Source of the DNA: an uncultured Bacillales bacterium | GTDB taxonomy: Bacteria; Bacillota_I; Bacilli_A; RFN20; CAG-288 | Reading direction: 5' to 3' | Length of the DNA stretch: 64,000 bases | Assembly: GCA_949287425.1 (NCBI GenBank) | Contig: CASEGJ010000003.1 | Location: 8,993-72,992 of the forward strand | Shown: positions 1 to 64,000 of the stretch, piece after piece | How positions within the stretch are numbered: position 1 is the first letter of the stretch | Layout of the letters: every line of letters starts with the position of its first letter | The notes under the pieces: generated by a model | Database searches by the model: none | Seen by the model: only the letters and a program-made list of their open reading frames with translations | Told to the model about the DNA's origin: nothing | Translations under genes and position numbers: made by a program

Positions 1-90
1 TTATCTAGCGCAGCTCAATATAAAATGAGTGATAGAATAAGATAAGCTCTTCCATTCACTTTATAGTCTTAGTTATGAAAGGAATTAATT

Positions 91-306
91 ATGAAAAAAG
101 TTCACGCTGTATTGACAATCTACGATTATTTATTAAACAAAAAATCGTTCAAGACTAGAGACATCGAACAATTAACCGGTTGCTCTAATAGAACTTGTGT
201 TCGTTATATCAAAGATATAAGAACTTATTTAGAACAATCTGGTCAAAACGTTGCTTTAGTTTATTCTAAACAATTAAAGTCTTTCGTCTTAGCTGAAAAA
301 GAATAA
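91..306 (+). CDS. small hypothetical protein, possible HTH DNA-binding (DeoR/HTH_11-like N-terminal pattern)
   Basis: 71-aa ORF upstream of groES; basic, with a helix-turn-helix-like segment (TRDIEQLTGCSNRTCVRYIKDI); no recognisable family. Confidence 0.3.
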   Translation: MKKVHAVLTIYDYLLNKKSFKTRDIEQLTGCSNRTCVRYIKDIRTYLEQSGQNVALVYSKQLKSFVLAEKE

Positions 307-471
307 TCTTTATTAGTTTGCTTTTATAACTATCTTTAAGTAAATATCTATTTGATAATAAATCAACAACTAGGGATAAATAAGACCTATAAGCCTAAAA
401 TTAACAAAAAATAGATGGTTTTGTTTTATTTACCCCTTTTTTCATGCCTTCAAAATAAATTTTTTAACAAA

Positions 472-498
472 TTAGCACTCTTGTATTGACATTGCTAA
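472..498. promoter_or_regulatory. CIRCE-like HrcA operator (TTAGCACTC-N9-CATTGCTAA, right arm 2 mismatches) overlapping -35 TTGACA (487-492)
   Basis: Inverted repeat matching CIRCE consensus TTAGCACTC-N9-GAGTGCTAA directly upstream of groES-groEL. Confidence 0.5.
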
Positions 499-546
499 TT
501 TTTAAGATAGAATATGTATTGTAAGCAAAAAAAGGAGTTTAAAAAT

Positions 547-2462
<1,916 letters not shown>

Positions 2463-2486
2463 TTCGATAATTAATTTTATCCAAGC

Positions 2487-2527
2487 AAAAAGACTAGTTA
2501 AATTTTACAAGCTAGTCTTTTTTTTAG
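2487..2527. terminator. bidirectional intrinsic terminator between groEL (+) and rpiB (-)
   Basis: AAAAGACTAG...CTAGTCTTT 9-bp stem followed by T-run. Confidence 0.55.
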
Positions 2528-2532
2528 ATTTT

Positions 2533-2988
2533 TTATTTTTCCTGTTCAAATTCAGAAATCATATCAACTCTAATTTGATGTCTGCCTTCTAAAAATGGAG
2601 TATTTAAAAAGATTTTTGCACATTCTAATGCTTCATCTTTATCGATATATTTAGCGCCGAAAGCCATCATATTTGCATTGTTATGTTCTCTAGTTAATCT
2701 AGCTGTGTCTTTGTTATATATTAATCCACAACGAATAGATTTAACCTTGTTAGCACAAATACATACTCCTTCTCCAGTAGTGCATATCACTATTCCATAA
2801 TCAGCCTGATGTAGCTGAACTTTCTTAGCAACTTTAAAAGCAAATTCAGGATAATTACATGAAGCTTCAGAATAAGTTCCACAATCAATCAAATTATAGC
2901 CTTCTTTAATTAAATTATTAATTAAATAAGTTTTTAATTGAAATCCGCCGTGATCACTTCCAATTGCAATATTTAATTGTTTTTCCAT
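2533..2988 (-). CDS. rpiB: ribose-5-phosphate isomerase B (RpiB/LacAB family)
   Basis: 151 aa; IAIGSDHGG start, conserved Cys/His pattern of RpiB. Confidence 0.85.
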   Translation of the reverse strand: MEKQLNIAIGSDHGGFQLKTYLINNLIKEGYNLIDCGTYSEASCNYPEFAFKVAKKVQLHQADYGIVICTTGEGVCICANKVKSIRCGLIYNKDTARLTREHNNANMMAFGAKYIDKDEALECAKIFLNTPFLEGRHQIRVDMISEFEQEK

Positions 2989-2990
2989 TT

Positions 2991-3611
2991 TTATTCTCCT
3001 TTATATACTTTTAATATTTCATCAAAACTAAGTTCTCCTAATCTAATTAATTTAATTTGATTTGGATTAGTAAAATCAACTATTGTCGATGGTTTACTTG
3101 GAATGTAAGCGTCGTCAATTATATATTCAATTTGTCCTTTAAATTGATTATATACTTCTTCAGGTTTTAATAAAGGTGGCATTGAAGAAAGATTAGCTGA
3201 AGGAACTAATAATGGTTTACCAACTCTAGAAATAAAATCTTGCAACTTAGAATTAGATGATATTCTTATACCTATTGAAGGACTATTTAAGCTAACTTGA
3301 TAAGGCAAATTCGCTTTAGGTTTTAATAACAAAGTTAATGGACCAGGTACAAATTGAGAAATAACCCTTTGAATTTTATCATCAATATAAGCAAATTTAT
3401 TAAAATCAAAATCTTTTCCACCCATTAAAGTAAACGGTTTATTAGGTGGCCTTTTTTTTATTTCAACTAGTTTTAAAAAAGCTCGATAATTATCATAAAC
3501 ACATCCTAAGCCATAAACTGTTTCAGTTGGAAAAGCGATTACTTGTCCATCTTGTAAAGCTTTAACCCCTAAAGAAGAAGAAAATTTAATAAATTTAGTT
3601 GAACATTCCAT
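2991..3611 (-). CDS. tsaC: L-threonylcarbamoyladenylate synthase (YrdC/TsaC family, t6A biosynthesis)
   Basis: 206 aa; TETVYGLG motif of the YrdC fold. Confidence 0.8.
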   Translation of the reverse strand: MECSTKFIKFSSSLGVKALQDGQVIAFPTETVYGLGCVYDNYRAFLKLVEIKKRPPNKPFTLMGGKDFDFNKFAYIDDKIQRVISQFVPGPLTLLLKPKANLPYQVSLNSPSIGIRISSNSKLQDFISRVGKPLLVPSANLSSMPPLLKPEEVYNQFKGQIEYIIDDAYIPSKPSTIVDFTNPNQIKLIRLGELSFDEILKVYKGE

Positions 3612-3733
3612 ACGTAAAAATTATATCACTAACATTTTAAATCGAATGTAAAATTCAAAGTAGCTTTTAAAATAAACTTAATACAAATTATGCTAAAATA
3701 ATTAATTAGAAAAGATACTATTATTTCTAAATT

Positions 3734-6700
3734 ATGTCAAAAGTTAAATTTAATGAAATTGTTTCATCTTTAAAAAGCGAATGTGAATCCTGTCCCTTTT
3801 TAAAAATGAATTTTTCTAACATCAATCAAATAGATATAATTACTAATTCACAAGGTCTATTTTTAGAAAATTTATTTAAAAACACCTCTTTTTCGTTTGT
3901 TAATTTTTTTGATACAAATACTAGTTTAAATGATGATGTAATTAAGTTTAATCAAATTGAAATTCAAAAGAAAGCTAAATATAACATCAACGAAATTGAA
4001 GAATTATTAAAAACTCAACCTTTAAAATATAACGAATTAACAACCACTCTACTTAGCAATCAACAAAGCAAACAATTAACCTCTTTATTAAATCAAGATG
4101 ATGTTTTTCTTACTTTTTTAAACCTTTATTATCAAAAAAAGGATTCTAAAACAATATATTCAACACCTTTGTTATTTTTTAAGGTCAAATTATTTTTCAA
4201 AGATAATTCGATAAACTTATCTTTAGACTATAATACCTATCTATTTAACAGCTTAATTATCAATCAATTAAAACGCGATTATAACATCGATTTAACATAT
4301 TCAAAATACACTTTTAATTTAGAAGAATATATTTTAGAAACGCAAAAGAAAATCAGCAATTTTCATTTTGGAATCGATTGTGTTTTTTCTTTAATTAAAT
4401 TTGATGTTTTTAAATATTTAAAACTCGATACCGTTTTAGAATATTTCGATTCCAACTATCATACTAGCAATGATGTTTTTTTACATTTAAATAATGAATT
4501 TACCCCTACAAATCTCACTTATAATTCAAAATCAACTCAACTTGATTTTGTTCAACAAGCCATCAATCAATTGCAAAACCATTCAATAATTCAAGTTGAT
4601 AAATTAAACAAATTTTCCACTCGTTTTATAAAAGAAACAATTAATGAACACATATTTAAGAAACAAAACGTTCTTTTTATAACACCTTCCAAAAATAAAG
4701 AAGATGAGCTAAGGAAAATGCTTATTCAAAATTATTATGATGGCTTTTTCTTGCCGGTTCACGTTTATGATCCAAATTTTTCTATCTTTTCTTTAATTAA
4801 AAATAGCAAAAATAAAACCAATTATATTCTCGATTCAAATTTAATCTACCAAAAACAAGAAGTTTCCGAACTAAACGATGAATTTCAGCATCTTTCCTCT
4901 GAATTATGTCAAATAGGAACATCATTACAAGAAGACGATTTTGAAATTTTCACACATTATTATTCAAACGCATGTCTAGCTAATCAAATTTTTGAATTTA
5001 GAACAGATCAAGAATATTCATTTAATAATTATTTGACAGATTTAGATTTTTTAAAATTTTTAAGCGAAAATAAATACTATGATACACATGGCATTTTAAA
5101 TAATAAATATCATTTAATTTCCAATTTACTTAACGATTATGAATATGATGATTTTATTAAATTTATTAAACAAACCCTGCAAGAATTTAACATTTTTTAT
5201 CAGCTTTTAGATCAATCACATATAAAAGAGTCAAATTTTTCTAATTTTACATTTATAAATCAAGTTCTAAAAATCATTAAAGAAATAAATATATTTACCG
5301 ATTTTAATTTTTTTAATCTCGATTATTTTAATTTCGATTTTTCAAAACAAAATTTAGATTATTCTAACCAATTAAAAGATTGTTATAGAACTCATGCTTC
5401 AATTCATTTAACTTTAGATATGGTGTGTAATCAAGATGTTTGGAAATTAAATTTTCAAGATGTTTTGAACTCTTTAAAAGATAAAAAGGCAGAGAAAGAA
5501 ACGCGTAAGATGTTTAGAAACATCATCAAAATATCCCCATTTAGCAAAACGTATAAATCCGTTTTAATCTTGCTTGATAAATATATCAAAAACGAGGAAT
5601 TAACTAACCAATTAAAAGAAAAGCTTTATCCTTATTTTAAAGATGAATGTTTAAGTTTAGATGGCTTATTAAACTTAGATAAAATTGCAAAATATATAGA
5701 TAGTTATAAACAATTTCAAGCCAATCACCCTGATTACGATTTTCACAGTGATTTTACAAAACAAGTTTTTACTAACAAATCTTATTTTGAAGAAATTAAA
5801 CTCGGTATTGAGAATTTACAAAAACAATTTCAAAAGATTCAAGAAAATTTAAACAAACTATTAATTATCTTACCTAATGATAGTTTTAACTATTTAAATT
5901 CCTCTTTTGAAGAAATAAACAAACACTTAAATAATTATCTAACTGGAACCAAAGAAGAATTTATAACAGCCTTAACCTTTAATAAGCTCTACAATAAAAC
6001 ATCGTATTTTATTAAACAAGCGATTCAACAATCTCCTGCTGAAAATTTAAATAATTTTTCTATAAACTTTCAAACCTCTATCAATCAATATGTACTATTG
6101 GATAACTTCAATCGTATCGGTGGAATTAAAACTCTAGAAACAGCCAATTCTATTTTAAATGAATTTTATACTAAAAATAATTCTGTAATTGAAAACTTAG
6201 ATTTAGATTTGATTAATTTCTTTAATAAAGCTAAAGATCAATTGATTAACTTACCTTCTTTTAATCAGACTTTAAGCCAACTAAAACGCGAATATCAAAA
6301 TGGTCAAATTTATTCCTTGTTTAGAAGTATAGATGTATCTGGGTATTTGCTTTATCACCTTAATCCTATTGAAATCATCAATATTTATTCTGCGATTTAT
6401 TTAAAAAACTATAAATTTAATTTAGCTATTGTTGATTTAGAACAAATCTCATTAGAAGATTTGCTGTTCTCATTTTTATTAGCAGACAAAGTTATTCTAA
6501 TTGGAAATTTAACTCATCAAATAGAAAATTGTATTCCACATTTTCAAGCGAGTTTATCAACCGATTTATCTATATATACATACTCTTTACCAAAAGAAGT
6601 GTTAAATAGAATTATTAATTGTTTTAATAGACATAACATCAAATTAGAATTAAATAAAAAGATAGACGATTTTACTATCGGTTATTATTTTGAAGTTAAC

Positions 6701-7300
6701 AACAATAAATTCGCTTTAAAAGTAGAAACATCTAAAGATATCTTAACTTTTAAAAATTGTAATTTAATTCCATCGTTTTTATATAATAATTATCAAATTA
6801 AAACAAAATATTTATATTTAATCCCATTTATCATTTATGAAGATTTATCTGTTCTTTTACTATATAACGAGATTGATTTTAATAAAAATCAAGAACTCGT
6901 TGAAAAGAAAAAATACGATTCATTAACATATGAACAAAAAAGAAGAGTTGATTACTTTTCAATGTTAGATAAAATCTCTCAATCTTTTAAAGAATATTCA
7001 CCTAATCAAGAAGAAAAGATAACAAAAATAACCCCTTTAAGAAGATCCAATTTAAAATTAAGAGCTGTTGAAACAATTTCTTATTTAGAAATCGCTGGTG
7101 GTATCTTAACCTTCCTTTCTAAATTTTCATATTTAAATAAACAAACTTTATTAAAAAGAATAGCGTTAGTAATTGGAACAACAGAAAAAGATATAAATTA
7201 TAATATTCTATTTAACAAAGCATGTTCTTTTTTAGAAGAAGAAAATTTAATTGAAGCAAAAGAAAACCGCTTATATTTAAAGCGGCAATCTAATATATAA
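3734..7300 (+). CDS. 1188-aa hypothetical protein with a degenerate SF1 (Upf1/DNA2-like) helicase core; no Walker A
   Basis: Long uninterrupted ORF. Segment AIVDLEQ-(N10)-ADKVILIGNLTHQI resembles helicase motif II (vIiDEAgQ) and motif III (vvLvGDhkQLpP) with catalytic residues replaced. No GxxxxGK[TS] anywhere. N/F/K-rich. Confidence 0.6.
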   Translation: MSKVKFNEIVSSLKSECESCPFLKMNFSNINQIDIITNSQGLFLENLFKNTSFSFVNFFDTNTSLNDDVIKFNQIEIQKKAKYNINEIEELLKTQPLKYNELTTTLLSNQQSKQLTSLLNQDDVFLTFLNLYYQKKDSKTIYSTPLLFFKVKLFFKDNSINLSLDYNTYLFNSLIINQLKRDYNIDLTYSKYTFNLEEYILETQKKISNFHFGIDCVFSLIKFDVFKYLKLDTVLEYFDSNYHTSNDVFLHLNNEFTPTNLTYNSKSTQLDFVQQAINQLQNHSIIQVDKLNKFSTRFIKETINEHIFKKQNVLFITPSKNKEDELRKMLIQNYYDGFFLPVHVYDPNFSIFSLIKNSKNKTNYILDSNLIYQKQEVSELNDEFQHLSSELCQIGTSLQEDDFEIFTHYYSNACLANQIFEFRTDQEYSFNNYLTDLDFLKFLSENKYYDTHGILNNKYHLISNLLNDYEYDDFIKFIKQTLQEFNIFYQLLDQSHIKESNFSNFTFINQVLKIIKEINIFTDFNFFNLDYFNFDFSKQNLDYSNQLKDCYRTHASIHLTLDMVCNQDVWKLNFQDVLNSLKDKKAEKETRKMFRNIIKISPFSKTYKSVLILLDKYIKNEELTNQLKEKLYPYFKDECLSLDGLLNLDKIAKYIDSYKQFQANHPDYDFHSDFTKQVFTNKSYFEEIKLGIENLQKQFQKIQENLNKLLIILPNDSFNYLNSSFEEINKHLNNYLTGTKEEFITALTFNKLYNKTSYFIKQAIQQSPAENLNNFSINFQTSINQYVLLDNFNRIGGIKTLETANSILNEFYTKNNSVIENLDLDLINFFNKAKDQLINLPSFNQTLSQLKREYQNGQIYSLFRSIDVSGYLLYHLNPIEIINIYSAIYLKNYKFNLAIVDLEQISLEDLLFSFLLADKVILIGNLTHQIENCIPHFQASLSTDLSIYTYSLPKEVLNRIINCFNRHNIKLELNKKIDDFTIGYYFEVNNNKFALKVETSKDILTFKNCNLIPSFLYNNYQIKTKYLYLIPFIIYEDLSVLLLYNEIDFNKNQELVEKKKYDSLTYEQKRRVDYFSMLDKISQSFKEYSPNQEEKITKITPLRRSNLKLRAVETISYLEIAGGILTFLSKFSYLNKQTLLKRIALVIGTTEKDINYNILFNKACSFLEEENLIEAKENRLYLKRQSNI

Positions 7301-7314
7301 ATTAATTTTAATAC

Positions 7315-7560
7315 TTATTTTTTACGTCTATTTTCAATATAGTCTAAATATTCTCTAGGATCTGCTTTATATTTTTTAATAATGCACATTATTAAATCTA
7401 AAATATTCCACAATTCACCAATAGCGCACATGTTAGAAATTAATTTTATTAAAAACAATTTCCATCCTGCAGATTTCATTACATAAAATTTATCAACACC
7501 TAACCAACCAAAGAACAATATTATTAGAAATAACCATATATCAAATTTTTCTTCTTCCAT
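7315..7560 (-). CDS. TM2-domain small membrane protein
   Basis: 81 aa; FGWLGVDKFY motif and two TM helices. Confidence 0.5.
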   Translation of the reverse strand: MEEEKFDIWLFLIILFFGWLGVDKFYVMKSAGWKLFLIKLISNMCAIGELWNILDLIMCIIKKYKADPREYLDYIENRRKK

Positions 7561-7679
7561 ATTAAACTCCTAACTTACTCAATTAATTATAAAGATGTTA
7601 AGCATTTTATTCAACATTTATTAGTTTCATCAAATCCGTTATTTGTTTTATACTTTATAAGTATATAAAGGAATAAATT

Positions 7680-8543
7680 ATGAATAATAAAACTTTAATT
7701 CAAAAAGACAATGATATTTCTCATATTATAGTTAAAAAATATCGCTTTAAACTTTGGAACCCGTTTATTAAAGCAATTAAACAATATCAATTAATTCAAC
7801 CAAACGATAGAATTTGTGTATGTATTTCCGGAGGAAAAGATTCTATGCTTATGGCAAAGCTTTTTTCAATACTTCATAAATACACTGAAATTCCATTTGA
7901 TGTTGAATATTTGGTAATGAATCCTGGTTATAATCCAAAAAATCTAGACTTAATTAAGTATAATTTAAATAAACTTGAAATCCCCGCTAAAATTGTAGAA
8001 ACAAACATCTTTGCTGTCGCTAATATGCAAACTCAATCACCTTGTTATTTATGTGCCAAGATGAGAAGAGGAGCGCTATATCGAATCGCTAAAGACGAAC
8101 TTAATTGTAACAAAATTGCACTTGGTCATCATTATGATGATGTAATTGAAACGACATTAATGAACATGTTAAATGCAGGAAGTTTTCAAACTATGCTACC
8201 TAAATTACATTCAGAGAATTATCCTGGTATGGAATTAATTAGACCATTATATTTACTTCGAGAAAAAGATATTATTCAATTTAAAAATTATTGTGAACTT
8301 GAATTTTTACAATGCGCCTGCAAATTTACCGAACAATCAACATATACTCCTGAAATTGTTGCTTCAATGCGCAAAAAGACAAAGGAGCTAATTAAAGAGC
8401 TTATGAAAAACTACTCTCCCACAGTAGATAAATGTATTTTTAGAGCTGCATGCAACGTAAATATGGATCTTGTTTTAGGATATAAAAAACATGGTAAAAT
8501 GCATACTTTTCTTGATGAATACAACGGACAAGAAGGCGAGTAG
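7680..8543 (+). CDS. ttcA: tRNA 2-thiocytidine(32) synthetase TtcA (PP-loop ATPase)
   Basis: SGGKDS PP-loop, CYLCAKMRRGALY and ALGHHYDD and CAC motifs matching TtcA rather than TilS. Confidence 0.8.
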   Translation: MNNKTLIQKDNDISHIIVKKYRFKLWNPFIKAIKQYQLIQPNDRICVCISGGKDSMLMAKLFSILHKYTEIPFDVEYLVMNPGYNPKNLDLIKYNLNKLEIPAKIVETNIFAVANMQTQSPCYLCAKMRRGALYRIAKDELNCNKIALGHHYDDVIETTLMNMLNAGSFQTMLPKLHSENYPGMELIRPLYLLREKDIIQFKNYCELEFLQCACKFTEQSTYTPEIVASMRKKTKELIKELMKNYSPTVDKCIFRAACNVNMDLVLGYKKHGKMHTFLDEYNGQEGE

Positions 8544-8582
8544 TTATATAACAACTTGTTATAAATAACAAAAGTTGTTAAT

Positions 8583-8626
8583 ATGAAAAAACACGTATAG
8601 ATAGGTGCTTTTTCATACTTTTTGCT
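8583..8626 (+). terminator. intrinsic terminator after ttcA
   Basis: ATGAAAAAACAC...GTGCTTTTTCAT 11-bp stem plus T-run. Confidence 0.5.
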
Positions 8627-8689
8627 TTATAAACCCCCTTTTTACTTTTATGTTGATTTTTTTTAAATTAATAATTATACTATTAGCGT

Positions 8690-8890
8690 TAATAAGGCTA
8701 AGCCTAGTAACTAATTTGTTCATTTTTAGAGAGTGTTGATTGGTGAAAATACACATTGATTAATTAGTGAATTCCAGCTTGTTTATATTCCTTATTTACA
8801 AACTAATAAGATAGATTTCAAACATCTATGAAATTGGGTGGCACCACGATAAATTCGTCCCATGTAACTGTGGGATTTTTTTATTCCAAA
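8690..8890 (+). promoter_or_regulatory. T-box riboswitch leader of serS (tRNA-Ser sensing); T-box sequence AATTGGGTGGCACCACG at 8832-8848, terminator/antiterminator 8856-8886
   Basis: Canonical T-box motif AAnnnGGGTGGnACCnCG; promoter TTGATT-N17-TATACT ~8654-8682; AGAGA (GA-motif) and UCC candidate specifier in stem I; immediately upstream of serS. Confidence 0.75.
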
Positions 8891-8904
8891 GAAAGGAGAA
8901 CGAT

Positions 8905-10182
8905 ATGTTAGATATAAAATTTATTAGAGAACATTTAGAAGAGGTTATTGAAAGACTTAACACTAGAAATGGCGATTATTCTTATTTAAGAGAAATTCCT
9001 AATTTAGACGCTAAAAGAAAAGAGCTCATTCAAAAAAGCGATGGTTTAAAAGCTGAAAGAAATGAAAAATCTAAACTTGTTGGCCAATATAAACGTGAAG
9101 GTAAAGACGCAAGTCAAATCATGCAAGCTATTACTAATTCCAAAGAGGAAATTGCTAAACTAGATAAAGAATTAGCAGAAATTGATGAAAAGATTAAACA
9201 AATACTATTAGCTACTCCTAATTTGCCAGATAAATCATTACCTATTGGGAAAGACGATACTTTTAATGAAGTGGTTTTTAAATGGGGTGAACCTAGACAA
9301 TTTGATTTTCCAATTCTCTCACATTGGGATTTAGGAGCTAAAAAAGGATATTTTGATCCTGAAAGAGCCGCTAAAGTAGCCGGTCCAAGATTCACTTTCT
9401 ATAAAGGTCCTTTTGCTAAACTAGAAAGAGCGGTCGCTAATTTCATGTTAGATACACATACTAAAAACGGATATACTGAAATTCTTCCTCCTTATTTAGT
9501 AAATACAGCTTCTTTTACAGGCACTGGTCAATTACCAAAATTTGCCAATCAAGCTTATCATGTCGATAATCAAACTGAAGGTGACTTCTGGATGATTCCA
9601 ACCGCTGAAGTTCCTGTTACTAACTATTTTAGAGAAGAAATTCTCGATGGAGATATCCTCCCTGTTAGATTTACAGCCTATTCTTCATGTTTTAGAGCTG
9701 AAGCTGGTGCGGCTGGAAGAGATACTCACGGATTAATTAGACAACATCAATTTCAAAAAGTTGAACTTGTAACATTTTGTAAACCTGAAGATTCTTTCAA
9801 AGAGCTTGAACATTTAACTAATGAAGCTGAAACAATTCTTCAACTATTAAAACTTCCTTATAGAAAAGTAGTATTATCTACTGGCGATGTCGGATTTAAT
9901 GCTGCAAAATGTTATGATTTAGAAGTTTGGCTACCTTCTTATAACGCCTATAAAGAAATCTCATCTTGTTCAAATGATACAGACTATCAAGCTAGAAGAA
10001 TGTCAATTAGATTCAAAAGAAGTAAAACTTCTCCAACTGAACTTGTTCATACTTTAAATGGATCAGGTCTAGCCGTTGGAAGAACTGTAGCCGCTATTAT
10101 TGAAAACTATCAAAATGCTGATGGTAGTATTACAATTCCTGATGTTTTAGTCCCATATATGGGTTGTAAAGTTATAGAATAA
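8905..10182 (+). CDS. serS: seryl-tRNA synthetase
   Basis: 425 aa; N-terminal coiled coil, class II motifs (FRxE, GLxRQHQFxKVE, GSGLAVGR). Confidence 0.95.
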   Translation: MLDIKFIREHLEEVIERLNTRNGDYSYLREIPNLDAKRKELIQKSDGLKAERNEKSKLVGQYKREGKDASQIMQAITNSKEEIAKLDKELAEIDEKIKQILLATPNLPDKSLPIGKDDTFNEVVFKWGEPRQFDFPILSHWDLGAKKGYFDPERAAKVAGPRFTFYKGPFAKLERAVANFMLDTHTKNGYTEILPPYLVNTASFTGTGQLPKFANQAYHVDNQTEGDFWMIPTAEVPVTNYFREEILDGDILPVRFTAYSSCFRAEAGAAGRDTHGLIRQHQFQKVELVTFCKPEDSFKELEHLTNEAETILQLLKLPYRKVVLSTGDVGFNAAKCYDLEVWLPSYNAYKEISSCSNDTDYQARRMSIRFKRSKTSPTELVHTLNGSGLAVGRTVAAIIENYQNADGSITIPDVLVPYMGCKVIE

Positions 10183-10186
10183 TTGA

Positions 10187-10221
10187 AAAGCTGCTTGATT
10201 TAAATCAGGCAGCTTATTTTT
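10187..10221. terminator. bidirectional terminator between serS (+) and XRE regulator (-)
   Basis: AAGCTGCTTGATTTAAATCAGGCAGCTT long hairpin plus T-run. Confidence 0.5.
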
Positions 10222-10537
10222 CATCATGGCTCAATTTTATATACTCTTCAATTTCAACTATTATATTTTTCATGTGTCTTTGTAACATTTGCTGTCTTTT
10301 TTTGTTTTCACTATTAGAAACCATCTTTCTAATTTGGCTTCTTCCAATTAAGTAATCCAAACTAACATCGAACAAATCAGCAATTTTACATAATTTATCA
10401 ACACTAGGTATACATACCCCATTTTCCCAGTTAGAATATGTTGAAACTTTGACCCCTAAATTAAAAGCGACTTCTTTTTGACAAAGATTTTTTTCTTCTC
10501 TTAAATCACACAATATCTTTGAAAAAGCTGTTTTCAT
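10214..10537 (-). CDS. XRE-family helix-turn-helix transcriptional regulator (probable start ATG at 10537)
   Basis: LCQKEVAFNLGVKVSTYSNWENG HTH_3 pattern. Confidence 0.7.
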   Translation of the reverse strand: MKTAFSKILCDLREEKNLCQKEVAFNLGVKVSTYSNWENGVCIPSVDKLCKIADLFDVSLDYLIGRSQIRKMVSNSENKKRQQMLQRHMKNIIVEIEEYIKLSHDEK

Positions 10538-10628
10538 ATAAATTATTAAACAACAAAACATAACAACTTTTCGTTATTTAACAATTTAATTGTAAAATTA
10601 GCGTTTTATTACAACTACGTTGTATTTT

Positions 10629-11501
10629 TTATAATTCTGAATCATCATTTTTAAGAATTGTTTTATACATGTTAGGTCTTCTATCTCTATAGATTCCCCA
10701 ATTTCTTCTATATTCAGCAATTTTATCTAAATCAAAAGAATGTATTAAGATTTCTTCTTTATCTTTTGAAGCTTGTTCAACAACATTTCCTGCTTCATCT
10801 GCTATAAAAGAATTTCCGAAAAAAGTCATTGATGAATTAATATCATCTTCTTTGCCGATTCTATTAGAAGCAACAACAGGCATAATATTTAATGCTGCTT
10901 GCCCAACCATAGCATTTTGCCAGTGCTTTGAAGTGTCAATCGGTAAAATTGGTTCACTTCCAATAGCGGTTGGAAACATCAAATATTCCGCCCCTTTTAA
11001 CGCTAATGATCTCCCGACTTCTAAAAACCACTGATCCCAGCAAATAGCAATGCCTAAATTACCATATTTAGTTTTAAAAACTTTAAAACCAGTATCTCCT
11101 GGCGTAAAATAAAACTTTTCTTCATAGCATTGTCCAGTTGGAATATGAGTTTTTCTATATAGACCTAAATCAGTACCATCAGCATCAATTACAGCAATTG
11201 AATTAAAGTAACAATTACCTGATTTTTCAAAAAATGAAATAGGTAAAACAACATTATATTTTTTCGCAATTTGCTTAAAATGAGCTAAAGTCTTACTATT
11301 TTTATATTCTTCTGCATAATCAAAACGAGAATAATCTTCAATTTGACAAAAATATTTTCTTTCAAATAATTCTTGTAACAAAATAACATTAGCTCCTTGT
11401 TTACTAGCTTGAGCAATTAATTTATCTGCCTTAGCTATATTTTCTTCATAATTAGAACTACATTGCATTTGCGTTGCGGCTAAATTTACTATTCTTGACA
11501 T
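10629..11501 (-). CDS. aguB: N-carbamoylputrescine amidase (nitrilase/CN-hydrolase superfamily)
   Basis: 290 aa; E-K-C triad context (ICWDQWF), adjacent to agmatine deiminase. Confidence 0.8.
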   Translation of the reverse strand: MSRIVNLAATQMQCSSNYEENIAKADKLIAQASKQGANVILLQELFERKYFCQIEDYSRFDYAEEYKNSKTLAHFKQIAKKYNVVLPISFFEKSGNCYFNSIAVIDADGTDLGLYRKTHIPTGQCYEEKFYFTPGDTGFKVFKTKYGNLGIAICWDQWFLEVGRSLALKGAEYLMFPTAIGSEPILPIDTSKHWQNAMVGQAALNIMPVVASNRIGKEDDINSSMTFFGNSFIADEAGNVVEQASKDKEEILIHSFDLDKIAEYRRNWGIYRDRRPNMYKTILKNDDSEL

Positions 11502-11512
11502 TTTTATCTCCT

Positions 11513-12592
11513 TTATATTTTATATTTTTTAGAATATGGTATTTGCTTAGTAATACAGTGGATATTTCCTCCACCTAACAAAATTTCTTTTGAATATATT
11601 TGAATAATCTCTTTTTTTCCTTTATAAAAATCATTCAATATAGAATAAGCAATTCTATCTTCTTCAACGTTAAATTTTGGAAGAATAATAAACTTATCAG
11701 ACATATAGAAATTTACATAACTTCCTGCTAATCTTCTTCCTTGTTTTCTATCAATAGACAAAGAATTTTTAATTAGGCCATCTTCTTCTGTTTTAGATAA
11801 ATACATATTTGATGGAACAGGAACTTTAATAACTTTATACCCGTAATCAATCAATTCTTTTTCATCGAGTAAAGACCTTTCATATTGAGGGTCATTTTTA
11901 TCTAAACACGTTGATAATAAAATCGTGCTTTCGTCTAAAAAACAAGCGATATTATCAACATGTCCACTAGTTTCATCGTTATATATACCATAAGTTAAAT
12001 AATCTACTTGATTAACGTTTAATGCTTTTTTTAATCTTTCAGTTATTTGATTTTGATTTAACATAGGATTTCTTCCTAAAGATAACAAACACTCTTTAGT
12101 AGTAAGTAATTTACCTTTTCCGTTTGAATGAATAGATCCACCTTCTAAAATAAAATCTTTATAAGCAATCCGAGGAATATTTAATTCTTTTAATAATTTT
12201 TGTCCAATTGAATTATCTTCTTGATAATTAGAATACAACCCATTGTAACTTCCACCCCAAGCGTTAAAGCCAAAATCAACACCAAGTAAATTATCTTCGT
12301 CATCTTTTAAAAAGACAGGTAAATTATCTCGAGCCCAAGCGTCGTTATATTCAATGTTTTTTAAAATAACATTATTTAATTGTTTGAGTTTTTCTAAATA
12401 TTGTTTATTTACTTTTTTAGAATAAATTACCAGTACTTTTTCATGTTTAGAGATCGCCTTTATTACATTAAAATATTCTTCTAAAGCAGGAAGAGAATGC
12501 TCTCTCCATGTATCTTCTCTAAAAGGAAGTAAAATACATGTTAAAAGGTGTTTTTCTCCTTCAAAAGGAAAATAATATCTTGAAATATCCAT
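11513..12592 (-). CDS. aguA: agmatine deiminase
   Basis: 359 aa; WARD and C-terminal GGGNIHCITKQ catalytic-Cys motif of the agmatine/porphyromonas-type deiminase family. Confidence 0.85.
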   Translation of the reverse strand: MDISRYYFPFEGEKHLLTCILLPFREDTWREHSLPALEEYFNVIKAISKHEKVLVIYSKKVNKQYLEKLKQLNNVILKNIEYNDAWARDNLPVFLKDDEDNLLGVDFGFNAWGGSYNGLYSNYQEDNSIGQKLLKELNIPRIAYKDFILEGGSIHSNGKGKLLTTKECLLSLGRNPMLNQNQITERLKKALNVNQVDYLTYGIYNDETSGHVDNIACFLDESTILLSTCLDKNDPQYERSLLDEKELIDYGYKVIKVPVPSNMYLSKTEEDGLIKNSLSIDRKQGRRLAGSYVNFYMSDKFIILPKFNVEEDRIAYSILNDFYKGKKEIIQIYSKEILLGGGNIHCITKQIPYSKKYKI

Positions 12593-12593
12593 T

Positions 12594-13508
12594 TTATTTA
12601 GTTAATTCTACAGCAATTTGAGCCGCTAATTTTGCGTTATTTTTAATTAATTCAATATTGGCATTTAAAGATTCGCCTTTAGTTAATTCTACAATTTTAG
12701 CTAATAAAAATGGCGTGATATCTTTACCTAGAATATTTTCTTCTTCAGCTTGTTTTATAGCTTTAGAAATATAATGTTCCATTAAATCTACATCGAGAGA
12801 ATATTTTTCAGGAATAGGATTAACAATTAAACTCGCTTGATTTAATTTCAAAGCGTCGTTTGCTTTAATAATATTGGCGATTTGCTCAGGATTTTGACAA
12901 GTTTGCTGTAATTTAAATTTAGAAGTTCTCGAATAAAATAAAGGCAATCTATCAACTTGATATCCTATAATAGGAACTCCTTTAGTTTCTAAGTATTCTA
13001 AAGTTAATGGAATATCTAAAATTGCTTTAGGCCCAGCACAAACCACGTTGACATTTGATTTTGAAAATTCATCTAAATCAGCAGAGATATCAAAAGTTTT
13101 ATTTCCATTACGATGAACTCCACCAATTCCACCAGTAGCAAAAATTTTAATGTTAGCTAATTTCGCTAGTATCATAGTTGCAGCAACCGTTGTAGCTCCA
13201 GATAATTTATTAGCTAAACAATAACCTAAATCTCTTCTAGAAACTTTCATAATTTGGTGCTGATTTTTACCAAAGGATTCAATTTCATCAGGAGTCATAC
13301 CTATTTTAATTTTGCCATTTAAAATTCCAATAGTTACTGGTATACCTCCTTGCAATCTAACTTCATGTTCAACCGCTAATGCTGTTTCAACATTTTGAGG
13401 ATAAGGCATACCATGAGAAATAATTGTAGTTTCTAAAGCGACAGCTGGTTTATTTTCAAAAGATGGAATGTTTTTTAATTGTTCTTGTATTTGTTGAAAT
13501 AAATCCAT
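12594..13508 (-). CDS. psuG: pseudouridine-5'-phosphate glycosidase
   Basis: 304 aa; IndA/PsuG fold motifs (GIPVTIG, ATGGIGGVHR). Confidence 0.85.
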   Translation of the reverse strand: MDLFQQIQEQLKNIPSFENKPAVALETTIISHGMPYPQNVETALAVEHEVRLQGGIPVTIGILNGKIKIGMTPDEIESFGKNQHQIMKVSRRDLGYCLANKLSGATTVAATMILAKLANIKIFATGGIGGVHRNGNKTFDISADLDEFSKSNVNVVCAGPKAILDIPLTLEYLETKGVPIIGYQVDRLPLFYSRTSKFKLQQTCQNPEQIANIIKANDALKLNQASLIVNPIPEKYSLDVDLMEHYISKAIKQAEEENILGKDITPFLLAKIVELTKGESLNANIELIKNNAKLAAQIAVELTK

Positions 13509-13522
13509 ATTCTATTCTCCTT

Positions 13523-14020
13523 CTAATTAACAATTTTTAAGTATTCTAGCATAATAACAACATTCATTACATCTAATTGATTATCACGATTAACTTCTAA
13601 ATAAAAATAATTTGTCCATTTGGTATCATCAACATAAACTTTACCAACTTCTTTTTTGTTTTCATCCAAAATAACATAATTCTGAGTAAATAAATTACCA
13701 TCATATGAATAGTTTTTATAATTCAAATTAAATGATGCCTTACATAAACAAATACCTTTTCTAACAATTTTTCCTAAATTATTAGAATGAGAATCACTAA
13801 CATCAATATATGGATAAATAGAAAGTTTATGTACTTTATAATTACAAATTAAATTTTTAGATTTATCTAATAATTGTAAACTTTTAACTAACCCACTTTT
13901 ATTTAAAATATAAAAATCTGCTTTTAGAGTTTCTAAATTAATAATTTCTGTTATTGAATTTATTAAAAATTCATTTGATATTTTATATTTCAATTTGATC
14001 ATATTTCTAAATCCAAACAA
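13523..14020 (-). CDS. hypothetical protein (165 aa), first gene of the psuG-aguA-aguB operon
   Basis: ORF only; no recognisable motifs. Confidence 0.45.
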   Translation of the reverse strand: MFGFRNMIKLKYKISNEFLINSITEIINLETLKADFYILNKSGLVKSLQLLDKSKNLICNYKVHKLSIYPYIDVSDSHSNNLGKIVRKGICLCKASFNLNYKNYSYDGNLFTQNYVILDENKKEVGKVYVDDTKWTNYFYLEVNRDNQLDVMNVVIMLEYLKIVN

Positions 14021-14182
14021 TTAAATTAATAAATACACTTTTAATATTATAATATTTTTAAATTTACATCTATTATATTTTGTTAGCTTATCTACTTAAT
14101 GATTTATTTCTTGTTATAAAACCAAAGTTATTACACATACACTTATAATTTTACTTTATTCAAACTTAGAAAATTATAAAGA

Positions 14183-14565
14183 CAAAATAAAAATTCCAAG
14201 AACCCTTGGAATCTTTATAGAGGGAAGGAAATCTCATTTCGTGATACTTTCAATAGCCTTTGCTCTCTTCTTCTTTAGTGACTTTCTTCCGCATTTAACG
14301 TTTCAAATTTCGAATTTTTTTCATTATTTTCATAACTACTTTCATTACCTACACTGGTAATTACTTTTCCGTTCTACTTAACACAACCTTTGTTAAATTA
14401 GTCTTCTTTCTACTTTTTTCTTTCTACTTTCAGAAAAGTTTTATTTTTTTCCTTTTTGATATCATCTCCTACTTGTAGATTTCAACTATGCGGCTGTCTT
14501 TACTTTTTCAGGCTTTGAGTTCAGAAGTGGAACTTATTGTTCTTTATTTTTCCTTCCCTCATCTA
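14183..14565 (-). ncRNA. candidate novel structured RNA (~380 nt): own promoter, 12-bp terminal helix, AAGUAG repeats, intrinsic terminator
   Basis: No ORF >=60 aa in any frame over 14040-14730. Minus-strand TTGACT (rc 14589-14594)-N16-TAGAAT (rc 14567-14572) places the TSS at the 5' arm GAGGGAAGGAAA (rc 14549-14560), which pairs perfectly with UUUCCUUCCCUC (rc 14220-14231). The 3' arm is followed by terminator ATTCCAAG-GGTT-CTTGGAAT+U-run (14183-14212). Confidence 0.45.
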
Positions 14566-14732
14566 TATTCTACCTGAGATTTAAATAAAGTCAAGGGTAA
14601 AATCGCAAAAAATTTAAAATAGTTGAATTTTAAGCGGTTACTTAGTTTACTAACTTGTTTTAATTAACACGTTTACGTTGCGTATTTTTATTGTTTTTAA
14701 CCCTATAATTTATTTTTGTTATAATTATTTAT

Positions 14733-15596
14733 ATGAAAGTTGATAAAACTAAGCTAAAATCTTCTATCATTAAATTAACTATCTCAGCAGTTATAATTGC
14801 CGGAATTTGTGTCGGTGTATATTTTTTATATAAGCATTTTGGCTTAAATAATATAAGTGCTGATCAAATTAAAAAAATTGTTCAAGATAGTGGAGCTTAC
14901 GGAGCTATTATTTTTATTTTGATTTCTTTCTTGCAAGTTACTTTTATTCCTATTCCTTCAACTGTAACTATTGTTGCTGGTTCATATTTATTTGGCGCCA
15001 TGAATTCGTTTTGGCTTTCATATATTGGTATTTTACTTGGCTCATTTCTCGCTTTCTTTTTAGGTAGATTAATTGGGAAGCCTTTTGTTTACTGGGTGGT
15101 GGGTAGTAAAGATACTGTTGAAAAATATCTTATAAAATTAAAAGGTAAAGAAAAAATCTTACTGTTTTTTATGTTTCTATTTCCTTTCTTTCCTGATGAT
15201 GCACTATGTGCTATAGCTGGGATAACTAATTTATCTTGGATAGCATTTATATTAATGCAATTACTTACTAGAGCTATAGCTATTTTTGGCAATATATTAT
15301 TTTTATCTGGAGAATTTATTCCTTTTGATGAGCCTTGGGGAATAAGCTTAATTGTAATCCTATCTATCCTAGGTGTTGTTGGATTTATTATTTGTATGAA
15401 ATATTCAGAACAAATTCAAAACTATATAATCAAAATAATAGACAAGATATTTTTAAAGATGAAAAACAAATCGTCTAAAAATGTAAATTCTAATACTTCT
15501 ATATATCAAAATAAAGAAACCGATAATCAAAATATAACTATAGAAAATTCTATTAAAGATACATCAAGTCCAAAAGAACAAAACAAAAAAGAATAA
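14733..15596 (+). CDS. DedA/SNARE-associated (TVP38/TMEM64) family membrane protein
   Basis: 287 aa; multi-TM; conserved G-rich re-entrant helix region (VTIVAGSYLFG). Confidence 0.75.
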   Translation: MKVDKTKLKSSIIKLTISAVIIAGICVGVYFLYKHFGLNNISADQIKKIVQDSGAYGAIIFILISFLQVTFIPIPSTVTIVAGSYLFGAMNSFWLSYIGILLGSFLAFFLGRLIGKPFVYWVVGSKDTVEKYLIKLKGKEKILLFFMFLFPFFPDDALCAIAGITNLSWIAFILMQLLTRAIAIFGNILFLSGEFIPFDEPWGISLIVILSILGVVGFIICMKYSEQIQNYIIKIIDKIFLKMKNKSSKNVNSNTSIYQNKETDNQNITIENSIKDTSSPKEQNKKE

Positions 15597-15753
15597 GTTT
15601 TATTTACAAAATAAGCTTTCTAAACGCGTTTTTATTAATAAACAAAAACTGGCTAGTCATTTTTTGTTGACTTTTATTTTTAAAATATCTATACTAAAAA
15701 CAAGTTAAATATTTAACGCACGCAAAACTATATCTTAAAGAAAGGACAAAATT

Positions 15754-16734
15754 ATGAAAAAAATTTATTTGCCTTTTGCTATTTTAACTTTAGCACTAGT
15801 TTCTTGTTCAACAACCACTAGTCAAATTAGCTCTTCTATTGAGACTTCTTCTAGTCCGACTAGCACGCCTGTTTCTAGCACCAATTCAGAATCTCCTATT
15901 GTAAGTTCTGAACCTAATCTTGATTCAACTGCTTCAAATCCTACTTCATCAGATATTTCTTCTGAATCAACTTCTAGTTCTCCTACTTCTTCTATCGATT
16001 CACCTTTAACTTGGGATGATGAAACTGACACTTTTATTAGAAGATGTTTAGATGGTCAAACTTTACCTGCTTTTGATATTGGACTAGATTTATCATTATT
16101 AGGTGGCCAAAGCCAATTAATTATAACTACTACTCAAGAAGGTAATTATGATGATGTTGTTTTACCTATTTTAGATACATTACAAGAAGCAGGCTTTGTC
16201 GATAATACCGATAATTATGTCGGCCTTGCAGAAGGAGAACACATCTTAAAAGGTCGAGTTAACGATGTAAATATTCAAATTGATCTTGCTTTAGCCGGTA
16301 ATGTTTTAACTCAAGCAAACAATTATACTCCTACTAGTTATTCAACTACGACTGGCTATTTATATTTATTTGCTAATTCTCAAGTGGTTATCACTAGCTT
16401 CCCTGAAGATGATTTAAAACTATATTCTCAATATTATTTAGGCTTAACTAATATTATGTTAGCTCCTGATTCCACCAATATAACTGAATACGAAATTCAG
16501 TTGTATCAAGGAATATTATCTAACTATGCATTAGGATTAATTTGCTATACATCTTTAGATACAACCCCTGAAGATGAAGCATTAAATTATATGAATCTTT
16601 TAATTGATAATAGTTATAATTACGATTCTGAATCAGGCATATTTATCACGCCTACTTCAGATGGAATAATATATATTATTGCTGATACTAATTCATTTAC
16701 AATCTGTTTAGAAGCTATTCCTTCTAATATTTAA
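15754..16734 (+). CDS. lipoprotein with Ser/Thr-rich linker
   Basis: Signal peptide plus lipobox LVSC; ~80-aa S/T/P low-complexity linker. Confidence 0.7.
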   Translation: MKKIYLPFAILTLALVSCSTTTSQISSSIETSSSPTSTPVSSTNSESPIVSSEPNLDSTASNPTSSDISSESTSSSPTSSIDSPLTWDDETDTFIRRCLDGQTLPAFDIGLDLSLLGGQSQLIITTTQEGNYDDVVLPILDTLQEAGFVDNTDNYVGLAEGEHILKGRVNDVNIQIDLALAGNVLTQANNYTPTSYSTTTGYLYLFANSQVVITSFPEDDLKLYSQYYLGLTNIMLAPDSTNITEYEIQLYQGILSNYALGLICYTSLDTTPEDEALNYMNLLIDNSYNYDSESGIFITPTSDGIIYIIADTNSFTICLEAIPSNI

Positions 16735-16769
16735 TTTAAGCTAGTAATACTTCCTTTTCATAATAAGTT

Positions 16770-16803
16770 AAAAGGCAGTAAACCTGATTTGCTGCCTTTT
16801 ATT
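16770..16803. terminator. bidirectional terminator between lipoprotein (+) and maa (-)
   Basis: AAAAGGCAG...CTGCCTTTT 8-9 bp stem. Confidence 0.5.
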
Positions 16804-17407
16804 CTTGATAGTATTGCTTAGCTAATTCCACCCACTTTTTATGATCTAAATCAGTAATTTGCCTAACTACTTTACACGGATTTCCACACGCTACAACATT
16901 AGAAGGTATATCTTTAGTTACTACACTTCCAGAACCAATAACGACATTATCACCAATAGTAACTCCTGGATTAATAGTAACACTTCCTCCTATCCAAACA
17001 TCGTTACCTATATTGATAGGATATCCATATTCCAAATTAGAGTTTCTTACCTGTTTATCTATAGGATGACCAGCTGTATATAAACTAACTCTAGGAGCCA
17101 TAAAGCAATTGTTTCCAATATTAATTTGATTAACATCTAGCATAATGCAATCAAAATTCGCGTAGAAATTATCACCGACAGAAATATTAGAACCATAATC
17201 ACAATGAAACGGCTTTTCAAGATGGAAATTTTTTCCAACATGTTTAAAAAGCTTGCTTGCAATTTGATTTCTTTTTTCCACTTCTCCATATTTTGTAGAA
17301 TTTAATTCGTCTAACAATCTATTTCTTCTTGCTCTATCTTCTGTTAAAGAGCCATCTTTATAAGCTGAATACAATTTGCCAGCAAGCATCTTTTCTTTTT
17401 CAGTCAT
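16799..17407 (-). CDS. maa: maltose/galactoside O-acetyltransferase (hexapeptide-repeat)
   Basis: 202 aa; left-handed beta-helix hexapeptide repeats, N-terminal Mac domain. Confidence 0.85.
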   Translation of the reverse strand: MTEKEKMLAGKLYSAYKDGSLTEDRARRNRLLDELNSTKYGEVEKRNQIASKLFKHVGKNFHLEKPFHCDYGSNISVGDNFYANFDCIMLDVNQINIGNNCFMAPRVSLYTAGHPIDKQVRNSNLEYGYPINIGNDVWIGGSVTINPGVTIGDNVVIGSGSVVTKDIPSNVVACGNPCKVVRQITDLDHKKWVELAKQYYQE

Positions 17408-17448
17408 ATCATCAACCTTTTTAAAAGGGCTATTGCTAGCCCTTAAAA

Positions 17449-18201
17449 TTATTTTGCTTTTCCTTGGTTAGCAACTGCTTGTTGTTTAGCAGCAACACTA
17501 GCAGCATCACCTAAATATCCTTTAGAGACAACGTGTAAGTTTTCATCTAAATGATAAACTAAAGGTACACCAGTAGGGATATTTAATCCAGCGATATCTT
17601 CATCAGAGATATTATCTAAATATTTAACTAAAGCTCTTAATGAATTACCGTGTGCAGTAACTAGTACTTTCTTATCTTCTTTTAATAAAGGCACAATGTG
17701 TTCTTCATAATAAGGGACAACTCTAGCAATGGTATCTTTTAAAGATTCACATAAAGGTAATTTGGATTTATCAACGTTAGCATAAGCTTTTTGTAAAGCT
17801 GGATTTCTTGAATCTGTAGCTTCTAATTCAGGAGGTCTAACATCGAAAGATCTTCTCCATAATTTAACTTGACCTTCTCCGTATTTTTCAGCGGTTTCAG
17901 CTTTATTTAATCCTTGTAAAGCTCCGTAATGTCTTTCGTTTAATTCCCAAGCTTTAATAACAGGTAAATAGCATTCATCCATGCTATCTAAAGCGTAATT
18001 TAATGTATGAATAGCTCTTTTTAAATAAGAAGTAAAACAAACATCGAAAGTGTAACCTTCTTTAGCTAATAAAGCTCCAGCCTCTTTAGCTTCTTTAACA
18101 CCTTGTTCAGATAAATCAACATCAGTCCAACCGGTGAAAAGATTGAGTTTGTTCCATTCAGATTCGCCATGTCTTAATAAGACTAAAATTTTTTCGCTCA
18201 T
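17449..18201 (-). CDS. gpmA: 2,3-bisphosphoglycerate-dependent phosphoglycerate mutase
   Basis: 250 aa; [10 protein letters not shown] catalytic His motif. Confidence 0.95.
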
Positions 18202-18319
18202 TTGACTTTTCCTTTCTTTTTTCTTACCACATCACTTTAGCACATTTTTTTGTTTTTTAATAGTCAAAAATCTTTTAAACAAAAGCATTTAAATTAAAAA
18301 ATAAACAAAGTGTTAAATC

Positions 18320-18988
18320 TCAATAAACTTCGATAGAGAAAAACGTCAAAATTCTAGAAGCGTTATGTATTGAAGAGTATCTACCAAAACTTAAGAATAT
18401 TCTATCTAAGAAATGATAGTCAGCTACTTGTTTATCATTAACTTCACTTTTTAAATTTTCTTGATTAGTATAGTCATAATATAAATAATCAAGACTAGCT
18501 TCCTTAATAGAAATAAAATTATCTGGGTATGAATAATCTAAATCACATAGAGAATAATTTCTTTCTTTAAGATAAGTTCCATCTTCGTTTCCAATATCAA
18601 AAAGCGATTGAATATCTAAACTATTTTCAACTTTATCACTTTGATAGTAAGTTAAATCAGCTTTATTTATAATATCGCCTATATGAATGTTAAAAATAGA
18701 ACTATCTTTATTGCAAGTTAAAATCTTTAATAGTTTACTATCTTTAAAAACAATTTTTTTGGATTTATCTTTAGAAGTAAAAATTACATAATTGGAAACT
18801 TCGCTTTTAATATAATTAGTATCTTTTTGAATTTTATTAAAGGCTTCATCATCTAAAAAAGAATAATCAATTCCAGTGCTAGTTTCTAAAATATAGTTTA
18901 GTTCATCTTTTACTTTTTGTTCGTTATTACAAGAAGATAAAGTTAAACTAGTTAATAATATTAAAAAATAGCTTAATATCTTTTTCAT
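18320..18988 (-). CDS. lipoprotein, member of a tandem paralog family
   Basis: Lipobox LSSC; shares blocks with the two upstream paralogs (e.g. YVIFTSKD.../YKVFRSNDD...). Confidence 0.65.
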   Translation of the reverse strand: MKKILSYFLILLTSLTLSSCNNEQKVKDELNYILETSTGIDYSFLDDEAFNKIQKDTNYIKSEVSNYVIFTSKDKSKKIVFKDSKLLKILTCNKDSSIFNIHIGDIINKADLTYYQSDKVENSLDIQSLFDIGNEDGTYLKERNYSLCDLDYSYPDNFISIKEASLDYLYYDYTNQENLKSEVNDKQVADYHFLDRIFLSFGRYSSIHNASRILTFFSIEVY

Positions 18989-19596
18989 AATACCCCCTTA
19001 AAAGAAAATTCAAAATTAAACAAAGTTTGATATGGACTTTCTTTATTATATGAATAGGCTAAAGTTAATTTATCATCATAAATAAATTCTCTATAAGAAT
19101 AAGTGATGTTTTCATATGTAAAATCTACATAATTTACTGGATTTTCTACTTCTTTATATCCTTTTAAATTCAATAATTCTGATAAAGAGTCATACTGATT
19201 TTTAACTAGTGGATTGTCTTTTGATAAAATTGTATTACTACCTATAAAAAAACCATAAATTGATGATAAGATATTCGTATATATAATATCATCTGTATTT
19301 GTGTATTGATTTTGAGAAGTGGTTTCAACCTTTCTTAAAATATTTTCTCTATCTATATAAATCTTATGCTTATTATGAACATCTGCATAAATAGTATATG
19401 ACTCGTTTTGCTCTTCTAAATTATATTGAAGTTCTAAATATTTACTGTTAGCTCTTCTTCCTACTAACATGCCTAAATTAGTGATTTCTTTAGTAAGATT
19501 AATAACTTCATCAAGAATATTTGTTTTACTAATTGAAGACTGACAAGAAGTTAATAATATAAAAGGTAAACATAGTAATATTACTTTCTTTTTCAT
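18985..19596 (-). CDS. lipoprotein paralog (start trimmed to MKKKVILL... at 19596)
   Basis: Lipobox LTSC. Confidence 0.6.
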   Translation of the reverse strand: MKKKVILLCLPFILLTSCQSSISKTNILDEVINLTKEITNLGMLVGRRANSKYLELQYNLEEQNESYTIYADVHNKHKIYIDRENILRKVETTSQNQYTNTDDIIYTNILSSIYGFFIGSNTILSKDNPLVKNQYDSLSELLNLKGYKEVENPVNYVDFTYENITYSYREFIYDDKLTLAYSYNKESPYQTLFNFEFSFKGVL

Positions 19597-19606
19597 ATTG
19601 ATTCTC

Positions 19607-20185
19607 CTATTCATATTGAATAAAAAAAGCATAGAGTTTTACATTTGTTATACTAGAACTAAGCGTACCAAAAATAGTTTTACCAGCGCATTGATAAAAA
19701 GCCCAATTTGCTTGAGATTTATTGCCATTATTATCAATTTCAGTTCTAGAGCCAATTAAATAGATATCATCGAAAAAAGTACCAGATAAGATATAATCTT
19801 TAGAATATTTTGAATTAAAATCTAAATTCAAATATTCATAAAATTCAGTAAAATTACCTGTTCCAATTTGCCATCCTAAAATTGAAGATTTTGTATCGTA
19901 TGTTAAAAACCTATATAAGGTGTTACTATTATCAAAATAATAGTAGTTTAAATCATCATTAGATCTAAAAACTTTATAGCTATTCCAATCTTCTAAAACG
20001 TAATTATCATCTTGAGAAAGCTTATCAAAAGCTTTGTTATCTCCTATTTTATATTCTTGATTAACTATATGATTATCTTGAAGATTTCTTAATTCATTAT
20101 AAGAAAGTAATTGACACGAACTAAGAAAAATCAAAGAAAACAATGTAATTAAAATAAATGTTTTTTTCATAACCGTCTTTTTCAA
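19607..20185 (-). CDS. lipoprotein paralog
   Basis: Lipobox LSSC; similar to 18320-18988. Confidence 0.65.
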   Translation of the reverse strand: MKKTVMKKTFILITLFSLIFLSSCQLLSYNELRNLQDNHIVNQEYKIGDNKAFDKLSQDDNYVLEDWNSYKVFRSNDDLNYYYFDNSNTLYRFLTYDTKSSILGWQIGTGNFTEFYEYLNLDFNSKYSKDYILSGTFFDDIYLIGSRTEIDNNGNKSQANWAFYQCAGKTIFGTLSSSITNVKLYAFFIQYE

Positions 20186-20213
20186 TACCTTTCTTACTTT
20201 TAACGAATTACAA

Positions 20214-20227
20214 ATATATATATATAT
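20214..20227. repeat. (AT)7 dinucleotide repeat in divergent promoter region
   Basis: atatatatatatat, ~30-45 nt upstream of lipoprotein start 20185. Confidence 0.8.
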
Positions 20228-20436
20228 TTAATATACTTACACTTTTATTATAAATCGTTTTTTTGATGGTCAATATTTGTGTTTTTGTTAGCTAGCTAAC
20301 TTGTTTTAGTCTTACTAACTTTCCAATTTATGTATTATTGAAACACATAGTAAGCTGCTATCAACAAAAATAATTAGTTTTAAAAGTACATATATTGTAT
20401 ACTAATAAATAGTGTTTTATATTTGGAGGAAACAAA

Positions 20437-20910
20437 ATGGCTAATAGTTATAACAATCGCACATTTAAAATTAAAACATCATCAAATCCAAAGTTAATTT
20501 TTGCAATTATCGCTTTAATTCTCGGTTTAGCTTCTCTTTTCTTTTTATTAGCTCCTGGAATAAATTTCACTTATGCTGGCTCTAGCAAATTACATACCAT
20601 TTCTTTAGGTGGGTTAGTTTGGGGATCAACTTATACTAATCTTTCTGCCGGATTAGTTGTCGCTTTCTTTTTAGGAATCGTCGCTAGTTTATTAGCTTTA
20701 GCTACTCCTGGTTTACATTTTATAGGTTATTTAGCTGGATTATTGTTTATTGCTTGTGGGGCTTTATATTTTTCAGCTATTCCTCTTTTAGCAGATGATT
20801 TAAAAATTATCGGCTATGGAAGTATAAGCTTAGGCTATGGTGTTTATACGGCTGGTATTTGTCAATTTATTGCAGCTATATTATCGTTTATAGCAGCCTA
20901 TGGCGAGTAG
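20437..20910 (+). CDS. 4-TM small membrane protein (paralog pair A)
   Basis: 157 aa; four hydrophobic helices; related C-terminus (ICQFIAAILSFIAAYG) to the next gene. Confidence 0.6.
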   Translation: MANSYNNRTFKIKTSSNPKLIFAIIALILGLASLFFLLAPGINFTYAGSSKLHTISLGGLVWGSTYTNLSAGLVVAFFLGIVASLLALATPGLHFIGYLAGLLFIACGALYFSAIPLLADDLKIIGYGSISLGYGVYTAGICQFIAAILSFIAAYGE

Positions 20911-20978
20911 TTGTAAATTAATTAATTTAGTTATAAAATTACTATGCTATTTATTTAAAAATACAATTAGGAGAAATT

Positions 20979-21440
20979 ATGAGCGCAAATAATCAAAACA
21001 AACCACTTGTAAAAAAATCTAAAGATTCCAAATGGAACTTTGTAACTATTTTAGCTTGTATTAGCGGCGGTATCGGTTTACTTTCTATTTTATTTATTCT
21101 TTGTCCTGGAATAACTTATCCATATACTGGATATTATAATTCCGGTTTTAATTTAGCTAGCATGATTTTTGGTAACGGCATGTGGGCTAGTTTAAATCCT
21201 GGTTTACTAATAGGCTTTATCATTATGATTATCTCTTCATTAGTTTGTTTCTTGGCCTTTGTAAAACAACAATTCGGTTTAATTTCTTGCCTTGGATTTA
21301 TAACTTCTGCTATCTTGTTTTTCTGCATTATTCCTTTATATGGAAACTATTCTGCTGGAATCGGCTCTGGTGCAATTTGTATAGCGACATTTAATTTACT
21401 ATGCGCTATATTATCGTTTATCTTTGCAACATATAGATAA
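20979..21440 (+). CDS. 4-TM small membrane protein (paralog pair B)
   Basis: 153 aa; same architecture, C-terminus LLCAILSFIFATY. Confidence 0.6.
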   Translation: MSANNQNKPLVKKSKDSKWNFVTILACISGGIGLLSILFILCPGITYPYTGYYNSGFNLASMIFGNGMWASLNPGLLIGFIIMIISSLVCFLAFVKQQFGLISCLGFITSAILFFCIIPLYGNYSAGIGSGAICIATFNLLCAILSFIFATYR

Positions 21441-21531
21441 TATAAATAAATACAATCTAAACAAATAAAAAGCTGTTAATTGCTGATATTCAAAGCATAT
21501 CAAATTAACAGTTTTTATTTTTAATCAAACA

Positions 21532-22018
21532 CTAAGCAAAGTAAGAAACTTCTCCTTCCAAGATATTTACTTGGCAACTATGTACTTTCATAAAATTGTC
21601 CATACTTGAAAAACTAACCATAAAACTTACCTGTAGCCCTTCTTTAAGATTACCGACATATTTGTCAAATCTTTCAACTAATTTGCTATTTTTATATAAA
21701 AATATAATTCTTAGTTTTAAGCCATCAATATCTACTTGTGGAACTATATTAAATTTATATCCCATATTAAAAAAATCAAACTCTGTATTTAAATTTAATT
21801 GAATATCATCTATTTTAACTGACCTTTTAAATGGAGTGTTGATGTTATTCTCACTAGATTTATTTAATTCTTTAAAAGCAGCAAACCCAATTAAAGTAAG
21901 CACTAAAATTATAATAACTGAAATACTAAATACTAAAAATACACGGGATTTTTTATCCGATGTATCTTCTTTATTTTCGCCTGTTTCTTTATTTTCTTTT
22001 TTTATCTAATTCTTCCAT
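21532..22018 (-). pseudogene. N-terminally anchored membrane/surface protein interrupted by a frameshift in a poly(A)7 tract (T7 on + strand at 21997-22003)
   Basis: ATG at 22018 reads MEELDKKRK* with A7; with A6 it reads MEELDKKENKETGENKEDTSDKKSRVFLVFSISVIIILVLTLIGFAAF... continuous with ORF 21532-21903. Confidence 0.5.
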
Positions 22019-22112
22019 ACTTAAATGTTATATCCTATGTAAATTATTTATCACGATAAAAAAGATGGTAAAACAAAAATAGTTAAACCTGTCCATTTTT
22101 TGTAACTATTTT

Positions 22113-23561
22113 TTATATAGATTTAAAATTTATTTGATTGCTATTTTTCTTAATATATGAATACTCATAGCTATTTAGCATTTCATATTGAGAGAAAATA
22201 ATTAAATATGGGAAAAGATATACTGGGGCAAAAAACGTGTTGTCAATCATTCCGTGAACTAAACCAATTATAAAAAATGTTATCAAAGGTAAAATTTGTT
22301 CTTTTTTAGCAAAAGTTATACTTGAAAAAATGGTTTCATAACTAAAGAAAACAAACCACAAAATTCCAACCACACCTAAACAAGCTAATAAAGTTATAAA
22401 AGTATTATGTCCTAAAGCGAAGAATGGAGGTGTTACATTATCTAAACCAGTAACAACAAAATAATCACCTATTTGATAAAATGAAGACCAAGAAGAACCG
22501 ATAATAGGAGATCTATTAAATAAATCCATACATAGTTCCCACACACCTTCTCTTCCAGATAAATTAGTTAAACTATTTAATAAATTACTAACTATTTCTT
22601 TAATTTGAGGAATACAAACTATCATAAGTAAAACTAGAGTAAATATTCCTATTAAAATAAAAGACCCGTTTTTTATCGTCTGTTTTATCTGTCGAGGCTT
22701 ATAACAAACAATAAACACACTTAAAATTATAACTAATATTATTGTTAGTTCCGCTCCTCTTGATTTAGATAAAAAGATTGTTACTACACTTATTAAAGCC
22801 AAAATAATCGCGTCTATTCTTTTTTTGTTAGAATTCCATATTAACGCTAAAAACGGAATACCTACTTCTAAACCTAGAGCTGTTACATTTTTAGAATTTG
22901 ACCAACCTAAAACAAAAGGATTTTCGTTTAAAGATTGACTATTTATTTTTATATAATTAACGAGAATTTCAACTAGAATAAATAAATTCCAAAAATAAAG
23001 AACCTTGCTTACATAAGAAGTGTTATCTATATTAATTGTATTTATCATAACTAAATAAACAACTACAATAAAACAGATTCCTAACGCAATTAATAAGCCT
23101 AATTTGTTATATCCTTGCCTTATAGAATAATCGTATGTGAAATAATTAATTATTGAAGAAATTAGCCCTAGTATAGAAAACAAAATTAAAGAGGCGCCAA
23201 CAGCTCCAAGTCTAAATTTAATTAACTTTTGCTGTCCTATTTTTTTACCTAACATTACTATTAACCCTAACAGAATAAAACAAGCTTCAATAACTATAGT
23301 TATTGGAAATGCGTCAAAATTTAAACTAGGGAAAGAAGAATATGAGAGCATATCAAATAAAATCAATTGAACTAAAACTAATCCGTTAGAAGAAAAAACA
23401 GCACAAAAAATAGAAATTAAAGGGACAACCCAACAAAAATAAATTCTATTAGGAACTAGCCACAAAACAAAAAATATAATAGTTTGAATAAACAAACTTC
23501 CATATGACATAAGATACTTATCCAAGTTGATATTTAATATTTGTTTAAACTTATCTATCAT
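22113..23561 (-). CDS. polytopic membrane protein, O-antigen ligase/Wzy-like
   Basis: 482 aa; ~12 TM with a large extracytoplasmic loop; weak Wzy_C-like pattern. Confidence 0.5.
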   Translation of the reverse strand: MIDKFKQILNINLDKYLMSYGSLFIQTIIFFVLWLVPNRIYFCWVVPLISIFCAVFSSNGLVLVQLILFDMLSYSSFPSLNFDAFPITIVIEACFILLGLIVMLGKKIGQQKLIKFRLGAVGASLILFSILGLISSIINYFTYDYSIRQGYNKLGLLIALGICFIVVVYLVMINTINIDNTSYVSKVLYFWNLFILVEILVNYIKINSQSLNENPFVLGWSNSKNVTALGLEVGIPFLALIWNSNKKRIDAIILALISVVTIFLSKSRGAELTIILVIILSVFIVCYKPRQIKQTIKNGSFILIGIFTLVLLMIVCIPQIKEIVSNLLNSLTNLSGREGVWELCMDLFNRSPIIGSSWSSFYQIGDYFVVTGLDNVTPPFFALGHNTFITLLACLGVVGILWFVFFSYETIFSSITFAKKEQILPLITFFIIGLVHGMIDNTFFAPVYLFPYLIIFSQYEMLNSYEYSYIKKNSNQINFKSI

Positions 23562-23569
23562 ATATTTTC

Positions 23570-24283
23570 CTATTCAATTAAATATGCTAAAACTGAAAGC
23601 AAATAAAAACAAGCTGTTTCAGCACGAAGTATTCTTTTTCCTAAACTTACTAACTTAAAATTATAGGTTTTAAACATTTCTACTTCCTGTAAGCTAAAAC
23701 CACCTTCTGGGCCAAATAAAACAACGTAATCATTTTCATTTGAGTCGATGATTGTTATTTTATTTCCTAATATAGCTTCTTGTTCATAAGCGATATATTT
23801 ATTTTGACAATTTGGATATAACTTAGCTAAATTTTCTAACGAATTTAATTCGTGCAATTTAGGGACAAAATCTCTATTAGATTGTTCGCTAGCATTTAGC
23901 AAAATAGAATTGTACCTATCAATTTTTAAATTAAATTCCTCTTTAGTAACTCTTTTTATAACTCTTGAAGAAATATAAGGGTAAATTTCTTTTACACCTA
24001 ATTCTGTAGCTTTTTGTAACACCAGCTCAAAATTATCTCTTTTTAATAACGGACAAAATAAAATTATATTTTTAGTTAATTCTCTAGATAATGACGAATC
24101 TTTTTTTTCAATAATTCTAACTTCAAATGGTTTTAAATTTGAAACTTCACACAGATAGACATTTCCATCATCACAAACTTCTATTTGTTCCAAATAATTT
24201 AAACGCAAAACTTTAATATGATCTAAACTAGCTTTAGAAAACTTGACAATTTGATTATCTACTTTTCCAAAAAATCTTCTCAT
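23570..24283 (-). CDS. rsmE: 16S rRNA (uracil1498-N3)-methyltransferase
   Basis: 237 aa; SPOUT C-terminal motifs (LFGPEGGF, LGKRILRAETA). Confidence 0.85.
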   Translation of the reverse strand: MRRFFGKVDNQIVKFSKASLDHIKVLRLNYLEQIEVCDDGNVYLCEVSNLKPFEVRIIEKKDSSLSRELTKNIILFCPLLKRDNFELVLQKATELGVKEIYPYISSRVIKRVTKEEFNLKIDRYNSILLNASEQSNRDFVPKLHELNSLENLAKLYPNCQNKYIAYEQEAILGNKITIIDSNENDYVVLFGPEGGFSLQEVEMFKTYNFKLVSLGKRILRAETACFYLLSVLAYLIE

Positions 24284-24469
24284 AACTTAAATTGTTAGAT
24301 ACGTATTAATTATATAATATATAGGACAATTTTTAAATTTTTATTCCGCTTTTTTAATTGTTTGTAGTTTAAATAATTAAATGCAAAATAAAATATCATT
24401 ATTTCATAATATGTGTTCTTAATTACTGAAAAGAAAATCATATTAATTATTTAATCGGTCTTATTTTTC

Positions 24470-24510
24470 ACTTAAAAAAGCCTCAATAATTAATCAATTA
24501 TCAAGGCTTT
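24470..24510 (-). terminator. intrinsic terminator after pectinesterase lipoprotein gene
   Basis: AAAGCCT...AGGCTTT stem then U-run on minus strand. Confidence 0.45.
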
Positions 24511-24528
24511 ATAAAATAAAATTAAATA

Positions 24529-26703
24529 TTAATCTGTTAAACTAGAAAATAAATTAATCACTAATCCATTAAGTGAATTGTATTCTTCTTGAGTTAAAAT
24601 TTTTCCTCCTAAAACTGCTTGTGTTATAGCTCCTTCTCCTTTATTGTTGTATTCGCTAAAATCAGCGTTTTGAGGTAAATTAGATGACATATCATCAAAT
24701 CTAGGATTCTTATTATCTACATTATCGTTATAGGCTTTTTTAGAAATAGAAGCATCCATATTACAATTAGCATATGTTATTTTCGATAAATTACCCCAAG
24801 GTCTAGCTAAAGAAACGGTTCCTGGAGTTACACCTTGTTCACCTACAATATTACAAGATTCAAAGAAGAAACCAACTTGAGGTTTAACTGATGGCTTACT
24901 TGTGCAAATATATCCTCCATTTGTCGAACTATTTCTATTTAAACAAGTAATATCACAGCTATTTAAATAAACATTAGAATCCTCACCAAAGATAAAATCT
25001 GTCATGCCTTGTATCTTGCATTGATAATACATTTGATTTCCTAATCTAGCGTATAAAGTATCTTGGAAACCGATAAAATTACAATTGTTAAATATTGCGT
25101 CATCATCAACAACAATAGCACAAGCTTGTTTATCTGAATTGGAATCAGAATTATATTCTTCCATTGATTTATATTTTGAATTTTCAAAAGTTATACCTGA
25201 AGCAGAGAAATTAGTTGCACCTTCAACAACTGTTACACTTGATGAACCATAAGTGGATACATTGTTATTATTTGCGTCTTTATCATAAGAGGCTAAATCG
25301 TAATTGATATTTACATTATTTGGATTATCAATATTACCGACTAAACTCACATTAGGAATTTCGATGTAGAGTTTTTCTTTATATGTTCCATCTGCAATTT
25401 CAATTACTTTTTTTGTTGAATCATCTAAATTACACGCTTTCAAGAAATCATGAGCATCTTGAATCTTGTTGAAGTTAATAATTTTATCTTTGTCAATAAA
25501 ACCATTTTGGCTAGAAGATGAAACTCTAACTTTATATTCTCCTTGACTATTTGGAGTTAATTTTGCTGGATCAATAACAGTTAATTTTATACTGCTAGTT
25601 TGACTTATCATACCTATCTTACCAGTTATAACAAGCTGTTTAGCCCCAGCTGAAGAAGTTTTTACTTCTGAAAAAGTCGGATTATCTAATTTCTTTTCAA
25701 AATCTCCATCTTTAGCTTTTACTATAATATTTGATGTATCAATTTGACTATTTAATATATATACTTTTGGAAAACGCAAAGCTTTTTTATTTGAAATAGT
25801 AAAATCAGAATAAACAGCTAATTCGCTAAATTGATGAATTGTTACTTCATATTGCTGAACTGAATAATCTTTATATTTAATAATTACAGGATAAGTTCCA
25901 GGTTCTGATTTAACATTAGATAAATCAATTTGATAATCTTTGCTATCGATATTTAACTTAGCACCATTATCATAATTAGCTTCAACAATTAATCCAGCTG
26001 TCGAAACTTCTTCTCCGACAAAATAATCTTTTTCAACAGTTTCAGTTTGAATAGAAAATCCAATTTCTTTTCCTAAATTGACATCTTCTTGTAAACCAGC
26101 ATAACAAATATGAATGTTATCTGAACCAGTATATTTATATACGCCAGGTTCAAGATTTAAATCATATTCAAAAATACTGCTAGAACCTTGTGGATTTGCT
26201 CTTGAATCAATAACAGCATTATTTTCATCAGTTAATATAAAATCACGAGAATTACTATTAGAAGGTTGAACAGCTAAATGCAATTTTGCGTTTTTTCCAG
26301 TAACAGTAATTTGTAAATATTGATTATTACTTTGTTTAAACGATTTAATTCTTCCTCCAGTATCTATTGTTTCTCCTTTTAAATTGGTTGCTTTTCTACT
26401 TCCAGATTCAAAAGTTAAACTTCCTTTACCTGCTAAAATTTTAAAAGTTGAATTTAATTCTTGATCTTGTGTTAAATCTAAATTTGCAACATCTTTAGCG
26501 ATTAATTCAGTTGTTTTTGTAACTAAATTTTCATCGATTGATGAACTTGATTCTGAAGATGATGAGTTCGACGATGTTATAGAGGTTGGACTTGAAGAAG
26601 TTGAAGAAATTGAACTAGATGAAATATTGCTAGTTTCACTATTACAAGCGACCAAACTAGCTAATAACAATGTTAGCGAAAATATTTTAAGACCTTTTTT
26701 CAT
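24529..26703 (-). CDS. surface lipoprotein with C-terminal pectin methylesterase (CE8) domain
   Basis: Lipobox LVAC, Ser-rich linker, beta-sandwich repeats. C-terminal has DGTYKEK (GxYxE), QACAIVV (QAVAL), GFQDTLY, GMTDFIFG and LARPWG (LGRPW) CE8 motifs. Confidence 0.75.
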   Translation of the reverse strand: MKKGLKIFSLTLLLASLVACNSETSNISSSSISSTSSSPTSITSSNSSSSESSSSIDENLVTKTTELIAKDVANLDLTQDQELNSTFKILAGKGSLTFESGSRKATNLKGETIDTGGRIKSFKQSNNQYLQITVTGKNAKLHLAVQPSNSNSRDFILTDENNAVIDSRANPQGSSSIFEYDLNLEPGVYKYTGSDNIHICYAGLQEDVNLGKEIGFSIQTETVEKDYFVGEEVSTAGLIVEANYDNGAKLNIDSKDYQIDLSNVKSEPGTYPVIIKYKDYSVQQYEVTIHQFSELAVYSDFTISNKKALRFPKVYILNSQIDTSNIIVKAKDGDFEKKLDNPTFSEVKTSSAGAKQLVITGKIGMISQTSSIKLTVIDPAKLTPNSQGEYKVRVSSSSQNGFIDKDKIINFNKIQDAHDFLKACNLDDSTKKVIEIADGTYKEKLYIEIPNVSLVGNIDNPNNVNINYDLASYDKDANNNNVSTYGSSSVTVVEGATNFSASGITFENSKYKSMEEYNSDSNSDKQACAIVVDDDAIFNNCNFIGFQDTLYARLGNQMYYQCKIQGMTDFIFGEDSNVYLNSCDITCLNRNSSTNGGYICTSKPSVKPQVGFFFESCNIVGEQGVTPGTVSLARPWGNLSKITYANCNMDASISKKAYNDNVDNKNPRFDDMSSNLPQNADFSEYNNKGEGAITQAVLGGKILTQEEYNSLNGLVINLFSSLTD

Positions 26704-26799
26704 AATTTATCCTTTCATAAATAAAAGCTCATTAATAGGATATTATAAAAAGTAAGCCCTTTCTATACTTAGACTGCCTATTTGTGCTATAAACACATC

Positions 26800-27429
26800 T
26801 TAATTATTAGAATAAACTAAATAATAAGTAACTCTATCAAATGTCTTATCATCCTTACAGTTAAATATCAATCTATCGTCTTGTTCAAAAATATAATTAG
26901 GTCCTGGTGAATTGATAATATTTCCATCTTTTTTATTAATTGCAACAATAGTAGCTTCTGTATAATTATAAAAATTGGTTTCTTGAATTGATTTACCGAT
27001 TATCCATGAATTTGTAGGAATATTAATTTCCGCCAAATTCAGTTTTTCTTTTGATTGATAACGAATAGATTCATAAAAATCTTTTAACTTATTTTCTATT
27101 TCTAAATCTATTTGAGCTTTTTTCTTAAACAAATCTTCTATTTGGTTATATTTTAAACTAGCTATCGTTTCTTTTTGATTGCTAATTTCAAATTCTCTTG
27201 CGTGTAATATCGATCTAACTATAATTCCTACTCCTCGTTTAAGTTCAACGATTTTATGTTTTTCCAATATATTAATTGCTTTTCTAACTGTTTCGGGAGA
27301 AACATTATAAAAAGAAGCGAGAACTGTTCTTCCTTTTAATACAGTTCCTTCTTTATAAATGTTATTAGCTATCTTGCTTGCGATATCTGTCGCTATTTTA
27401 ATATAACGTGGGGTTGAATTTTCTTCCAT
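26800..27429 (-). CDS. GntR-family transcriptional regulator
   Basis: N-terminal GntR wHTH (ASFYNVSPETVRKAINILE), C-terminal effector domain. Confidence 0.75.
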   Translation of the reverse strand: MEENSTPRYIKIATDIASKIANNIYKEGTVLKGRTVLASFYNVSPETVRKAINILEKHKIVELKRGVGIIVRSILHAREFEISNQKETIASLKYNQIEDLFKKKAQIDLEIENKLKDFYESIRYQSKEKLNLAEINIPTNSWIIGKSIQETNFYNYTEATIVAINKKDGNIINSPGPNYIFEQDDRLIFNCKDDKTFDRVTYYLVYSNN

Positions 27430-27553
27430 AATTTCTATATGTTTAGTTTATCATAAAAATATATGTTTTTTTTAAATATATATTTGTATAATTTAGAATT
27501 TTCTTGAATTAACAAATATTTACTGATATTCTATATATAGAAAGGAAACAAAA

Positions 27554-27928
27554 ATGATTACTTGGTTTTCTAAAACAGATATAAAGGCTATTGCCACTAT
27601 TTCTACAACAAATATAACTGTTAATAAAGTTGGTTCAAAATATCTTGAACAAGCTTATTTTGTTCAATTAGGTTTAGATAAACAAAACAAGCAAATTATT
27701 ATTCATCCATTAACTAAACAAGAAGCAGACTTAAATTTAATCGAACAAGATAGTTTATTTAAACTATCTATTCATTCTTCTTATGCAAGAATTTCATCTA
27801 CTGCTTTTATAAATTTTATTTCAGAAACTTTTTCGATAAAATATAATAAAAACGGGACTAAATATATCTGCAACTACGATTTAAACAATAAAAATTTAGT
27901 TATAGATCTTTCAAAGGAGGTCAAATAA
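27554..27928 (+). CDS. hypothetical protein
   Basis: 124-aa ORF upstream of the nfeD-SPFH pair. Confidence 0.4.
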   Translation: MITWFSKTDIKAIATISTTNITVNKVGSKYLEQAYFVQLGLDKQNKQIIIHPLTKQEADLNLIEQDSLFKLSIHSSYARISSTAFINFISETFSIKYNKNGTKYICNYDLNNKNLVIDLSKEVK

Positions 27929-27929
27929 A

Positions 27930-28394
27930 ATGATTGAAGAATACATGGTATATATATGGTTAGGTATCTTTGTTATATCTTTAATTGTCGAAGCTTGCAC
28001 TTTTGAACTAGTATCTATTTGGTTTTGTTTAGGTAGTTTAGTTGCTTTGATTTGTTCATTTATTCCTAATCTTGCTTTCTACTATGAAATAATTATTTTC
28101 TTTGCTATCTCAATAATTACTTTACTTTCATTTAGACCTTTAGCAAATAAAGCTCTAAAACGAAAAATAACGAAATCTAATATTGATGAAATTATCGGTC
28201 AAAAAGGAATAGTCACTAAAAAAATTGACGATTTAAATGGTGGAGAGGTCAAAATTAGAGATGTCATATGGACTGCTTTACCATATAAAAATGATATAAT
28301 TATTTTAGAAGGTGAAAAAATAGAGGTCATTTCATTAAAAGGTAACAAACTTTATGTTAAGCCTATTGATCAAACTTCAAGAAAGGAAAATTAA
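27930..28394 (+). CDS. NfeD-like membrane protein (short form) partner of SPFH protein
   Basis: N-terminal TM helices plus C-terminal OB-fold; overlaps downstream SPFH gene. Confidence 0.7.
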   Translation: MIEEYMVYIWLGIFVISLIVEACTFELVSIWFCLGSLVALICSFIPNLAFYYEIIIFFAISIITLLSFRPLANKALKRKITKSNIDEIIGQKGIVTKKIDDLNGGEVKIRDVIWTALPYKNDIIILEGEKIEVISLKGNKLYVKPIDQTSRKEN

Positions 28395-28396
28395 TT

Positions 28397-29347
28397 ATGG
28401 GAGGAGTTATTGCTGCTGTCGTTTCAATTTCGGTTATCGCTTTACTTATCATTATCATTTTAATTTCTTCATTAAGAATAGTTAAACAAACCAAAAAATA
28501 CGTTATTGAAAGATTTGGTGCTTATATTAAAACTTGGTCAGTTGGAATCCACTTTTTGATTCCTTTTGTCGATAGAGTAGCTAAGGTTGTTTCAATGAAA
28601 GAACAAATTCAAGATTTCCCACCTCAACCTGTTATTACTAAAGATAATGTCACTATTCAAATTGATACTATTGTATTTTTCTCAGTAACCGATCCTAAAT
28701 TATATACTTATGGTGTTGAAAATCCAATTAACGCTATTGAATCTTTAACAGCTACTACCTTGAGAAATATAATCGGTGAACTTGAACTTGATCAAACTTT
28801 AACTTCTAGAGATATCATTAATTCTAAAATGAGAGCTATTCTTGATGAAGCTACTGATCCTTGGGGAATTAAAGTTGTTCGTGTTGAAGTTAAAAATATC
28901 ATCCCTCCAAAAGATATCCGCGATGCTATGGAAAGACAAATGAGAGCTGAGCGTGATAGAAGAGAAAAGATATTGCTTGCGGAAGGTACTAAACAATCGG
29001 ATATTTTAACTGCTGAAGGTAAAAAACAAGCTGCCATTTTACAAGCGGAAGCTGAAAAAGAAGCCGCCATCAAAAAAGCTGAAGGTCAAGCTGAATCAAT
29101 TAAAAAAGTTAAACAAGCTGAAGCTGAAGGTTTACTTATGCTAAAACAAGCTGAAGCTAAATCTATAGAACTATTAAATCAAGCTAACCCATCTAAAGAA
29201 GTACTTACTATTCGTTCATTAGAAGCTCTAGCTAAAATAGGTGATGGCAATTCAACAAAATTAATTATCCCTGCTGACATGCAAAATATCGCTAGTTTAA
29301 CTGCTAGTTTAACTGATATAGTTTCTTCAGTAAAAAAAGACAAATAA
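28397..29347 (+). CDS. SPFH/band-7 (stomatin/prohibitin-like) membrane protein
   Basis: 316 aa; N-terminal TM, SPFH domain, Ala/Glu/Lys-rich coiled-coil tail. Confidence 0.9.
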   Translation: MGGVIAAVVSISVIALLIIIILISSLRIVKQTKKYVIERFGAYIKTWSVGIHFLIPFVDRVAKVVSMKEQIQDFPPQPVITKDNVTIQIDTIVFFSVTDPKLYTYGVENPINAIESLTATTLRNIIGELELDQTLTSRDIINSKMRAILDEATDPWGIKVVRVEVKNIIPPKDIRDAMERQMRAERDRREKILLAEGTKQSDILTAEGKKQAAILQAEAEKEAAIKKAEGQAESIKKVKQAEAEGLLMLKQAEAKSIELLNQANPSKEVLTIRSLEALAKIGDGNSTKLIIPADMQNIASLTASLTDIVSSVKKDK

Positions 29348-29354
29348 TTTAAAT

Positions 29355-29383
29355 GGTTTACTTTTAGAAGTAGACCGTTTTTA
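29355..29383 (+). terminator. intrinsic terminator after SPFH gene
   Basis: GGTTTACTT-TTAG-AAGTAGACC stem plus T-run. Confidence 0.45.
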
Positions 29384-29514
29384 ATACTTGTTGTTATTTT
29401 TTAGTTTTTTTAGGCTGGATATCAACTTTTTTTACTTTTTATTGTTATATATTTCATATATAATATTTAATGCTTAAGTATTTTTACTTAATGAATAAAG
29501 GAAGTTAATATAAT

Positions 29515-30609
29515 ATGAATACAATTAAATTTTTCTTCAAATCTTTAAAAGAAAATATTTGCATTTTGTTAGAAGAACAAAAATGGTGGTTCGCTGTCAT
29601 TATTTTAATTGTCTCTTTAACAATTTCAGTTTCTACTACTCTTTCAACTGGTTATGGTCAAAATGTAAGTGGAGTTATTAACACTTCTTCTGATGCTGCT
29701 GTCGATAGAAGTTTAACTTTATTTGCTGAGTCTTTTAAAGATAATTCTATGGATATTGTCGATCACAAATTAGTTGTTAGCGGTGCTGACTTTACTAAAA
29801 ATCAAGGCGTTTTAAATTCTGAATCTGCCGCTAATAATGTTATTGAACCTAATATCGATATTAAATATACAGTTAACGGTACTGAAAAATCTATTTTATA
29901 CATTTATATTTTCCCTGATTTTAACGCTTATGAAAGCGAAGAAAACACCAATACTTTGACTGCTTTTATGAATAAATCCATATATAAAATGGTCGATCAA
30001 AATGGCACTCAAACTCCTAGCTGGACTCCTACTTCATTTTTAATTTTCACTCAAGGCTCTGTTCATATGGCTAGCTTTAACGCTGTTACTCAATTAAATG
30101 ATGATGGTTCCACTAATGCTAGCGCTTCTGCTTTAGCTACTGCTTCTGGTATTTTTAATGGTATTGATAATACATCTATCGATAGTTTATTTGTCGATGA
30201 TAACGACAATATATTAAACACACCAACTATATTGTCAAATTTTACTGATTTTTTAAACAAATGTTACGATTCTATTAAGATTCCTACTGTTTGGGCTACT
30301 ACAGGAATTTACTTTGCAATTAACTTTGCTATCATCTTCCTCGCTGGTGCAATTTTCTGGATGTTAACTAGAAAGAAAGAATTGGCAGATGGATTAAAGT
30401 TCAACTTCTGGCAATCTTGCAAAGTTAGTATCTTTGAATCTACCACCCCTTCTATTATCGCGTGTTTATGCGGTTTATTTATGGGACAATACAGTTCATT
30501 TATCTTGCTAATTATTATGGCTTTTAGAATTTCATCTTCAATTAGTAAACTTACTAAACCTAGCGTTAATAACAACTCAGATACTCCTGTATATAAAGCT
30601 AGATCGTAA
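29515..30609 (+). CDS. membrane protein (N-terminal TM, extracytoplasmic domain, C-terminal TM bundle), probable accessory of downstream ABC transporter
   Basis: ORF and hydropathy only. Confidence 0.5.
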   Translation: MNTIKFFFKSLKENICILLEEQKWWFAVIILIVSLTISVSTTLSTGYGQNVSGVINTSSDAAVDRSLTLFAESFKDNSMDIVDHKLVVSGADFTKNQGVLNSESAANNVIEPNIDIKYTVNGTEKSILYIYIFPDFNAYESEENTNTLTAFMNKSIYKMVDQNGTQTPSWTPTSFLIFTQGSVHMASFNAVTQLNDDGSTNASASALATASGIFNGIDNTSIDSLFVDDNDNILNTPTILSNFTDFLNKCYDSIKIPTVWATTGIYFAINFAIIFLAGAIFWMLTRKKELADGLKFNFWQSCKVSIFESTTPSIIACLCGLFMGQYSSFILLIIMAFRISSSISKLTKPSVNNNSDTPVYKARS

Positions 30610-30682
30610 ATTTAATCCGCTATTAATGCGGATTTTTTAAGTTTATTTTAATATTAATATTTATAATCAATTCTTGTAAATT

Positions 30683-33550
30683 ATGATTAGACTTGAAAAT
30701 ATTATTAAAGATTATCAACTTGATAAAACTAACATTGTTCACGCTTTAAAAGGAATAAGTTTATCTTTTCCTGAAACTGGTTTAGTTTCCATTTTGGGTC
30801 CTTCTGGATGTGGTAAGACTACCTTATTAAATATTCTTGGTGGCTTAGATAAATATACATCTGGAGATTTAATAATCGATGGTACTTCAACCATGGACTT
30901 TAAGGACGTCGATTGGGATAATTACCGCAACAAAAAAGTTGGTATGATTTTCCAATCATACAATTTAATTCCACATATGAAAGTTATCGATAATGTCGAA
31001 TTAGCCCTTTCTCTATCTGGAGTTAATAAAAACGTCAGAAAAGAATTAGCTATTGAAAGTTTGAAACAAGTAGGTTTAGAAAATGAAATAAATAAAACTC
31101 CAAACCAACTTTCTGGAGGTCAAGCTCAAAGAGTTGCTATTGCTCGAGCTTTAATTAATAACCCTTCTGTCATTTTAGCTGATGAACCTACCGGTGCATT
31201 AGATTCTAAAATTTCTTTGCAAGTTATGGAAATTTTAGAGTCTATTTCTAAAGATAAATTAATTATTATGGTAACTCATAATAGAGAGCTCGCATTTAAA
31301 TATTCGACCAAAATAATTGAAATGTCTGATGGACAAATTGTCAAAGAAATTGATAATTCTCCCGATAATTTACCAAATTCCATTTCTAATAATTCCAATT
31401 TAAATCAATTAATTGACAATAAATTAAAAGAATCATCTTCATATAATAAAGGTAAAACTAGCATGTCATTTTTTACCGCTATGATGATTTCGTTAAAAAA
31501 CATGTTAACTAAAAAAGGAAGAGTTATCATGACTTCTTTTGCGGGTTCTATTGGTATTATTGGCGTCGCTTTAATTCTAGCGGTTTCTAATGGCTTTTCT
31601 AATTTTATTAACAATATGCAACAAGAAACTCTCGCTTCTTATCCATTAACTATAGATTCGATTTGGTATGATACAAACGCTATATTAAATTCCAATAATG
31701 ATTTAGTTGAATATCCTGATGATGAACAAGTAAACATTCAAAAAAGCGATAATTTTTATCATGTAAATAATTTAAGCGATGATTATGTTGAATATGTAAA
31801 TAATCTAAATAGCGAATTAACTAGCGCAATTCAATTAAATTACGCTTTACAAACTAACATCGTTTTTGAAGATGAAAATAATCCAGGAAATTATACTTAT
31901 TTAAATAACGCTTCATCTTCCAGTTCTATTTTATCAACTTCTTCTTGGAATGAATTACCTGATAATAAAGAGTTTATTCTTTCTAATTACGACTTAATTT
32001 CTGGAAAATATCCTTCTAATAGCGGTGAACTTATTTTAGTAGTCGATAGAACTAACTCTCTAAGTGAAAACACTTTACAAGCCTTAGGATACAACACTTT
32101 AAACTCCTTTATTTCTTTTAACGATATTATTAATAAAACATATAAACTAATCGATAACGATGATTTTTATCAAAAATCTGACGAAATTCAAGTTAGTGGA
32201 AAATTTTTAAAATCTAAAGAAGAATTAGCTAAAGACAATCTTACTTTCAATCAATTTTATTCTGAATTTTCAGACATGCTAATGAATCTTTATTCAGATT
32301 CTTCTAATAACTCAAATCAAAATATGCTTGATTCTTGGCAACAATTAATAGATAAATATTTTAATTCTAATAGTGAAACTAAAACTATTTCTTCTTATTT
32401 GCAGCCAAATAGCAGCGATTCAACATTGTTAAAATCTCTATATGAATCTTCTTCAAAAGAATTAAAAGTTGTCGGTATTTTACGTCCTAGAAAAGATACA
32501 TCTATGTCTTTATTAAGTTCAGGATTATATTATACTTCTAGTTTAATAAATGAAAATTTACAGACTGCTGAAAATTCCAATTTAGCAAAAGATATAGAAA
32601 ATCATATAGTAATTGAAAACATTTCTTCACTTTTAGGTTTAACTTCATCTTTAGATTCTTATTATATCCTTCCTCAAATATATTCTTTAATTGATTCTTC
32701 TCCTAAAGTTCAAATTGATTATCAAAATATCTTTTCATCTTTAATTTCGGATCTAAATATTTCTCAACAACAAATTCAACAGTTTCAACAAGCTATTCAA
32801 GATAATAACATCATTCAAATTCTTTCTTTGTTAAATGAAATTTATCAAGATAATCAAGATATTTTAAATTTGGATAATCCTGATATAACCACTTCAATTC
32901 AAACTCTTGTTCAAAATATCAATTCTTCGTTAAGTTCTTATGTAGATTCAAGAAAAACTTATGGTGCTGATAAATTAGTCAACTCAATTACTATTTATCC
33001 TAAATCATTTGAAGCAAAAAAAGAAATTCTCACTTATTTAGATAATTGGAATGTAGATAAACCTTCTTCTAAACAAGTTCAATATACTGATTTAGCTGGT
33101 ATTGCGTTTTCTGCTATTGAAACAACTGTTAACTTAATTACTATTGTTTTAGTTTGTTTCTCTTCAATTTCTTTAATTGTCTCTTGCGTAATGATTGGAA
33201 TTATCATGTATTCTTCTGTATTAGAAAGAACAAAAGAAATAGGTATTTATCGTGCAATAGGGGCTAGAAAGAAAGATATTTCACGACTATTTAAAGTTGA
33301 AGGTATTTTACTAGGTTTTGTTTCTGGGTTAATTGGAATTATAATAACTTATATTTTATGTATTCCTATCAACTTAATTATAAATTCATTAATTACCGGT
33401 GTTCAGTTAAATAACATTGCAAGTTTAGCCTGGTATTCAGCTCTGATTTTAATAGCTATCTCGATGTTATTAACATTTATTTCCGCTTTAATTCCAGCTA
33501 AATTTGCCGCTAATAAAGATCCAGTAAAAGCTTTAAGATCTTCAGATTAA
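30683..33550 (+). CDS. fused ABC transporter ATPase-permease (MacB/FtsX-like) with large extracytoplasmic domain
   Basis: GPSGCGKTT Walker A, LSGGQAQRVAIARAL signature, ILADEPTGALD Walker B; C-terminal 4-TM FtsX-type permease. Confidence 0.85.
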   Translation: MIRLENIIKDYQLDKTNIVHALKGISLSFPETGLVSILGPSGCGKTTLLNILGGLDKYTSGDLIIDGTSTMDFKDVDWDNYRNKKVGMIFQSYNLIPHMKVIDNVELALSLSGVNKNVRKELAIESLKQVGLENEINKTPNQLSGGQAQRVAIARALINNPSVILADEPTGALDSKISLQVMEILESISKDKLIIMVTHNRELAFKYSTKIIEMSDGQIVKEIDNSPDNLPNSISNNSNLNQLIDNKLKESSSYNKGKTSMSFFTAMMISLKNMLTKKGRVIMTSFAGSIGIIGVALILAVSNGFSNFINNMQQETLASYPLTIDSIWYDTNAILNSNNDLVEYPDDEQVNIQKSDNFYHVNNLSDDYVEYVNNLNSELTSAIQLNYALQTNIVFEDENNPGNYTYLNNASSSSSILSTSSWNELPDNKEFILSNYDLISGKYPSNSGELILVVDRTNSLSENTLQALGYNTLNSFISFNDIINKTYKLIDNDDFYQKSDEIQVSGKFLKSKEELAKDNLTFNQFYSEFSDMLMNLYSDSSNNSNQNMLDSWQQLIDKYFNSNSETKTISSYLQPNSSDSTLLKSLYESSSKELKVVGILRPRKDTSMSLLSSGLYYTSSLINENLQTAENSNLAKDIENHIVIENISSLLGLTSSLDSYYILPQIYSLIDSSPKVQIDYQNIFSSLISDLNISQQQIQQFQQAIQDNNIIQILSLLNEIYQDNQDILNLDNPDITTSIQTLVQNINSSLSSYVDSRKTYGADKLVNSITIYPKSFEAKKEILTYLDNWNVDKPSSKQVQYTDLAGIAFSAIETTVNLITIVLVCFSSISLIVSCVMIGIIMYSSVLERTKEIGIYRAIGARKKDISRLFKVEGILLGFVSGLIGIIITYILCIPINLIINSLITGVQLNNIASLAWYSALILIAISMLLTFISALIPAKFAANKDPVKALRSSD

Positions 33551-33580
33551 AAAAACTAGCAAAATCGCTAGTTTTTTCTT

Positions 33581-34780
33581 TTATTCAAATAAATGAGTGA
33601 GCATTTTTGACATTACTATCATTTGATCTATATCGACATATTCGAATCTACCATGGCAATTATAATCACCCGTTCCAAGATTTGGACAAATTAATCCTTT
33701 AAAAGTTAAATTTGCTCCATCTGTTCCACCCCTAATTGGTTCTAGTTCATAAGTTAAATTTTCTTTTTCATACATTTTGTTAACTAACTCAAGAACTTCA
33801 GGATGTTGAATAACGATATCTTTCATATTTTTATATGATTTATTAATTTTAACTTCAACTATATCTTTTTTATAAAGTTCATTTATTCTTTTTCCAGCTA
33901 GATTAGCGTAATCTATCATACAATTTAATTTATTAGCGTCGTGTTCTCTAATAATATATTCTAATTTTGAAAATTCTTCATTTCCTTCAAAATTAGTTAT
34001 ATGATAAAAACCTTCTCTATTTTCTGTATCTTCTGGACGCATAAATCTAGGTAAACTAGTGTGAAATTCCATACCTACATTAATTGCGTTAATCATTTTA
34101 TCTTTAGCAGAACCTGGATGAATTGAACGTCCTTGTATGTTAACTATCATACTTGCAGCGTTGAAATTTTCAATACTAACATAATTGATGTCTCCTCCAT
34201 CAATTGTAAAACCAATTTTAGAATGCAATTTATCTACATCTATATGTTCAGCTCCTAATCCTATTTCTTCGTCTGTTGAAAAAACAACTTCAATAGGGGA
34301 ATGATCTATTTTATTTTTTATAAAATATTCCAACATATCCATAATAATAGCGATTCCAGCTTTATCATCTCCACCTAACAATGTCGTTCCATCAGTAACA
34401 ATTAAACTATGTCCGATTGATTTTTTTAAACTTGGAAATTCTTTGACTTCCATTATCGTATTTTCATTTAGTTTAATGTCTTTTCCATCGTAGTTTTTAA
34501 TTATTCGCGGTTTAATATTTTTACCAGATGCACTTGAAGAAGTATCCATATGAGCATTTAAAAATATCGGTTCTCTTGAAATATTTCCTGGAAAATAAGT
34601 ATGTACTGAACCGAATTTATTTATATAAATTTCTTCTCCACCTAGCTCTTTTAATTCTTTTTCCAACAAATCAGCTAATTTGTATTGTTCATCTGATGAA
34701 GCTTTTTCTAATGAACTTGTTTCATCGAATGAAGTGGTGTCATAACTGACATATTTTAAAAATTTTTCAACTATATTCAT
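33581..34780 (-). CDS. pepT: peptidase T (tripeptide aminopeptidase, M20B)
   Basis: 399 aa; M20 metal ligand pattern (HMDT, GDDKAG, EEIG). Confidence 0.85.
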   Translation of the reverse strand: MNIVEKFLKYVSYDTTSFDETSSLEKASSDEQYKLADLLEKELKELGGEEIYINKFGSVHTYFPGNISREPIFLNAHMDTSSSASGKNIKPRIIKNYDGKDIKLNENTIMEVKEFPSLKKSIGHSLIVTDGTTLLGGDDKAGIAIIMDMLEYFIKNKIDHSPIEVVFSTDEEIGLGAEHIDVDKLHSKIGFTIDGGDINYVSIENFNAASMIVNIQGRSIHPGSAKDKMINAINVGMEFHTSLPRFMRPEDTENREGFYHITNFEGNEEFSKLEYIIREHDANKLNCMIDYANLAGKRINELYKKDIVEVKINKSYKNMKDIVIQHPEVLELVNKMYEKENLTYELEPIRGGTDGANLTFKGLICPNLGTGDYNCHGRFEYVDIDQMIVMSKMLTHLFE

Positions 34781-35013
34781 ACACTTATCCTCTCTAATAA
34801 ATAATTTTAACTATAACTAGTTCCAAATGCAAAAAATACGCTTTTTAATTATAAAAAAATAGTTACTTCTTTTTATTAAAAAAATTGGGTTTTTAGCGTT
34901 TTTTTTTAATTTATTAACTTGTTATTCATCCTAATTATTAGTATATTTAATACTTGAAGATTGATAAAATATGTTTCTAAAAATTATTCAATCTTTAAAA
35001 AGAGGAATATAGT

Positions 35014-35409
35014 ATGGCATCAAAAGGACAAAAATTCAAAAAATACGATATTGAATTAAAGAAAAAAGTAGTAAATGAATTTTTAACCAATCATACTTCT
35101 TTATTGGAACTAGCTTACACATATAAAATTGCTTCTCAAGAATCTATTCTCCAATGGGTAAAAAAATATCAAAAGTATGGAGAAGCAGCTTTTTTAGATA
35201 AAAGAGGGGTTGCTACTTCTTCTACCTCTCCTTTAAAAGGTAGACCGAAAAAATATTTCGATGACCCTGACCAAGAAAAAGAATATAAACAGCTTATCGC
35301 TAATAGAAACAAAAAAAGAGCAGCTGAAAAAAGAAGAATAAATAAAGCAAGAAAGAAAAGAGAAGCAAGAAAAGCTTTAGAAAACCAATACGAAGTTGAA
35401 ATTGAATAA
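35014..35409 (+). mobile_element. IS3-family transposase OrfA-like remnant (HTH only; no OrfB)
   Basis: HTH_Tnp_1-like N-terminus (KYDIELKKKVVNEFL...ILQWVKKYQKYGEAAF...GRPKK); A7G slippery heptamer ~35308-35316 but the -1 frame terminates after 9 codons. Confidence 0.4.
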
Positions 35410-35420
35410 TTTTGTTTACT

Positions 35421-35456
35421 AGCTGCAGTAGTCATTATTACTGCAGCTTTTTATCT
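35421..35456 (+). terminator. intrinsic terminator
   Basis: AGCTGCAGTA-N8-TACTGCAGCT perfect 10-bp stem plus TTTT. Confidence 0.6.
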
Positions 35457-35494
35457 ATTCATTTTTTTTATTTTAATGTTAAAATATTAGAGTT

Positions 35495-35683
35495 ATGAGA
35501 TATCAATTAAATTCTATAGTTTCCACTTTAATCGACAAACCTGAAGCTAAAAAAGGCTCTATTGGCGCTATTATCGGGGTGAAAGATGATTCTTATTTAG
35601 TTGAAATTTTTGTTGGAAGCAAAATTCCACACATTCAACTTTTTTACCAAGAAAATCAAATTTATAGAATAGAAAACGAATAA
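35495..35683 (+). CDS. small hypothetical protein (DUF4926-like beta-rich)
   Basis: 62-aa ORF immediately upstream of, and coupled with, the kinase gene. Confidence 0.3.
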   Translation: MRYQLNSIVSTLIDKPEAKKGSIGAIIGVKDDSYLVEIFVGSKIPHIQLFYQENQIYRIENE

Positions 35684-35687
35684 TATT

Positions 35688-37238
35688 ATGAAAAAAGATT
35701 GCGCTTTAGGTATTGATTTCGGAACTCAATCAGTAAGAATTATCGTCTTTGATTCAAAAGGAAATACTCTTATAAAATATCAAGAACCTTATGAAAAACC
35801 ATATTTTTCTGTTAAACATGGTTATGCTGAACAAGATCCTAACTATTATTTAGAAAAACTTTATATTTGTACAAATAAATTAGCTAAAAACAATCCTGAT
35901 TTAGTAGAAAGACTTCTCGGTGGTTCTATATCTTGCTTTAGAGATTCTATAGTTGTTTTAGATAAAGATTTTAATGTTTTGCGCCCTTGTATTTTGTGGT
36001 TAGACCAAAGAATGGCTGAATGTAAATCTAAATTACCTGTTTTTACTGAATTGATAATTAGAATTTCAGGAATGTATTCTACTGCCGATTTAAATAGAAA
36101 AAAAACTCTTGCCAATTATTTAGAAGAAAGTGAACCTGAAATTTGGAAACAAGTTAGACATTATTGGAATATTTCAACTTATATAAATTATAAATTAACT
36201 GGAAATCCTATTGATTCCCCTTCTTGTTATGCTGGACATTTTCCAATTTGTGCTAAAAAGAAAAAATGGAATTCTAAATACAATTTTAGAAATTGCATCT
36301 TTAATATTCCTTTAAATTATTTACCTAAACTTATTGATCAAGGTGAACTTTTAGGTACAATTTCAGAAAGTGCTAGTAAATTATCAGGTTTACCTGTTGG
36401 ATTTAAACTTTATGCTGGATCAGGAGATAAAACTTCTGAAACTTTAGGAATTGGAGCTTTTGATGAATCTATCGCTTCTATTTCTTATGGAACTGCTTGT
36501 TCAATTGAAATTTTAACTAAAAAATATCACGATTCTGAAGGTTTTTTACCAGCTTATGTTTCTCCTGTTCCTAATTTATGGACCATGGAAATTCAAATTT
36601 ATCGAGGATATTGGATGCTTGAATGGTTCGCTAAAAATTTCGCTAGTGAAGAATTAAATGCTGCTAGTATAGCTAGTCAAGCTGTCGAAGAAGTTTTAAA
36701 TCAAAAAATGATGGAAATTCCTCCTGGTTCAGAAGGTTTAATTTTACAACCATATTGGGGACCAGGTTTAAAACGTCCTCTTGCTAAAGGTGCTATACTT
36801 GGATTTTCAGATTACCATAGCAAATATCATGTCTATAGAGCAATTATTGAAGGTATTGCTTTTGCATTAAAAGAAGGCCTTATAAAAATGCAAAAAAGAA
36901 GACATAAAGGCAAAGTTAAAAGAATAAGAGTTTCTGGAGGTGGTTCATCTTCTTCAGCTATATGTCAAATTACTGCTGATATTTTTAATTTGCCAGTTTC
37001 TAAAATTCAAACTTCTGAAACTGCTTCTTTAGGTGCTGCTATTGTTACTTTTGTTTCTTCAAATTACTATTCTTCTTATCAAGAAGCGGTTAAAAACATG
37101 GTTCATCAATCTAAAGAATATCTTCCTAATAAAGAAAACGCCAAACTTTACGATAAAATATATAAACAGGTTTATAAAAATATCTATCCTAGGTTAAAAC
37201 CGTTAAATTTATCTATTAGAGACGTTTTAAAAAAATAA
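35688..37238 (+). CDS. FGGY-family carbohydrate kinase (xylulokinase-like)
   Basis: 516 aa; LGIDFGTQSVR N-terminal motif, GGG..S.. C-terminal ATP motif. Confidence 0.8.
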   Translation: MKKDCALGIDFGTQSVRIIVFDSKGNTLIKYQEPYEKPYFSVKHGYAEQDPNYYLEKLYICTNKLAKNNPDLVERLLGGSISCFRDSIVVLDKDFNVLRPCILWLDQRMAECKSKLPVFTELIIRISGMYSTADLNRKKTLANYLEESEPEIWKQVRHYWNISTYINYKLTGNPIDSPSCYAGHFPICAKKKKWNSKYNFRNCIFNIPLNYLPKLIDQGELLGTISESASKLSGLPVGFKLYAGSGDKTSETLGIGAFDESIASISYGTACSIEILTKKYHDSEGFLPAYVSPVPNLWTMEIQIYRGYWMLEWFAKNFASEELNAASIASQAVEEVLNQKMMEIPPGSEGLILQPYWGPGLKRPLAKGAILGFSDYHSKYHVYRAIIEGIAFALKEGLIKMQKRRHKGKVKRIRVSGGGSSSSAICQITADIFNLPVSKIQTSETASLGAAIVTFVSSNYYSSYQEAVKNMVHQSKEYLPNKENAKLYDKIYKQVYKNIYPRLKPLNLSIRDVLKK

Positions 37239-37289
37239 GCTACAACATGCTTATTTTTTTTAGTTTTTAGCATTATTTTTTACCTTTAC

Positions 37290-37600
37290 TTTGTGGATAG
37301 TTTTTTATTTTCCATTTATCCACAGCTTTTTTTATTTGTTAACAGCTTTTCCACAAGAAATTAACTTATTCACCATATGTGAATATTGTAATTTTCAACC
37401 TGTTAATATTTGTACTTTTTTGGCTTAGTATAAGCTTTTTATTGTTGTGAATAACTTTTATCTATCAAAAAGTTACAAACACTATTCACAAAACCTTGTC
37501 AAGAAAAAGTTATTGACAATTTATCCACAAGTAAAATATGTGAATAAGTCGTGAAACACGATAAATTAAGCGTTTTACAATCGTGTTTTTTGTGGATAAC
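37290..37600. promoter_or_regulatory. oriC DnaA-box cluster upstream of dnaA
   Basis: Perfect TTATCCACA at 37316-37324 (+), 37521-37529 (+), 37591-37599 (-); 1-mismatch boxes at 37292, 37347, 37446, 37539; AT-rich tract 37610-37650. Confidence 0.75.
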
Positions 37601-37683
37601 TTTCTTTTAAAAAATTTTAATTTTTTTCAATCTAAAAAATCAAAAAAAGCGTGTTATTATATCTACGTTAAGGAAAGTTACTT

Positions 37684-39045
37684 ATGAGTGTTAAATTAGA
37701 TCAATTGGATAATATTTGGAAATTAGTATTAAAGAAAATCGAAAATAAAACAGAAGATAGAACTAGTTTTAATAGTTTAATTTCGCCTTGCTATTTAGAA
37801 TCGCTAACAAATAGTAAAGCTGTCTTAATTGCTCCTCACGATGTTGCTAAAAAGATTTTAAACGAAAATTTTTATCAGCTTATTTTAAATGAATTAAATG
37901 ATGTTACTGAATCCAATTTTAATTTAGAAATTTTATCTAAAAATGAAATTCAGAAAAAAACTTCATATAGTTCATATAAACAAACTAACAATAATTATTT
38001 TGAAAATTGCTGTTTGCAACAAAAATATACTTTTAATAATTTTGTTGTTGGTAAATCTAATAAAGAAGCTTATGATTCCGCGACTTTCATTGCCTCTAAC
38101 CAAGCAAAATTCAATCCTTTATTTATCTATTCTAAATCTGGTTTAGGTAAAACTCATTTAATGTGCGCTATCGGTAACTATGTAAAAAATAAATTTCCTG
38201 AAAAAAAAGTTTTATATATAACTTCAAATGATTTTGTCGATGAGTTTGTCAAATTTGTTAGAGGTGATTCTGATAAAGAACCATTAAAAGAATTTTTTAG
38301 AGGTATAGATTACCTTTTAATTGATGATATTCAATTTTTAGCTAACAAGACTCAAACAGAAGTTATGTTTTTTAATATCTTTAACCTCCTTGTCGATTCT
38401 AACAAACAAATTGTTATCACTTCAGATACTCCTCCTAATTTACTTTCAGGTTTAGAAGAAAGATTAGTCACTCGTTTTGCTCAAGGATTAACTGTTTCAA
38501 TTGATAAACCAGAAAAAGCTACTTTAATTGAAATTCTAAAAATGAAAATTAAATCTAACGGATTTAATCCCGATATTTTTGAAGATGATGCTTTAGATTA
38601 TTTAGCTAATAGTTTTTCTAACGATATAAGATCTTTAGAAGGGGCTTTAAATAGAATTTTATTTTTCAATGTAACTTCTAACAATCTTGATAACATAACT
38701 TTAGAAATAGTTAAGCAAGCTTTTAACAAAGAAAATGAACATGTTAAAAAAGGTGAAAAAATAACTGCTGAAAAAATTATTTCTGTTGTTTCACGATATT
38801 ATAATCTTACAGAGACACAATTGCTATCTAACGTAAGAACTAATCAAATTTCACTTGTTAGAGCAATCGCTATGTATCTATGTCGTTCTATTTTAAATCT
38901 TTCAACAACTTCTATCGCTACTAGTTTTCATAAAAAAGACCACACAACAGTATTAGCAGCTTATAAAAAAGTGGATAACTTGTTAAAAACTGATGACGCT
39001 ATGAAAAAAGCTATAAAGCAGTTAACAAACCAATTAAAAGCTTAA
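37684..39045 (+). CDS. dnaA: chromosomal replication initiator DnaA
   Basis: 453 aa; AAA+ Walker A GKSGLGKTHL, domain IV HTH. Confidence 0.97.
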   Translation: MSVKLDQLDNIWKLVLKKIENKTEDRTSFNSLISPCYLESLTNSKAVLIAPHDVAKKILNENFYQLILNELNDVTESNFNLEILSKNEIQKKTSYSSYKQTNNNYFENCCLQQKYTFNNFVVGKSNKEAYDSATFIASNQAKFNPLFIYSKSGLGKTHLMCAIGNYVKNKFPEKKVLYITSNDFVDEFVKFVRGDSDKEPLKEFFRGIDYLLIDDIQFLANKTQTEVMFFNIFNLLVDSNKQIVITSDTPPNLLSGLEERLVTRFAQGLTVSIDKPEKATLIEILKMKIKSNGFNPDIFEDDALDYLANSFSNDIRSLEGALNRILFFNVTSNNLDNITLEIVKQAFNKENEHVKKGEKITAEKIISVVSRYYNLTETQLLSNVRTNQISLVRAIAMYLCRSILNLSTTSIATSFHKKDHTTVLAAYKKVDNLLKTDDAMKKAIKQLTNQLKA

Positions 39046-39100
39046 TAATAAGGGATTTTTTTGATATAATTATATAGTAAAAACTTTGTGATTTCACAAG

Positions 39101-39118
39101 TTATTCACATTATTCACA
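39101..39118 (+). promoter_or_regulatory. two tandem DnaA-box-like sites (TTATTCACA x2) between dnaA and dnaN
   Basis: 1-mismatch DnaA boxes; typical second oriC module of Firmicutes/Mollicutes. Confidence 0.5.
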
Positions 39119-39168
39119 CAAATCACAAGCTTTATTATTAATATTATTTAGAAAGGAATAATTATTAT

Positions 39169-40281
39169 ATGAAATTAACGTTAAAAAGAGCTCCATTTGA
39201 AAAAATTTTAACTACATTAAGCGAAGTCATTCCTTCTCAAACAGCTGATGCTAATTTAAAGAATTTTTTAATCGATGTTTCTGAAGATGGTTTTAAGATT
39301 TTAGGTTCAGATGGAACTTTATCAATAGAAACTTTTATTTCAAACAAAGGTGATTCAATTATAATTAACTTAAACCCAGGTTCAGTTCAAATACCAGCTA
39401 GTTTATTTTTATCTGCTATAAAAAGATTATCTAATGAAATTGTAAGTTTAGAACTTGTCGATGAATCGTTATTATATTTAACTGATGAATTAACTCAATA
39501 TCAATTAAAAGTTATACCTGCTAATGAATATCCTAATATTTCGATGGAATGTTCTTTAGATGAATCTATAACTATTAAGATGTCTGATTTTGAAAGACTA
39601 TATCAAACTACTTATTTTGCTGTTGCTAATAAAGGGCCAAAAGAACTATTTTGTGGAATTAACATTTCAGCTAAAAATGATAAATTAACTTTTGTCGCTA
39701 CTGATTCATATCGTCTTGCAAGAAAATATATCGATTTAGATAAGGAACATTATTTTTCTATAACAGTTCCTTCTAAAGCTTTAACTTTAGTTTCTCATAT
39801 AACTTCTTATCAAGAAGTCAGTATGTATTTAGATACTAATAAAGTGTTATTTAAAGTTGGTCCTTATACTGTTTCAAGCAAACTTATTCCTGGTGAATTC
39901 CCTAATATCGATAAAATTATTCCTACCAATATCACATATAAATTAGATGTTAATTCAAAAGAATTTATTCAAGCCGTTGATAATATAACTATCGTTGGTA
40001 ACTCTAGAATTCAAGTTACTTGTGGCCCTGATATAATTCAATTAGCTTCTAAAGATCAAAATGTCGGTTCTTCTATGATGCCGTTAAAAGATGCTCATTT
40101 TGAAGGTGATGATAGATTTAGCATCATTTTTAAATCTAATTTTGCAATAGACGCAATTAAAGCTTTAGATTCTGAAAGAGTCTGTTTGGAATTCGTTTCT
40201 GATTCAAGAGCGTTTTTAATTACTAGTGAAGATAAATCAATAACTCAAGTAATTACACCAATTAGAACTTTATCTGAATAA
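39169..40281 (+). CDS. dnaN: DNA polymerase III beta sliding clamp
   Basis: 370 aa, three-domain clamp; position after dnaA. Confidence 0.9.
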   Translation: MKLTLKRAPFEKILTTLSEVIPSQTADANLKNFLIDVSEDGFKILGSDGTLSIETFISNKGDSIIINLNPGSVQIPASLFLSAIKRLSNEIVSLELVDESLLYLTDELTQYQLKVIPANEYPNISMECSLDESITIKMSDFERLYQTTYFAVANKGPKELFCGINISAKNDKLTFVATDSYRLARKYIDLDKEHYFSITVPSKALTLVSHITSYQEVSMYLDTNKVLFKVGPYTVSSKLIPGEFPNIDKIIPTNITYKLDVNSKEFIQAVDNITIVGNSRIQVTCGPDIIQLASKDQNVGSSMMPLKDAHFEGDDRFSIIFKSNFAIDAIKALDSERVCLEFVSDSRAFLITSEDKSITQVITPIRTLSE

Positions 40282-40293
40282 ATATCAATTATG

Positions 40294-40328
40294 AGAAGTA
40301 AACTTAAACGGTTTGCTTCTTTTTTTTA
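40294..40328 (+). terminator. intrinsic terminator after dnaN
   Basis: AGAAGTAAAC...GTTTGCTTCT 10-bp stem (one G.U) plus T8. Confidence 0.6.
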
Positions 40329-40935
40329 TGTGTTAGATATTAATATTTTGTGTTTAATACTTTTTAAGAAGTTAAAAAAATAGCTGTAGCTCATTATAAT
40401 CAGCTTTTTTAGCTATTTTATTCTGAATAAAATTAAGTACATATCACCTCATGTTTGTTTTAACTTTTACTTATTATTGATTTTATTGTTTTTGAAGAAA
40501 GTAGATAAAAAAATAAAATATAAATTTTAAAATTAAAAGTTTTTCAAAGGTAAATGCAAAAATATCGATATTTTTTATCATGTAATCAATTTAAAGACTG
40601 TATTTTTTGTAATTAATTTTATTTTTAGATAAACCAATAGTGTAGATGTGTTTTGATAAATTTTTTCTACCTTACCTTTCTATTGTGATTGTTGTGGGTC
40701 ATAATAGAAAACGTTAATAAGTTTATTTCCTTTATTATTATTTTCTAAAAGACTAGATGAAGAAAATTCAATACCTCTATCTGCTAAAAGCACCTCAAAG
40801 ATTGAAGAAAAAGATTCATTTCCGAGAGTGCTTTTATTTTTGCATTTAACTATTTAATCTACATTAATATATATAGTAAATATTATATATATAATATAGT
40901 GCTTAAAAATGGTATAATATTCTTGGTATCGATTT

Positions 40936-41145
40936 ATGGAAAAGAAAATTAAAATTCATACTCCTTATATCACTTTAGGCCAATTTTTAAAATTTACTAA
41001 CATTATTTCTAATGGAGGACAGGAAAAAGTTTTTTTGTTAGAAAATGAAGTGAAAGTAAATTCTACTTTAGAATCTAGACGTGGAAGAAAATTAAAAATT
41101 GGAGATAAAGTTGAAGTTTTAGGAAATATCTTTGAAATATGCTAG
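40936..41145 (+). CDS. yaaA: S4-domain RNA-binding protein YaaA
   Basis: 69 aa; S4 motif; conserved position between dnaN and recF. Confidence 0.7.
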   Translation: MEKKIKIHTPYITLGQFLKFTNIISNGGQEKVFLLENEVKVNSTLESRRGRKLKIGDKVEVLGNIFEIC

Positions 41146-42224
41146 TAAAAAAACTAGATCTATATCAGTTTAGAAATTATTCTGAGCTTCATATAGAATT
41201 TAAAGATAAGATTAACTTTGTTATAGGACCTAATGCGTGTGGTAAAACAAATTTAATTGAAGCTATTTATTATTTATGTTTAACAAGATCTTTTAAAAAA
41301 GCAGAAGATAAAGATTTAATTCAATTTAATAAACAAATAGCTCAAATTAGACTTCAATATCAATTGGAAGATGAAATTGTTCACGAATTAGGAGTCGATA
41401 TTACCAAAAAAGGAAAGTTAGTATATTTTGATAACGAGAAGCAAAAATCAGTTGCTAAAATTGTTTCTAAATTGCTAGCTATCGCTTATTCTCCTTTCTC
41501 TGTTAACTTATTCAAGTTAGAACCATCAGAAAGAAGAAAGTTTATGGATCAATCTATCTCTCTTATTTCAAAAGATTACTTAGAACAATTATTGCAATTT
41601 AGAAAGATACTAAAACAAAGGAATATGGCTTTAGTTAATCAAGACGAGATTGTAATTGAATTGTTAACTAAAGATTTGATTGATATTTCTTACCCTATAT
41701 TTATAGCTAGATATAATTTTGTAAAAAAAATATCTAAATATCTAGCTGAAATATACTATGTATTATTTGATACAAGCGAAAAATTAAATTTAAAATATTC
41801 GACTAGTTTACCTAATTATGAACAAGAAGGAGAATTTAAAAAAGCATATAAAGAAAGATTCGATACGATTAAATCAGAGGAAAGAAAAAAACAAGTAACA
41901 TTGATAGGATTGCAAAAAGATGACTTAATTGCTTATTTAGATAACAAACAAGTTTATTCTTATTGTTCTCAAGGTCAAAATAGATTAGTAGTTCTCGCTT
42001 TGCATTTAAGTTTATATGAAGTTTTATATGAAAGGTATAAGACTAAGCCAATATTATTACTTGATGATGTTCTTTCTGATTTAGATGAAAAAAGAAAAGA
42101 AAGACTAATTGATTATTTATCTAAATTAGGACAAGTATTTATTACTACTAGTGAAGAAATTAAAAATAAAGAAAAATACAATGTTATAAACGTTAAAGAT
42201 ATATCTAAAGGAGGAGTAAATTAA
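41139..42224 (+). CDS. recF: DNA replication and repair protein RecF
   Basis: GPNACGKTNL Walker A; SMC-like signature and Walker B (LLLDDVLSDLD). Confidence 0.9.
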   Translation: MLVKKLDLYQFRNYSELHIEFKDKINFVIGPNACGKTNLIEAIYYLCLTRSFKKAEDKDLIQFNKQIAQIRLQYQLEDEIVHELGVDITKKGKLVYFDNEKQKSVAKIVSKLLAIAYSPFSVNLFKLEPSERRKFMDQSISLISKDYLEQLLQFRKILKQRNMALVNQDEIVIELLTKDLIDISYPIFIARYNFVKKISKYLAEIYYVLFDTSEKLNLKYSTSLPNYEQEGEFKKAYKERFDTIKSEERKKQVTLIGLQKDDLIAYLDNKQVYSYCSQGQNRLVVLALHLSLYEVLYERYKTKPILLLDDVLSDLDEKRKERLIDYLSKLGQVFITTSEEIKNKEKYNVINVKDISKGGVN

Positions 42225-44245
42225 TGTTAGAAGAAAAACAAATTGAAACCGAAGAAAAAGTTAACGATGATGAAGAAGTAAAATTTGAAAAAATCGATGA
42301 AGAAACTGAACGTGAACAAGAAAGAGGTAAAAAAGATTATTCAGGTAAAGATATTCAAGTTTTAAAAGGTCTTGAACCGGTTAGAGAAAGACCTGGCATG
42401 TATATAGGTACAACATCTTCTAGAGGTTTACACCATTTAATTAGAGAAATTGTCGATAATGCTGTAGATGAAGCTTTAGCTGGATATTGTCATAATATTT
42501 TTGTTAGCTTAGAAAAAGATGGTTCAGTCACTGTTTCTGACGATGGTAGAGGTATACCTGTTGATGTGGTTTCCGATACAGGATTATCTGGTGTTGAAAC
42601 AGTTTATACAGTTTTACACGCTGGTGGTAAATTTGAAGGAAGTGAAGGTTATAAAGTTTCAGGTGGTCTTCATGGTGTTGGCGCTAGTGTAGTAAATGCA
42701 TTATCTACTCAAGTTAACGTTAAAGTTTTTAAAAATGGTCAAATTTATGAAATTCAATTTTTAAATGGAGGACACACTCAAGAACCTGGACTTCATGTTG
42801 TAGGAAATTGTGATCCTAGTAAAACAGGAACAACAGTTAACTTTACCCCAGATCCAAGCATATTTAAAGAAACAGTTACTTTCAATTATTTAGAAGTAAA
42901 AGAATATTTAAGACAAACGGCTTATTTAAATAAAGGGTTAAGTTTAACTTTGACTGATAATAGAGAAGAAGAAATTAAACAAGAAAATTTCTGTTATCAA
43001 GGTGGGATTTCTGAATACGTAGCTTATTTAAATATAGGTAGAACTCCTGTTTTTGATAATATTTTATATTTCGACGGAAAATCTGAAAGTGTTTTTGTTG
43101 AAGCGGCATTTCAGCCTACAAAAGCTTCTTCTAGTATTGTAAGAAGTTTTTGTAATAACATTATGACAGCTGGTGGAGGAACTCATGAAGAAGGTTTTAG
43201 ATTAGCTATAGTTCGTGAATTAAACCGCTATTTTAAATTTAAAGGTTGGAGAAAAGAAAACGAAGATAATTTCACCGCTGATGATATTTATGAAGGTTTA
43301 ACATGCACAATTTCAGTTAAACACCCTGATCCTCAATATGAAGGACAAGTTAAAGATAAATTAGGAAATGCTGAAGTTAGAAAGATAACTTCTTCTATCG
43401 TTGGAAATCAACTTAGAGATTTTTTGGAACAAAATCCTAAATTAGGAAGATTGTATTATGAAAGAGTTTTAACTGCTTGCAAAGGTAGATTAGCAGCTGA
43501 AAGAGCTAGAAATCAAGTAATTGGTAAATCTGGAGTTGGAGGTAATTTACCTGATAAATTAGCAGATTGTGTTTCTAAAAATCCAGAAGAAAGAGAATTG
43601 TTTATCGTTGAAGGTAATTCCGCTGGAGGTTCAGCTAAAAATGGTAGAGATGCTTTTACCCAAGCAATATTACCTTTAAGAGGTAAGATTTTAAATATTG
43701 AAAAAGCCGCTGATACAAGAATTGAAAAGAATGCGGAAATTGAAAATATGATAAACGCAATCGGCGCTGGATTTGGCTCTCAATTTGATATTACTAAAGC
43801 TAAATATCACAAAGTTATTATTATGACTGATGCTGATGTTGATGGTTCTCATATTCGTATTTTACTTCTAACTTTCTTCTATAGATTTATGAAGCCTCTT
43901 ATTGAAAATGGATATGTTTATATCGCTCAGCCACCTTTATATAAATTGACATATCAAGGACATGATTATTATTGTTTTAAAGAAGAAGAATTGCCTATTT
44001 TGAAATCTAAGCTACCTCAAAACGCGAGATTTTCTTTACAAAGATATAAAGGTTTAGGTGAAATGGATCCTTCTCAATTAGCGGAAACAACAATGGACAA
44101 AGATAAAAGATTAATGTGGAAAGTTACAATTCAAGATGCTGAAGAAGCCGAATTAGCTTTAACTGATTTAATGGGTGATAATGTTCAACCAAGAAAAGAA
44201 TTTATTACCGCAAACGCTAAATTTGTTAAAAATCTCGATATTTAA
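42224..44245 (+). CDS. gyrB: DNA gyrase subunit B
   Basis: 673 aa; GHKL ATPase, Toprim (EGNSAGGSAK), PLRGKILN motifs. Confidence 0.97.
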   Translation: MLEEKQIETEEKVNDDEEVKFEKIDEETEREQERGKKDYSGKDIQVLKGLEPVRERPGMYIGTTSSRGLHHLIREIVDNAVDEALAGYCHNIFVSLEKDGSVTVSDDGRGIPVDVVSDTGLSGVETVYTVLHAGGKFEGSEGYKVSGGLHGVGASVVNALSTQVNVKVFKNGQIYEIQFLNGGHTQEPGLHVVGNCDPSKTGTTVNFTPDPSIFKETVTFNYLEVKEYLRQTAYLNKGLSLTLTDNREEEIKQENFCYQGGISEYVAYLNIGRTPVFDNILYFDGKSESVFVEAAFQPTKASSSIVRSFCNNIMTAGGGTHEEGFRLAIVRELNRYFKFKGWRKENEDNFTADDIYEGLTCTISVKHPDPQYEGQVKDKLGNAEVRKITSSIVGNQLRDFLEQNPKLGRLYYERVLTACKGRLAAERARNQVIGKSGVGGNLPDKLADCVSKNPEERELFIVEGNSAGGSAKNGRDAFTQAILPLRGKILNIEKAADTRIEKNAEIENMINAIGAGFGSQFDITKAKYHKVIIMTDADVDGSHIRILLLTFFYRFMKPLIENGYVYIAQPPLYKLTYQGHDYYCFKEEELPILKSKLPQNARFSLQRYKGLGEMDPSQLAETTMDKDKRLMWKVTIQDAEEAELALTDLMGDNVQPRKEFITANAKFVKNLDI

Positions 44246-44261
44246 TTAAGGAGTTAACAAA

Positions 44262-46955
44262 ATGGAAAATGAAGAAAAGAAATTAAATCAAGATGAATTA
44301 GAAGAAAATTCTAATGAAAATAACGAAAATCAAAATTTAGTAGAAGAATCTGAAGAAGAAGCTAAATTAGAAAAAGGCGAAGGTATTCAAGGAATAAGTG
44401 AAGGTATTAAAGGCGGAATTGAAGATGTAGAAATGGGGCCTTTAGTAAAAGAATCTTTCCTTGATTATGCGATGTCAGTTATTGTAGCAAGAGCTTTGCC
44501 TGATGCTAGAGATGGTTTTAAACCTGTTCAAAGAAGAATAATTTATGGTATGAATGTTTCTGGATTTACTCCAGATAAACCATTTAAAAAATCAGCGAGA
44601 ATTACCGGTGATATTATGGGTAAATATCATCCTCATGGCAACTCAGCTATCTATTTAGCTATGGCTAGATTAGCTCAAGATTTCGCAACTAGATACCCTT
44701 TAGTTGAAGGTCATGGTAACTATGGTTCTCAAGATGGAGATGAACCAGCTGCTGAAAGATATACAGAAGCAAGATTATCTAAACTCGCTTTAGAAGTTGT
44801 TAAAGATATTAACAAAGATACAGTTAATTTTATTGATACATATGATGGTGAAGGTAAAGAACCAGAGGTTTTGCCTTCCAAAATTCCAAATTTAATTATC
44901 AATGGTTCAATGGGTATTGCTGTTGGTATGGCAACTAACATTCCTCCTCACAATTTGTATGAGACTTTAACAGCTATTCAGGAATTAATTAAAAATCCTG
45001 ATTTAACTCCAAGTGATTTAATGCAATATATAAAAGGGCCTGATTTTCCTGGTGGAGGACTTATTTTAGGTCGTTCTGGTATTAAAAAGTATTTTGAAAC
45101 CGGAACAGGAAGCGTTGTCGTTAGAGGAAAATATGAAATAGTAGAGAAAAACGATAGAGCGTCAATAATCTTTACTGAAATTCCTTATATGGTAAATAAA
45201 AAGGATCTTAGAAAGAAAATTATTGAACTTTGTGATAATAAAGTTATTGAAGGAATTGCGGCTGTTTCTGATTTTTCATCTCACGCAGTAGGAACTAGAT
45301 TCCAAATTGATTTAAAAAAGAATGTCAATGTTGAAATCGTTTTAAATCATTTATTTAAATATACAGCTTTACAATCTAATTTCCCTGTTAATATGTTAGC
45401 TCTTGATGAAGGTGTTCCTAAGATTTTAAATATGAAGCAAGCTTTAGAAATATTTATTAAATTCCAAGAACACATCGTTGAAAGAAGAACGAGATTCGAT
45501 TTGAAAAAACATCAAGATAGATTACATATTTTAGAAGGTTTAGTAATCGCTCATTCTAACATTCAAAAAGTCATTGAGTTAATTACTAATGTTGAAACTC
45601 AAGAAGCTGCTAGTTTAGCTTTACAAGAGAGTTTTGGATTAGATGAAATTCAAACTAAAGCAATTTTAGATATGCCTTTAAGAAGATTGCCCCATCTTGA
45701 AATTAGCAAGATTGAAGATGAAATTAACAATTTGAGACAAGCTATAGATAGATGTAATAAGATTTTAGGTAACTTTGAAGAATTAAAACAAGTTGTTTTA
45801 AATGAATTAGAAGAAACTAAGAACAAATTTAAAGATGATAGAAGAACTGAAATTGGAGAAGGAAATTACTCAACTGAAGATGAAGATTTAATTGAAGATG
45901 AAGAAATTTTAATTATTTTAACTGCTTCAGGCTATATTAAAAGAATTTCCCCAGATACTTTTAGAACTCAAAATAGAGGTGGAGTTGGCGTAATTGGAAT
46001 GACAACTAAAGAAGATGATATCGTTAAATCTTTGGTACATTCTCGCACTAAGACTGATGTTTTATTCTTTACTAATTTAGGTAAAGTTTATCGTTTAAGA
46101 GGATATCAAATTCCTTTTGGGTCAAGAACTAGTAAAGGTCTACCTATTGTAAACGTTATTAAATTAGAAGAAAATGAAAAAGTTTTAACAATAATTTCTT
46201 GTTCAACTTACGATGATAATCATTATTTGTTCTTCGCTACGAAAAACGGAACAGTTAAAAAGACCCCTACTTCACAGTTTGAAAACATCAATTCCAATGG
46301 TAAAATCGCGATAAATTTAGCTGAAGGAGATAGCTTAGTTGATGTTAAATGTACCGATGGAAATGCATTTATTTCTTTAGCTTCTTCTAAAGGTAAAGTT
46401 TGTAGCTTTAAAGAAAGCGATGTTAGAGCGATGGGAAGAACAGCTACCGGTGTTAAGGGAATGAATGTCGATGGTGGATATGTTATAGGTGTTTGTACTT
46501 CTCAAGAAGGAGGAAATCAAATTTTCACCATTTCTGAAAATGGATATGGGAAAAGATCTGATTTTACTGACTTTAGAATAACATCTAGAGGTTCAAAAGG
46601 TGTTTATGCTATTAAAGTAAGTGAAAAGGCCGGAGATTTAGTAGATATTAAAGCAGTTAAAGAATCTGATGAAATCACAATTATCACTGATGCTGGAACA
46701 GTTTTAAAAACTAGATTATCCGATATTCACGAAGCTGGTAGACAAACTATAGGCGTTAAAGTAATTACTTTAAAACCAGGAGAAAGGATAACTTCTTTAG
46801 CAGTAAGTCCAACTAGTGAAGATTATGAATCTGATGAAGATAATAAATCTGTTCAGAATAATTCAGATCAATTAGAAAATTATATTGATGCAGAAGTTAA
46901 TCAAGATAAAAGACAAGAAGAAACTTTAGAAGATCAAGAACAAGAAAAGGAATAA
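44262..46955 (+). CDS. gyrA: DNA gyrase subunit A (with acidic C-terminal tail)
   Basis: 897 aa; active-site region AAERYTEARL, GyrA-box beta-pinwheel repeats. Confidence 0.97.
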   Translation: MENEEKKLNQDELEENSNENNENQNLVEESEEEAKLEKGEGIQGISEGIKGGIEDVEMGPLVKESFLDYAMSVIVARALPDARDGFKPVQRRIIYGMNVSGFTPDKPFKKSARITGDIMGKYHPHGNSAIYLAMARLAQDFATRYPLVEGHGNYGSQDGDEPAAERYTEARLSKLALEVVKDINKDTVNFIDTYDGEGKEPEVLPSKIPNLIINGSMGIAVGMATNIPPHNLYETLTAIQELIKNPDLTPSDLMQYIKGPDFPGGGLILGRSGIKKYFETGTGSVVVRGKYEIVEKNDRASIIFTEIPYMVNKKDLRKKIIELCDNKVIEGIAAVSDFSSHAVGTRFQIDLKKNVNVEIVLNHLFKYTALQSNFPVNMLALDEGVPKILNMKQALEIFIKFQEHIVERRTRFDLKKHQDRLHILEGLVIAHSNIQKVIELITNVETQEAASLALQESFGLDEIQTKAILDMPLRRLPHLEISKIEDEINNLRQAIDRCNKILGNFEELKQVVLNELEETKNKFKDDRRTEIGEGNYSTEDEDLIEDEEILIILTASGYIKRISPDTFRTQNRGGVGVIGMTTKEDDIVKSLVHSRTKTDVLFFTNLGKVYRLRGYQIPFGSRTSKGLPIVNVIKLEENEKVLTIISCSTYDDNHYLFFATKNGTVKKTPTSQFENINSNGKIAINLAEGDSLVDVKCTDGNAFISLASSKGKVCSFKESDVRAMGRTATGVKGMNVDGGYVIGVCTSQEGGNQIFTISENGYGKRSDFTDFRITSRGSKGVYAIKVSEKAGDLVDIKAVKESDEITIITDAGTVLKTRLSDIHEAGRQTIGVKVITLKPGERITSLAVSPTSEDYESDEDNKSVQNNSDQLENYIDAEVNQDKRQEETLEDQEQEKE

Positions 46956-46959
46956 GATT

Positions 46960-47976
46960 ATGAGTAATAATTCAATTAAAATCTTACTTTGCTTAAATGG
47001 AGAGAAAGATTCTAATAAATTTGTTGTAGATAGAAATGGTCTATTACTTTCACGCAGCTTACAATCTCAACAAATTGAATATACTTATGATTACAAACAA
47101 AATTACGATATTGTTCATGTTCTTTCTTTAAATCAATTAAAAACATATTATTCATTAGTTAAAGAAGAAAAAAGAAAACCTGTTGTTTTGACTTTGTTTA
47201 ACGATATTAACGATTTTAAAATAACTGAATTTGAAGAAGATGGTACTTTCAAATTAAACACAAACAAGCTTTACAAAGATATTGAAGGAATATCGTATTT
47301 AATTGTTAGCTGGCCTTGCCAAGAATTGATAATGAGACATTTTGATTATCTAGGAAAAATCAAAACAATTTATTTAGGATCTAAAGATTATACTAAAACA
47401 TCGTATTTGGATATTGAAAAAAATGCTTTTAGAAAATTTTATCAACTTCCTGAAGATAGAAAAATAATTTTCACATATGGCGAATATGATTATTCGAAAG
47501 GAATAGACATTTTGGAAGCTGTTAGCAGAATGTTACCAGAATACGAATTCTTCTTTTTTGGCGGTAAATCTGGCATATTATCTAATTCTCAACATTATGA
47601 AAGAGTTAACGATATTAAAAACTTGCATTATGAAGATCACATTCATCGTGAACTTTATCATTCTTTGCTCATGAACGCTAGTTGCTTATTTTTACCATAC
47701 AAATTTCATTCTGATACAGCTATGGTTTTAGAAGCGATGAAGCAAGGTGTTCCTGTTGTTGCTAATAAATCGCCATTTATGTACGATTTGTTAATTAAAG
47801 ATAAAACGGCATTAATTGGCGAAAAAATTGAAGATTTTTTCAAATATATCAAAGATGTTTCAAAAAAGAATTACGCTAAACAAGCAAGAGAATTTGTTTT
47901 ACCATATACAGTTGAAAGTTATGGAAAAAGTTTAAAACAACTTTATTTAAAAATACTTAACAGGGTGAATGAATAA
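46960..47976 (+). CDS. glycosyltransferase family 4-like (possible glycolipid synthase)
   Basis: 338 aa; C-terminal GT-B motif ...MVLEAMKQGVPVV. Confidence 0.55.
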   Translation: MSNNSIKILLCLNGEKDSNKFVVDRNGLLLSRSLQSQQIEYTYDYKQNYDIVHVLSLNQLKTYYSLVKEEKRKPVVLTLFNDINDFKITEFEEDGTFKLNTNKLYKDIEGISYLIVSWPCQELIMRHFDYLGKIKTIYLGSKDYTKTSYLDIEKNAFRKFYQLPEDRKIIFTYGEYDYSKGIDILEAVSRMLPEYEFFFFGGKSGILSNSQHYERVNDIKNLHYEDHIHRELYHSLLMNASCLFLPYKFHSDTAMVLEAMKQGVPVVANKSPFMYDLLIKDKTALIGEKIEDFFKYIKDVSKKNYAKQAREFVLPYTVESYGKSLKQLYLKILNRVNE

Positions 47977-48042
47977 TTTCGCCTTGTTTTTAATTTAAAA
48001 CTACTATTTAAAGTCATATAATAATAAAAAAAGGATAAATTT

Positions 48043-49560
48043 ATGATTAGATTAGTTACAGTTACACCAAATTCAGTTAGCTTAGAATTAGTTAATAACG
48101 ATTGTTATTATACTAATGAATATGAGGTATATTTAAATGATAAAAAAATATTAAGTTCTAATTTAAATGTTTTTTCTATTTACGATTTAACACCAAATAC
48201 AGTTTACAAAGTTAAAGTTATTCAAAATAAAAAAGAAAGTGATATTGAATTTAAAACTTTAGATAAAAAAGAAGTGTTATTTAAAGCAAGTAATTACGAT
48301 TCTAACAAAGATTATACTGAAGAACTTCAAAATTATATAGATGAGTTAAAAGAAGATGAATATTTAAAAATAGACGGGATTTACCATGTAATTTGCTTGT
48401 TTTTAAAAAGTAACACTTATATTTATTTACCAAAAGGCAGCAAATTGATTGGTGAAGTTGATAGAACTAAATATCCAATTTTACCTAAAGATGTTTTACT
48501 AAACGGATATCCAATTGGTACTTGGGAAGGAAATGCTAGAACTTCTTTTGCAAGTTTAATAACTGGATTAGGTGCTAAAAACTGCATGATTTACGGCGAA
48601 GGAATTATTGATTGTAACGCGTCTAATTCTGATTGGTGGGTAGATTTTCACACGATTAGAATTGCCTGTAGACCTAAAGGAATATTCTTACATACATGTG
48701 AAAATGTTACTTTACAAGGAATTACATGCTGTAATACCCCTTCCTGGAATCAACATTGTTTTTTCTGTAAAGATATAAATTACATCGATACATTTTTCCA
48801 AAATCCACCTTTAATGCCTACAACAGATGGTATTGATCCTGAATCTTCTGATGGGGTTAATATTATCGGAGTTAAATTTTCTGTTGGTGATGATTGTATT
48901 GCTATTAAATCTGGTAGATATGCTTTTGCTAAAAAGTACCATACACCAGCTAGCAATATTGTTATTAGAAATTGTTTGATGAATGAAGGCCATGGTGGAG
49001 TAACTTTAGGAAGTGAAAATTCAGGCGGAATTAATAATGTCGTTGTTACTAACTGCTATTTTAAATCCACTGATAGAGGTTTAAGAATTAAATCTCAAAG
49101 AGGTAGAGGTAATTTAGCGATTATTAAAGATATTACTTTTGATAATATCATTATGGATAATGTAAGAGCCTGTTTTGTTATTAACGCTTATTATATGTCT
49201 GGAAGTGATGTTTTAGATTGGCGTTATGACGAAAAATATGTTGAGCCAAGTGAATTAACTCCAAAACTAGGAAAGTTTACTTTTAAAAATATCGTTTGTA
49301 AAGATACTCATTTTGGTGTCGGATATTTTTTAGGGTTACCTGAATCTAAAATTGAAGAAATAGAACTAGATAACATTTCTATTTCTTATGCGAAAGACGC
49401 TTTAAAAGGTGAAATGGCTATGACGCATAGACATGAACAACATAGCAAGATTGGTTTTTATGTTGAAAATGTCGATAAGTTAACTTTAAAAGATATCAAA
49501 TTTGAAAACCAGCCTAGTCAAATGTATATTGCTAAAAATTGCAACATTATTGAAAAATAG
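48043..49560 (+). CDS. glycoside hydrolase family 28 (polygalacturonase/exo-galacturonosidase), no signal peptide
   Basis: PTTDGIDP (NTDG), GDDCIAIKSG, GHGGVTLGSE, RIK motifs. Confidence 0.75.
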   Translation: MIRLVTVTPNSVSLELVNNDCYYTNEYEVYLNDKKILSSNLNVFSIYDLTPNTVYKVKVIQNKKESDIEFKTLDKKEVLFKASNYDSNKDYTEELQNYIDELKEDEYLKIDGIYHVICLFLKSNTYIYLPKGSKLIGEVDRTKYPILPKDVLLNGYPIGTWEGNARTSFASLITGLGAKNCMIYGEGIIDCNASNSDWWVDFHTIRIACRPKGIFLHTCENVTLQGITCCNTPSWNQHCFFCKDINYIDTFFQNPPLMPTTDGIDPESSDGVNIIGVKFSVGDDCIAIKSGRYAFAKKYHTPASNIVIRNCLMNEGHGGVTLGSENSGGINNVVVTNCYFKSTDRGLRIKSQRGRGNLAIIKDITFDNIIMDNVRACFVINAYYMSGSDVLDWRYDEKYVEPSELTPKLGKFTFKNIVCKDTHFGVGYFLGLPESKIEEIELDNISISYAKDALKGEMAMTHRHEQHSKIGFYVENVDKLTLKDIKFENQPSQMYIAKNCNIIEK

Positions 49561-49593
49561 CATTGGAAAATAAAACGAGGTAATTATTAAATT

Positions 49594-49611
49594 TTGTTTC
49601 ACGTGAAACAA
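49594..49611. promoter_or_regulatory. 18-bp perfect palindrome TTGTTTCACGTGAAACAA; related inverted repeat GTGAAA-N5-TTTCAC at 49703-49719 over the predicted rpmH +1
   Basis: Read directly; rpmH promoter TTGACT (49665-70)-N17-TATAAT (49688-93). Confidence 0.4.
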
Positions 49612-49736
49612 GACAATTAGACGTATTTTCATGTAAAAAAGAGGATAGAATATATATTTTATAATTGACTTAATTAATTATATTTATATATAATCATTTT
49701 GCGTGAAAATTTATTTCACATGGAGGATTTCAATAT

Positions 49737-49871
49737 ATGAAAAGAACTTATCAACCTAGTAAGCGTAAACGCCAAATGGTCAATGGTTTTAGAGCAAGAA
49801 TGTCTACTCCAAGTGGCCGTAAAGTAATTGCTAGACGTCGTCATAAGGGTAGAGCTAAATTATCTGCCTAA
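49737..49871 (+). CDS. rpmH: 50S ribosomal protein L34
   Basis: [44 protein letters not shown] (44 aa); below ORF-track length cutoff. Confidence 0.92.
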
Positions 49872-49890
49872 TTAAGATTGACACAATTTA

Positions 49891-49923
49891 TACCACTAGA
49901 TGTTTTCTAGTGGTATTTTTTAA
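49891..49923 (+). terminator. attenuator/terminator between rpmH and rnpA
   Basis: TACCACTAG-N8-CTAGTGGTA perfect 9-bp stem plus T6. Confidence 0.6.
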
Positions 49924-49938
49924 AAAAGGAGCCCTATT

Positions 49939-50283
49939 ATGAAGAAAAAAAACAGGCTCAAAACTAATTTAGAGTTTACTTCTACTATCAATTCTAACAA
50001 ATTAAAAAAATCTCCTAGTTATGTTGTTTTTGCTAAAAAGAACGACTTAGGTTATCTTAGAGTTGGAATATCGACATCTAAAAAACTAGGAAAAGCTGTT
50101 GTAAGAGTTAAAATACGAAGACAAATAAGAGCTTTTATAGCTTCTTATAACAGATACGAATTACCTTATGATGTTGTTGTTATTGTAAAGAATGGATATT
50201 TAAAACAAACTAACAAGCAAAATAAAGAAGAGTTGATAGAGATGATTAATAAACTAATTTCAAATAAAGGAGGAGACAAGTGA
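49939..50283 (+). CDS. rnpA: RNase P protein component
   Basis: 114 aa, basic; position after rpmH. Confidence 0.85.
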   Translation: MKKKNRLKTNLEFTSTINSNKLKKSPSYVVFAKKNDLGYLRVGISTSKKLGKAVVRVKIRRQIRAFIASYNRYELPYDVVVIVKNGYLKQTNKQNKEELIEMINKLISNKGGDK

Positions 50284-51737
50284 AAAAATTCTTTAAGCAT
50301 TCTCTAGTTGCCTTAGGAGCCTTATTGTTTTTATTTATTATCACTGGTTGTACTAAATCGTTTTGTAATATTAACGATAGTGCGGTCTTATATGGTAGCT
50401 ATGAAGCTAAAAACCACGAAACAATTATTGAAACTGCAAAGAATAACAATTCTGTAATTCCAGAAGATGATTATTGGACTTTTATCGATAGTAAAGTCGA
50501 TGAAGTTTACAATCAAGTTATCAATAAGCAAAATACTGAAAGTTATACTTACATTCCGCAAAGTTATATCGATTCTCATTTGCAATATTTAGAAGCTTCT
50601 AATTCAAATCAAGACACTTCTAATTTAGTTAATGTTCCTACAATTAAATACATTATTAAGTTTACTGGTAATGATGCTAATGGAAATCAAGCTTTATGGG
50701 CTAACTTTGATTCTTGGACTGAAGAATATACTTCTTTAAATCCTTTAAAAGCTCCAACGCTTAATTTTATGAATTCTTATAAAAATCAAATTCAAACAGG
50801 TGTTGGTAATACAGTTACTTGTTTAACTCCTAATTCAGGATATTTCGGCATTAATAGAGATACTTATGTTCAAGGAAAGACCTGGGGAGAAGCTTTTAGT
50901 GAATATGGTTTCTTAGAAGGTTTATTAGTTTATCCTATCGGATGGTTAATTTATACATTTACCACTTTCTTTGGAACTAATGGTGCCGGTCAAATTTTAT
51001 CTATTTTCTTAGTTACATTAATTGTAAGATTAATAATCGTCTTACTTTCTATTGGTTCATATTCAACTCAAACTAAAATGGCTGAATTGCAACCTAAATT
51101 GCAAATGTTACAAGCAAAATATCCTAACAATCAAACTGATCAATATCAAAAGCAACAATTTGCTGCTGAGCAGATGAAACTATATAAGCAAAATAAAGTT
51201 CATCCATTTAGATCTATATTGATTTTAATTGTTCAGTTCCCTCTATTTATCTGTGTTTGGGGTGCTTTGCAAGGATCGGCAATTTTAACAACTGGTCAAG
51301 TTTTTAATTTACAATTATCTACTCCAATGCAAACAGCTATGTTTGCTGGAACAAGTGAAACTCCATTTGCTATCGTTTTATTTGTTATCTTAGCTTGTGT
51401 TCAATTTATCGCTTACTTATTACCTAACTGGATGCAAAGTTATAGAAGAAGTAAGATTGTCGGTGATAAAACAGTTCAAGTTGAACAAAATAACACAACT
51501 ATGACTATGATGAAATGGATGCCTTGGATTATGTGGGTTGTTATTGTCTTTATGTCGTTACAATTACCTGCTGCTATGTGCGTATATTGGTTAGTCGGTG
51601 CTTGGATTTCAATTTTACAGACTATTATTACCGAAATTGTTATGGCCTTTAAACGCGGTAGTAAAGGTAAGAAAAATAAAAAAGATAAATTTACTTCTTA
51701 TAAAAAGGTAGATAAGAAGCATATGAAAATAAGATAG
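50280..51737 (+). CDS. yidC: membrane protein insertase YidC (lipoprotein-type, Firmicute form)
   Basis: Signal peptide/lipobox ITGC; 5-TM 60-kDa IMP domain; basic C-terminal tail. Confidence 0.9.
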   Translation: MKKFFKHSLVALGALLFLFIITGCTKSFCNINDSAVLYGSYEAKNHETIIETAKNNNSVIPEDDYWTFIDSKVDEVYNQVINKQNTESYTYIPQSYIDSHLQYLEASNSNQDTSNLVNVPTIKYIIKFTGNDANGNQALWANFDSWTEEYTSLNPLKAPTLNFMNSYKNQIQTGVGNTVTCLTPNSGYFGINRDTYVQGKTWGEAFSEYGFLEGLLVYPIGWLIYTFTTFFGTNGAGQILSIFLVTLIVRLIIVLLSIGSYSTQTKMAELQPKLQMLQAKYPNNQTDQYQKQQFAAEQMKLYKQNKVHPFRSILILIVQFPLFICVWGALQGSAILTTGQVFNLQLSTPMQTAMFAGTSETPFAIVLFVILACVQFIAYLLPNWMQSYRRSKIVGDKTVQVEQNNTTMTMMKWMPWIMWVVIVFMSLQLPAAMCVYWLVGAWISILQTIITEIVMAFKRGSKGKKNKKDKFTSYKKVDKKHMKIR

Positions 51738-51747
51738 GAGGATTAAA

Positions 51748-52416
51748 ATGAAAGAATACGAAGGTAAAAATCTCGATGAAGTATTAGCTAAAGCGAGTGA
51801 AGAGTTAAATCTTCCTATAGAAAAGTTAAATTATAAAGTTTTATCCGAAGTCAAAACTCTATTCAAGAAATATTGCAAGATTTCTGTATTAACTATAGAT
51901 GATGCTCCTGATTATGCATGTCAATATCTTGAAAATATTCTTAGCGCTTTAGAGTTAAATGCTGAAGTTTCTTCAATAGTTAAAGAAGGTATTATTCATG
52001 TAAATATGATTTCTGAAAATGATGCTTCTAAAATTATCGGTCGTGGTGGAGAAACTTTACAAGCTTTAAATGAATTAGTAAGAACAGCTGTTTATAATAA
52101 ATTTGATCAACATATTTCACTGATTGTTAATATCAATAATTACAAAGATCAAAAATATGATAAATTGACTAAACTTGCTAAAAGATTAGCTTATTCAGTT
52201 AAAAAAACTAAAATGACTATTGAATTAGATCCCATGCCATCTGATGAAAGAAGAATAATTCACAATGCTTTAGCTAATGATGAACGCATTCAAACAATAT
52301 CAGTTGGAGCCGGTAAATCTAGACATATTACAATTCAATATGTAAATATTCAATCTAAAGAAGATAAACCAAAGACTGAAGAAGGTAAAACTGATACTAA
52401 TCAAGATAAAGAATAA
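51748..52416 (+). CDS. khpB: Jag/KhpB (KH plus R3H RNA-binding protein)
   Basis: 222 aa; KH (IIGRGGETLQALN) and R3H (ERRIIHNAL) motifs. Confidence 0.8.
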   Translation: MKEYEGKNLDEVLAKASEELNLPIEKLNYKVLSEVKTLFKKYCKISVLTIDDAPDYACQYLENILSALELNAEVSSIVKEGIIHVNMISENDASKIIGRGGETLQALNELVRTAVYNKFDQHISLIVNINNYKDQKYDKLTKLAKRLAYSVKKTKMTIELDPMPSDERRIIHNALANDERIQTISVGAGKSRHITIQYVNIQSKEDKPKTEEGKTDTNQDKE

Positions 52417-52426
52417 AACCATAAAA

Positions 52427-52468
52427 GGCATTGAACACTTAATATTAAGAAAATCAATGTCTTTTTTA
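52427..52468 (+). terminator. intrinsic terminator after jag
   Basis: GGCATTGA...TCAATGTC 8-bp stem plus T6. Confidence 0.5.
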
Positions 52469-52522
52469 TTTATGTCAAAATAATAAGTATTAATTATAGT
52501 GACAAAAATTGTATAATAAATA

Positions 52523-52723
52523 TTGGAAGGTAATAAATATAATTTAAAACATAAGTTTAACGTTGCTGAAATGTCAAAGAACAAAGATGTTTTAGATTAT
52601 TATAGCTTCGATTTTGATAAGGAGACTTACGGAATTAGAATTACAGTTACAACAAACCAGGTTAATTATGAAAAGAATAAAGGTAGAGTTGTTTTATCTG
52701 ATTTTGTAATTAGACATTCATGA
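52523..52723 (+). CDS. small hypothetical protein (possibly starts at ATG 52571)
   Basis: ORF with TTG start in track; 4-nt overlap (ATGA) with next ORF suggests coupling. Confidence 0.3.
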   Translation: MEGNKYNLKHKFNVAEMSKNKDVLDYYSFDFDKETYGIRITVTTNQVNYEKNKGRVVLSDFVIRHS

Positions 52724-53199
52724 ATAAAAAAGAATTTAAGAAAACTATAGAATATATAGTAAGACTTAAAAAAGTAAAACCATATATATATATAATTATT
52801 GCTGCAAATCTTTTTTGGAATACTATTGGAATAACGTTATGTTTAATTAATTATAAAATAGATTCAACAAGATCAATAGCACTATTAATTAGCTTATTTA
52901 TAGTTGGTATATTTGTCTCGATTTTACCTTTAAAGCATCTTATATATTATTATCGACAAATAAGTCATTTATATAGTTATTTATCAAATGTGTATATTTT
53001 TGATTATAAGTTAAATCAACCGATAGAGACTACATATTTTACTTCTAGATATCTAATTTCTTTTGAATATGATGGTAAAAAATATGAGTTGTTAACTAGT
53101 CTTATAAACGATACATTTGATTTAGATAACAAAAAAGTAAAAGTTGGATTTATAAAAGAAACTAAAGAAGTTTTGATTTTAAGTAAAATTGATAATTAA
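52720..53199 (+). CDS. hypothetical membrane protein (2 TM plus cytoplasmic domain)
   Basis: ORF and hydropathy only. Confidence 0.45.
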   Translation: MNKKEFKKTIEYIVRLKKVKPYIYIIIAANLFWNTIGITLCLINYKIDSTRSIALLISLFIVGIFVSILPLKHLIYYYRQISHLYSYLSNVYIFDYKLNQPIETTYFTSRYLISFEYDGKKYELLTSLINDTFDLDNKKVKVGFIKETKEVLILSKIDN

Positions 53200-53409
53200 A
53201 AAAGATAGAAAGTAATTATATAACAGAATGCTATAATTTTTTTGTGGATAAATTGTTAAAATTAATTTAAATAACCTCATCTAAAAAGGTTTTTGATTGC
53301 TTTTAACTTTATTACAATGCAGTAATTTTTTTGATGTTTTAATCTTTTAATTCGTGTTTAGTCAAATTTTCAAGATAATTATATATTATAATATGACTTA
53401 GAAAATAAT

Positions 53410-53967
53410 ATGTTTAATTTATTAAATGAGACATCTATAAAAAGGTTAGTAAGTCCTAATAAGAGAATTAGAATGAGTTTAAGTTTAATCGTTATTATTT
53501 CGATTAATCTATTGATCGATATTTTTATTATGCTAGGGATTATATCTCATTATTTTTTCTTGTTAGCTGCGATATTGTTTTTCTGTATAAATGTTGTTCT
53601 AACAATTAGATTTTGTTATATCAATTATTTTTTTAACATTTTTAAAAAGAACGTTTATCAGTTACTTGTAATTCTAGCTCATATATTATTTATAGGTTTA
53701 GATATTCTTATTGTGTTTTTTAATTTCAAAATGAAAATTATTGATGGTGCTAAATATTTTAATTTTAATTTTGGAAATTATTTCTATCAATTATTTTTAC
53801 TATTTATTTTATATTATCTAATTCAATATTTTTTATATTTAAAACCAATGTATAAATTTATATATGTAAAATATAAATTAGAGGATTTTTGGTATTTAAA
53901 TCACTATGAAAAGTCTAATCTTACTAATAATGATATTGAGGATTTGATTGATAATTTAAAAATATAG
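53410..53967 (+). CDS. hypothetical polytopic membrane protein
   Basis: ORF and hydropathy only; extremely AT-rich. Confidence 0.45.
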   Translation: MFNLLNETSIKRLVSPNKRIRMSLSLIVIISINLLIDIFIMLGIISHYFFLLAAILFFCINVVLTIRFCYINYFFNIFKKNVYQLLVILAHILFIGLDILIVFFNFKMKIIDGAKYFNFNFGNYFYQLFLLFILYYLIQYFLYLKPMYKFIYVKYKLEDFWYLNHYEKSNLTNNDIEDLIDNLKI

Positions 53968-54335
53968 ATTAAATTTATATTGGTAGGTAATAATTTACAT
54001 GTAAAAAAACGTGCATATAACTATAATAAAATGTCTAGTTATTTCATTTTTAAATGTATAATTAATTTGTAAATAAAGATGTAAGTGTATGCAAAAGGTA
54101 TAGTAAATACTAAAATGCTATGTTTAATGATCGGATTTATTGGAATTATTTCTATGTTTGTTCTTTTTTGATATGGAATTATCTATATTGATGTATATAA
54201 TTTAGAATTTGAAAGAGTAACTGGATATTATTTAGATGGATATAATATGATTTTTTAGATAATAGCGTTAGTTATTATACTCCGGGAGCTTTAGTTTGTT
54301 TTATCTTTTTAATAATTGCTAGTTTTTTATACCTT

Positions 54336-55034
54336 GTGTTTTTTATTTCTTATATATTTAAAAAAGAGGGTGGATTTACTACTTTTTTATCGGTATTAGG
54401 AATTATTACAAGTATAATTTCTATTATTGCATTTTTAATTAACACAAATGATTTAAGTAAAAATTTCTTAACTTATGCTGAAGAAAATGGACTTAATTTT
54501 AAAGTACATAGTAATTTTGTCGCTGAATTATTTGCTGTTTTTGAATATATAGGAATTATTTATGGATTTATTATCGCTATATATGCGACTAAATTCAAAA
54601 ATGCTGATTTAAGTGAATATATATCGATAACTAGATCTCGACAAATGAGTTGTAAAAAACTTTTTTCTAGATTAACTTGGATAGGATTATTTATTTATGC
54701 TGGTCCAATTTTAATTATTTTATTAATTATTGCTATAGCAATGTTATTTACAAGTCCGTCAATTGCTACATCCAATAATAATTCTAATAAAAAGCAAGAA
54801 AAAAATAGATATGAAACAATCAATGGTAAAAGATATTATATTAGCGGTGAAAAAATTTTCACTGAAGATGGGTTTTATCAAGTGGGTCGGGTTATGTCTG
54901 ATGGACAATATATTATATCTGATGATGAGATAGAATATCATAATGAAGAAAAAGATAAAGATGTGTTAAAAGATAAAATTGAAGATAAAAGTAAAGAAAC
55001 ACCAAAATCTAACAAGCATATAATAGGTGATTAA
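54336..55034 (+). CDS. hypothetical membrane protein (4 TM, charged C-terminal tail; GTG start)
   Basis: ORF and hydropathy only. Confidence 0.45.
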   Translation: MFFISYIFKKEGGFTTFLSVLGIITSIISIIAFLINTNDLSKNFLTYAEENGLNFKVHSNFVAELFAVFEYIGIIYGFIIAIYATKFKNADLSEYISITRSRQMSCKKLFSRLTWIGLFIYAGPILIILLIIAIAMLFTSPSIATSNNNSNKKQEKNRYETINGKRYYISGEKIFTEDGFYQVGRVMSDGQYIISDDEIEYHNEEKDKDVLKDKIEDKSKETPKSNKHIIGD

Positions 55035-55117
55035 TTTATAAAATCAGTTATTAGTTAGCTAAATAAACATAATGTGTAAATAAAAGTAAAATAACATATA
55101 ATATTTACGGTGATTAT

Positions 55118-56461
55118 ATGATTTTATTGGATACTATTGTTAGTGAAGCTACCCCACCTTTAAAAGGGGCTATATCGATAATTAGAATGTCAGGAAAACT
55201 ATCTTTTGATATTCTTTCAAAGATGGTAGATAAAGATATAAATTCTTTAAAACCAAGATATATGTACTATGCTTCTATCTATCAAGATAAGGATGATAAA
55301 TCTAGTTTGATAGATAAATCTATGTTTGTAATTTTTAAAGGTAAAAATTCTTATACTGGTGAAGATAGTGTTGAGTTTTATGTTCATGGTTCAAGAATAA
55401 TTGTTTCTCAAATTGTTCAAGCTTGCTGTAAATATGGAGCTAGACAAGCTCTAGGAGGAGAATTTACTCAGAAAGCTTTTTATAATGGAAAGATGGATTT
55501 AGCTGAAGCGGAAGCAGTTAATCAATTAATTAACGCTCAAACTCTTAGAAGTAAGAATTTCGCTTTAAAGACATTAGAAGGAACGTCATCAAAATACATT
55601 CAGAAAATGAAAGAAAAAATCAATATGATTGAAGCTGAAATTGAAGTGAATATCGATTATCCTGAATATGATGATGAAGACGAATTGATTGAAAAGGTAA
55701 GTAAACTAGTTCCTGAATTAATTAATCAAGCTAAGAAGTTAGTAAAAGATTCTAAACAGACAATCTATCTTTTTAACGGAGTTAATATCGCTATTATTGG
55801 AGAACCAAATGTCGGTAAATCTACTTTATTAAATAAAATATTAGGAAAAGATAAAGCTATTGTTACTAACATTCCAGGAACTACTAGAGATGTCGTTGAA
55901 GGCGAAAAAGAAGTTGAGGGTATCTTATATCATTTTTATGATACAGCTGGAATTAGATCTGCAGATGATCAAATTGAACAAATTGGAATTGAAAAGTCAT
56001 ATGAGATAGCAAAGCAAGCTGATATTATTTTGGTTTTATCTGATAAAAAAGATTTCCAAAATGAAATCAAAACTTTAGGAATTTCTGAAATTATTAAAGA
56101 TAAACCATCGCTTTTTATTTCAACTAAAAAAGATCTTTTTGGTGAAGATAAGCAAGCTGATATATCGATTTCTAAAGATGATGAAAATTTAGTCGATTTA
56201 TTTAACTTAATTAATAAAAAACTCGATATCACTTCTAAAGAAGATGAGGGTTTTTCTTCTCAAAGAGAGATAGATATCTTGAACAAGTTTGTTGAAGAAC
56301 TAGAATCTATTTTAATTGATATAAAATTAGGAATGAAAATTGATATTGTTGAAATCAAATTAGTAGAAGCTTCTAGTTTATTAGATTCGCTTCTTAGTGT
56401 AGAATCAACAATGGAAGATATCTATCAAACGATATTTAAACATTTTTGTGTAGGGAAATAA
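55118..56461 (+). CDS. mnmE: tRNA modification GTPase MnmE
   Basis: 447 aa; G-domain [13 protein letters not shown]; C-terminal C-x-x-K-like (FCVGK). Confidence 0.9.
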
Positions 56462-56465
56462 TAAA

Positions 56466-57254
56466 ATGAAATTAATTGATACTCATACTCATTTAAATGC
56501 TTCTCAGCTTTTTGAAAATAGAAAAGAGTTGATTTTAAATGCTAAAAAAGCAGGAGTCTGTAAAATAATTAATAACGGGGATACCTTTGAATCTTTTAAA
56601 AACATAAATATTCTTTCTAATGAATATCCTGATTTTTGTTATTCCGCTTTAGGTATTTTTCCAAATGAAGATTACTCTGATTTAGATGAAATTATTTCTC
56701 GATTGGAAAAAGAAATTAAAGCTAGTAAAAACGTCATCGCTATTGGTGAGATTGGTCTAGATTATCATTATTCAAATTCTTTAGAAACTAAAACAAAACA
56801 AAAGGCTTTGTTTTTAGCTCAAATCAAATTAGCAGAAAAATTAAATTTACCAATTATTGTTCATTCTCGCGATGCGGAAGCTGATACTTTTAATACTCTT
56901 ATTGACTCTAAATTTAAAGGCAATATTACATTGCATTGTTATTCAGCTTCTTTTCAAATGGCGTTAAGATATTTAAGACATCATAAAAACACGTATTTTG
57001 GAATTGGAGGTGTTTTAACATTTAAAAACGCTAGAAAATTAGTAGAAGTGGTTGAAAGAGTTCCTTATGATCATTTTTTGTTAGAAACTGATGCTCCATA
57101 TTTAGCTCCAACTCCATATAGAGGGAAGTTAAATCAGCCGGCATATTTAATTAAAACTTTAGAAAAGATGGCTGAATTATTAAAAATGGATATCGATCAA
57201 TTAGCTGAACAAATATATAAAAAATCGTGTGAGGTGTATGATTTACCATGTTAA
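56466..57254 (+). CDS. tatD: TatD-family metal-dependent DNase
   Basis: IDTHTHL start, conserved His/Glu/Asp ligands. Confidence 0.85.
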   Translation: MKLIDTHTHLNASQLFENRKELILNAKKAGVCKIINNGDTFESFKNINILSNEYPDFCYSALGIFPNEDYSDLDEIISRLEKEIKASKNVIAIGEIGLDYHYSNSLETKTKQKALFLAQIKLAEKLNLPIIVHSRDAEADTFNTLIDSKFKGNITLHCYSASFQMALRYLRHHKNTYFGIGGVLTFKNARKLVEVVERVPYDHFLLETDAPYLAPTPYRGKLNQPAYLIKTLEKMAELLKMDIDQLAEQIYKKSCEVYDLPC

Positions 57255-57778
57255 ATTTATATGTTGTTGAAGGGCAATACGATTTAGATAAATTGAAATC
57301 TTTAGGGTGTAAATATATTTATAAAATAAATGGTTTAAATAGAATTAACCAAATAAAGATAGAATTTTTAAAACAAGTAGAAAAAGTTAGAAAGATCGTT
57401 TTAGTTTTAGATCCAGATACTCCGGGTAAATATCTTTTACAAATATTAAAAAAAGCATTAAATAAACCTTATGTAGTTGTTCTCAATCAAAAATATTCTA
57501 AAAAACACGGTAAAATAGGAGTAGCAGAAACTAAGGTAGATTATTTAAAAAGCAAGTTAGAAGCATATATAAATTACGACAAAAAGGATTTAGAACAAGA
57601 AAGCATTTCTAAACAAGAACTTGTGGATTTAAATTTAAATGAAGAGCAAAAAAGTTATCTTCATCAAAAATATCACATTAACACATTAAATTTTAATGAA
57701 TTTTATTATAGTTTGTTGTTTTTAAATTTAAATAAAGAACAAATAAAAGGAGAATTAGATAATGAATTTAATAGATAG
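57248..57778 (+). CDS. rnmV: ribonuclease M5 (Toprim, 5S rRNA maturase)
   Basis: VVEGQYD...DPDTPG Toprim motif; conserved position before ksgA. Confidence 0.65.
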   Translation: MLNLYVVEGQYDLDKLKSLGCKYIYKINGLNRINQIKIEFLKQVEKVRKIVLVLDPDTPGKYLLQILKKALNKPYVVVLNQKYSKKHGKIGVAETKVDYLKSKLEAYINYDKKDLEQESISKQELVDLNLNEEQKSYLHQKYHINTLNFNEFYYSLLFLNLNKEQIKGELDNEFNR

Positions 57779-58562
57779 AACTATATCTTTTATGAATAAA
57801 TATGGAGTTGCAGCTCAAAAGAGATTTTCCCAGAATTTTTTAGTTGATGAAAAAGCGTTGAAAACTATTATAAACACTATAGATTTTAATAATATTGATC
57901 AAGTTGTCGAGATAGGATCAGGTTTAGGTTCATTGACTTTTGAATTAGTTAAAAAAGCTAAAAAATTAACATCTATTGAATTTGATAACGATATGATTAA
58001 AGTTTTATCTAACGAATTAAAACAAGATAATTTCACTTTAATTCAAAATGATTTTTTAAAGGAAGATTTAAGCAAATATCAAGAGGGAAATCTCGCTTAT
58101 ATTGGTAATTTGCCTTATCAGATAACTAGAGATTTAATCAAAAAGATTTGCACTAGTTCTTATTTTTCATATTTTGGGTTTATGGTTCAAAAAGATTTAG
58201 CAGATGAACTTTTTTATAAAGTAAATAAATCTACTAATAACTTATATTCTGCTTTTTTAGCAGTGATTGGAAATTTATATAGAGCATGTGATTTATTACC
58301 CAAATCTTTTTATCCATCTCCAAAAGTCGATTCTACTTTTTTATATTTAATGCCAACAGATTTAAAATATGCTAATTTGAAGACATTTAAAGTGTTAGAT
58401 GCTATGTTTAAAAACTCAAAAAAGACTCTTTTTAACAATTTAAAGCATTCTAATTTAAAAGAGGACGGACATATGTTTGAAACTTTAAATCTTTCTAAAG
58501 AGATTAGAGCACATCAATTAGATGTTAACTTAATAAAAAATATTGTAGATTATTATTTGTAA
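57762..58562 (+). CDS. rsmA: 16S rRNA (adenine1518/1519-N6)-dimethyltransferase
   Basis: QNFL start motif, EIGSGLGSLT SAM motif, NLPY. Confidence 0.9.
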   Translation: MNLIDRTISFMNKYGVAAQKRFSQNFLVDEKALKTIINTIDFNNIDQVVEIGSGLGSLTFELVKKAKKLTSIEFDNDMIKVLSNELKQDNFTLIQNDFLKEDLSKYQEGNLAYIGNLPYQITRDLIKKICTSSYFSYFGFMVQKDLADELFYKVNKSTNNLYSAFLAVIGNLYRACDLLPKSFYPSPKVDSTFLYLMPTDLKYANLKTFKVLDAMFKNSKKTLFNNLKHSNLKEDGHMFETLNLSKEIRAHQLDVNLIKNIVDYYL

Positions 58563-58579
58563 TAGTTAAAGGGGAAAAT

Positions 58580-59449
58580 ATGTATAAAGTAGTTAAAGCA
58601 CACGCTAAAATTAATCTCGCTATTAATGTTTTAGATAAAAGAGATGATGGATATCACAATATAGATCTTGTTTCTTTACCACTAGAACTTCACGATAATA
58701 TTGAATTTGAAGCTTATCCTAAAAAATATGGAACTTATGTTACTTGTGATGATGCTAGTATAATTTGCGATGAGTCTAATTTGGTTTATAAAGCGTATAG
58801 ATTGATGAAACACGAATTTGGATTTGATTCAGGAATGAGAATTAAAATTTATAAAAACATTCCTATTGAAGCAGGTTTAGGTGGTGGTTCAGCTGATGCT
58901 GGAGCTATTATTAATGGAATTTGTAATGAATATAAATTAGATGTTAGCAATCAAAAGAAAATTGATTTAGGTATTCAAATAGGCTCTGATGTTCCATATT
59001 GTATTTTTAATAAGCCTGCTAGAGTCCAATCTAGAGGGGAAAAATTAACATTTATCAACGTTAAAAAGAATTATTACGTTTTGTTAGTTCAACCTAATCA
59101 AGGATTATCGACTAAAGGTGTTTATGAAGTCTCAGATAAATTAGAAAAGAAGTTTTCTAATGTTGACGAATTGGTTAAAGGTCTTGAATTAGGTGATGAT
59201 GCTTTAATTGAAAAAAATATGGTTAATGGTTTACAAAATGCCGCTATATATATCCTACCTGAAATTCAAAATATCATTGATAAATTGCACGCTTTAAACT
59301 TCAAGAAAGTTATGATGTCAGGTTCGGGTTCAAGTGTTTTTGCTTTAAGTGAAGATTTTAATAAGATTAAAAAAGCAGCTAAAGAGTTTGATGAAACTTT
59401 ATTTTCTATCTGGATTACTAAAACTATTTGTCCAATTAACAAAAAATAA
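58580..59449 (+). CDS. ispE: 4-diphosphocytidyl-2-C-methyl-D-erythritol kinase (GHMP kinase)
   Basis: AHAKINL start, PIEAGLGGGSADAGA GHMP motif. Confidence 0.8.
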   Translation: MYKVVKAHAKINLAINVLDKRDDGYHNIDLVSLPLELHDNIEFEAYPKKYGTYVTCDDASIICDESNLVYKAYRLMKHEFGFDSGMRIKIYKNIPIEAGLGGGSADAGAIINGICNEYKLDVSNQKKIDLGIQIGSDVPYCIFNKPARVQSRGEKLTFINVKKNYYVLLVQPNQGLSTKGVYEVSDKLEKKFSNVDELVKGLELGDDALIEKNMVNGLQNAAIYILPEIQNIIDKLHALNFKKVMMSGSGSSVFALSEDFNKIKKAAKEFDETLFSIWITKTICPINKK

Positions 59450-59578
59450 GACATCTATATGTTAGAAAGCGCTTACTTAAACCTAGTTAAACGTATTTTC
59501 TTTATACAAAAAATAAATAATGGTATTATATAAATGAATTTTGATGTTTTTATTTTTAATTAAAAGGAGACAAAAAAC

Positions 59579-60589
59579 ATGTTAGATAATGCCATTCTTT
59601 TTTCGTTAGAAGCTACCCCTGATTTAGCTAAAGCTATCGCTGATAGGCTTCATCTTAGATTAGGGCAACGTTCAATTAGAAGGTTTCCTTCTGGTGAAAT
59701 TATTTGTGAGCCAAGCGAATCAGTAAGAGGAAAGGATGTTTATATCATTCAATCTACTTGCCCGCCAGTTAACGAAAATTTAATGGAATTGTTGATTTTT
59801 GTCGACGCTTGTAAAAGAGCTTCTGCTGAACATATAAACGTTATTATCCCTTATTTTGGTTATGCTAGACAAGATAGAAAAGCTAAACCTAGACAACCAA
59901 TTACAGCAAGTTTAGTCGCTAACTTATTAGATACTGCCGGTGTTAATAGAGTAATGACAGTCAATCTTCACGCCTCTCAAATTCAAGGCTTTTTTAGATG
60001 CTTAGTTGATGATTTAACCGCTGTTAATCTACTTGGTTATTATATAATGTCAACTCAAAAAGATCTTTCTAATATTACTGTTGTTTCTCCTGATCATGGT
60101 GGAGTTGAAAGAGCGAGAAATATCGCTGAATTATTTAATGCTCCTATTGCTATTATCGATAAAAGAAGAAACAACAATCTCGAACCTGAAGTAATGACAA
60201 TTATCGGTGAAGTTAAAGGTAGAGATTGCGTTATGATTGACGATATGATTGATACAGCTAAATCCGCTTGTAATGGAGCTAGAGCATTAAAAGCTGCTGG
60301 TGCTAAATCAGTAAGAATTGCTGCGGTTCACGGTGTATTTTCTGATCCAGCATATGAATTATTATCTCAACATGTTTTTGATGAGATTGTCGTTACTGAT
60401 TCAATTCCTCTTTCTGAAAAGATGGCTAGCGTTGAAGGAATTAAAGTTATTTCTTTAGCTCCTATGATCGCTTCAGTTATTCAAAGAATTACTTCTCATA
60501 TTCCTTTAACAACTGTTTATGATGCCTATGCTAATTCAGAAATTAAAAACGTTGAAATAGTTACTACTTCTCATACTCAAAAGAAATAG
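59579..60589 (+). CDS. prs: ribose-phosphate pyrophosphokinase
   Basis: 336 aa; PRPP-binding DDMIDTAKS motif. Confidence 0.95.
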   Translation: MLDNAILFSLEATPDLAKAIADRLHLRLGQRSIRRFPSGEIICEPSESVRGKDVYIIQSTCPPVNENLMELLIFVDACKRASAEHINVIIPYFGYARQDRKAKPRQPITASLVANLLDTAGVNRVMTVNLHASQIQGFFRCLVDDLTAVNLLGYYIMSTQKDLSNITVVSPDHGGVERARNIAELFNAPIAIIDKRRNNNLEPEVMTIIGEVKGRDCVMIDDMIDTAKSACNGARALKAAGAKSVRIAAVHGVFSDPAYELLSQHVFDEIVVTDSIPLSEKMASVEGIKVISLAPMIASVIQRITSHIPLTTVYDAYANSEIKNVEIVTTSHTQKK

Positions 60590-60599
60590 AAGGTATATT

Positions 60600-61445
60600 A
60601 TGGAAGAAATAAATCATACAATTGAAGGTAAGATTGAATTTCTACATATTCCTAGTGAACATTTTTTGTTAAATAAAAATAGATTAATTAGAGTTTTTAT
60701 TCCAAAAATATATTTTCGTCGTAGTAAAAAACCATATAAGGTAATATATATGTTTGATGGACAAAATCTTTTTGATGAAGCGACAGCTTATTTTCATAAA
60801 GAATGGCAAATAGATGAAACTGTTTCTTATTATGAAGAAATAGGAATTAGACCATGTATAGTTGTTGGAATAGATTATTCTAACGATAGATTAAGTGAGC
60901 TTTTACCTAGATTTTCCAATATAGCGATAGCTGATTTAGCTTATAAAGGGGATAATACATTAAATTATTTAGTAAAAAAGGTAATTCCTGTAATTGAAAA
61001 AAGATATAACGTTTCTAAAAAAAGGGAAGATAGATATCTAATCGGTTCTTCTATGGGTGGATTAATGGCTTTACAAGGTGGAATTTTATATCCGGATGTT
61101 TTTAAAAATATCGGCGCATTTTCTCCAGCCTTTCCTATTTTTAGATATGGTTTATATGAACAACCTCCCGCAAAAGATTGTTTAAATAACGATGATGCTT
61201 TTAAATATGTTCTTGATAAATATACCCAAAAAGATATGATAGATAGATTTAAAATCGCTATGTGTGCTGGTGGAAAAGGCATTGAAAAAAGATATTATCG
61301 CTATGTTAATATCTTTAAAAAAGAGATGTTAAATTTTAAATGGAATCCATCTAATCTTTTTATTCAAGTTAACAAAAAATATTCTCACGATGAATATCAG
61401 TGGGCTGAATTTTTTAAAAAAGCTTATCTTTTCTTTTTAAAATAA
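60600..61445 (+). CDS. alpha/beta-hydrolase 'putative esterase' family protein
   Basis: GSSMGGLMAL nucleophile elbow (GxSxG). Confidence 0.65.
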   Translation: MEEINHTIEGKIEFLHIPSEHFLLNKNRLIRVFIPKIYFRRSKKPYKVIYMFDGQNLFDEATAYFHKEWQIDETVSYYEEIGIRPCIVVGIDYSNDRLSELLPRFSNIAIADLAYKGDNTLNYLVKKVIPVIEKRYNVSKKREDRYLIGSSMGGLMALQGGILYPDVFKNIGAFSPAFPIFRYGLYEQPPAKDCLNNDDAFKYVLDKYTQKDMIDRFKIAMCAGGKGIEKRYYRYVNIFKKEMLNFKWNPSNLFIQVNKKYSHDEYQWAEFFKKAYLFFLK

Positions 61446-61499
61446 AAAAAGCCAGCAATCTTGCTAGCGAATTTATATAAACTAATCTAATCCTCAAAT

Positions 61500-61575
61500 T
61501 GGTGGATTAGACAGGACTCGAACCTGTAACGACCCGCTTATGAGACGGGGACTCTAACCATTGAGCTACTAATCC
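61500..61575 (-). tRNA. tRNA with anticodon CAU (elongator Met or lysidine-modified Ile2); encoded CCA
   Basis: GGATTAG acceptor/CTAATCC, D arm GCTC..GAGT, anticodon loop CUCAUAA, T arm ACAGG-TTCGAGT-CCTGT; G1-C72 so not initiator. Confidence 0.85.
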
Positions 61576-61578
61576 GAA

Positions 61579-61654
61579 TGGTAGCTGCGGGGAGGATCGA
61601 ACTCTCGACATATCGGGTATGAACCGACTGCTCTACCAACTGAGCTACGCAGCC
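61579..61654 (-). tRNA. second tRNA-CAU (Met or Ile2), encoded CCA; A50.C64 mismatch in T stem and G1.U72
   Basis: GGCTGCG acceptor, anticodon stem GTCGG/CCGAT, loop UUCAUAC, T loop TTCGATC. Confidence 0.8.
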
Positions 61655-61702
61655 ATAAATTGTTATATGTATTAAATATCGGATTGCCTTTTAAAAAAAA
61701 GC

Positions 61703-61778
61703 TGGTGGAGCTGACGAGGATCGAACTCGCTACCTCTTCCATGCCATGGAAGCGCTCTCCCAGGTGAGCTACAGCCCC
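61703..61778 (-). tRNA. tRNA-Ala (anticodon GGC), encoded CCA
   Basis: GGGGCTG acceptor with G3.U70 identity pair, anticodon loop AUGGCAU, T arm GCGAG-TTCGATC-CTCGT. Confidence 0.85.
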
Positions 61779-61885
61779 AGCATTAATTAAAATACTAAAA
61801 ATCATTGTAACTGTCAAGGGGTTTTATTTAAAACTGGAAATTAATTGGCAAATAAACAAATAATTATTTAATAGGTATCCTCTAA

Positions 61886-63331
61886 TTAATTTATTTTAAA
61901 TTCATCTGCTATTTTGCCTTTAATTAGGAATTTATATATACCTGTAAACATAGTTGCTATCGATAAAAACCAAGCCATAGAATCCGCAAAACATAGTCCA
62001 ATATAAGAGGTATCGGAAATAGGATTGTTTGGATTAATTAGACTAGGTAAAAATTCGCATAATAAACATCTACCTATTAATTCAGCAATTCCTGAAAGAA
62101 GAGGATAGTAAGATTTACCTAAACCTTGCAAGATGTTTCTAATTACAAAAAGCATGGCGAGTAAAAAATACATGCTTGAATCAATAATCATATACATAGA
62201 GCCATAAAATTCTACTCTAGAATTAATTTTATCTTTTGAAAGGAAGAAATGAATATAAGCTCCATTAATTGAAGTTAGATTACCAATTAAAGCTAATACT
62301 ATATAAAGAACAAGAGCTATTTCAAAGGCAGCTTTAATACCTTGTTTTAATCTTTTTATATCTTTTGAACCATAATTTTGACCAGTATAGGAAACCATAG
62401 CGGTTCCTAACGCTGAAAGTGGACACATTAAAAAGTCATTAAATTTAACAGCGGCTCCATATCCATTAGTAGCATTTTGACCACCGTTAACATCGAATTT
62501 AACAACAGCTTTTTGTAAGATAATTAATCCGATAGCTAAGATAGAAAATTGCAATGCTAAAGGTAAACCAAGTTTCAGGTGAGTGATAACATCTTGTTTG
62601 TTTAATTTAAAATCAGATAATTTTATTCTTAAAAATTTATATCTGATAAAAGTATAAATAAAACAAGAAATAGCAGCTATAAATTGAGCGATAACAGTTG
62701 CAATCGCCGCTCCTTCTACTCCAGTTTGAAAAACTAATATAAATAAAAAATCCAAACCGATATTTAAAATAGTTGAAGCTATTAAAAATAACAAAGGAGT
62801 TAAAGAATCACCTATACTTCTTAAAATAGAAACAATTAAATTATAAAAAACTTGAGCTATTAATCCGATATAAATAATTATTATGTAACTATAGGCATAT
62901 TTATAGATGGGGTTTTGTTGATCGATGCCGATAAAATTTAAAAGTAAAGGTGTTAATAAGCAAGCTAAGATAGTTAAAATTATTGAAATGATAAAAGAGA
63001 GAACAATTTGAGTGGAAAACGATTTTCTTACACCTTCTAAATTATTTGCCCCCATTTTATTAGAGCTAGCAACTGAAAAGCCTGCAGTACAGCCAAACGC
63101 AAATTGGAGAACTATAAAAATTAAAGAATAGGTTACGTTTACACCAGCAACTTCACTTGAAGAAAGAGTGTTTCCAACAATAGCAGCATCAGAAATAGTA
63201 TAGATTTGTTGAAAAATTAGAGAAATAAATATCGGTAAAGTAAATATTGAGATTACTTTGATAGGTTTACCTTTAGTTAGATCGATAGGTTTAAATAGGT
63301 TAATAATAGAATTTTTAAGTTTAGTAAGCAT
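61886..63331 (-). CDS. MATE-family multidrug/oligosaccharidyl-lipid efflux transporter
   Basis: 481 aa, 12 TM; MATE-type repeated 6-TM halves. Confidence 0.8.
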   Translation of the reverse strand: MLTKLKNSIINLFKPIDLTKGKPIKVISIFTLPIFISLIFQQIYTISDAAIVGNTLSSSEVAGVNVTYSLIFIVLQFAFGCTAGFSVASSNKMGANNLEGVRKSFSTQIVLSFIISIILTILACLLTPLLLNFIGIDQQNPIYKYAYSYIIIIYIGLIAQVFYNLIVSILRSIGDSLTPLLFLIASTILNIGLDFLFILVFQTGVEGAAIATVIAQFIAAISCFIYTFIRYKFLRIKLSDFKLNKQDVITHLKLGLPLALQFSILAIGLIILQKAVVKFDVNGGQNATNGYGAAVKFNDFLMCPLSALGTAMVSYTGQNYGSKDIKRLKQGIKAAFEIALVLYIVLALIGNLTSINGAYIHFFLSKDKINSRVEFYGSMYMIIDSSMYFLLAMLFVIRNILQGLGKSYYPLLSGIAELIGRCLLCEFLPSLINPNNPISDTSYIGLCFADSMAWFLSIATMFTGIYKFLIKGKIADEFKIN

Positions 63332-63435
63332 AATAAATGTATCAATAAAAGTACGACATTTATTTTACTCTTCTTTAAAATAAGTGAACATAATATTTTG
63401 TAAACAAAATAAACAATTTACATTTTAATTAAAAT

Positions 63436-63549
63436 TTAAATACTTTTTAAAGAAGATAGTCTATTAAAAGTTATTTTATAATATCTTTCATCTTTTTCAA
63501 TTCCTATAATTTGTCTATTTAGTTTTTTTGCGACATAACAAGTTGTTCC
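63436..63549 (-). pseudogene. C-terminal remnant of a beta-class (PF01555-type) N6A/N4C DNA methyltransferase
   Basis: ...RRIGTTCYVAKKLNRQIIGIEKDERYYKITFNRL matches the C-terminal motif I block (FxGSGTTxxvAxxLxRxxIGIExxxxYxxxaxxRL). A stop lies 2 codons upstream of the apparent start, so the N-terminal 90% is missing. Confidence 0.35.
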
Positions 63550-64000
63550 AATTCTTCTTGCTAAAAGAGAAATTGAGATAAAGGTTACCGAAATTGGAAG
63601 AGAGAAGATTTTTAATTTTATCAATCCTAATTATTCAGCAAATGAATATTCTGACTTTATGGAGAAAACAGGCCTTTTCGATTTGATTTAAAATCACCTT
63701 ATAAATAACCTTGTCGATTACGTTATGGGCGTGGAAGTAGGGATGGACACGAATGCTAGGAAAAATAGAACAGGCGATGTAATGGGAAATATTGTTGAAT
63801 CCTATTTGGTTAAAGCTGGATTTAAAAAAGATGAGACTTATTTCAAGGAAATGTATAAAAGTGAAATTGAGCAAAAATTTGGATTAGATCTTTCTAGAAT
63901 TAGCAATAACGGTAAGACTGAGAAACGCTTTGATTTCGTATTTGTTAAAGGAAAACACGTTTATGCTTGCGAGTGTAATTTCTACGGCGGCGGTGGTTCC
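63539..64000 (+). pseudogene. DpnII/MboI-family (GATC) restriction endonuclease pseudogene, runs off window end
   Basis: VVPILLAKR...FMEKTGLFDLI-TAA-NHLINNLVDYVMGVEVGMDTNARKNRTGDVMGNIV...RFDFVFVKGKHVYACECNFYGGGGS. Two in-frame TAA stops (63536-38, 63689-91) in an otherwise open DpnII-like frame; the first ~70 codons are absent. Confidence 0.5.

Follow-up and report, generated by a model that had tools for sequence, protein, structure and literature searches.

The 64,000-nucleotide stretch of DNA analyzed in this study (the window) carries a very long ORF downstream of a gene whose TIGR00057 match, above the curated cutoff, identifies its product as a TsaC/Sua5-type enzyme. The first-pass annotation had read the ORF as encoding a 1188-aa protein with a degenerate SF1-helicase core, and its extent and length were reproduced here. 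The composition of the protein is dominated by L (12.9%), N (10.9%), K (9.3%), I (9.1%), and F (8.2%). Searched as a single sequence against Pfam, NCBIfam, and PDB, it gave nothing useful; the sole match, to PolB_N at aa 338-370 (19 bits, cutoff 27), was rejected as chance. We confirmed that the protein has no Walker A motif, whether as GxxxxGK[ST], as the relaxed form [AG]xxxxGK[ST], or even as GK[ST]. A scan of all six frames of positions 3401-7500 found no Walker A, and therefore no frame error hides the intact motif that a corrected frame might have revealed.

The large-protein family comprised 34 representative clusters with full-length ORFs, and a family profile was built from 29 members. 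Intact ORFs of ~1180 aa have been kept in AT-rich genomes among members that are just 15-40% identical, and high-GC hosts were also represented. The family profile retrieved canonical helicases with the DUF4011+AAA_11+AAA_12+MTES_1575 architecture (E 3e-19 to 5e-8), and the own profile of a distant subgroup independently retrieved canonical helicases again. In hhalign, the 29-member profile aligned with canonical DUF4011 + AAA_11 + AAA_12 + Vsr-REase helicases over 1006 columns (99.8%, E 9e-30), and the spacing from the Walker A position to motif II was ~611 aa in the large protein versus 622 aa in the canonical relatives. Slices of individual modules were also aligned, with column-shuffled profiles as nulls; the modules matched individually at E 1e-7 to 1e-18 (more weakly for the nuclease slice, see below), with scores far exceeding those of the nulls. 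The family profile had no match among PDB sequences, and the Pfam models AAA_11 and AAA_12 matched no family member. In the comparison proposed at first pass, AAA_11, AAA_12, and DUF4011 were not detected with the single sequence, and the link emerged only by way of its homologs.

The AF2 model of the protein had a mean pLDDT of 88.2. Foldseek searches with this model matched Upf1, Sen1, SETX, and Dna2 in the PDB, as well as a phage SF1 helicase in BFVD, and the canonical parents match those very structures (Upf1, Sen1, SETX, Dna2) by sequence. Since the Foldseek E-values for single domains were just 0.002-0.1, folds were assigned from probability scores and topology, together with their consistency with the sequence profiles. 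The full-length Foldseek search was dominated by coiled-coil matches to SMC, MukB, JetC, dynein, and Rad50/SbcC, which were discarded as long-helix noise (TM <= 0.1, rmsd 35-90 A) and not read as a sign of SMC kinship. A RecA-like fold was found by both profile and structure searches, and the profile-profile alignment supports the earlier proposal of a helicase-derived, catalytically dead, Upf1/Dna2-like (SF1B), and DUF4011-related protein. The domains and neighboring features are listed in Table 1.

Table 1. Features of the large ORF and its downstream neighbor (positions in the window).
Feature	Position	Strand	Description
Full ORF	3734..7300	+	1188 aa, ATG start; probable inactivated DUF4011 / SF1B helicase / Vsr-nuclease / wHTH descendant
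DUF4011-like beta-rich N-terminal domain	3734..4513	+	aa 1-260; canonical DUF4011 hhalign slice E 4e-18
RecA1 lobe, N-terminal half	4541..4768	+	aa 270-345; strand-loop-helix-strand at former Walker A / motif Ia
Decayed P-loop position	4586..4621	+	aa 285-296, IIQVDKLNKFST; glycines and GK[ST] gone
All-helical insert, ~530 aa, within RecA1	4769..6361	+	aa 346-876; helices H351-H876 in AF2 model
RecA1 lobe, C-terminal half	6362..6523	+	aa 877-930; contains motif II/III-like segment
Vsr-like PD-(D/E)XK nuclease fold relic	6581..6868	+	aa 950-1045; active site gone
Helical linker	6869..7033	+	aa 1046-1100; H1049-1062, H1066-1083; pLDDT falls to 57-76
C-terminal winged helix-turn-helix	7034..7285	+	aa 1101-1184; motifs IS..E..G and D.DFRLLF
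Terminator-like hairpin + T-run	7266..7286	-	inside last codons of large ORF
TM2-like two-pass membrane protein gene	7315..7560	-	81 aa; directly downstream of large ORF; candidate partner

The DUF4011 model (PF13195) did not match the 1188-aa protein in Pfam, and it matched 15 of the 29 family members at E<0.01; the ortholog P0002 scored 26.3 bits against a gathering score of 22.2. Considering the E-value of the profile-profile slice, this result indicates that the N-terminal domain is homologous to DUF4011 yet too diverged for the curated model. For the N-terminal half of RecA1, the hhalign slice gave an E-value of 2e-8 and a score of 44 versus a shuffled maximum of 13, and the AF2 model contained the elements E285-288, H293-308, and E313-317. 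In the alignment to canonical helicases, NHSIIQVD-KLNKFSTRF stands against GKSFVLQGPPGTGKSQT, and KKQNVLFITPSKN against GKKVLFVSEKLAA. Accordingly, D-KLNKFS lies opposite the canonical GPPGTGKS, in a column conserved in 0 of 29 members. The segment VLFITPSKNK was considered as a decayed P-loop and rejected, since the alignment places it at motif Ia, with the P-loop one strand earlier.

In the C-terminal half of RecA1, the segment quoted in the first-pass annotation, AIVDLEQISLEDLLFSFLLADKVILIGNLTHQI (aa 898-930, nt 6425-6523), proved to be the counterpart of motifs II and III. The hhalign slice aligned with the canonical motifs at E 2e-7, with a score of 35.9 well above the shuffled maximum of 10.2. 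In the profile-profile alignment, FNLAIVDL-EQ...ADKVILIGN falls on FDVVIFDEASQ...AKQLIVVGDS. VDL-EQ and IGNL thus occupy the positions of motif II (DExx) and motif III (GDxxQLxP), in columns that are freely variable across the family. Across the family, the hydrophobic pattern of the region persists without conservation of the catalytic D, E, G-D, and Q, and neither Walker A nor hhhDE was found at the aligned position in any of the 29 members. The residue-level replacement of QL by HQ was not supported, as the alignment does not fix that mapping. In the AF2 model, helix H907-915 is flanked by strands E895-901 and E917-923, and the RecA1 fold was further supported by Foldseek, which matched a phage SF1 helicase with prob 1.00 and Upf1 (2xzo) with prob 0.92.

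Between the two halves of RecA1, the helical insert is homologous to the canonical insert of ~500 aa (hhalign E 6e-7, 340 columns), and an HPFYG/NPWYG motif is common to both. The insert and the winged helix are the best-conserved parts of the family; all of the best-conserved windows (427-441, 457-471, 518-532, 551-565, 603-617, and 641-655) lie in the insert, and the winged helix has the highest mean conservation of any domain.

The RecA2/AAA_12 lobe (~240 aa), which carries motifs IV-VI, has been deleted. In canonical relatives, motif III and the nuclease ECDG position are 317 aa apart; in the large protein, this distance is ~75 aa, a shortfall of 242 aa, and the gap between the motif III strand and the nuclease-like domain is just ~25 residues. 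The canonical RecA2 slice did not match the family profile (hhalign E 0.26), and region 940-1097 was rejected as a shrunken RecA2 on the basis of this value and its nuclease topology. The reading of a "degenerate SF1-helicase core" was therefore not supported, because only the RecA1 lobe remains. A search with the distant-subgroup profile for intermediates with an intact P-loop but without RecA2 found none.

Two C-terminal domains beyond motif III, the nuclease relic and the winged helix, were not in the first-pass annotation. The nuclease relic adopted an alpha-beta-beta-beta-alpha-beta topology in two independent AF2 runs and matched I-Bth0305I (3r3p, prob 0.97, TM 0.54), XisH, and a splicing endonuclease in Foldseek (E ~0.03). 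Its alignment with REase_MTES_1575, a Vsr-like PD-(D/E)XK type (PF18741, DUF559), was weak (hhalign E 0.006, 96 columns, score 20.7 versus a shuffled maximum of 10.5). The canonical fRIDL and ECDG have become IGYYF and VETS in the large protein, and the catalytic acidic positions (D of fRIDL, E and D of ECDG) are unconserved in the family. The helical linker that follows is the least conserved of all domains. The winged helix aligned with the canonical C-terminus (hhalign E 2e-8, score 54 versus a shuffled maximum of 17) and had winged-helix matches in Foldseek (prob 1.00, TM 0.7-0.78), and the family HMM matched the final ~75 residues of the canonical helicases P0036, P0038, P0039, and P0042. 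Pfam DUF3320 had no match in the large protein; this model covers a different, upstream wHTH.

The large gene is under strong purifying selection, with dN/dS between relatives of 0.064 (L001/L002) and ~0.03 (L009/L010), which indicates that it is not a pseudogene. The dN/dS against a 99%-identical relative was uninformative, as the two differ at 13 nucleotides only. The protein is acidic overall, with net charges of -14 in the helical insert and +5 in the winged helix; this acidity does not favor extensive nucleic-acid binding.

The large gene is chromosomal, lies ~30 kb from dnaA, and has housekeeping surroundings (groEL, tsaC, serS, and rpmE). The earlier placement between tsaC and ttcA needs one correction: ttcA is not the immediate neighbor, as the TM2-like gene, which the first-pass annotation lacked, intervenes. 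The gene at 7680-8543 is TtcA-like by its best NCBIfam match, with a score below the cutoff. The stop codons of the large ORF and the TM2-like gene are 14 nt apart, and the terminator-like hairpin, the sole such site in 3500-7750, likely terminates the convergent TM2-like gene. The TM2-like protein scored 22.7 bits (E 1e-4) against Pfam TM2 (PF05154), for which the gathering score is 27.9. Like PF05154 proteins, it has two transmembrane helices and a short loop with a D-[KR]-F-Y-type motif, and 16 distinct homologs preserve both this layout and the DKFY motif of the loop. Unlike them, it falls below the gathering score and belongs to a distinct subfamily with a charged tail, kY..DPR[DE]YL, within the conserved pattern GWLG.DKFY...WK..K...GE.WN..D...kY..DPR[DE]YL.

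New in this analysis, a TM2-like gene adjoins the family gene at all testable loci. The metagenome locus search used the 13 closest sequences. Among 22 loci (the window and duplicate contigs included, the canonical-helicase locus L003 excluded), 21 had a TM2-like homolog immediately downstream of the family gene. At the exception (L007), <1 kb of downstream sequence is present; at L014, the contig stops at the gene, and the sole TM2-like ORF matches weakly and lies upstream. The adjacency extends to members that are ~16% identical and to a high-GC host, in which the TM2-like ORF has the orientation of the large gene and overlaps its end or directly adjoins it. Mostly, the two genes are convergent and not co-transcribed, and the other neighbors of the family gene differ between loci. 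This adjacency shows linkage, not physical interaction. No TM2-like gene was found at L003, the one canonical locus examined, in contrast to the constant linkage of the large gene.

Taken together, what persists in the large protein is the N-terminal DUF4011 domain, RecA1 together with its helical insert, the nuclease fold, and the C-terminal winged helix. The P-loop, the DExx box, and motif III are gone, as are all of RecA2 and the catalytic residues of the nuclease. Since the ATP site, half of the motor, and the nuclease site are gone, yet conservation is strong and the TM2-like gene is adjacent, we consider it likely that this protein is a catalytically inert descendant of a DUF4011/Upf1-like SF1B helicase/Vsr-nuclease/wHTH protein, which is functionally coupled to the TM2 protein and serves as a scaffold or adaptor without enzymatic activity. 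ATP binding and hydrolysis, translocation, and DNA cutting would all be beyond its reach, and it may act much as RecC and AddB use dead folds. Ligands would be bound at surfaces of the conserved insert and of the winged helix, and functional, perhaps physical, coupling to the TM2 protein by way of its conserved charged tail would place the large protein at the membrane. More tentatively, and with considerable doubt, the two proteins might form a hitherto unrecognized two-gene module in bacteria with small, low-GC genomes, whereby a helicase-nuclease stripped of its enzymatic parts, including one RecA lobe, was repurposed at the membrane as a tethered structural or sensing protein. In such a module, the large protein would dock on the tail kY..DPR[DE]YL, and its helical insert and winged helix would hold a macromolecular ligand, one possibility being DNA kept at the membrane close to the origin region, in which the gene is located here.

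The MTES_1575-type architecture consists of DUF4011 + AAA_11 + AAA_12 + REase_MTES_1575 + wHTH/DUF3320 (PMC3710099), and Mbov_0647 of Mycoplasma bovis is an example of a canonical DUF4011 SF1B helicase-nuclease. The large protein shares with such enzymes ~1000 homologous columns, an equal domain order, and a similar Walker A-motif II spacing, but it is without ATPase motifs, RecA2/AAA_12, and nuclease catalytic residues and is 350-800 aa shorter. Among pseudohelicases, Deinococcus radiodurans PriA (PMC4504706) and yeast Utp25 (PMC9539457) likewise keep a helicase fold with degenerate motifs for binding or scaffolding; unlike the large protein, they are SF2, have both RecA lobes, and are without a nuclease relic or membrane-protein partner.

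RecC and AddB (PMC1185551, PMC3321194) also derive from a helicase-nuclease ancestor whose catalysis decayed while the folds were selected for a non-enzymatic role, as scaffolds or recognition modules, although they are SF1A, have both RecA lobes, and work with an active partner in complexes that are known, whereas the large protein is SF1B with one lobe. This likeness is meant as an analogy of principle rather than as homology. In a RecC-like model, the large protein would itself be a non-catalytic subunit that supplies recognition or regulation to an active helicase or nuclease encoded elsewhere (e.g., a DUF4011 paralog that is intact, or a different SF1 enzyme), with the TM2 adjacency being secondary. 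Dead helicase-nuclease folds play exactly such a role in RecBCD and AddAB, and the family has kept the domain order of its active relatives and a conserved insert. Nevertheless, we regard this explanation as unlikely, because no helicase or nuclease gene was linked at any examined locus, the sole constant neighbor is the gene for a membrane protein, and the loss of a whole RecA lobe is without counterpart in RecC or AddB.

In another explanation, the dead helicase would be the sensor and the TM2 protein the membrane effector of an anti-phage or conflict system, a role that has been proposed for some helicase-nuclease fusions of the MTES_1575 type. MTES_1575-type helicase-REase-wHTH architectures have been described in the context of conflict systems, and defense systems commonly pair a sensor with a small membrane effector. 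This explanation appears quite improbable, as there was no PADLOC model match, homologs were found in 0 of 72,556 plasmids and 0 of 50,697 phages, the neighborhoods are housekeeping, and synteny and dN/dS point to stable vertical inheritance rather than the turnover typical of defense genes. Even less credible is a protein that is still an NTPase or helicase with a non-canonical nucleotide site; the RecA1 fold persists, as does the order of the strands around the sites of the former motifs I, Ia, II, and III, but the glycine-rich loop, the conserved Lys/Thr, and the conserved acidic pair are absent at the aligned positions in 29 of 29 members, and RecA2 is missing together with its half of the SF1 ATP site. 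The biased composition and the lack of a helicase-model match for the single sequence could fit a chance motif likeness, a decaying pseudogene, or an AT-rich annotation artefact, a scarcely credible explanation that is already refuted by profile-profile homology far above the shuffled controls, the high-GC members, the full-length ORFs of the 34 clusters, the low dN/dS, and the confident AF2 model.

Returning to the inert scaffold or adaptor, known helicase pseudoenzymes (RecC, AddB, Deinococcus PriA, and Utp25) keep both RecA lobes, whereas this family has a single RecA lobe and an insert under strong selection (dN/dS 0.03-0.06) after the loss of the enzymatic parts. This conservation points to an independent function of the helical insert and the DUF4011 domain. 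Both modules are also found in widespread, uncharacterized DUF4011 helicases, including a core gene of Pseudomonas aeruginosa and Mycoplasma genes, and therefore the dead version could reveal the roles of these modules without the motor. We know of no established function for bacterial TM2 proteins, and the constant pairing with the large gene provides a testable lead. Additionally, Rfam models identified three tRNAs only, all distant from the locus of the large ORF.

The large ORF was confirmed, and its product was enriched in Leu, Asn, Lys, Ile, and Phe. The protein contained no Walker A, relaxed Walker A, or GK[ST] motif, and no Walker A was found in six frames over positions 3401-7500; therefore, a frame error does not conceal one, which bears out the first-pass annotation of a 1188-aa protein without this motif. 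The same annotation placed the gene between tsaC and ttcA. This was right on the tsaC side, where minus-strand genes for a TsaC/Sua5-type threonylcarbamoyl-AMP synthase and then rpiB lie 5' of the ORF; on the ttcA side, a gene for a small TM2-like, two-pass membrane protein intervenes, which had been missed. The ortholog alignment is the sole support for the start codon at 3734. No obvious Shine-Dalgarno sequence precedes it in the intergenic region divergent with tsaC, and promoter-like matches there did not exceed the frequency seen in shuffled sequence.

The single 1188-aa sequence matched no helicase model in Pfam/NCBIfam and had no match in the PDB. When 1.84 billion representatives were searched exhaustively with phmmer, 34 clusters of homologues were recovered, mostly of 1150-1250 aa, which aligned end to end at 15-42% identity. 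Among the profiles proposed earlier as a check, DUF4011 (Pfam) was detected in 15 of the 29 aligned family members, with the syntenic ortholog P0002 (40% identical) above the gathering threshold, and AAA_11 and AAA_12 matched none; a Walker A or hhhDE box was likewise found in 0 of 29. The only GTDB species genome with an ortholog (locus L002, CAVHUN010000069.1; 40% identity) shared groEL-rpiB-tsaC-X-TM2 synteny with the window; the gene content is low-GC and Mollicutes-like.

The 29-sequence profile found canonical DUF4011 + AAA_11 + AAA_12 + REase_MTES_1575 proteins (E 3e-19 to 5e-8), and a profile of the most distant subgroup alone found more of them, some also with DUF3320. In hhalign, the family aligned with six canonical proteins over 1006 columns (99.8% probability, E 9e-30). 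Individual modules matched the canonical slices separately, with column-shuffled controls, where run, scoring far below, and the spacing from Walker A to motif II was similar (~611 aa versus 622 aa in canonical proteins). At the sequence level, the canonical parents belong to the Upf1-like SF1B helicases (IGHMBP2, Sen1, Upf1, SETX, Dna2, and ZNFX1); together with the motif correspondence, this makes the earlier Upf1/Dna2-like reading of motifs II and III correct. These results demonstrate that the large-ORF family is homologous to DUF4011 SF1B helicase-nucleases.

Features of the window (nt) and of the large-ORF protein (aa)
Feature	Position	Strand	Details
tsaC/large-ORF intergenic region	3612-3733		122 nt
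Large ORF	3734..7300	+	1188 aa
Motif II/III-like segment of the first-pass annotation	6425-6523; aa 898-930
Terminator-like hairpin + T-run	7266-7286	-
TM2-like gene	7315..7560	-	81 aa; between large ORF and TtcA-like gene
TtcA-like gene	7680..8543		beyond TM2-like gene
Pectinesterase	24529-26703	-	724 aa; Big_3 domain
dnaA	37684-39045	+
dnaN-sized ORF	39169-40281	+	candidate dnaN, by position
gyrB	42224-44245	+
gyrA	44262-46955	+
GH28 polygalacturonase	48043-49560	+
Three tRNA genes	61503-61778	-
DUF4011 match	aa 1-260		E 4e-18; score 124.9; no shuffled control
RecA1 N-half match	aa 270-345		E 2e-8; score 44; shuffled maximum 13
Helical insert match	aa 345-860		E 6e-7; score 60.7; no shuffled control
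Motif II/III strand pair match	aa 860-940		E 2e-7; score 35.9; shuffled maximum 10.2
C-terminus match	aa 1060-1188		E 2e-8; score 54.2; shuffled maximum 16.6
Motif I (Walker A), hhalign			NHSIIQVD-KLNKFSTRF; canonical GKSFVLQGPPGTGKSQT
Motif Ia, hhalign			KKQNVLFITPSKN; canonical GKKVLFVSEKLAA
Motifs II + III, hhalign			FNLAIVDL-EQ...ADKVILIGN; canonical FDVVIFDEASQ...AKQLIVVGDS
Beta-rich N-domain	aa 1-260		AlphaFold2
Strand-helix-strand-helix	aa 285-332		AlphaFold2
All-helical region	aa 351-876		AlphaFold2
Strands	aa 879-883, 895-901, 917-923		AlphaFold2; helix 907-915 between last two
Alpha-beta-beta-beta-alpha-beta	aa 954-1028		AlphaFold2
Helices	aa 1049-1083		AlphaFold2
Winged helix	aa 1117-1182		AlphaFold2
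Conserved windows in insert	aa 427-441, 457-471, 518-532, 551-565, 603-617, 641-655, 667-681

The AlphaFold2 model built from the 29-sequence alignment had a mean pLDDT of 88.2. In a full-length Foldseek search against the PDB, coiled-coil matches predominated and were rejected as noise (TM <= 0.1); the compact matches were Upf1 (2xzo, prob 0.92), Sen1, SETX, and Dna2, in agreement with the helicase fold expected earlier. The single compact match in BFVD (prob 1.00, E 2e-3) was a phage 'Superfamily I DNA and RNA helicase'. Modelled separately (pLDDT 86.2), residues 936-1188 matched Vsr-like/PD-(D/E)XK nucleases, namely the I-Bth0305I catalytic domain (3r3p, prob 0.97, TM 0.54), XisH, and a splicing endonuclease, as well as the winged helices of cullin WHB, Hel308 WH, and CAP (prob <=1.00, TM 0.7-0.78). 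Since Foldseek E-values were modest (0.002-0.1), the fold calls rest on agreement with the sequence profiles and with the published architecture of MTES_1575-type proteins, an SF-I helicase with a Vsr REase and a wHTH overlapping DUF3320 (PMC3710099). These results show that the folds are retained in the family. The family winged-helix HMM matched the final ~75 residues of canonical proteins, a terminal wHTH separate from the Pfam DUF3320 segment. In distant subgroups (A2 alignment, P0017-P0035), ~60 additional residues with the consensus ...KDGFY... stood ahead of the terminal winged helix; they may correspond to the first wHTH in canonical proteins. Four members of ~980 aa were missing the C-terminal winged helix.

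Motifs I, II, and III were gone from all 29 members. The region after motif III did not match the canonical RecA2 slice (hhalign, E 0.26), and its match to the REase slice was weak (E 0.006 over 96 columns; score 20.7 versus a shuffled maximum of 10.5). The distance from motif III to the ECDG position was ~75 aa, compared with 317 aa in canonical proteins, and this shortfall of 242 aa is the size of RecA2. The canonical fRIDL Asp and ECDG aligned with IGYYF and VETS, respectively, in columns showing no conservation across the family. Thus, the family has lost all catalytic motifs, RecA2, and the nuclease active site; the earlier description of a degenerate helicase core without ATPase activity holds for motifs I-III and falls short for RecA2, which is absent altogether. 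The ATP site of SF1 helicases sits between two RecA lobes, with motifs IV-VI in RecA2, and on this sequence-based reasoning the large-ORF protein would be unable to act as an ATP-driven motor. In one subgroup (A2 alignment, P0017-P0035), a D-x-R-[IL]-Q-G string directly followed the motif III strand, possibly a GDxxQ remnant.

Mean conservation was highest in the winged helix, the C-terminal half of RecA1, and the helical insert, and the top 8 of the 14 best 15-residue windows all fell within the insert or winged helix. The insert and its canonical-helicase counterpart had the HPFYG/NPWYG motif in common. The dN/dS ratio was 0.064 between loci L001 and L002 and ~0.03 between L009 and L010, with dS close to saturation in the latter pair; a 99%-identical copy had too few differences for an informative value. 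These results show strong purifying selection on the large gene.

The sole constant neighbour of the large gene was the TM2-like ORF (68-92 aa), located ~15-1000 bp beyond its stop codon in 21 of 22 loci, a count that takes in the window and some duplicate contigs and sets aside the canonical-helicase locus L003, where no TM2-like ORF was found. The exception, L007, has <1 kb of downstream sequence; in L014, the contig stops at the large gene and the sole TM2-like ORF is a weak upstream match. The two genes were mostly convergent, and co-directional in L005/L006 and L022. In L005, from a high-GC organism, the member is only ~16% identical to the window protein, yet the TM2-like ORF overlaps or directly abuts the large-gene end. 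In the alignment of the TM2-like proteins, two hydrophobic helices were accompanied by a loop motif, GWLG.DKFY, and the charged tail was conserved (kY..DPR[DE]YL). The large gene is therefore linked to the TM2-like gene. In the window, the two stop codons are 14 nt apart, and the only terminator-like hairpin of the TM2-like gene lies within the final codons of the large ORF; thus, 3' overlap of the two transcripts is probable. As a second recurring membrane-protein neighbour, a VTT/DedA-domain gene lay directly 3' of the large gene in two distant members (L004, 11795-12664; L007, 5644-6582), and in L004 it separated the large gene from the TM2-like gene.

We infer that the large-ORF protein is probably a non-enzymatic scaffold or adaptor, for which RecC and AddB are the precedents (PMC1185551, PMC3321194), with a function that would involve the TM2 membrane protein. 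The protein is acidic overall, which argues against extensive DNA coating, its basic winged helix (+5) notwithstanding. A RecC-like subunit complexed with an active enzyme encoded at an unlinked site seems rather improbable. A defence module is disfavoured by context and distribution: the large ORF had no PADLOC match, no homologues were found in phage and plasmid collections, and the loci lay in housekeeping surroundings. Upstream, the window and closer relatives had groES-groEL-rpiB-tsaC, and distant members rpmE, pullulanase, or an ABC ATPase; the variable downstream genes were ttcA, serS, pmbA/tldD, DUF3137-lemA, aldehyde dehydrogenase, or desulfoferrodoxin. With the module-wise matches, the loss of motifs I-III, and the low dN/dS in view, chance resemblance, a cryptic NTPase, and a pseudogene are effectively excluded. 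Pseudohelicases are an already known kind of protein, and no description of this family was found in the searchable literature. Compared with known pseudohelicases, the family is missing one whole RecA lobe, joins a dead helicase half to a dead Vsr-like nuclease, and has an invariant TM2 partner gene.

The chromosomal replication-origin region falls inside the window, and the position of dnaA, the dnaN candidate, gyrB, and gyrA at 37.7-47 kb puts the large gene ~30 kb from it. Past serS in L001 (9846-12558), the contig of the ortholog, we found a gene with an SLFN/AlbA_2 domain together with an IS21-type element (IstB + rve transposase), neither of which was present at the equivalent place in the window. 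The three clustered tRNA genes were the sole Rfam matches in 64 kb. Additionally, the pectinesterase and polygalacturonase genes suggest a capacity of the organism to degrade pectin, consistent with a gut or digester habitat.

Follow-up and report, generated by a model that had tools for sequence, protein, structure and literature searches.

The window, by which we mean the whole 64,000-nucleotide stretch of DNA that was analysed, carries a gene for a DedA/VTT-domain membrane protein (14733..15596, plus strand; Pfam VTT_dom), and divergently from this gene, on the minus strand, lies the element described here. Between 14020 and 14733 no frame holds an ORF as long as 60 aa, just as the original prediction had claimed, and the sole ORF of at least 30 aa is one of 39 aa on the plus strand (14241..14360). 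The G+C content is 28–32% in the element, about twice the 13–16% of the flanking intergenic DNA. Some 165–185 nt downstream of the element and in the same orientation is a hyp-psuG-aguA-aguB operon, whose first gene encodes a 159-aa orphan found only in its own species among 5.8 billion proteins. This orphan has no PADLOC, Pfam or NCBIfam match, and its AlphaFold2 model, with a mean pLDDT of 33, is unusable.

The element begins with a sigma-70-type promoter, TTGACT-16-TAGAAT (14567..14594, minus strand), which matches the consensus at 10 of 12 positions and is the same promoter that had been proposed at the outset. Transcription would start at 14560, 7 nt past the -10 hexamer, at the first base of GAGGGAAGGAAA (14549..14560, minus strand). 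This segment is the exact complement of UUUCCUUCCCUC (14220..14231, minus strand), and the perfect 12-bp helix that the two form, hereafter P1, had been predicted to join the ends of the RNA and does close the minimum free energy (MFE) fold. The 378-nt stretch has an MFE of -77 kcal/mol (z = -3.9, 100 shuffles). Directly 3' of P1 come an A-tract, an intrinsic terminator hairpin and a U-run (14178..14218, minus strand); the hairpin itself (14218..14187) has 14 pairs and is followed by the T-run, so that the terminator, too, is where it had been placed. Terminators of this kind numbered two in the 1.7 kb scanned, against 0.3 expected. Inside P1, the MFE fold contains a small 5' hairpin, P1a (GAAC-AAUAA-GUUC; 14530..14542, minus strand), and a second helix, P2, in which CUCAAAGCCU (14510..14519, minus strand) pairs with AGGCUAUUGAAAGUAUCACGAAAUGAG (14233..14259, minus strand). 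The remainder (RNA nt 52–301; 14260..14509, minus strand) is a purine-rich interior with long unpaired stretches in its A-rich sequence. From P1 to P1 the composition is 68% purine and 11% C, close to the roughly 70% purine and few Cs noted earlier, and what C there is in this C-poor RNA is concentrated in the conserved 5' domain and the 3' arm. Between the RNA promoter and the promoter of the DedA gene there is an AT-rich palindromic box, CGCTTAAAATTCAACTATTTTAAA (14613..14636, minus strand), present as a single copy in the window (1 match, 0.02 expected).

No catalogued RNA family accounts for this element. Rfam 15 at gathering thresholds reported three tRNAs and nothing else across the whole window, and relaxing the cut-off to E ≤ 0.01 added only a T-box upstream of serS. 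At E ≤ 10 the interval 13950–14800 gave only chance plus-strand matches to MIR1514 and KCNQ1OT1, and the RNA at the homologous loci L006, L013 and L024 was matched only by a chance mir-286. ARAGORN found no tmRNA. The earlier remark that the RNA lacks hallmarks of RNase P, tmRNA and SRP RNA is upheld by these searches, from which it also follows that it is not 6S, OLE, ROOL, GOLLD, HEARO or raiA RNA, a T-box or a catalogued riboswitch. A literature search returned nothing relevant, and blastn against a phage collection returned no match to the element. In viral contigs, the pattern of a -10 hexamer plus TGAGGGAAGGA was matched 24 times, by chance; one of these matches, in L080, is a short GGGAAGGAA/UUCCUUCCC hairpin that lies in an unrelated context of higher G+C, without a T-run or terminator.

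The nearest relatives were sought through SerRS and further lineages with DedA as an anchor, and the element was found in 22 assemblies belonging to four species-level lineages of uncultured low-GC Bacilli. The window species recurs in metagenome assemblies L001–L004 at 99.4–100% identity, which is too close to be informative. The closest SerRS relative, L006 (82% SerRS identity), has serS without an adjoining psuG island and carries a short version of the element directly upstream of, and divergent from, its DedA ortholog. The DedA anchor added the L013 group (11 assemblies; 284 nt from P1 to P1) and the L024 group (four assemblies; 256 nt). DedA orthologs of 65–68% identity thus flank the RNA in L006 (65%), L013 and L024. 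Upstream of DedA homologs of 61% identity or less (L014–L023, L025–L029 and L040–L045) there is either no room or no such RNA, which makes this a very narrow family. The SerRS-anchored relatives L009–L012 and L050–L059 have another gene order and lack the RNA, and the match listed in a PsuG search of genome contigs is a 44%-identical locus from Peptoniphilaceae.

What the four lineages share is found at the two ends of the RNA and upstream of it. In each of them a near-consensus -10 hexamer (variants TATACT, TATATT with TG, or TGCTATACT) ends 6–7 nt ahead of (G)AGGG; the promoter of L006, for instance, reads TTGATT-17-TATACT. The palindromic box is kept in all four aligned lineages in the form CGCTTAAAATTnAAyTATTTT. 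All four RNAs are predicted to fold with P1 as the closing helix and a CUC/GAG helix adjoining it. The seven-pair core of P1, GGGAAGG/CCUUCCC, is invariant on both strands; in L006 the arms are AGGGAAGGAAA and, after 79 nt of CA-rich sequence, UUUCCUUCCC, which the terminator follows. Outside the core, position 11 is G-C in L013 and position 12 is C-G in L024, each being A-U in the other three lineages, while position 9 changes from G-C to G.U in L024 and position 11 is a C.C mismatch in L037, a strain of the L013 type. Compensatory changes at the inner end of the helix are therefore present, but the covariation score was matched by 52 of 500 shuffles and, because only four lineages (five distinct sequences) are available, it is suggestive and not significant.

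The remaining parts of the ends are kept in a looser manner. In the 5' domain a hairpin loop (AAUAGA, AAUAA or CAUAGA) is followed by (U/A)(U/C)CCA and A(A)CUC(C)AAA. Read by eye, the counterparts of P1a are GGAA-AAUAGA-UUCC in L024 and GG-CAUAGA-CC in L013, and this helix is tentative because its pairing register is not strictly conserved. The CUC/GAG pairing of P2 is kept in four of four lineages, with (U)GAG directly before the 3' arm of P1 in every case, and the pair beside it is A-U in the window species and L013 and C-G in L024. The terminator stands in the equivalent place in all lineages; in L006 and L024 it is bidirectional, facing the convergent rpiB gene, and in L013 its stem has been wholly replaced (CUUCUC/GAGAAG versus GAUUCCAAG/CUUGGAAUU). 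A better argument than the covariation of P1 is that the terminator stem is replaced so freely, and the interior scrambled, while the core of P1 stays unchanged; this argues that P1, or one of its strands, is recognised by sequence.

In contrast to its ends, the interior of the RNA cannot be aligned between lineages. No colinear similarity was detected, the best blastn-short match being a low-complexity 11-mer at E = 0.02. The spacing between the arms of P1 runs from 79 nt in L006, where the whole RNA measures only 99 nt, to 317 nt in the window, and the interior itself varies about five-fold in length, from about 56 nt (the CA-rich segment inside P2 of L006) to 280 nt. Conservation covers no more than some 50 nt at the 5' end, some 30 nt at the 3' end and the terminator, and the initial description of a structured RNA of about 380 nt is not supported. 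With an invariant helix closing the ends of so variable a body, it is the ends and not the body that look functional. Within the L013 species, segregating sites number 5 among 284 in the RNA and 75 among 1313 at third-codon positions (odds ratio 0.30; Fisher p = 0.004), which indicates that purifying selection acts on the interior there. In the window species the corresponding figures, 1 of 341 RNA sites and 50 of 5257 third-codon sites, do not differ significantly, and between L024 and L046 (7 of 256 RNA sites versus 18 of 1238 third-codon positions) divergence of the interior is not lowered. In these two L024-type strains divergence is higher in the RNA and in DedA than in the genes on either side, which may reflect a recombination tract across the pair.

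The genes downstream of the RNA differ from lineage to lineage. In the window it is the psuG operon; in the L013 group it is a separate T-box leader followed by serS, and in L006/L007 and L024/L046 it is the convergent rpiB. Compared with the window, L006 has a roughly 50-kb inversion that starts right after serS, and the DedA-RNA pair has changed its place, having moved from the groEL-rpiB interval. None of these rearrangements separates the RNA from DedA, and the divergent DedA gene is thus its sole constant neighbour. In all four lineages a TATAAT -10 hexamer ends 6–7 nt before the start codon of DedA, which has no Shine-Dalgarno sequence, and the gene is apparently leaderless. It is plausible that RNA and DedA are co-regulated through their common control region of about 140–170 bp, which holds the conserved palindromic box.

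At the level of sequence comparison, then, the promoter, P1, P2, the terminator and the linkage to DedA are conserved, and the RNA is independent of the genes that follow it. The element has its own promoter and intrinsic terminator, both positionally conserved, and no conserved ORF, as a stand-alone sRNA gene would. We consider it likely that the element is a real, independent ncRNA gene. Of the original prediction, what endures is a non-coding candidate that is absent from Rfam and has a conserved promoter, closing helix and terminator; the ideas that it might be a large cis-acting leader, a protein sponge or a structured RNA over its full length do not. We lean, by a little, towards a stand-alone, lineage-restricted sRNA gene that is linked to the divergent DedA gene and has its terminal handle as the functional core. 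As to how such an RNA might work, our favoured guess is a handle recognised by a protein or by the ribosome, and a self-masked sRNA directed against Shine-Dalgarno sequences comes second.

The second of these would be a C-rich base-pairing sRNA, similar to RsaE/RoxS, that occludes ribosome-binding sites. The pyrimidine-rich 3' arm of P1 and the UUCC(C)A and CUCC motifs of the 5' domain would be the acting parts, with the 5' arm covering the seed before the RNA is processed. The 5' arm holds AAGGAA, and UUCCUU in the 3' arm is its exact complement; AAGGA is the commonest Shine-Dalgarno core of the genome (21 of 51 genes), so the core of P1 looks like a Shine-Dalgarno/anti-Shine-Dalgarno duplex. 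The concentration of Cs in the 5' domain and the 3' arm fits such a function, and CCUCC is additionally present in L024. Like RsaE and RoxS, the candidate is an independent gene with its own promoter and terminator, has conserved C/U-rich motifs complementary to Shine-Dalgarno sequences, and could mask its seed in part. It differs from them in being two to four times longer, in having a hypervariable interior and in lacking sequence or Rfam similarity, and its main pyrimidine tract, the candidate seed, is fully sequestered in a perfect intramolecular helix of 10–12 bp (12 bp in the window). Outside P1, the anti-Shine-Dalgarno-like motifs of the window species and of L013 are weak. No target could be identified either. 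The DedA mRNA is apparently leaderless, and the predicted duplexes between the RNA and the start of this mRNA were not consistently above shuffled controls: three lineages lay within 1 sd, and the duplex of L024, about 2 sd more stable, involves scattered pairings that are not homologous between lineages. We regard this explanation as rather unlikely, both in its general form and with the masked seed in particular.

Less probable again is a protein sponge of the CsrB, RsmZ or CrcZ kind, in which repeated AAGUAG or A/G-rich Hfq-type motifs would titrate an RNA-binding protein. The 341 nt of the window RNA contain five copies of AAGUAG (0.13–0.46 expected; 14469-14474, 14424-14429, 14410-14415, 14374-14379 and 14336-14341, minus strand), where at least four had been claimed, and eight of AAGUA (0.7–1.95 expected). 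This enrichment (P < 0.002 against first-order Markov shuffles) and the long, repeat-bearing interior of low structure give the RNA of the window species a likeness to those sponges. However, L013 has one copy of AAGUAG and L024 and L006 have none, no more than expected, and an enrichment confined to the window species does not support a conserved array of protein sites. The two best copies, which had been read as recurring with a 17-nt period, are in fact 14 nt apart (RNA positions 132 and 146), and the letters of the second are AAAAGUAGAAAG; they make up a 14-nt tandem duplication of the sort that a recent slippage event would leave. In no lineage are Hfq-type (ARN)n runs more frequent than base composition predicts, GGA motifs, as estimated from base composition, are not enriched either, and the interior of L006 is CA-rich and a mere 56 nt long. 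The AAGUAG repeats look like a lineage-specific expansion, and we judge a sponge to be improbable.

The perfect 12-bp inverted repeat, whose arms are conserved while the interior varies, could also be imagined to bound an element that acts as DNA, either an inverton or a MITE-like sequence. This we consider very improbable, for the interior has a single orientation relative to DedA in 22 of 22 assemblies, none of the genes within about 10 kb is annotated with a recombinase or transposase domain, the repeat pair is single in the 64 kb of the window and does not recur in about 470 kb of related loci, and in every lineage the promoter adjoins one arm and the terminator the other.

A cis-acting leader of hyp-psuG-aguA-aguB, whether riboswitch-like or a protein-controlled attenuator with the terminator as its expression platform, was suggested by the co-oriented operon shortly downstream and by a terminator that closes the 3' end of the RNA. 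Since the downstream neighbours differ among lineages, this explanation is effectively ruled out: homologs of the RNA precede the convergent rpiB or a T-box and serS and never psuG/aguAB, so the synteny that had been proposed as a check is not retained in any relative. The operon's first gene, the one for the 159-aa protein, is known from the window species alone, the interior lacks the conservation of an aptamer, and in the predicted folds no alternative pairing competes with the terminator. Hardly more credible is a decayed protein gene or a small ORF, be it a sense micropeptide or an antisense hydrophobic peptide resembling a type I toxin: the 39-aa plus-strand ORF is hydrophobic, begins with GTG 9 nt past the Shine-Dalgarno-like arm of P1 and has an 11-aa antisense counterpart in L006, but L013 and L024 have no start codon in the equivalent place, hydrophobicity is expected when the pyrimidine-rich strand is translated, no promoter for this ORF scored well (the only plus-strand site upstream of it in the scanned interval, TTAATA-16-TATAAT at 14026..14053, is about 190 nt off, and a second plus-strand site, at 14574..14603 inside the element, lies downstream of it), small ORFs on the sense strand show no relationship from one lineage to the next, and decay of a gene, for which an intact homologous ORF in relatives would have spoken, is unlikely because no intact long ORF occupies this position in any lineage.

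Several other known systems resemble the candidate in part. Its nearest likenesses are stable RNAs with closed ends, a conserved terminal stem and a variable body (Y RNA, 6S and Ms1) or else the C-rich sRNAs of Firmicutes. Like 6S RNA and Ms1, which are stable RNAs that bind RNA polymerase, it has the stand-alone architecture typical of abundant RNAs, with paired ends, a rod-like form and a loosely structured inside, and Ms1, too, varies in length between species; however, no 6S or Ms1 model of Rfam matches at E ≤ 10, the predicted folds show no central bubble with a terminal helix, and the 99-nt form in L006 is too small. In bacterial Y RNAs, which associate with Ro/Rsr, a conserved terminal stem formed from both ends serves as a protein handle and the distal part is variable. 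The candidate has the same conserved terminal stem and variable body, but it has no Rfam match and no tRNA-like module, and there is no rsr gene in the neighbourhoods that were retrieved. The arms of P1 further recall the a1/a2 inverted repeats that close the msr-msd ncRNA of retrons around a variable interior, but in none of the four lineages is the RNA next to a reverse transcriptase gene. A type III toxin-antitoxin system of the ToxIN kind, for which tandem direct repeats of about 35 nt, a terminator and, right after it, a toxin gene would be expected, was considered and rejected: the sole repeat is the one 14-nt duplication, and the 159-aa ORF downstream occurs in the window species only, the RNA in four lineages.

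To return to the stand-alone sRNA gene, we infer that the RNA is transcribed, acts in trans and is recognised through its handle. It would be transcribed by sigma-A RNA polymerase and terminated intrinsically, giving a candidate RNA of about 375 nt here and about 130–320 nt in relatives. A blunt P1 of 10–12 bp would join the first transcribed bases to those immediately preceding the terminator, and P1, the small 5' hairpin and P2 would together make up a terminal handle, roughly 80 nt in size. Such a handle could shield both ends of the RNA and offer a sequence-specific recognition module to a protein or to the translation machinery, while the A-rich interior would be an evolvable expansion segment. 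That the RNA works as a handle binding a protein or RNP is a tentative suggestion. A more elaborate version, in which P1, by mimicking a Shine-Dalgarno/anti-Shine-Dalgarno duplex, and the 5' domain would be the docking part of a hitherto unknown, clade-specific, stable RNP or ribosome-associated RNA, co-regulated with the leaderless DedA envelope gene and representing a new class of a housekeeping-like nature instead of a common regulatory sRNA, seems to us a long shot.

The RNA is best filed as a narrowly distributed newcomer to the general class of stand-alone bacterial sRNAs. With so narrow a family and hosts that are uncultured, little practical impact is to be expected. If it is transcribed, it would represent a new orphan sRNA family in poorly studied, uncultured Bacilli of the gut and of fermenters, with an unusual pattern in which a closing helix of invariant sequence is set against an interior of variable length. 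The strict linkage to DedA offers a lead towards co-regulation with envelope or lipid-carrier physiology in these bacteria.

In the control region shared by the candidate noncoding RNA gene (minus strand, ~14560 to ~14180) and its constant neighbour, a divergent DedA/VTT membrane-protein gene (plus strand, 14733-15596), an AT-rich palindrome, TTAAAAT-N6-ATTTTAA, lies within CGCTTAAAATTCAACTATTTTAAA (14613-14636, minus strand). It is kept in all four lineages carrying the RNA, always between the two divergent promoters and at a variable distance from each. The palindrome may be an operator common to DedA and the RNA, or a UP element. In the DedA start region (window 14697-14733, plus strand; L006, the locus of the closest relative, ~3467-3490; L013 ~2975-3003 and L024 ~3975-4003, the loci of two further species-level lineages), each lineage has a TATAAT -10 element ending 6-7 nt ahead of the ATG or GTG; in the window and L006 this element is accompanied by TG. 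No Shine-Dalgarno sequence precedes the start in any of the four, and the gene appears to be leaderless throughout.

Within the RNA, AACTTTTCTGAAAGT (~14427-14441, minus strand) bears a candidate likeness to the CodY box consensus, AATTTTCWGAAAATT. Antisense to the RNA, a hydrophobic 39-aa ORF (MILSIAFALFFFSDF...; 14241-14360, plus strand) has its GTG start 9 nt past AGGGAAGGAAA, the arm of the P1 closing helix that resembles a Shine-Dalgarno sequence. Its counterpart in L006 is 11 aa long, and L013 and L024 have none; the ORF has probably arisen incidentally, through translation of a strand rich in pyrimidines. The first ORF of the downstream psuG-aguAB operon (159 aa; 13523-14002, minus strand) is an orphan confined to the window species: Pfam, NCBIfam and PADLOC give no match, a search of 5.8 billion proteins returned same-species matches only, and a single-sequence AlphaFold2 model reached a pLDDT of 33.

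Elsewhere in the window, a T-box leader (8691-8865, plus strand; E = 4e-16) precedes serS (8905-10182) and was missed by the default Rfam scan because its 81.5 bits fall below the gathering score of 93, as do the 90 bits of its counterpart before serS in L006 and the 83 bits of that in L013. Directly after serS begins an inversion of ~50 kb relative to L006 (window ~10.2-61.4 kb versus L006 11.3-21.3 kb), in which L006 11496-21277 aligns with window 61288-48671; at the far breakpoint is a tRNA cluster (tRNA-Met, tRNA-Met, tRNA-Ala(GGC); 61500-61778, minus strand). Judging from the rnpA-yidC-jag-mnmE block, this inversion lies close to the replication origin.

Compared with L006, the DedA-RNA pair has been relocated out of the groEL-rpiB interval. 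Between L024 and L046, two strains of one species, identity is 98.3% for DedA, 97.3% for the RNA and 95.0% for the shared promoter region, versus 99.7-100% for the flanking Sua5, cpn60 and cpn10. This block has diverged several-fold more than its flanks, which points to a tract of recombination, or to local diversification, spanning the DedA-RNA pair in this species.

What the first reader, a model, noticed from the sequence alone, without database searches (positions are those of the whole stretch)
21532..22018. Membrane-anchored protein gene switched off by a poly(A)7 tract; candidate slipped-strand phase variation
The ATG at 22018 (minus strand) reads MEELDKKRK-stop across a run of seven A (T7 at 21997-22003 on the + strand). 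Removing one A gives one continuous ORF: MEELDKKENKETGENKEDTSDKKSRVFLVFSISVIIILVLTLIGFAAF..., a charged N-terminus, one TM anchor and an extracytoplasmic domain. This is in frame with called ORF 21532..21903, which otherwise starts at an implausible GTG inside the TM helix. Homopolymer-tract ON/OFF switching of surface proteins is well established in Mollicutes. The gene lies in a locus full of lipoprotein and small membrane-protein paralogs.
Basis: seen in the sequence. Interest (0 to 1): 0.55.

Follow-up and report, generated by a model that had tools for sequence, protein, structure and literature searches.

The report
Strain-fixed frameshift pseudogene at poly(A) run

Summary
On the minus strand, ATG 22018 reads MEELDKKRK-stop across A7 (22003-21997). 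Deleting one A gives a 161-aa ORF that joins the called ORF 21532-21903. The reconstruction is confirmed: sister strains in metagenomes carry A6 and an intact 159-aa protein with exactly the predicted N-terminus. The protein has a short tail, one TM helix and an Ig-like beta-sandwich, and belongs to an uncharacterised FxLYD-like family.

The phase-variation reading is not supported.
- In 24 sequences the tract length follows clade markers exactly.
- A7 is shared with a divergent lineage from another study, so it is one old event.
- No revertant exists in a 15-billion-protein collection.
- The A7 clade has further derived damage: D106Y at a residue that is D in 53 of 61 relatives, and a 2-residue insertion in a strand.
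- A third clade is knocked out by a nonsense codon 3.
- The intact clade shows almost only synonymous polymorphism.
- A7 runs are commonplace here: 77 in 64 kb, 8 of them near the 5' end of intact genes.
- Local A7 runs change length only about 9 times as often as a single base substitutes.

Best reading: a slipped-strand frameshift fixed in one lineage, now a decaying pseudogene. Low interest.

The parts
21532..22018 (-). Whole frameshifted gene (pseudogene allele). With one A fewer it encodes 161 aa: charged tail, one TM helix, Ig-like beta-sandwich domain.
   Evidence: The intact ortholog P0001 covers 100% of the repaired ORF at 97% identity.
22016..22018 (-). True ATG start codon.
   Evidence: It is the start of the intact 159-aa gene called in L001-L007.
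21997..22003 (-). A7 homopolymer (codons 6-8), the site of the +1-nt frameshift. It is A6 in the intact alleles.
21989..21991 (-). Premature TAA stop reached in the shifted frame after MEELDKKRK.
21992..21995 (-). Second short A run (A4 here). It is expanded to A6 or A8 in the nonsense-mutant clade L016-L022.
21865..21948 (-). Coding region of the single TM helix (residues 24-51 of the repaired protein). It contains the GTG at 21903 that ORF callers use as a false start.
   Evidence: AF2 model helix 24-51; ORF list.
21544..21828 (-). Coding region of the extracytoplasmic Ig-like beta-sandwich domain (FxLYD-like family).
   Evidence: AF2 pLDDT above 90 over this part. The family profile matches with E 1e-39. 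19 of 61 relatives hit NF038353.
21787..21798 (-). TTAAAT TTAAAT: a derived 6-bp tandem duplication (LN to LNLN) inside beta-strand 1, found only in the A7 window clade.
   Evidence: strand E72-79.
21694..21696 (-). TAT (Tyr) codon: derived D-to-Y change at the most conserved acidic residue of the F-x-D-K-N motif.
   Evidence: D in 53 of 61 family members. GAT in all non-window-clade alleles.
21473..21511 (.). AT-rich hairpin flanked by T runs on both strands. Probable bidirectional intrinsic terminator between the target gene and the convergent 153-aa gene.
   Evidence: RNA fold dG -19.7 kcal/mol, z -4.3.

Best explanation
The locus is a strain-polymorphic pseudogene. The ancestral gene encoded a type-II membrane-anchored protein: a short K/E-rich cytoplasmic tail, one TM helix, and an extracytoplasmic Ig-like beta-sandwich of an uncharacterised FxLYD-like family. 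In an ancestor of the window strain's lineage, replication slippage added one A to an ordinary Lys-codon run (AAA AAA, A6 to A7). Translation from the true ATG now stops after 9 residues. This allele was inherited stably, both by the whole window clade and by a more divergent lineage. It has since accumulated neutral or damaging changes. The origin by slippage and the decay after inactivation are inferred. The allele states, their clade distribution and the extra lesions are shown directly.
For: 1. An intact A6 allele with exactly the predicted N-terminus occurs in 7 fetched contigs.
2. Tract length follows the clade exactly. A7 is in the window, L008-L015 and L023, all of which also carry the N52 marker. 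A6 is in all 14 others.
3. The A7 clade is not one clone. Its flanks differ by up to about 1%, and there are two coding sub-haplotypes.
4. L023 comes from a different study (SRR7683028). It has A7 plus a second indel, two stop codons and R65M at a residue conserved in at least 90% of relatives.
5. The window clade has derived D106Y (D in 53 of 61 relatives) and an LN duplication in a beta-strand.
6. A third clade (L016-L022) is independently inactivated by E3-to-stop plus +2 or +4 nt in the second A run.
7. Substitutions in disrupted lineages are about 15 nonsynonymous or nonsense against 4 synonymous (pN/pS about 1). The intact clade has 1 against 3 (about 0.09). Fisher p = 0.067. Flanking genes have pN/pS of about 0.1-0.2.
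8. The exact sequences of the hypothetical revertants are absent from about 15 billion proteins.
9. A7 runs are ordinary here. Locally, 3 of 9 runs of 7 or more vary in length and 0 of 66 runs of 5-6 do. That is about 9 times the per-site substitution rate.
10. The nearest homolog outside the species (P0007, 40% identity) has no homopolymer at its 5' end.
Against: - Only consensus assemblies were seen, so minority A6 subpopulations inside A7 samples cannot be excluded.
- The downstream 150 codons remain open in the window clade.
- The selection test rests on few substitutions (p = 0.067).
- Some contigs may be ENA and Logan assemblies of the same samples, so there are fewer independent observations than contigs.
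- Poly-A tracts of 7-9 nt do phase-vary in Mycoplasma hominis vaa (PMC524362), so tract length alone does not exclude switching.
Confidence: 0.8

Rival explanations
1. This is a true contingency locus. A6 and A7 interconvert by slipped-strand mispairing at a useful rate, switching a surface protein ON and OFF. The consensus in each sample only shows the state currently favoured.
For: The frameshift sits in a homopolymer at the 5' end of a surface-exposed protein gene. Both lengths exist in nature. Two neighbouring A7 runs also vary in length. M. hominis vaa switches with A8 ON and A7 or A9 OFF at 1e-3 to 1e-4 (PMC524362).
Against: - Tract length associates perfectly with linked SNP markers in 24 sequences.
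- No revertant is in the protein collection.
- Irreversible nonsense knockouts occur in other clades.
- The OFF clade carries derived damage at a conserved residue.
- The tract is no longer or more frequent than dozens of others in intact genes.
- Its length-change rate is only about 9 times that of a base substitution.
- There is no homopolymer in the nearest homolog.
Confidence: 0.1
2. The gene is still expressed in the window strain by recoding. Either a +1 ribosomal slip or transcriptional slippage on the A7 run restores the frame in a fraction of products.
For: A runs can cause low-level polymerase and ribosome slippage (general knowledge, not tested here). The downstream frame is open to the normal stop, and a terminator is retained.
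Against: The frameshift is not conserved. The intact clade is A6, and across alleles the body lies in three different frames relative to the ATG. A7 is shorter than the runs of about 9 or more usually needed for efficient transcriptional slippage (from memory). No stimulatory element was seen. Extra damaging changes argue that the product is not under selection.
Confidence: 0.05
3. Loss of this surface protein is adaptive, for example to escape a phage or host recognition. That would explain at least two independent knockouts. The A7 allele was then selected, not merely tolerated.
For: There are two independent inactivation events: the A7 frameshift and the E3-to-stop codon. Together they account for about 70% of observed contigs, 26 of 37. 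The product is predicted to be surface-exposed. The locus neighbours strain-variable lipoprotein genes.
Against: Two events in a small dispensable gene are also expected under simple relaxed selection. There is no functional information on the family, and sampling is dominated by one study.
Confidence: 0.2

Closest known systems
Mycoplasma hominis vaa adhesin poly-A phase variation (Zhang and Wise 1997, as summarised in PMC524362)
   Same: A short poly-A run lies in the 5' end of a gene for a surface membrane protein of a low-GC organism. One-nucleotide length changes move the gene in or out of frame (vaa: A8 ON, A7 or A9 OFF).
   Different: vaa switches reversibly at 1e-3 to 1e-4 within clonal populations. 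Here the length is fixed by clade, no revertants are seen, the OFF allele carries further damage, and other strains use nonsense mutations.
Homopolymer-frameshift pseudogenes in AT-rich genomes. Simple-repeat indels are general mutational hotspots in prokaryotic coding regions (PMC3315296, PMC2831843).
   Same: A Lys-codon A run near the N-terminus gains one base. Indel variability rises steeply with run length: 0 of 66 runs of 5-6 nt against 3 of 9 runs of 7 or more. The result is a strain-specific truncated gene.
   Different: Nothing essential differs. This is a new instance in an uncultured Bacilli (Mollicutes-like) lineage.
FxLYD domain-containing proteins (NCBIfam NF038353)
   Same: The architecture is the same: an N-terminal tail (zinc ribbon in some relatives), one TM helix, and a small C-terminal beta-sandwich with an F-x-[LY]-D-K-N strand motif. 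19 of 61 relatives hit the model (best E 1e-5).
   Different: The target itself does not reach the model's cut-off. The family has its own conserved signature (R-x-A...D-I, P-x-V-D-I, G-N-V-K-E-G, G-G-x-V-S-Y-F) and no described function.

Membership tests
SSR-mediated phase-variable (contingency) gene | A hypermutable simple repeat lies in the coding region or promoter, and its length sets the reading frame or expression. | tested here: inconclusive
   The A6/A7 run does set the frame. But an A7 run is ordinary in this genome: 77 per 64 kb, 8 of them in the 5' ends of intact genes.
SSR-mediated phase-variable (contingency) gene | Repeat length varies among close relatives and within lineages, independently of phylogeny. 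| tested here: not met
   There is perfect linkage with clade markers. 10 of 10 N52 sequences are A7 and 14 of 14 others are A6. Several sub-haplotypes within each clade are all uniform.
SSR-mediated phase-variable (contingency) gene | Reversibility: ON and OFF forms exist on the same genetic background. | tested here: not met
   The exact sequences of the ON revertant on the window-clade background and of the OFF form on the intact-clade background are absent from about 15 billion proteins. This holds at consensus level only; read-level heterogeneity was not testable.
SSR-mediated phase-variable (contingency) gene | The OFF allele is otherwise intact and under purifying selection, so it can return to function. 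| tested here: not met
   The window clade has derived D106Y (D in 53 of 61 relatives) and a 2-residue insertion in a strand. L023 (also A7) has two stops. pN/pS is about 1 in disrupted lineages against about 0.09 in the intact clade, p = 0.067.
SSR-mediated phase-variable (contingency) gene | A switching rate orders of magnitude above the base-substitution rate. | tested here: not met
   Local A/T runs of 7 or more show 3 minimum length changes in 9 tracts, against 0.0365 substitutions per site. That is about 9 times. The population-genetic estimate is crude.
Programmed frameshift / transcriptional-slippage recoding | The frameshift site is conserved among orthologs. | tested here: not met
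   The intact clade is A6 and needs no shift. Across alleles the body lies in three different frames.
Programmed frameshift / transcriptional-slippage recoding | Frame-restored mRNA or protein is detectable. | not testable with these tools
   No expression data are available.
FxLYD domain-containing protein (NCBIfam NF038353) | Score at or above the curated cut-off (23 bits). | tested here: not met
   P0001 has no NF038353 hit at E <= 1. Relatives P0007 (17.9 bits) and P0016 (17.5 bits) are below the cut-off. 19 of 61 relatives hit at E <= 0.05, best 1e-5.
FxLYD domain-containing protein (NCBIfam NF038353) | Membrane-anchored architecture with a small C-terminal beta-sandwich. | tested here: met
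   The AF2 model has pLDDT 87, with TM helix 24-51 and a seven-strand sandwich at 64-156. Foldseek gives only generic Ig-like matches.
Frameshift pseudogene polymorphic among strains | The gene is disrupted relative to an intact ortholog of the same species, and the disruption is inherited by descent. | tested here: met
Frameshift pseudogene polymorphic among strains | Additional degenerative lesions or relaxed selection after inactivation. | tested here: met
   Secondary stops and an indel in L023. D106Y and the LN duplication in the window clade. An excess of nonsynonymous changes, statistically marginal.

The most novel reading that the evidence does not exclude
The most novel reading not excluded has two forms. 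(1) The A run is a low-rate but real contingency switch in an uncultured, Mollicutes-like gut bacterium that uses genetic code 11, and its switching is invisible in consensus assemblies. (2) This FxLYD-like surface protein is repeatedly lost under selection (phage or host pressure), which would make it the first functional handle on an uncharacterised family of at least 173 cluster representatives.
Probability: 0.1. Interest if true: 0.4.

Novelty: already known. Interest (0 to 1): 0.12.

Why it matters
It matters little biologically. It is one more example of a Lys-codon A run acting as an indel hotspot and creating a lineage-specific pseudogene in an AT-rich genome.

Three practical points follow:
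- The annotated 123-aa ORF (GTG start inside a TM helix) is an artefact and should be annotated as a frameshifted pseudogene of a 159-161-aa gene.
- The case shows how population metagenome contigs can separate fixed frameshifts from phase variation without read data.
- The repaired protein defines an uncharacterised FxLYD-like membrane-anchored family, and strain-specific loss suggests it is dispensable.

Tried and rejected
- **Genome-contig scan with the repaired protein** found nothing. A second scan with the neighbouring RsmE found only a 53%-identical 'Bacilli bacterium' MAG on a 4-kb contig without the locus. The species was therefore not named and no cross-species synteny was obtained.
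- **JGI metagenome scans**, by DNA pattern around the tract and by protein, were both empty.
- **Pfam and NCBIfam scans of the target alone** gave nothing significant (DUF5508 at E 0.015, judged noise).
- **PDB searches.** The sequence-profile search found only TM or coiled-coil noise. Foldseek gave only generic Ig-like folds and no functional lead.
- **Promoter scan.** One -35/-10-like site lies upstream (22072-22043), but the region has no more sites than shuffled sequence. The terminator scan missed the AT-rich hairpin, which was then shown by folding.
- **Assembly error** was rejected because A7 is replicated in 8 other assemblies.
- **Alternative in-frame start** was rejected. After the in-frame TAG, the only start before the GTG at 21903 would be a non-canonical ATA or ATT without a Shine-Dalgarno sequence. 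Clade 3 has even lost the GTG.
- **Recurrent origin of A7** (homoplasy between L023 and the window clade) was rejected because both share the linked N52 change.
- **Literature search for the sample accessions** found nothing relevant, so host and time-series metadata are unknown.

Full report
**Observation.** Reading the minus strand and recomputing it confirms every sequence statement. ATG is at 22018-22016. It is followed by GAA GAA TTA GAT, then a run of seven A (22003-21997), then AGA AAA TAA, giving MEELDKKRK-stop. Removing one A yields a 161-codon ORF that ends at the TAG of the called ORF 21532-21903. The GTG that ORF callers use (21903) is residue 39 of the repaired protein, inside the predicted TM helix. 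The window has 27.6% G+C and contains 77 A/T runs of 7 or more, so the tract itself is not remarkable.

**Is the repaired gene real?** Yes.
- P0001, 159 aa, 97% identical over 100% of the query.
- P0002 and P0003, two 123-aa truncated calls.

An exhaustive phmmer search of 1.84 billion representatives found 173 relatives at E <= 0.001. They are typically 130-250 aa. They have a K/E/N-rich tail (a zinc ribbon in some), one TM helix, and a conserved domain of about 100 aa ending in GG-x-VSYF. Nineteen of 61 aligned relatives hit NCBIfam NF038353 (FxLYD domain) at E <= 0.05, best 1e-5. The target itself does not. An AlphaFold2 model built on the alignment (pLDDT 87) shows a disordered tail, helix 24-51 and a beta-sandwich at 64-156. 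Foldseek against the PDB gives only generic Ig-like matches. The product is therefore best described as a type-II membrane-anchored, FxLYD-like Ig-fold protein of unknown function. The outside orientation is inferred from the positive residues before the helix.

**Population evidence.** I fetched 23 contigs of the same species (flanks at least about 97% identical) that carry the locus in the same gene order: pectinesterase lipoprotein, RsmE, Wzy_C, target, two TM paralogs, lipoproteins. The allele table shows four states:

| State | Sequences | 5' end of the gene |
|---|---|---|
| i | Window + L008-L015 | A7 frameshift |
| ii | L001-L007 | A6, intact 159 aa |
| iii | L016-L022 | Codon 3 GAA to TAA, second A run (A4 in the others) expanded to A6 or A8, internal GTG lost |
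| iv | L023 (different study, SRR7683028) | A7, a further 1-nt deletion, two in-frame stops, R65M |

A7 occurs in exactly the 10 sequences that also carry the linked AAT (N52) codon. A6 occurs in the other 14. A7 therefore arose once, before the window clade and L023 diverged, and has been inherited since.

The A7 clade is not a single clone. Its flanks differ by up to about 1%, and it has two coding sub-haplotypes. The intact clade has at least four sub-haplotypes, all A6. The exact sequences expected for an ON revertant on the window background, or an OFF form on the intact background, are absent from about 15 billion proteins. Two JGI metagenome scans added nothing.

**Decay.** Relative to all other alleles, the window clade has these derived changes:
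- S61T.
- A 6-bp TTAAAT duplication (LN to LNLN) inside beta-strand 1.
- D106Y at a position that is Asp in 53 of 61 family members.

Across disrupted lineages I count about 15 nonsynonymous or nonsense changes against 4 synonymous (pN/pS about 1). The intact clade has 1 against 3 (about 0.09). Fisher p = 0.067, so this is suggestive only. Flanking genes show pN/pS of about 0.1-0.2. This is the pattern expected of a gene that is maintained in one clade and is decaying after inactivation in the others.

**Is the tract special?**
- Among 75 A/T runs of 5 or more in the roughly 6.8-kb neighbourhood, none of 66 runs of 5-6 nt varies in length between strains. Three of 9 runs of 7 or more do: the target, an intergenic run at 20258-20264, and one at 19622-19628.
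- That is 0.33 events per tract against 0.0365 substitutions per site, about 9-fold. This is far from the orders-of-magnitude excess of true contingency repeats.
- Thirty-eight sense-strand A>=7 runs sit in 55 intact ORFs of the window, 8 of them within the first 30 codons. One is the A7 in codons 2-4 of the adjacent lipoprotein gene (20161-20167), which is invariant in all strains.
- The nearest homolog outside the species has no homopolymer at its 5' end.

**Mechanism.**
- Shown: one extra A truncates translation after 9 codons. The allele is clade-fixed and old. Other clades are knocked out differently.
- Inferred: the extra A arose by replication slippage in an ordinary AAA-AAA Lys run. 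The gene is dispensable or its loss is favoured. The window allele is a non-functional pseudogene that still keeps its terminator hairpin (21473-21511, dG -19.7, z -4.3).
- Recoding by ribosomal or transcriptional slippage is unlikely. The shift is not conserved, and the body lies in three different frames across alleles.

**Comparison with known systems.** The locus shares the anatomy but fails the defining behavioural tests that could be run here: length variation independent of lineage, revertants, and an otherwise intact OFF allele. It fits the general picture of simple-repeat indel hotspots near gene termini (PMC3315296, PMC2831843).

The organism is an uncultured, low-GC Bacilli (Mollicutes-like) bacterium using code 11. 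Full-length GroEL, DnaA, GyrB and GyrA ORFs are read with TGA as a stop. The nearest GTDB representative found is only 53% identical in RsmE. The appeal to Mollicutes biology is therefore only loosely applicable.

**Verdict.** The phase-variation interpretation is not supported. This is an ordinary lineage-fixed homopolymer frameshift pseudogene, of low interest. The remaining uncertainty is read-level heterogeneity, which needs the raw reads.

Noticed in passing
window 19622-19628 (+ strand A7; T7 on the gene strand), with L017 4594-5613: This homopolymer lies near the 3' end of the 187/192-aa lipoprotein gene. It is one base shorter in L017 (ERZ16268115). That fuses the gene in frame with the next lipoprotein gene, giving a 340-aa call instead of 187 + 203 aa. 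It is a second natural homopolymer indel in this locus.
   Followed up: partly
window 20258-20264 and about 20214-20228: In the intergenic region upstream of the lipoprotein operon, the A7 run is A6 in L003 and L004. The adjacent (AT)n dinucleotide repeat differs in copy number between strains. This could affect promoter spacing.
   Followed up: no
window 18985-19596 (203/215-aa lipoprotein gene): This gene is much more divergent between strains than its neighbours (window vs L001: pS 0.12 and pN 0.04, against 0.04 or less and 0.003 or less). RsmE also shows a recombination-like block (pS 0.07-0.09 in some pairs). The locus is a mosaic.
   Followed up: partly
window 37684-46955: This is the chromosomal origin region: dnaA (37684-39045), dnaN (39169-40281), gyrB (42224-44245) and gyrA (44262-46955). 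The cumulative GC-skew minimum lies at about 34-40 kb. The target gene lies about 16 kb to the left, transcribed away from the origin.
   Followed up: partly
window 20437-20910 and 20979-21440: Two tandem small multi-TM proteins (157 and 153 aa) are paralogs (32% identity, E 3e-12) with no Pfam match. They are nearly invariant between strains.
   Followed up: partly
window 3734-7300: A 1188-aa ORF has no Pfam hit at E <= 1e-5. It is the largest unannotatable protein in the window.
   Followed up: no
L016-L022, the position equivalent to window 21992-21995: In the clade already inactivated by a nonsense codon, the second short A run has grown from A4 to A6 or A8, and it differs between sub-lineages. 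This looks like homopolymer expansion once selection is lifted.
   Followed up: partly
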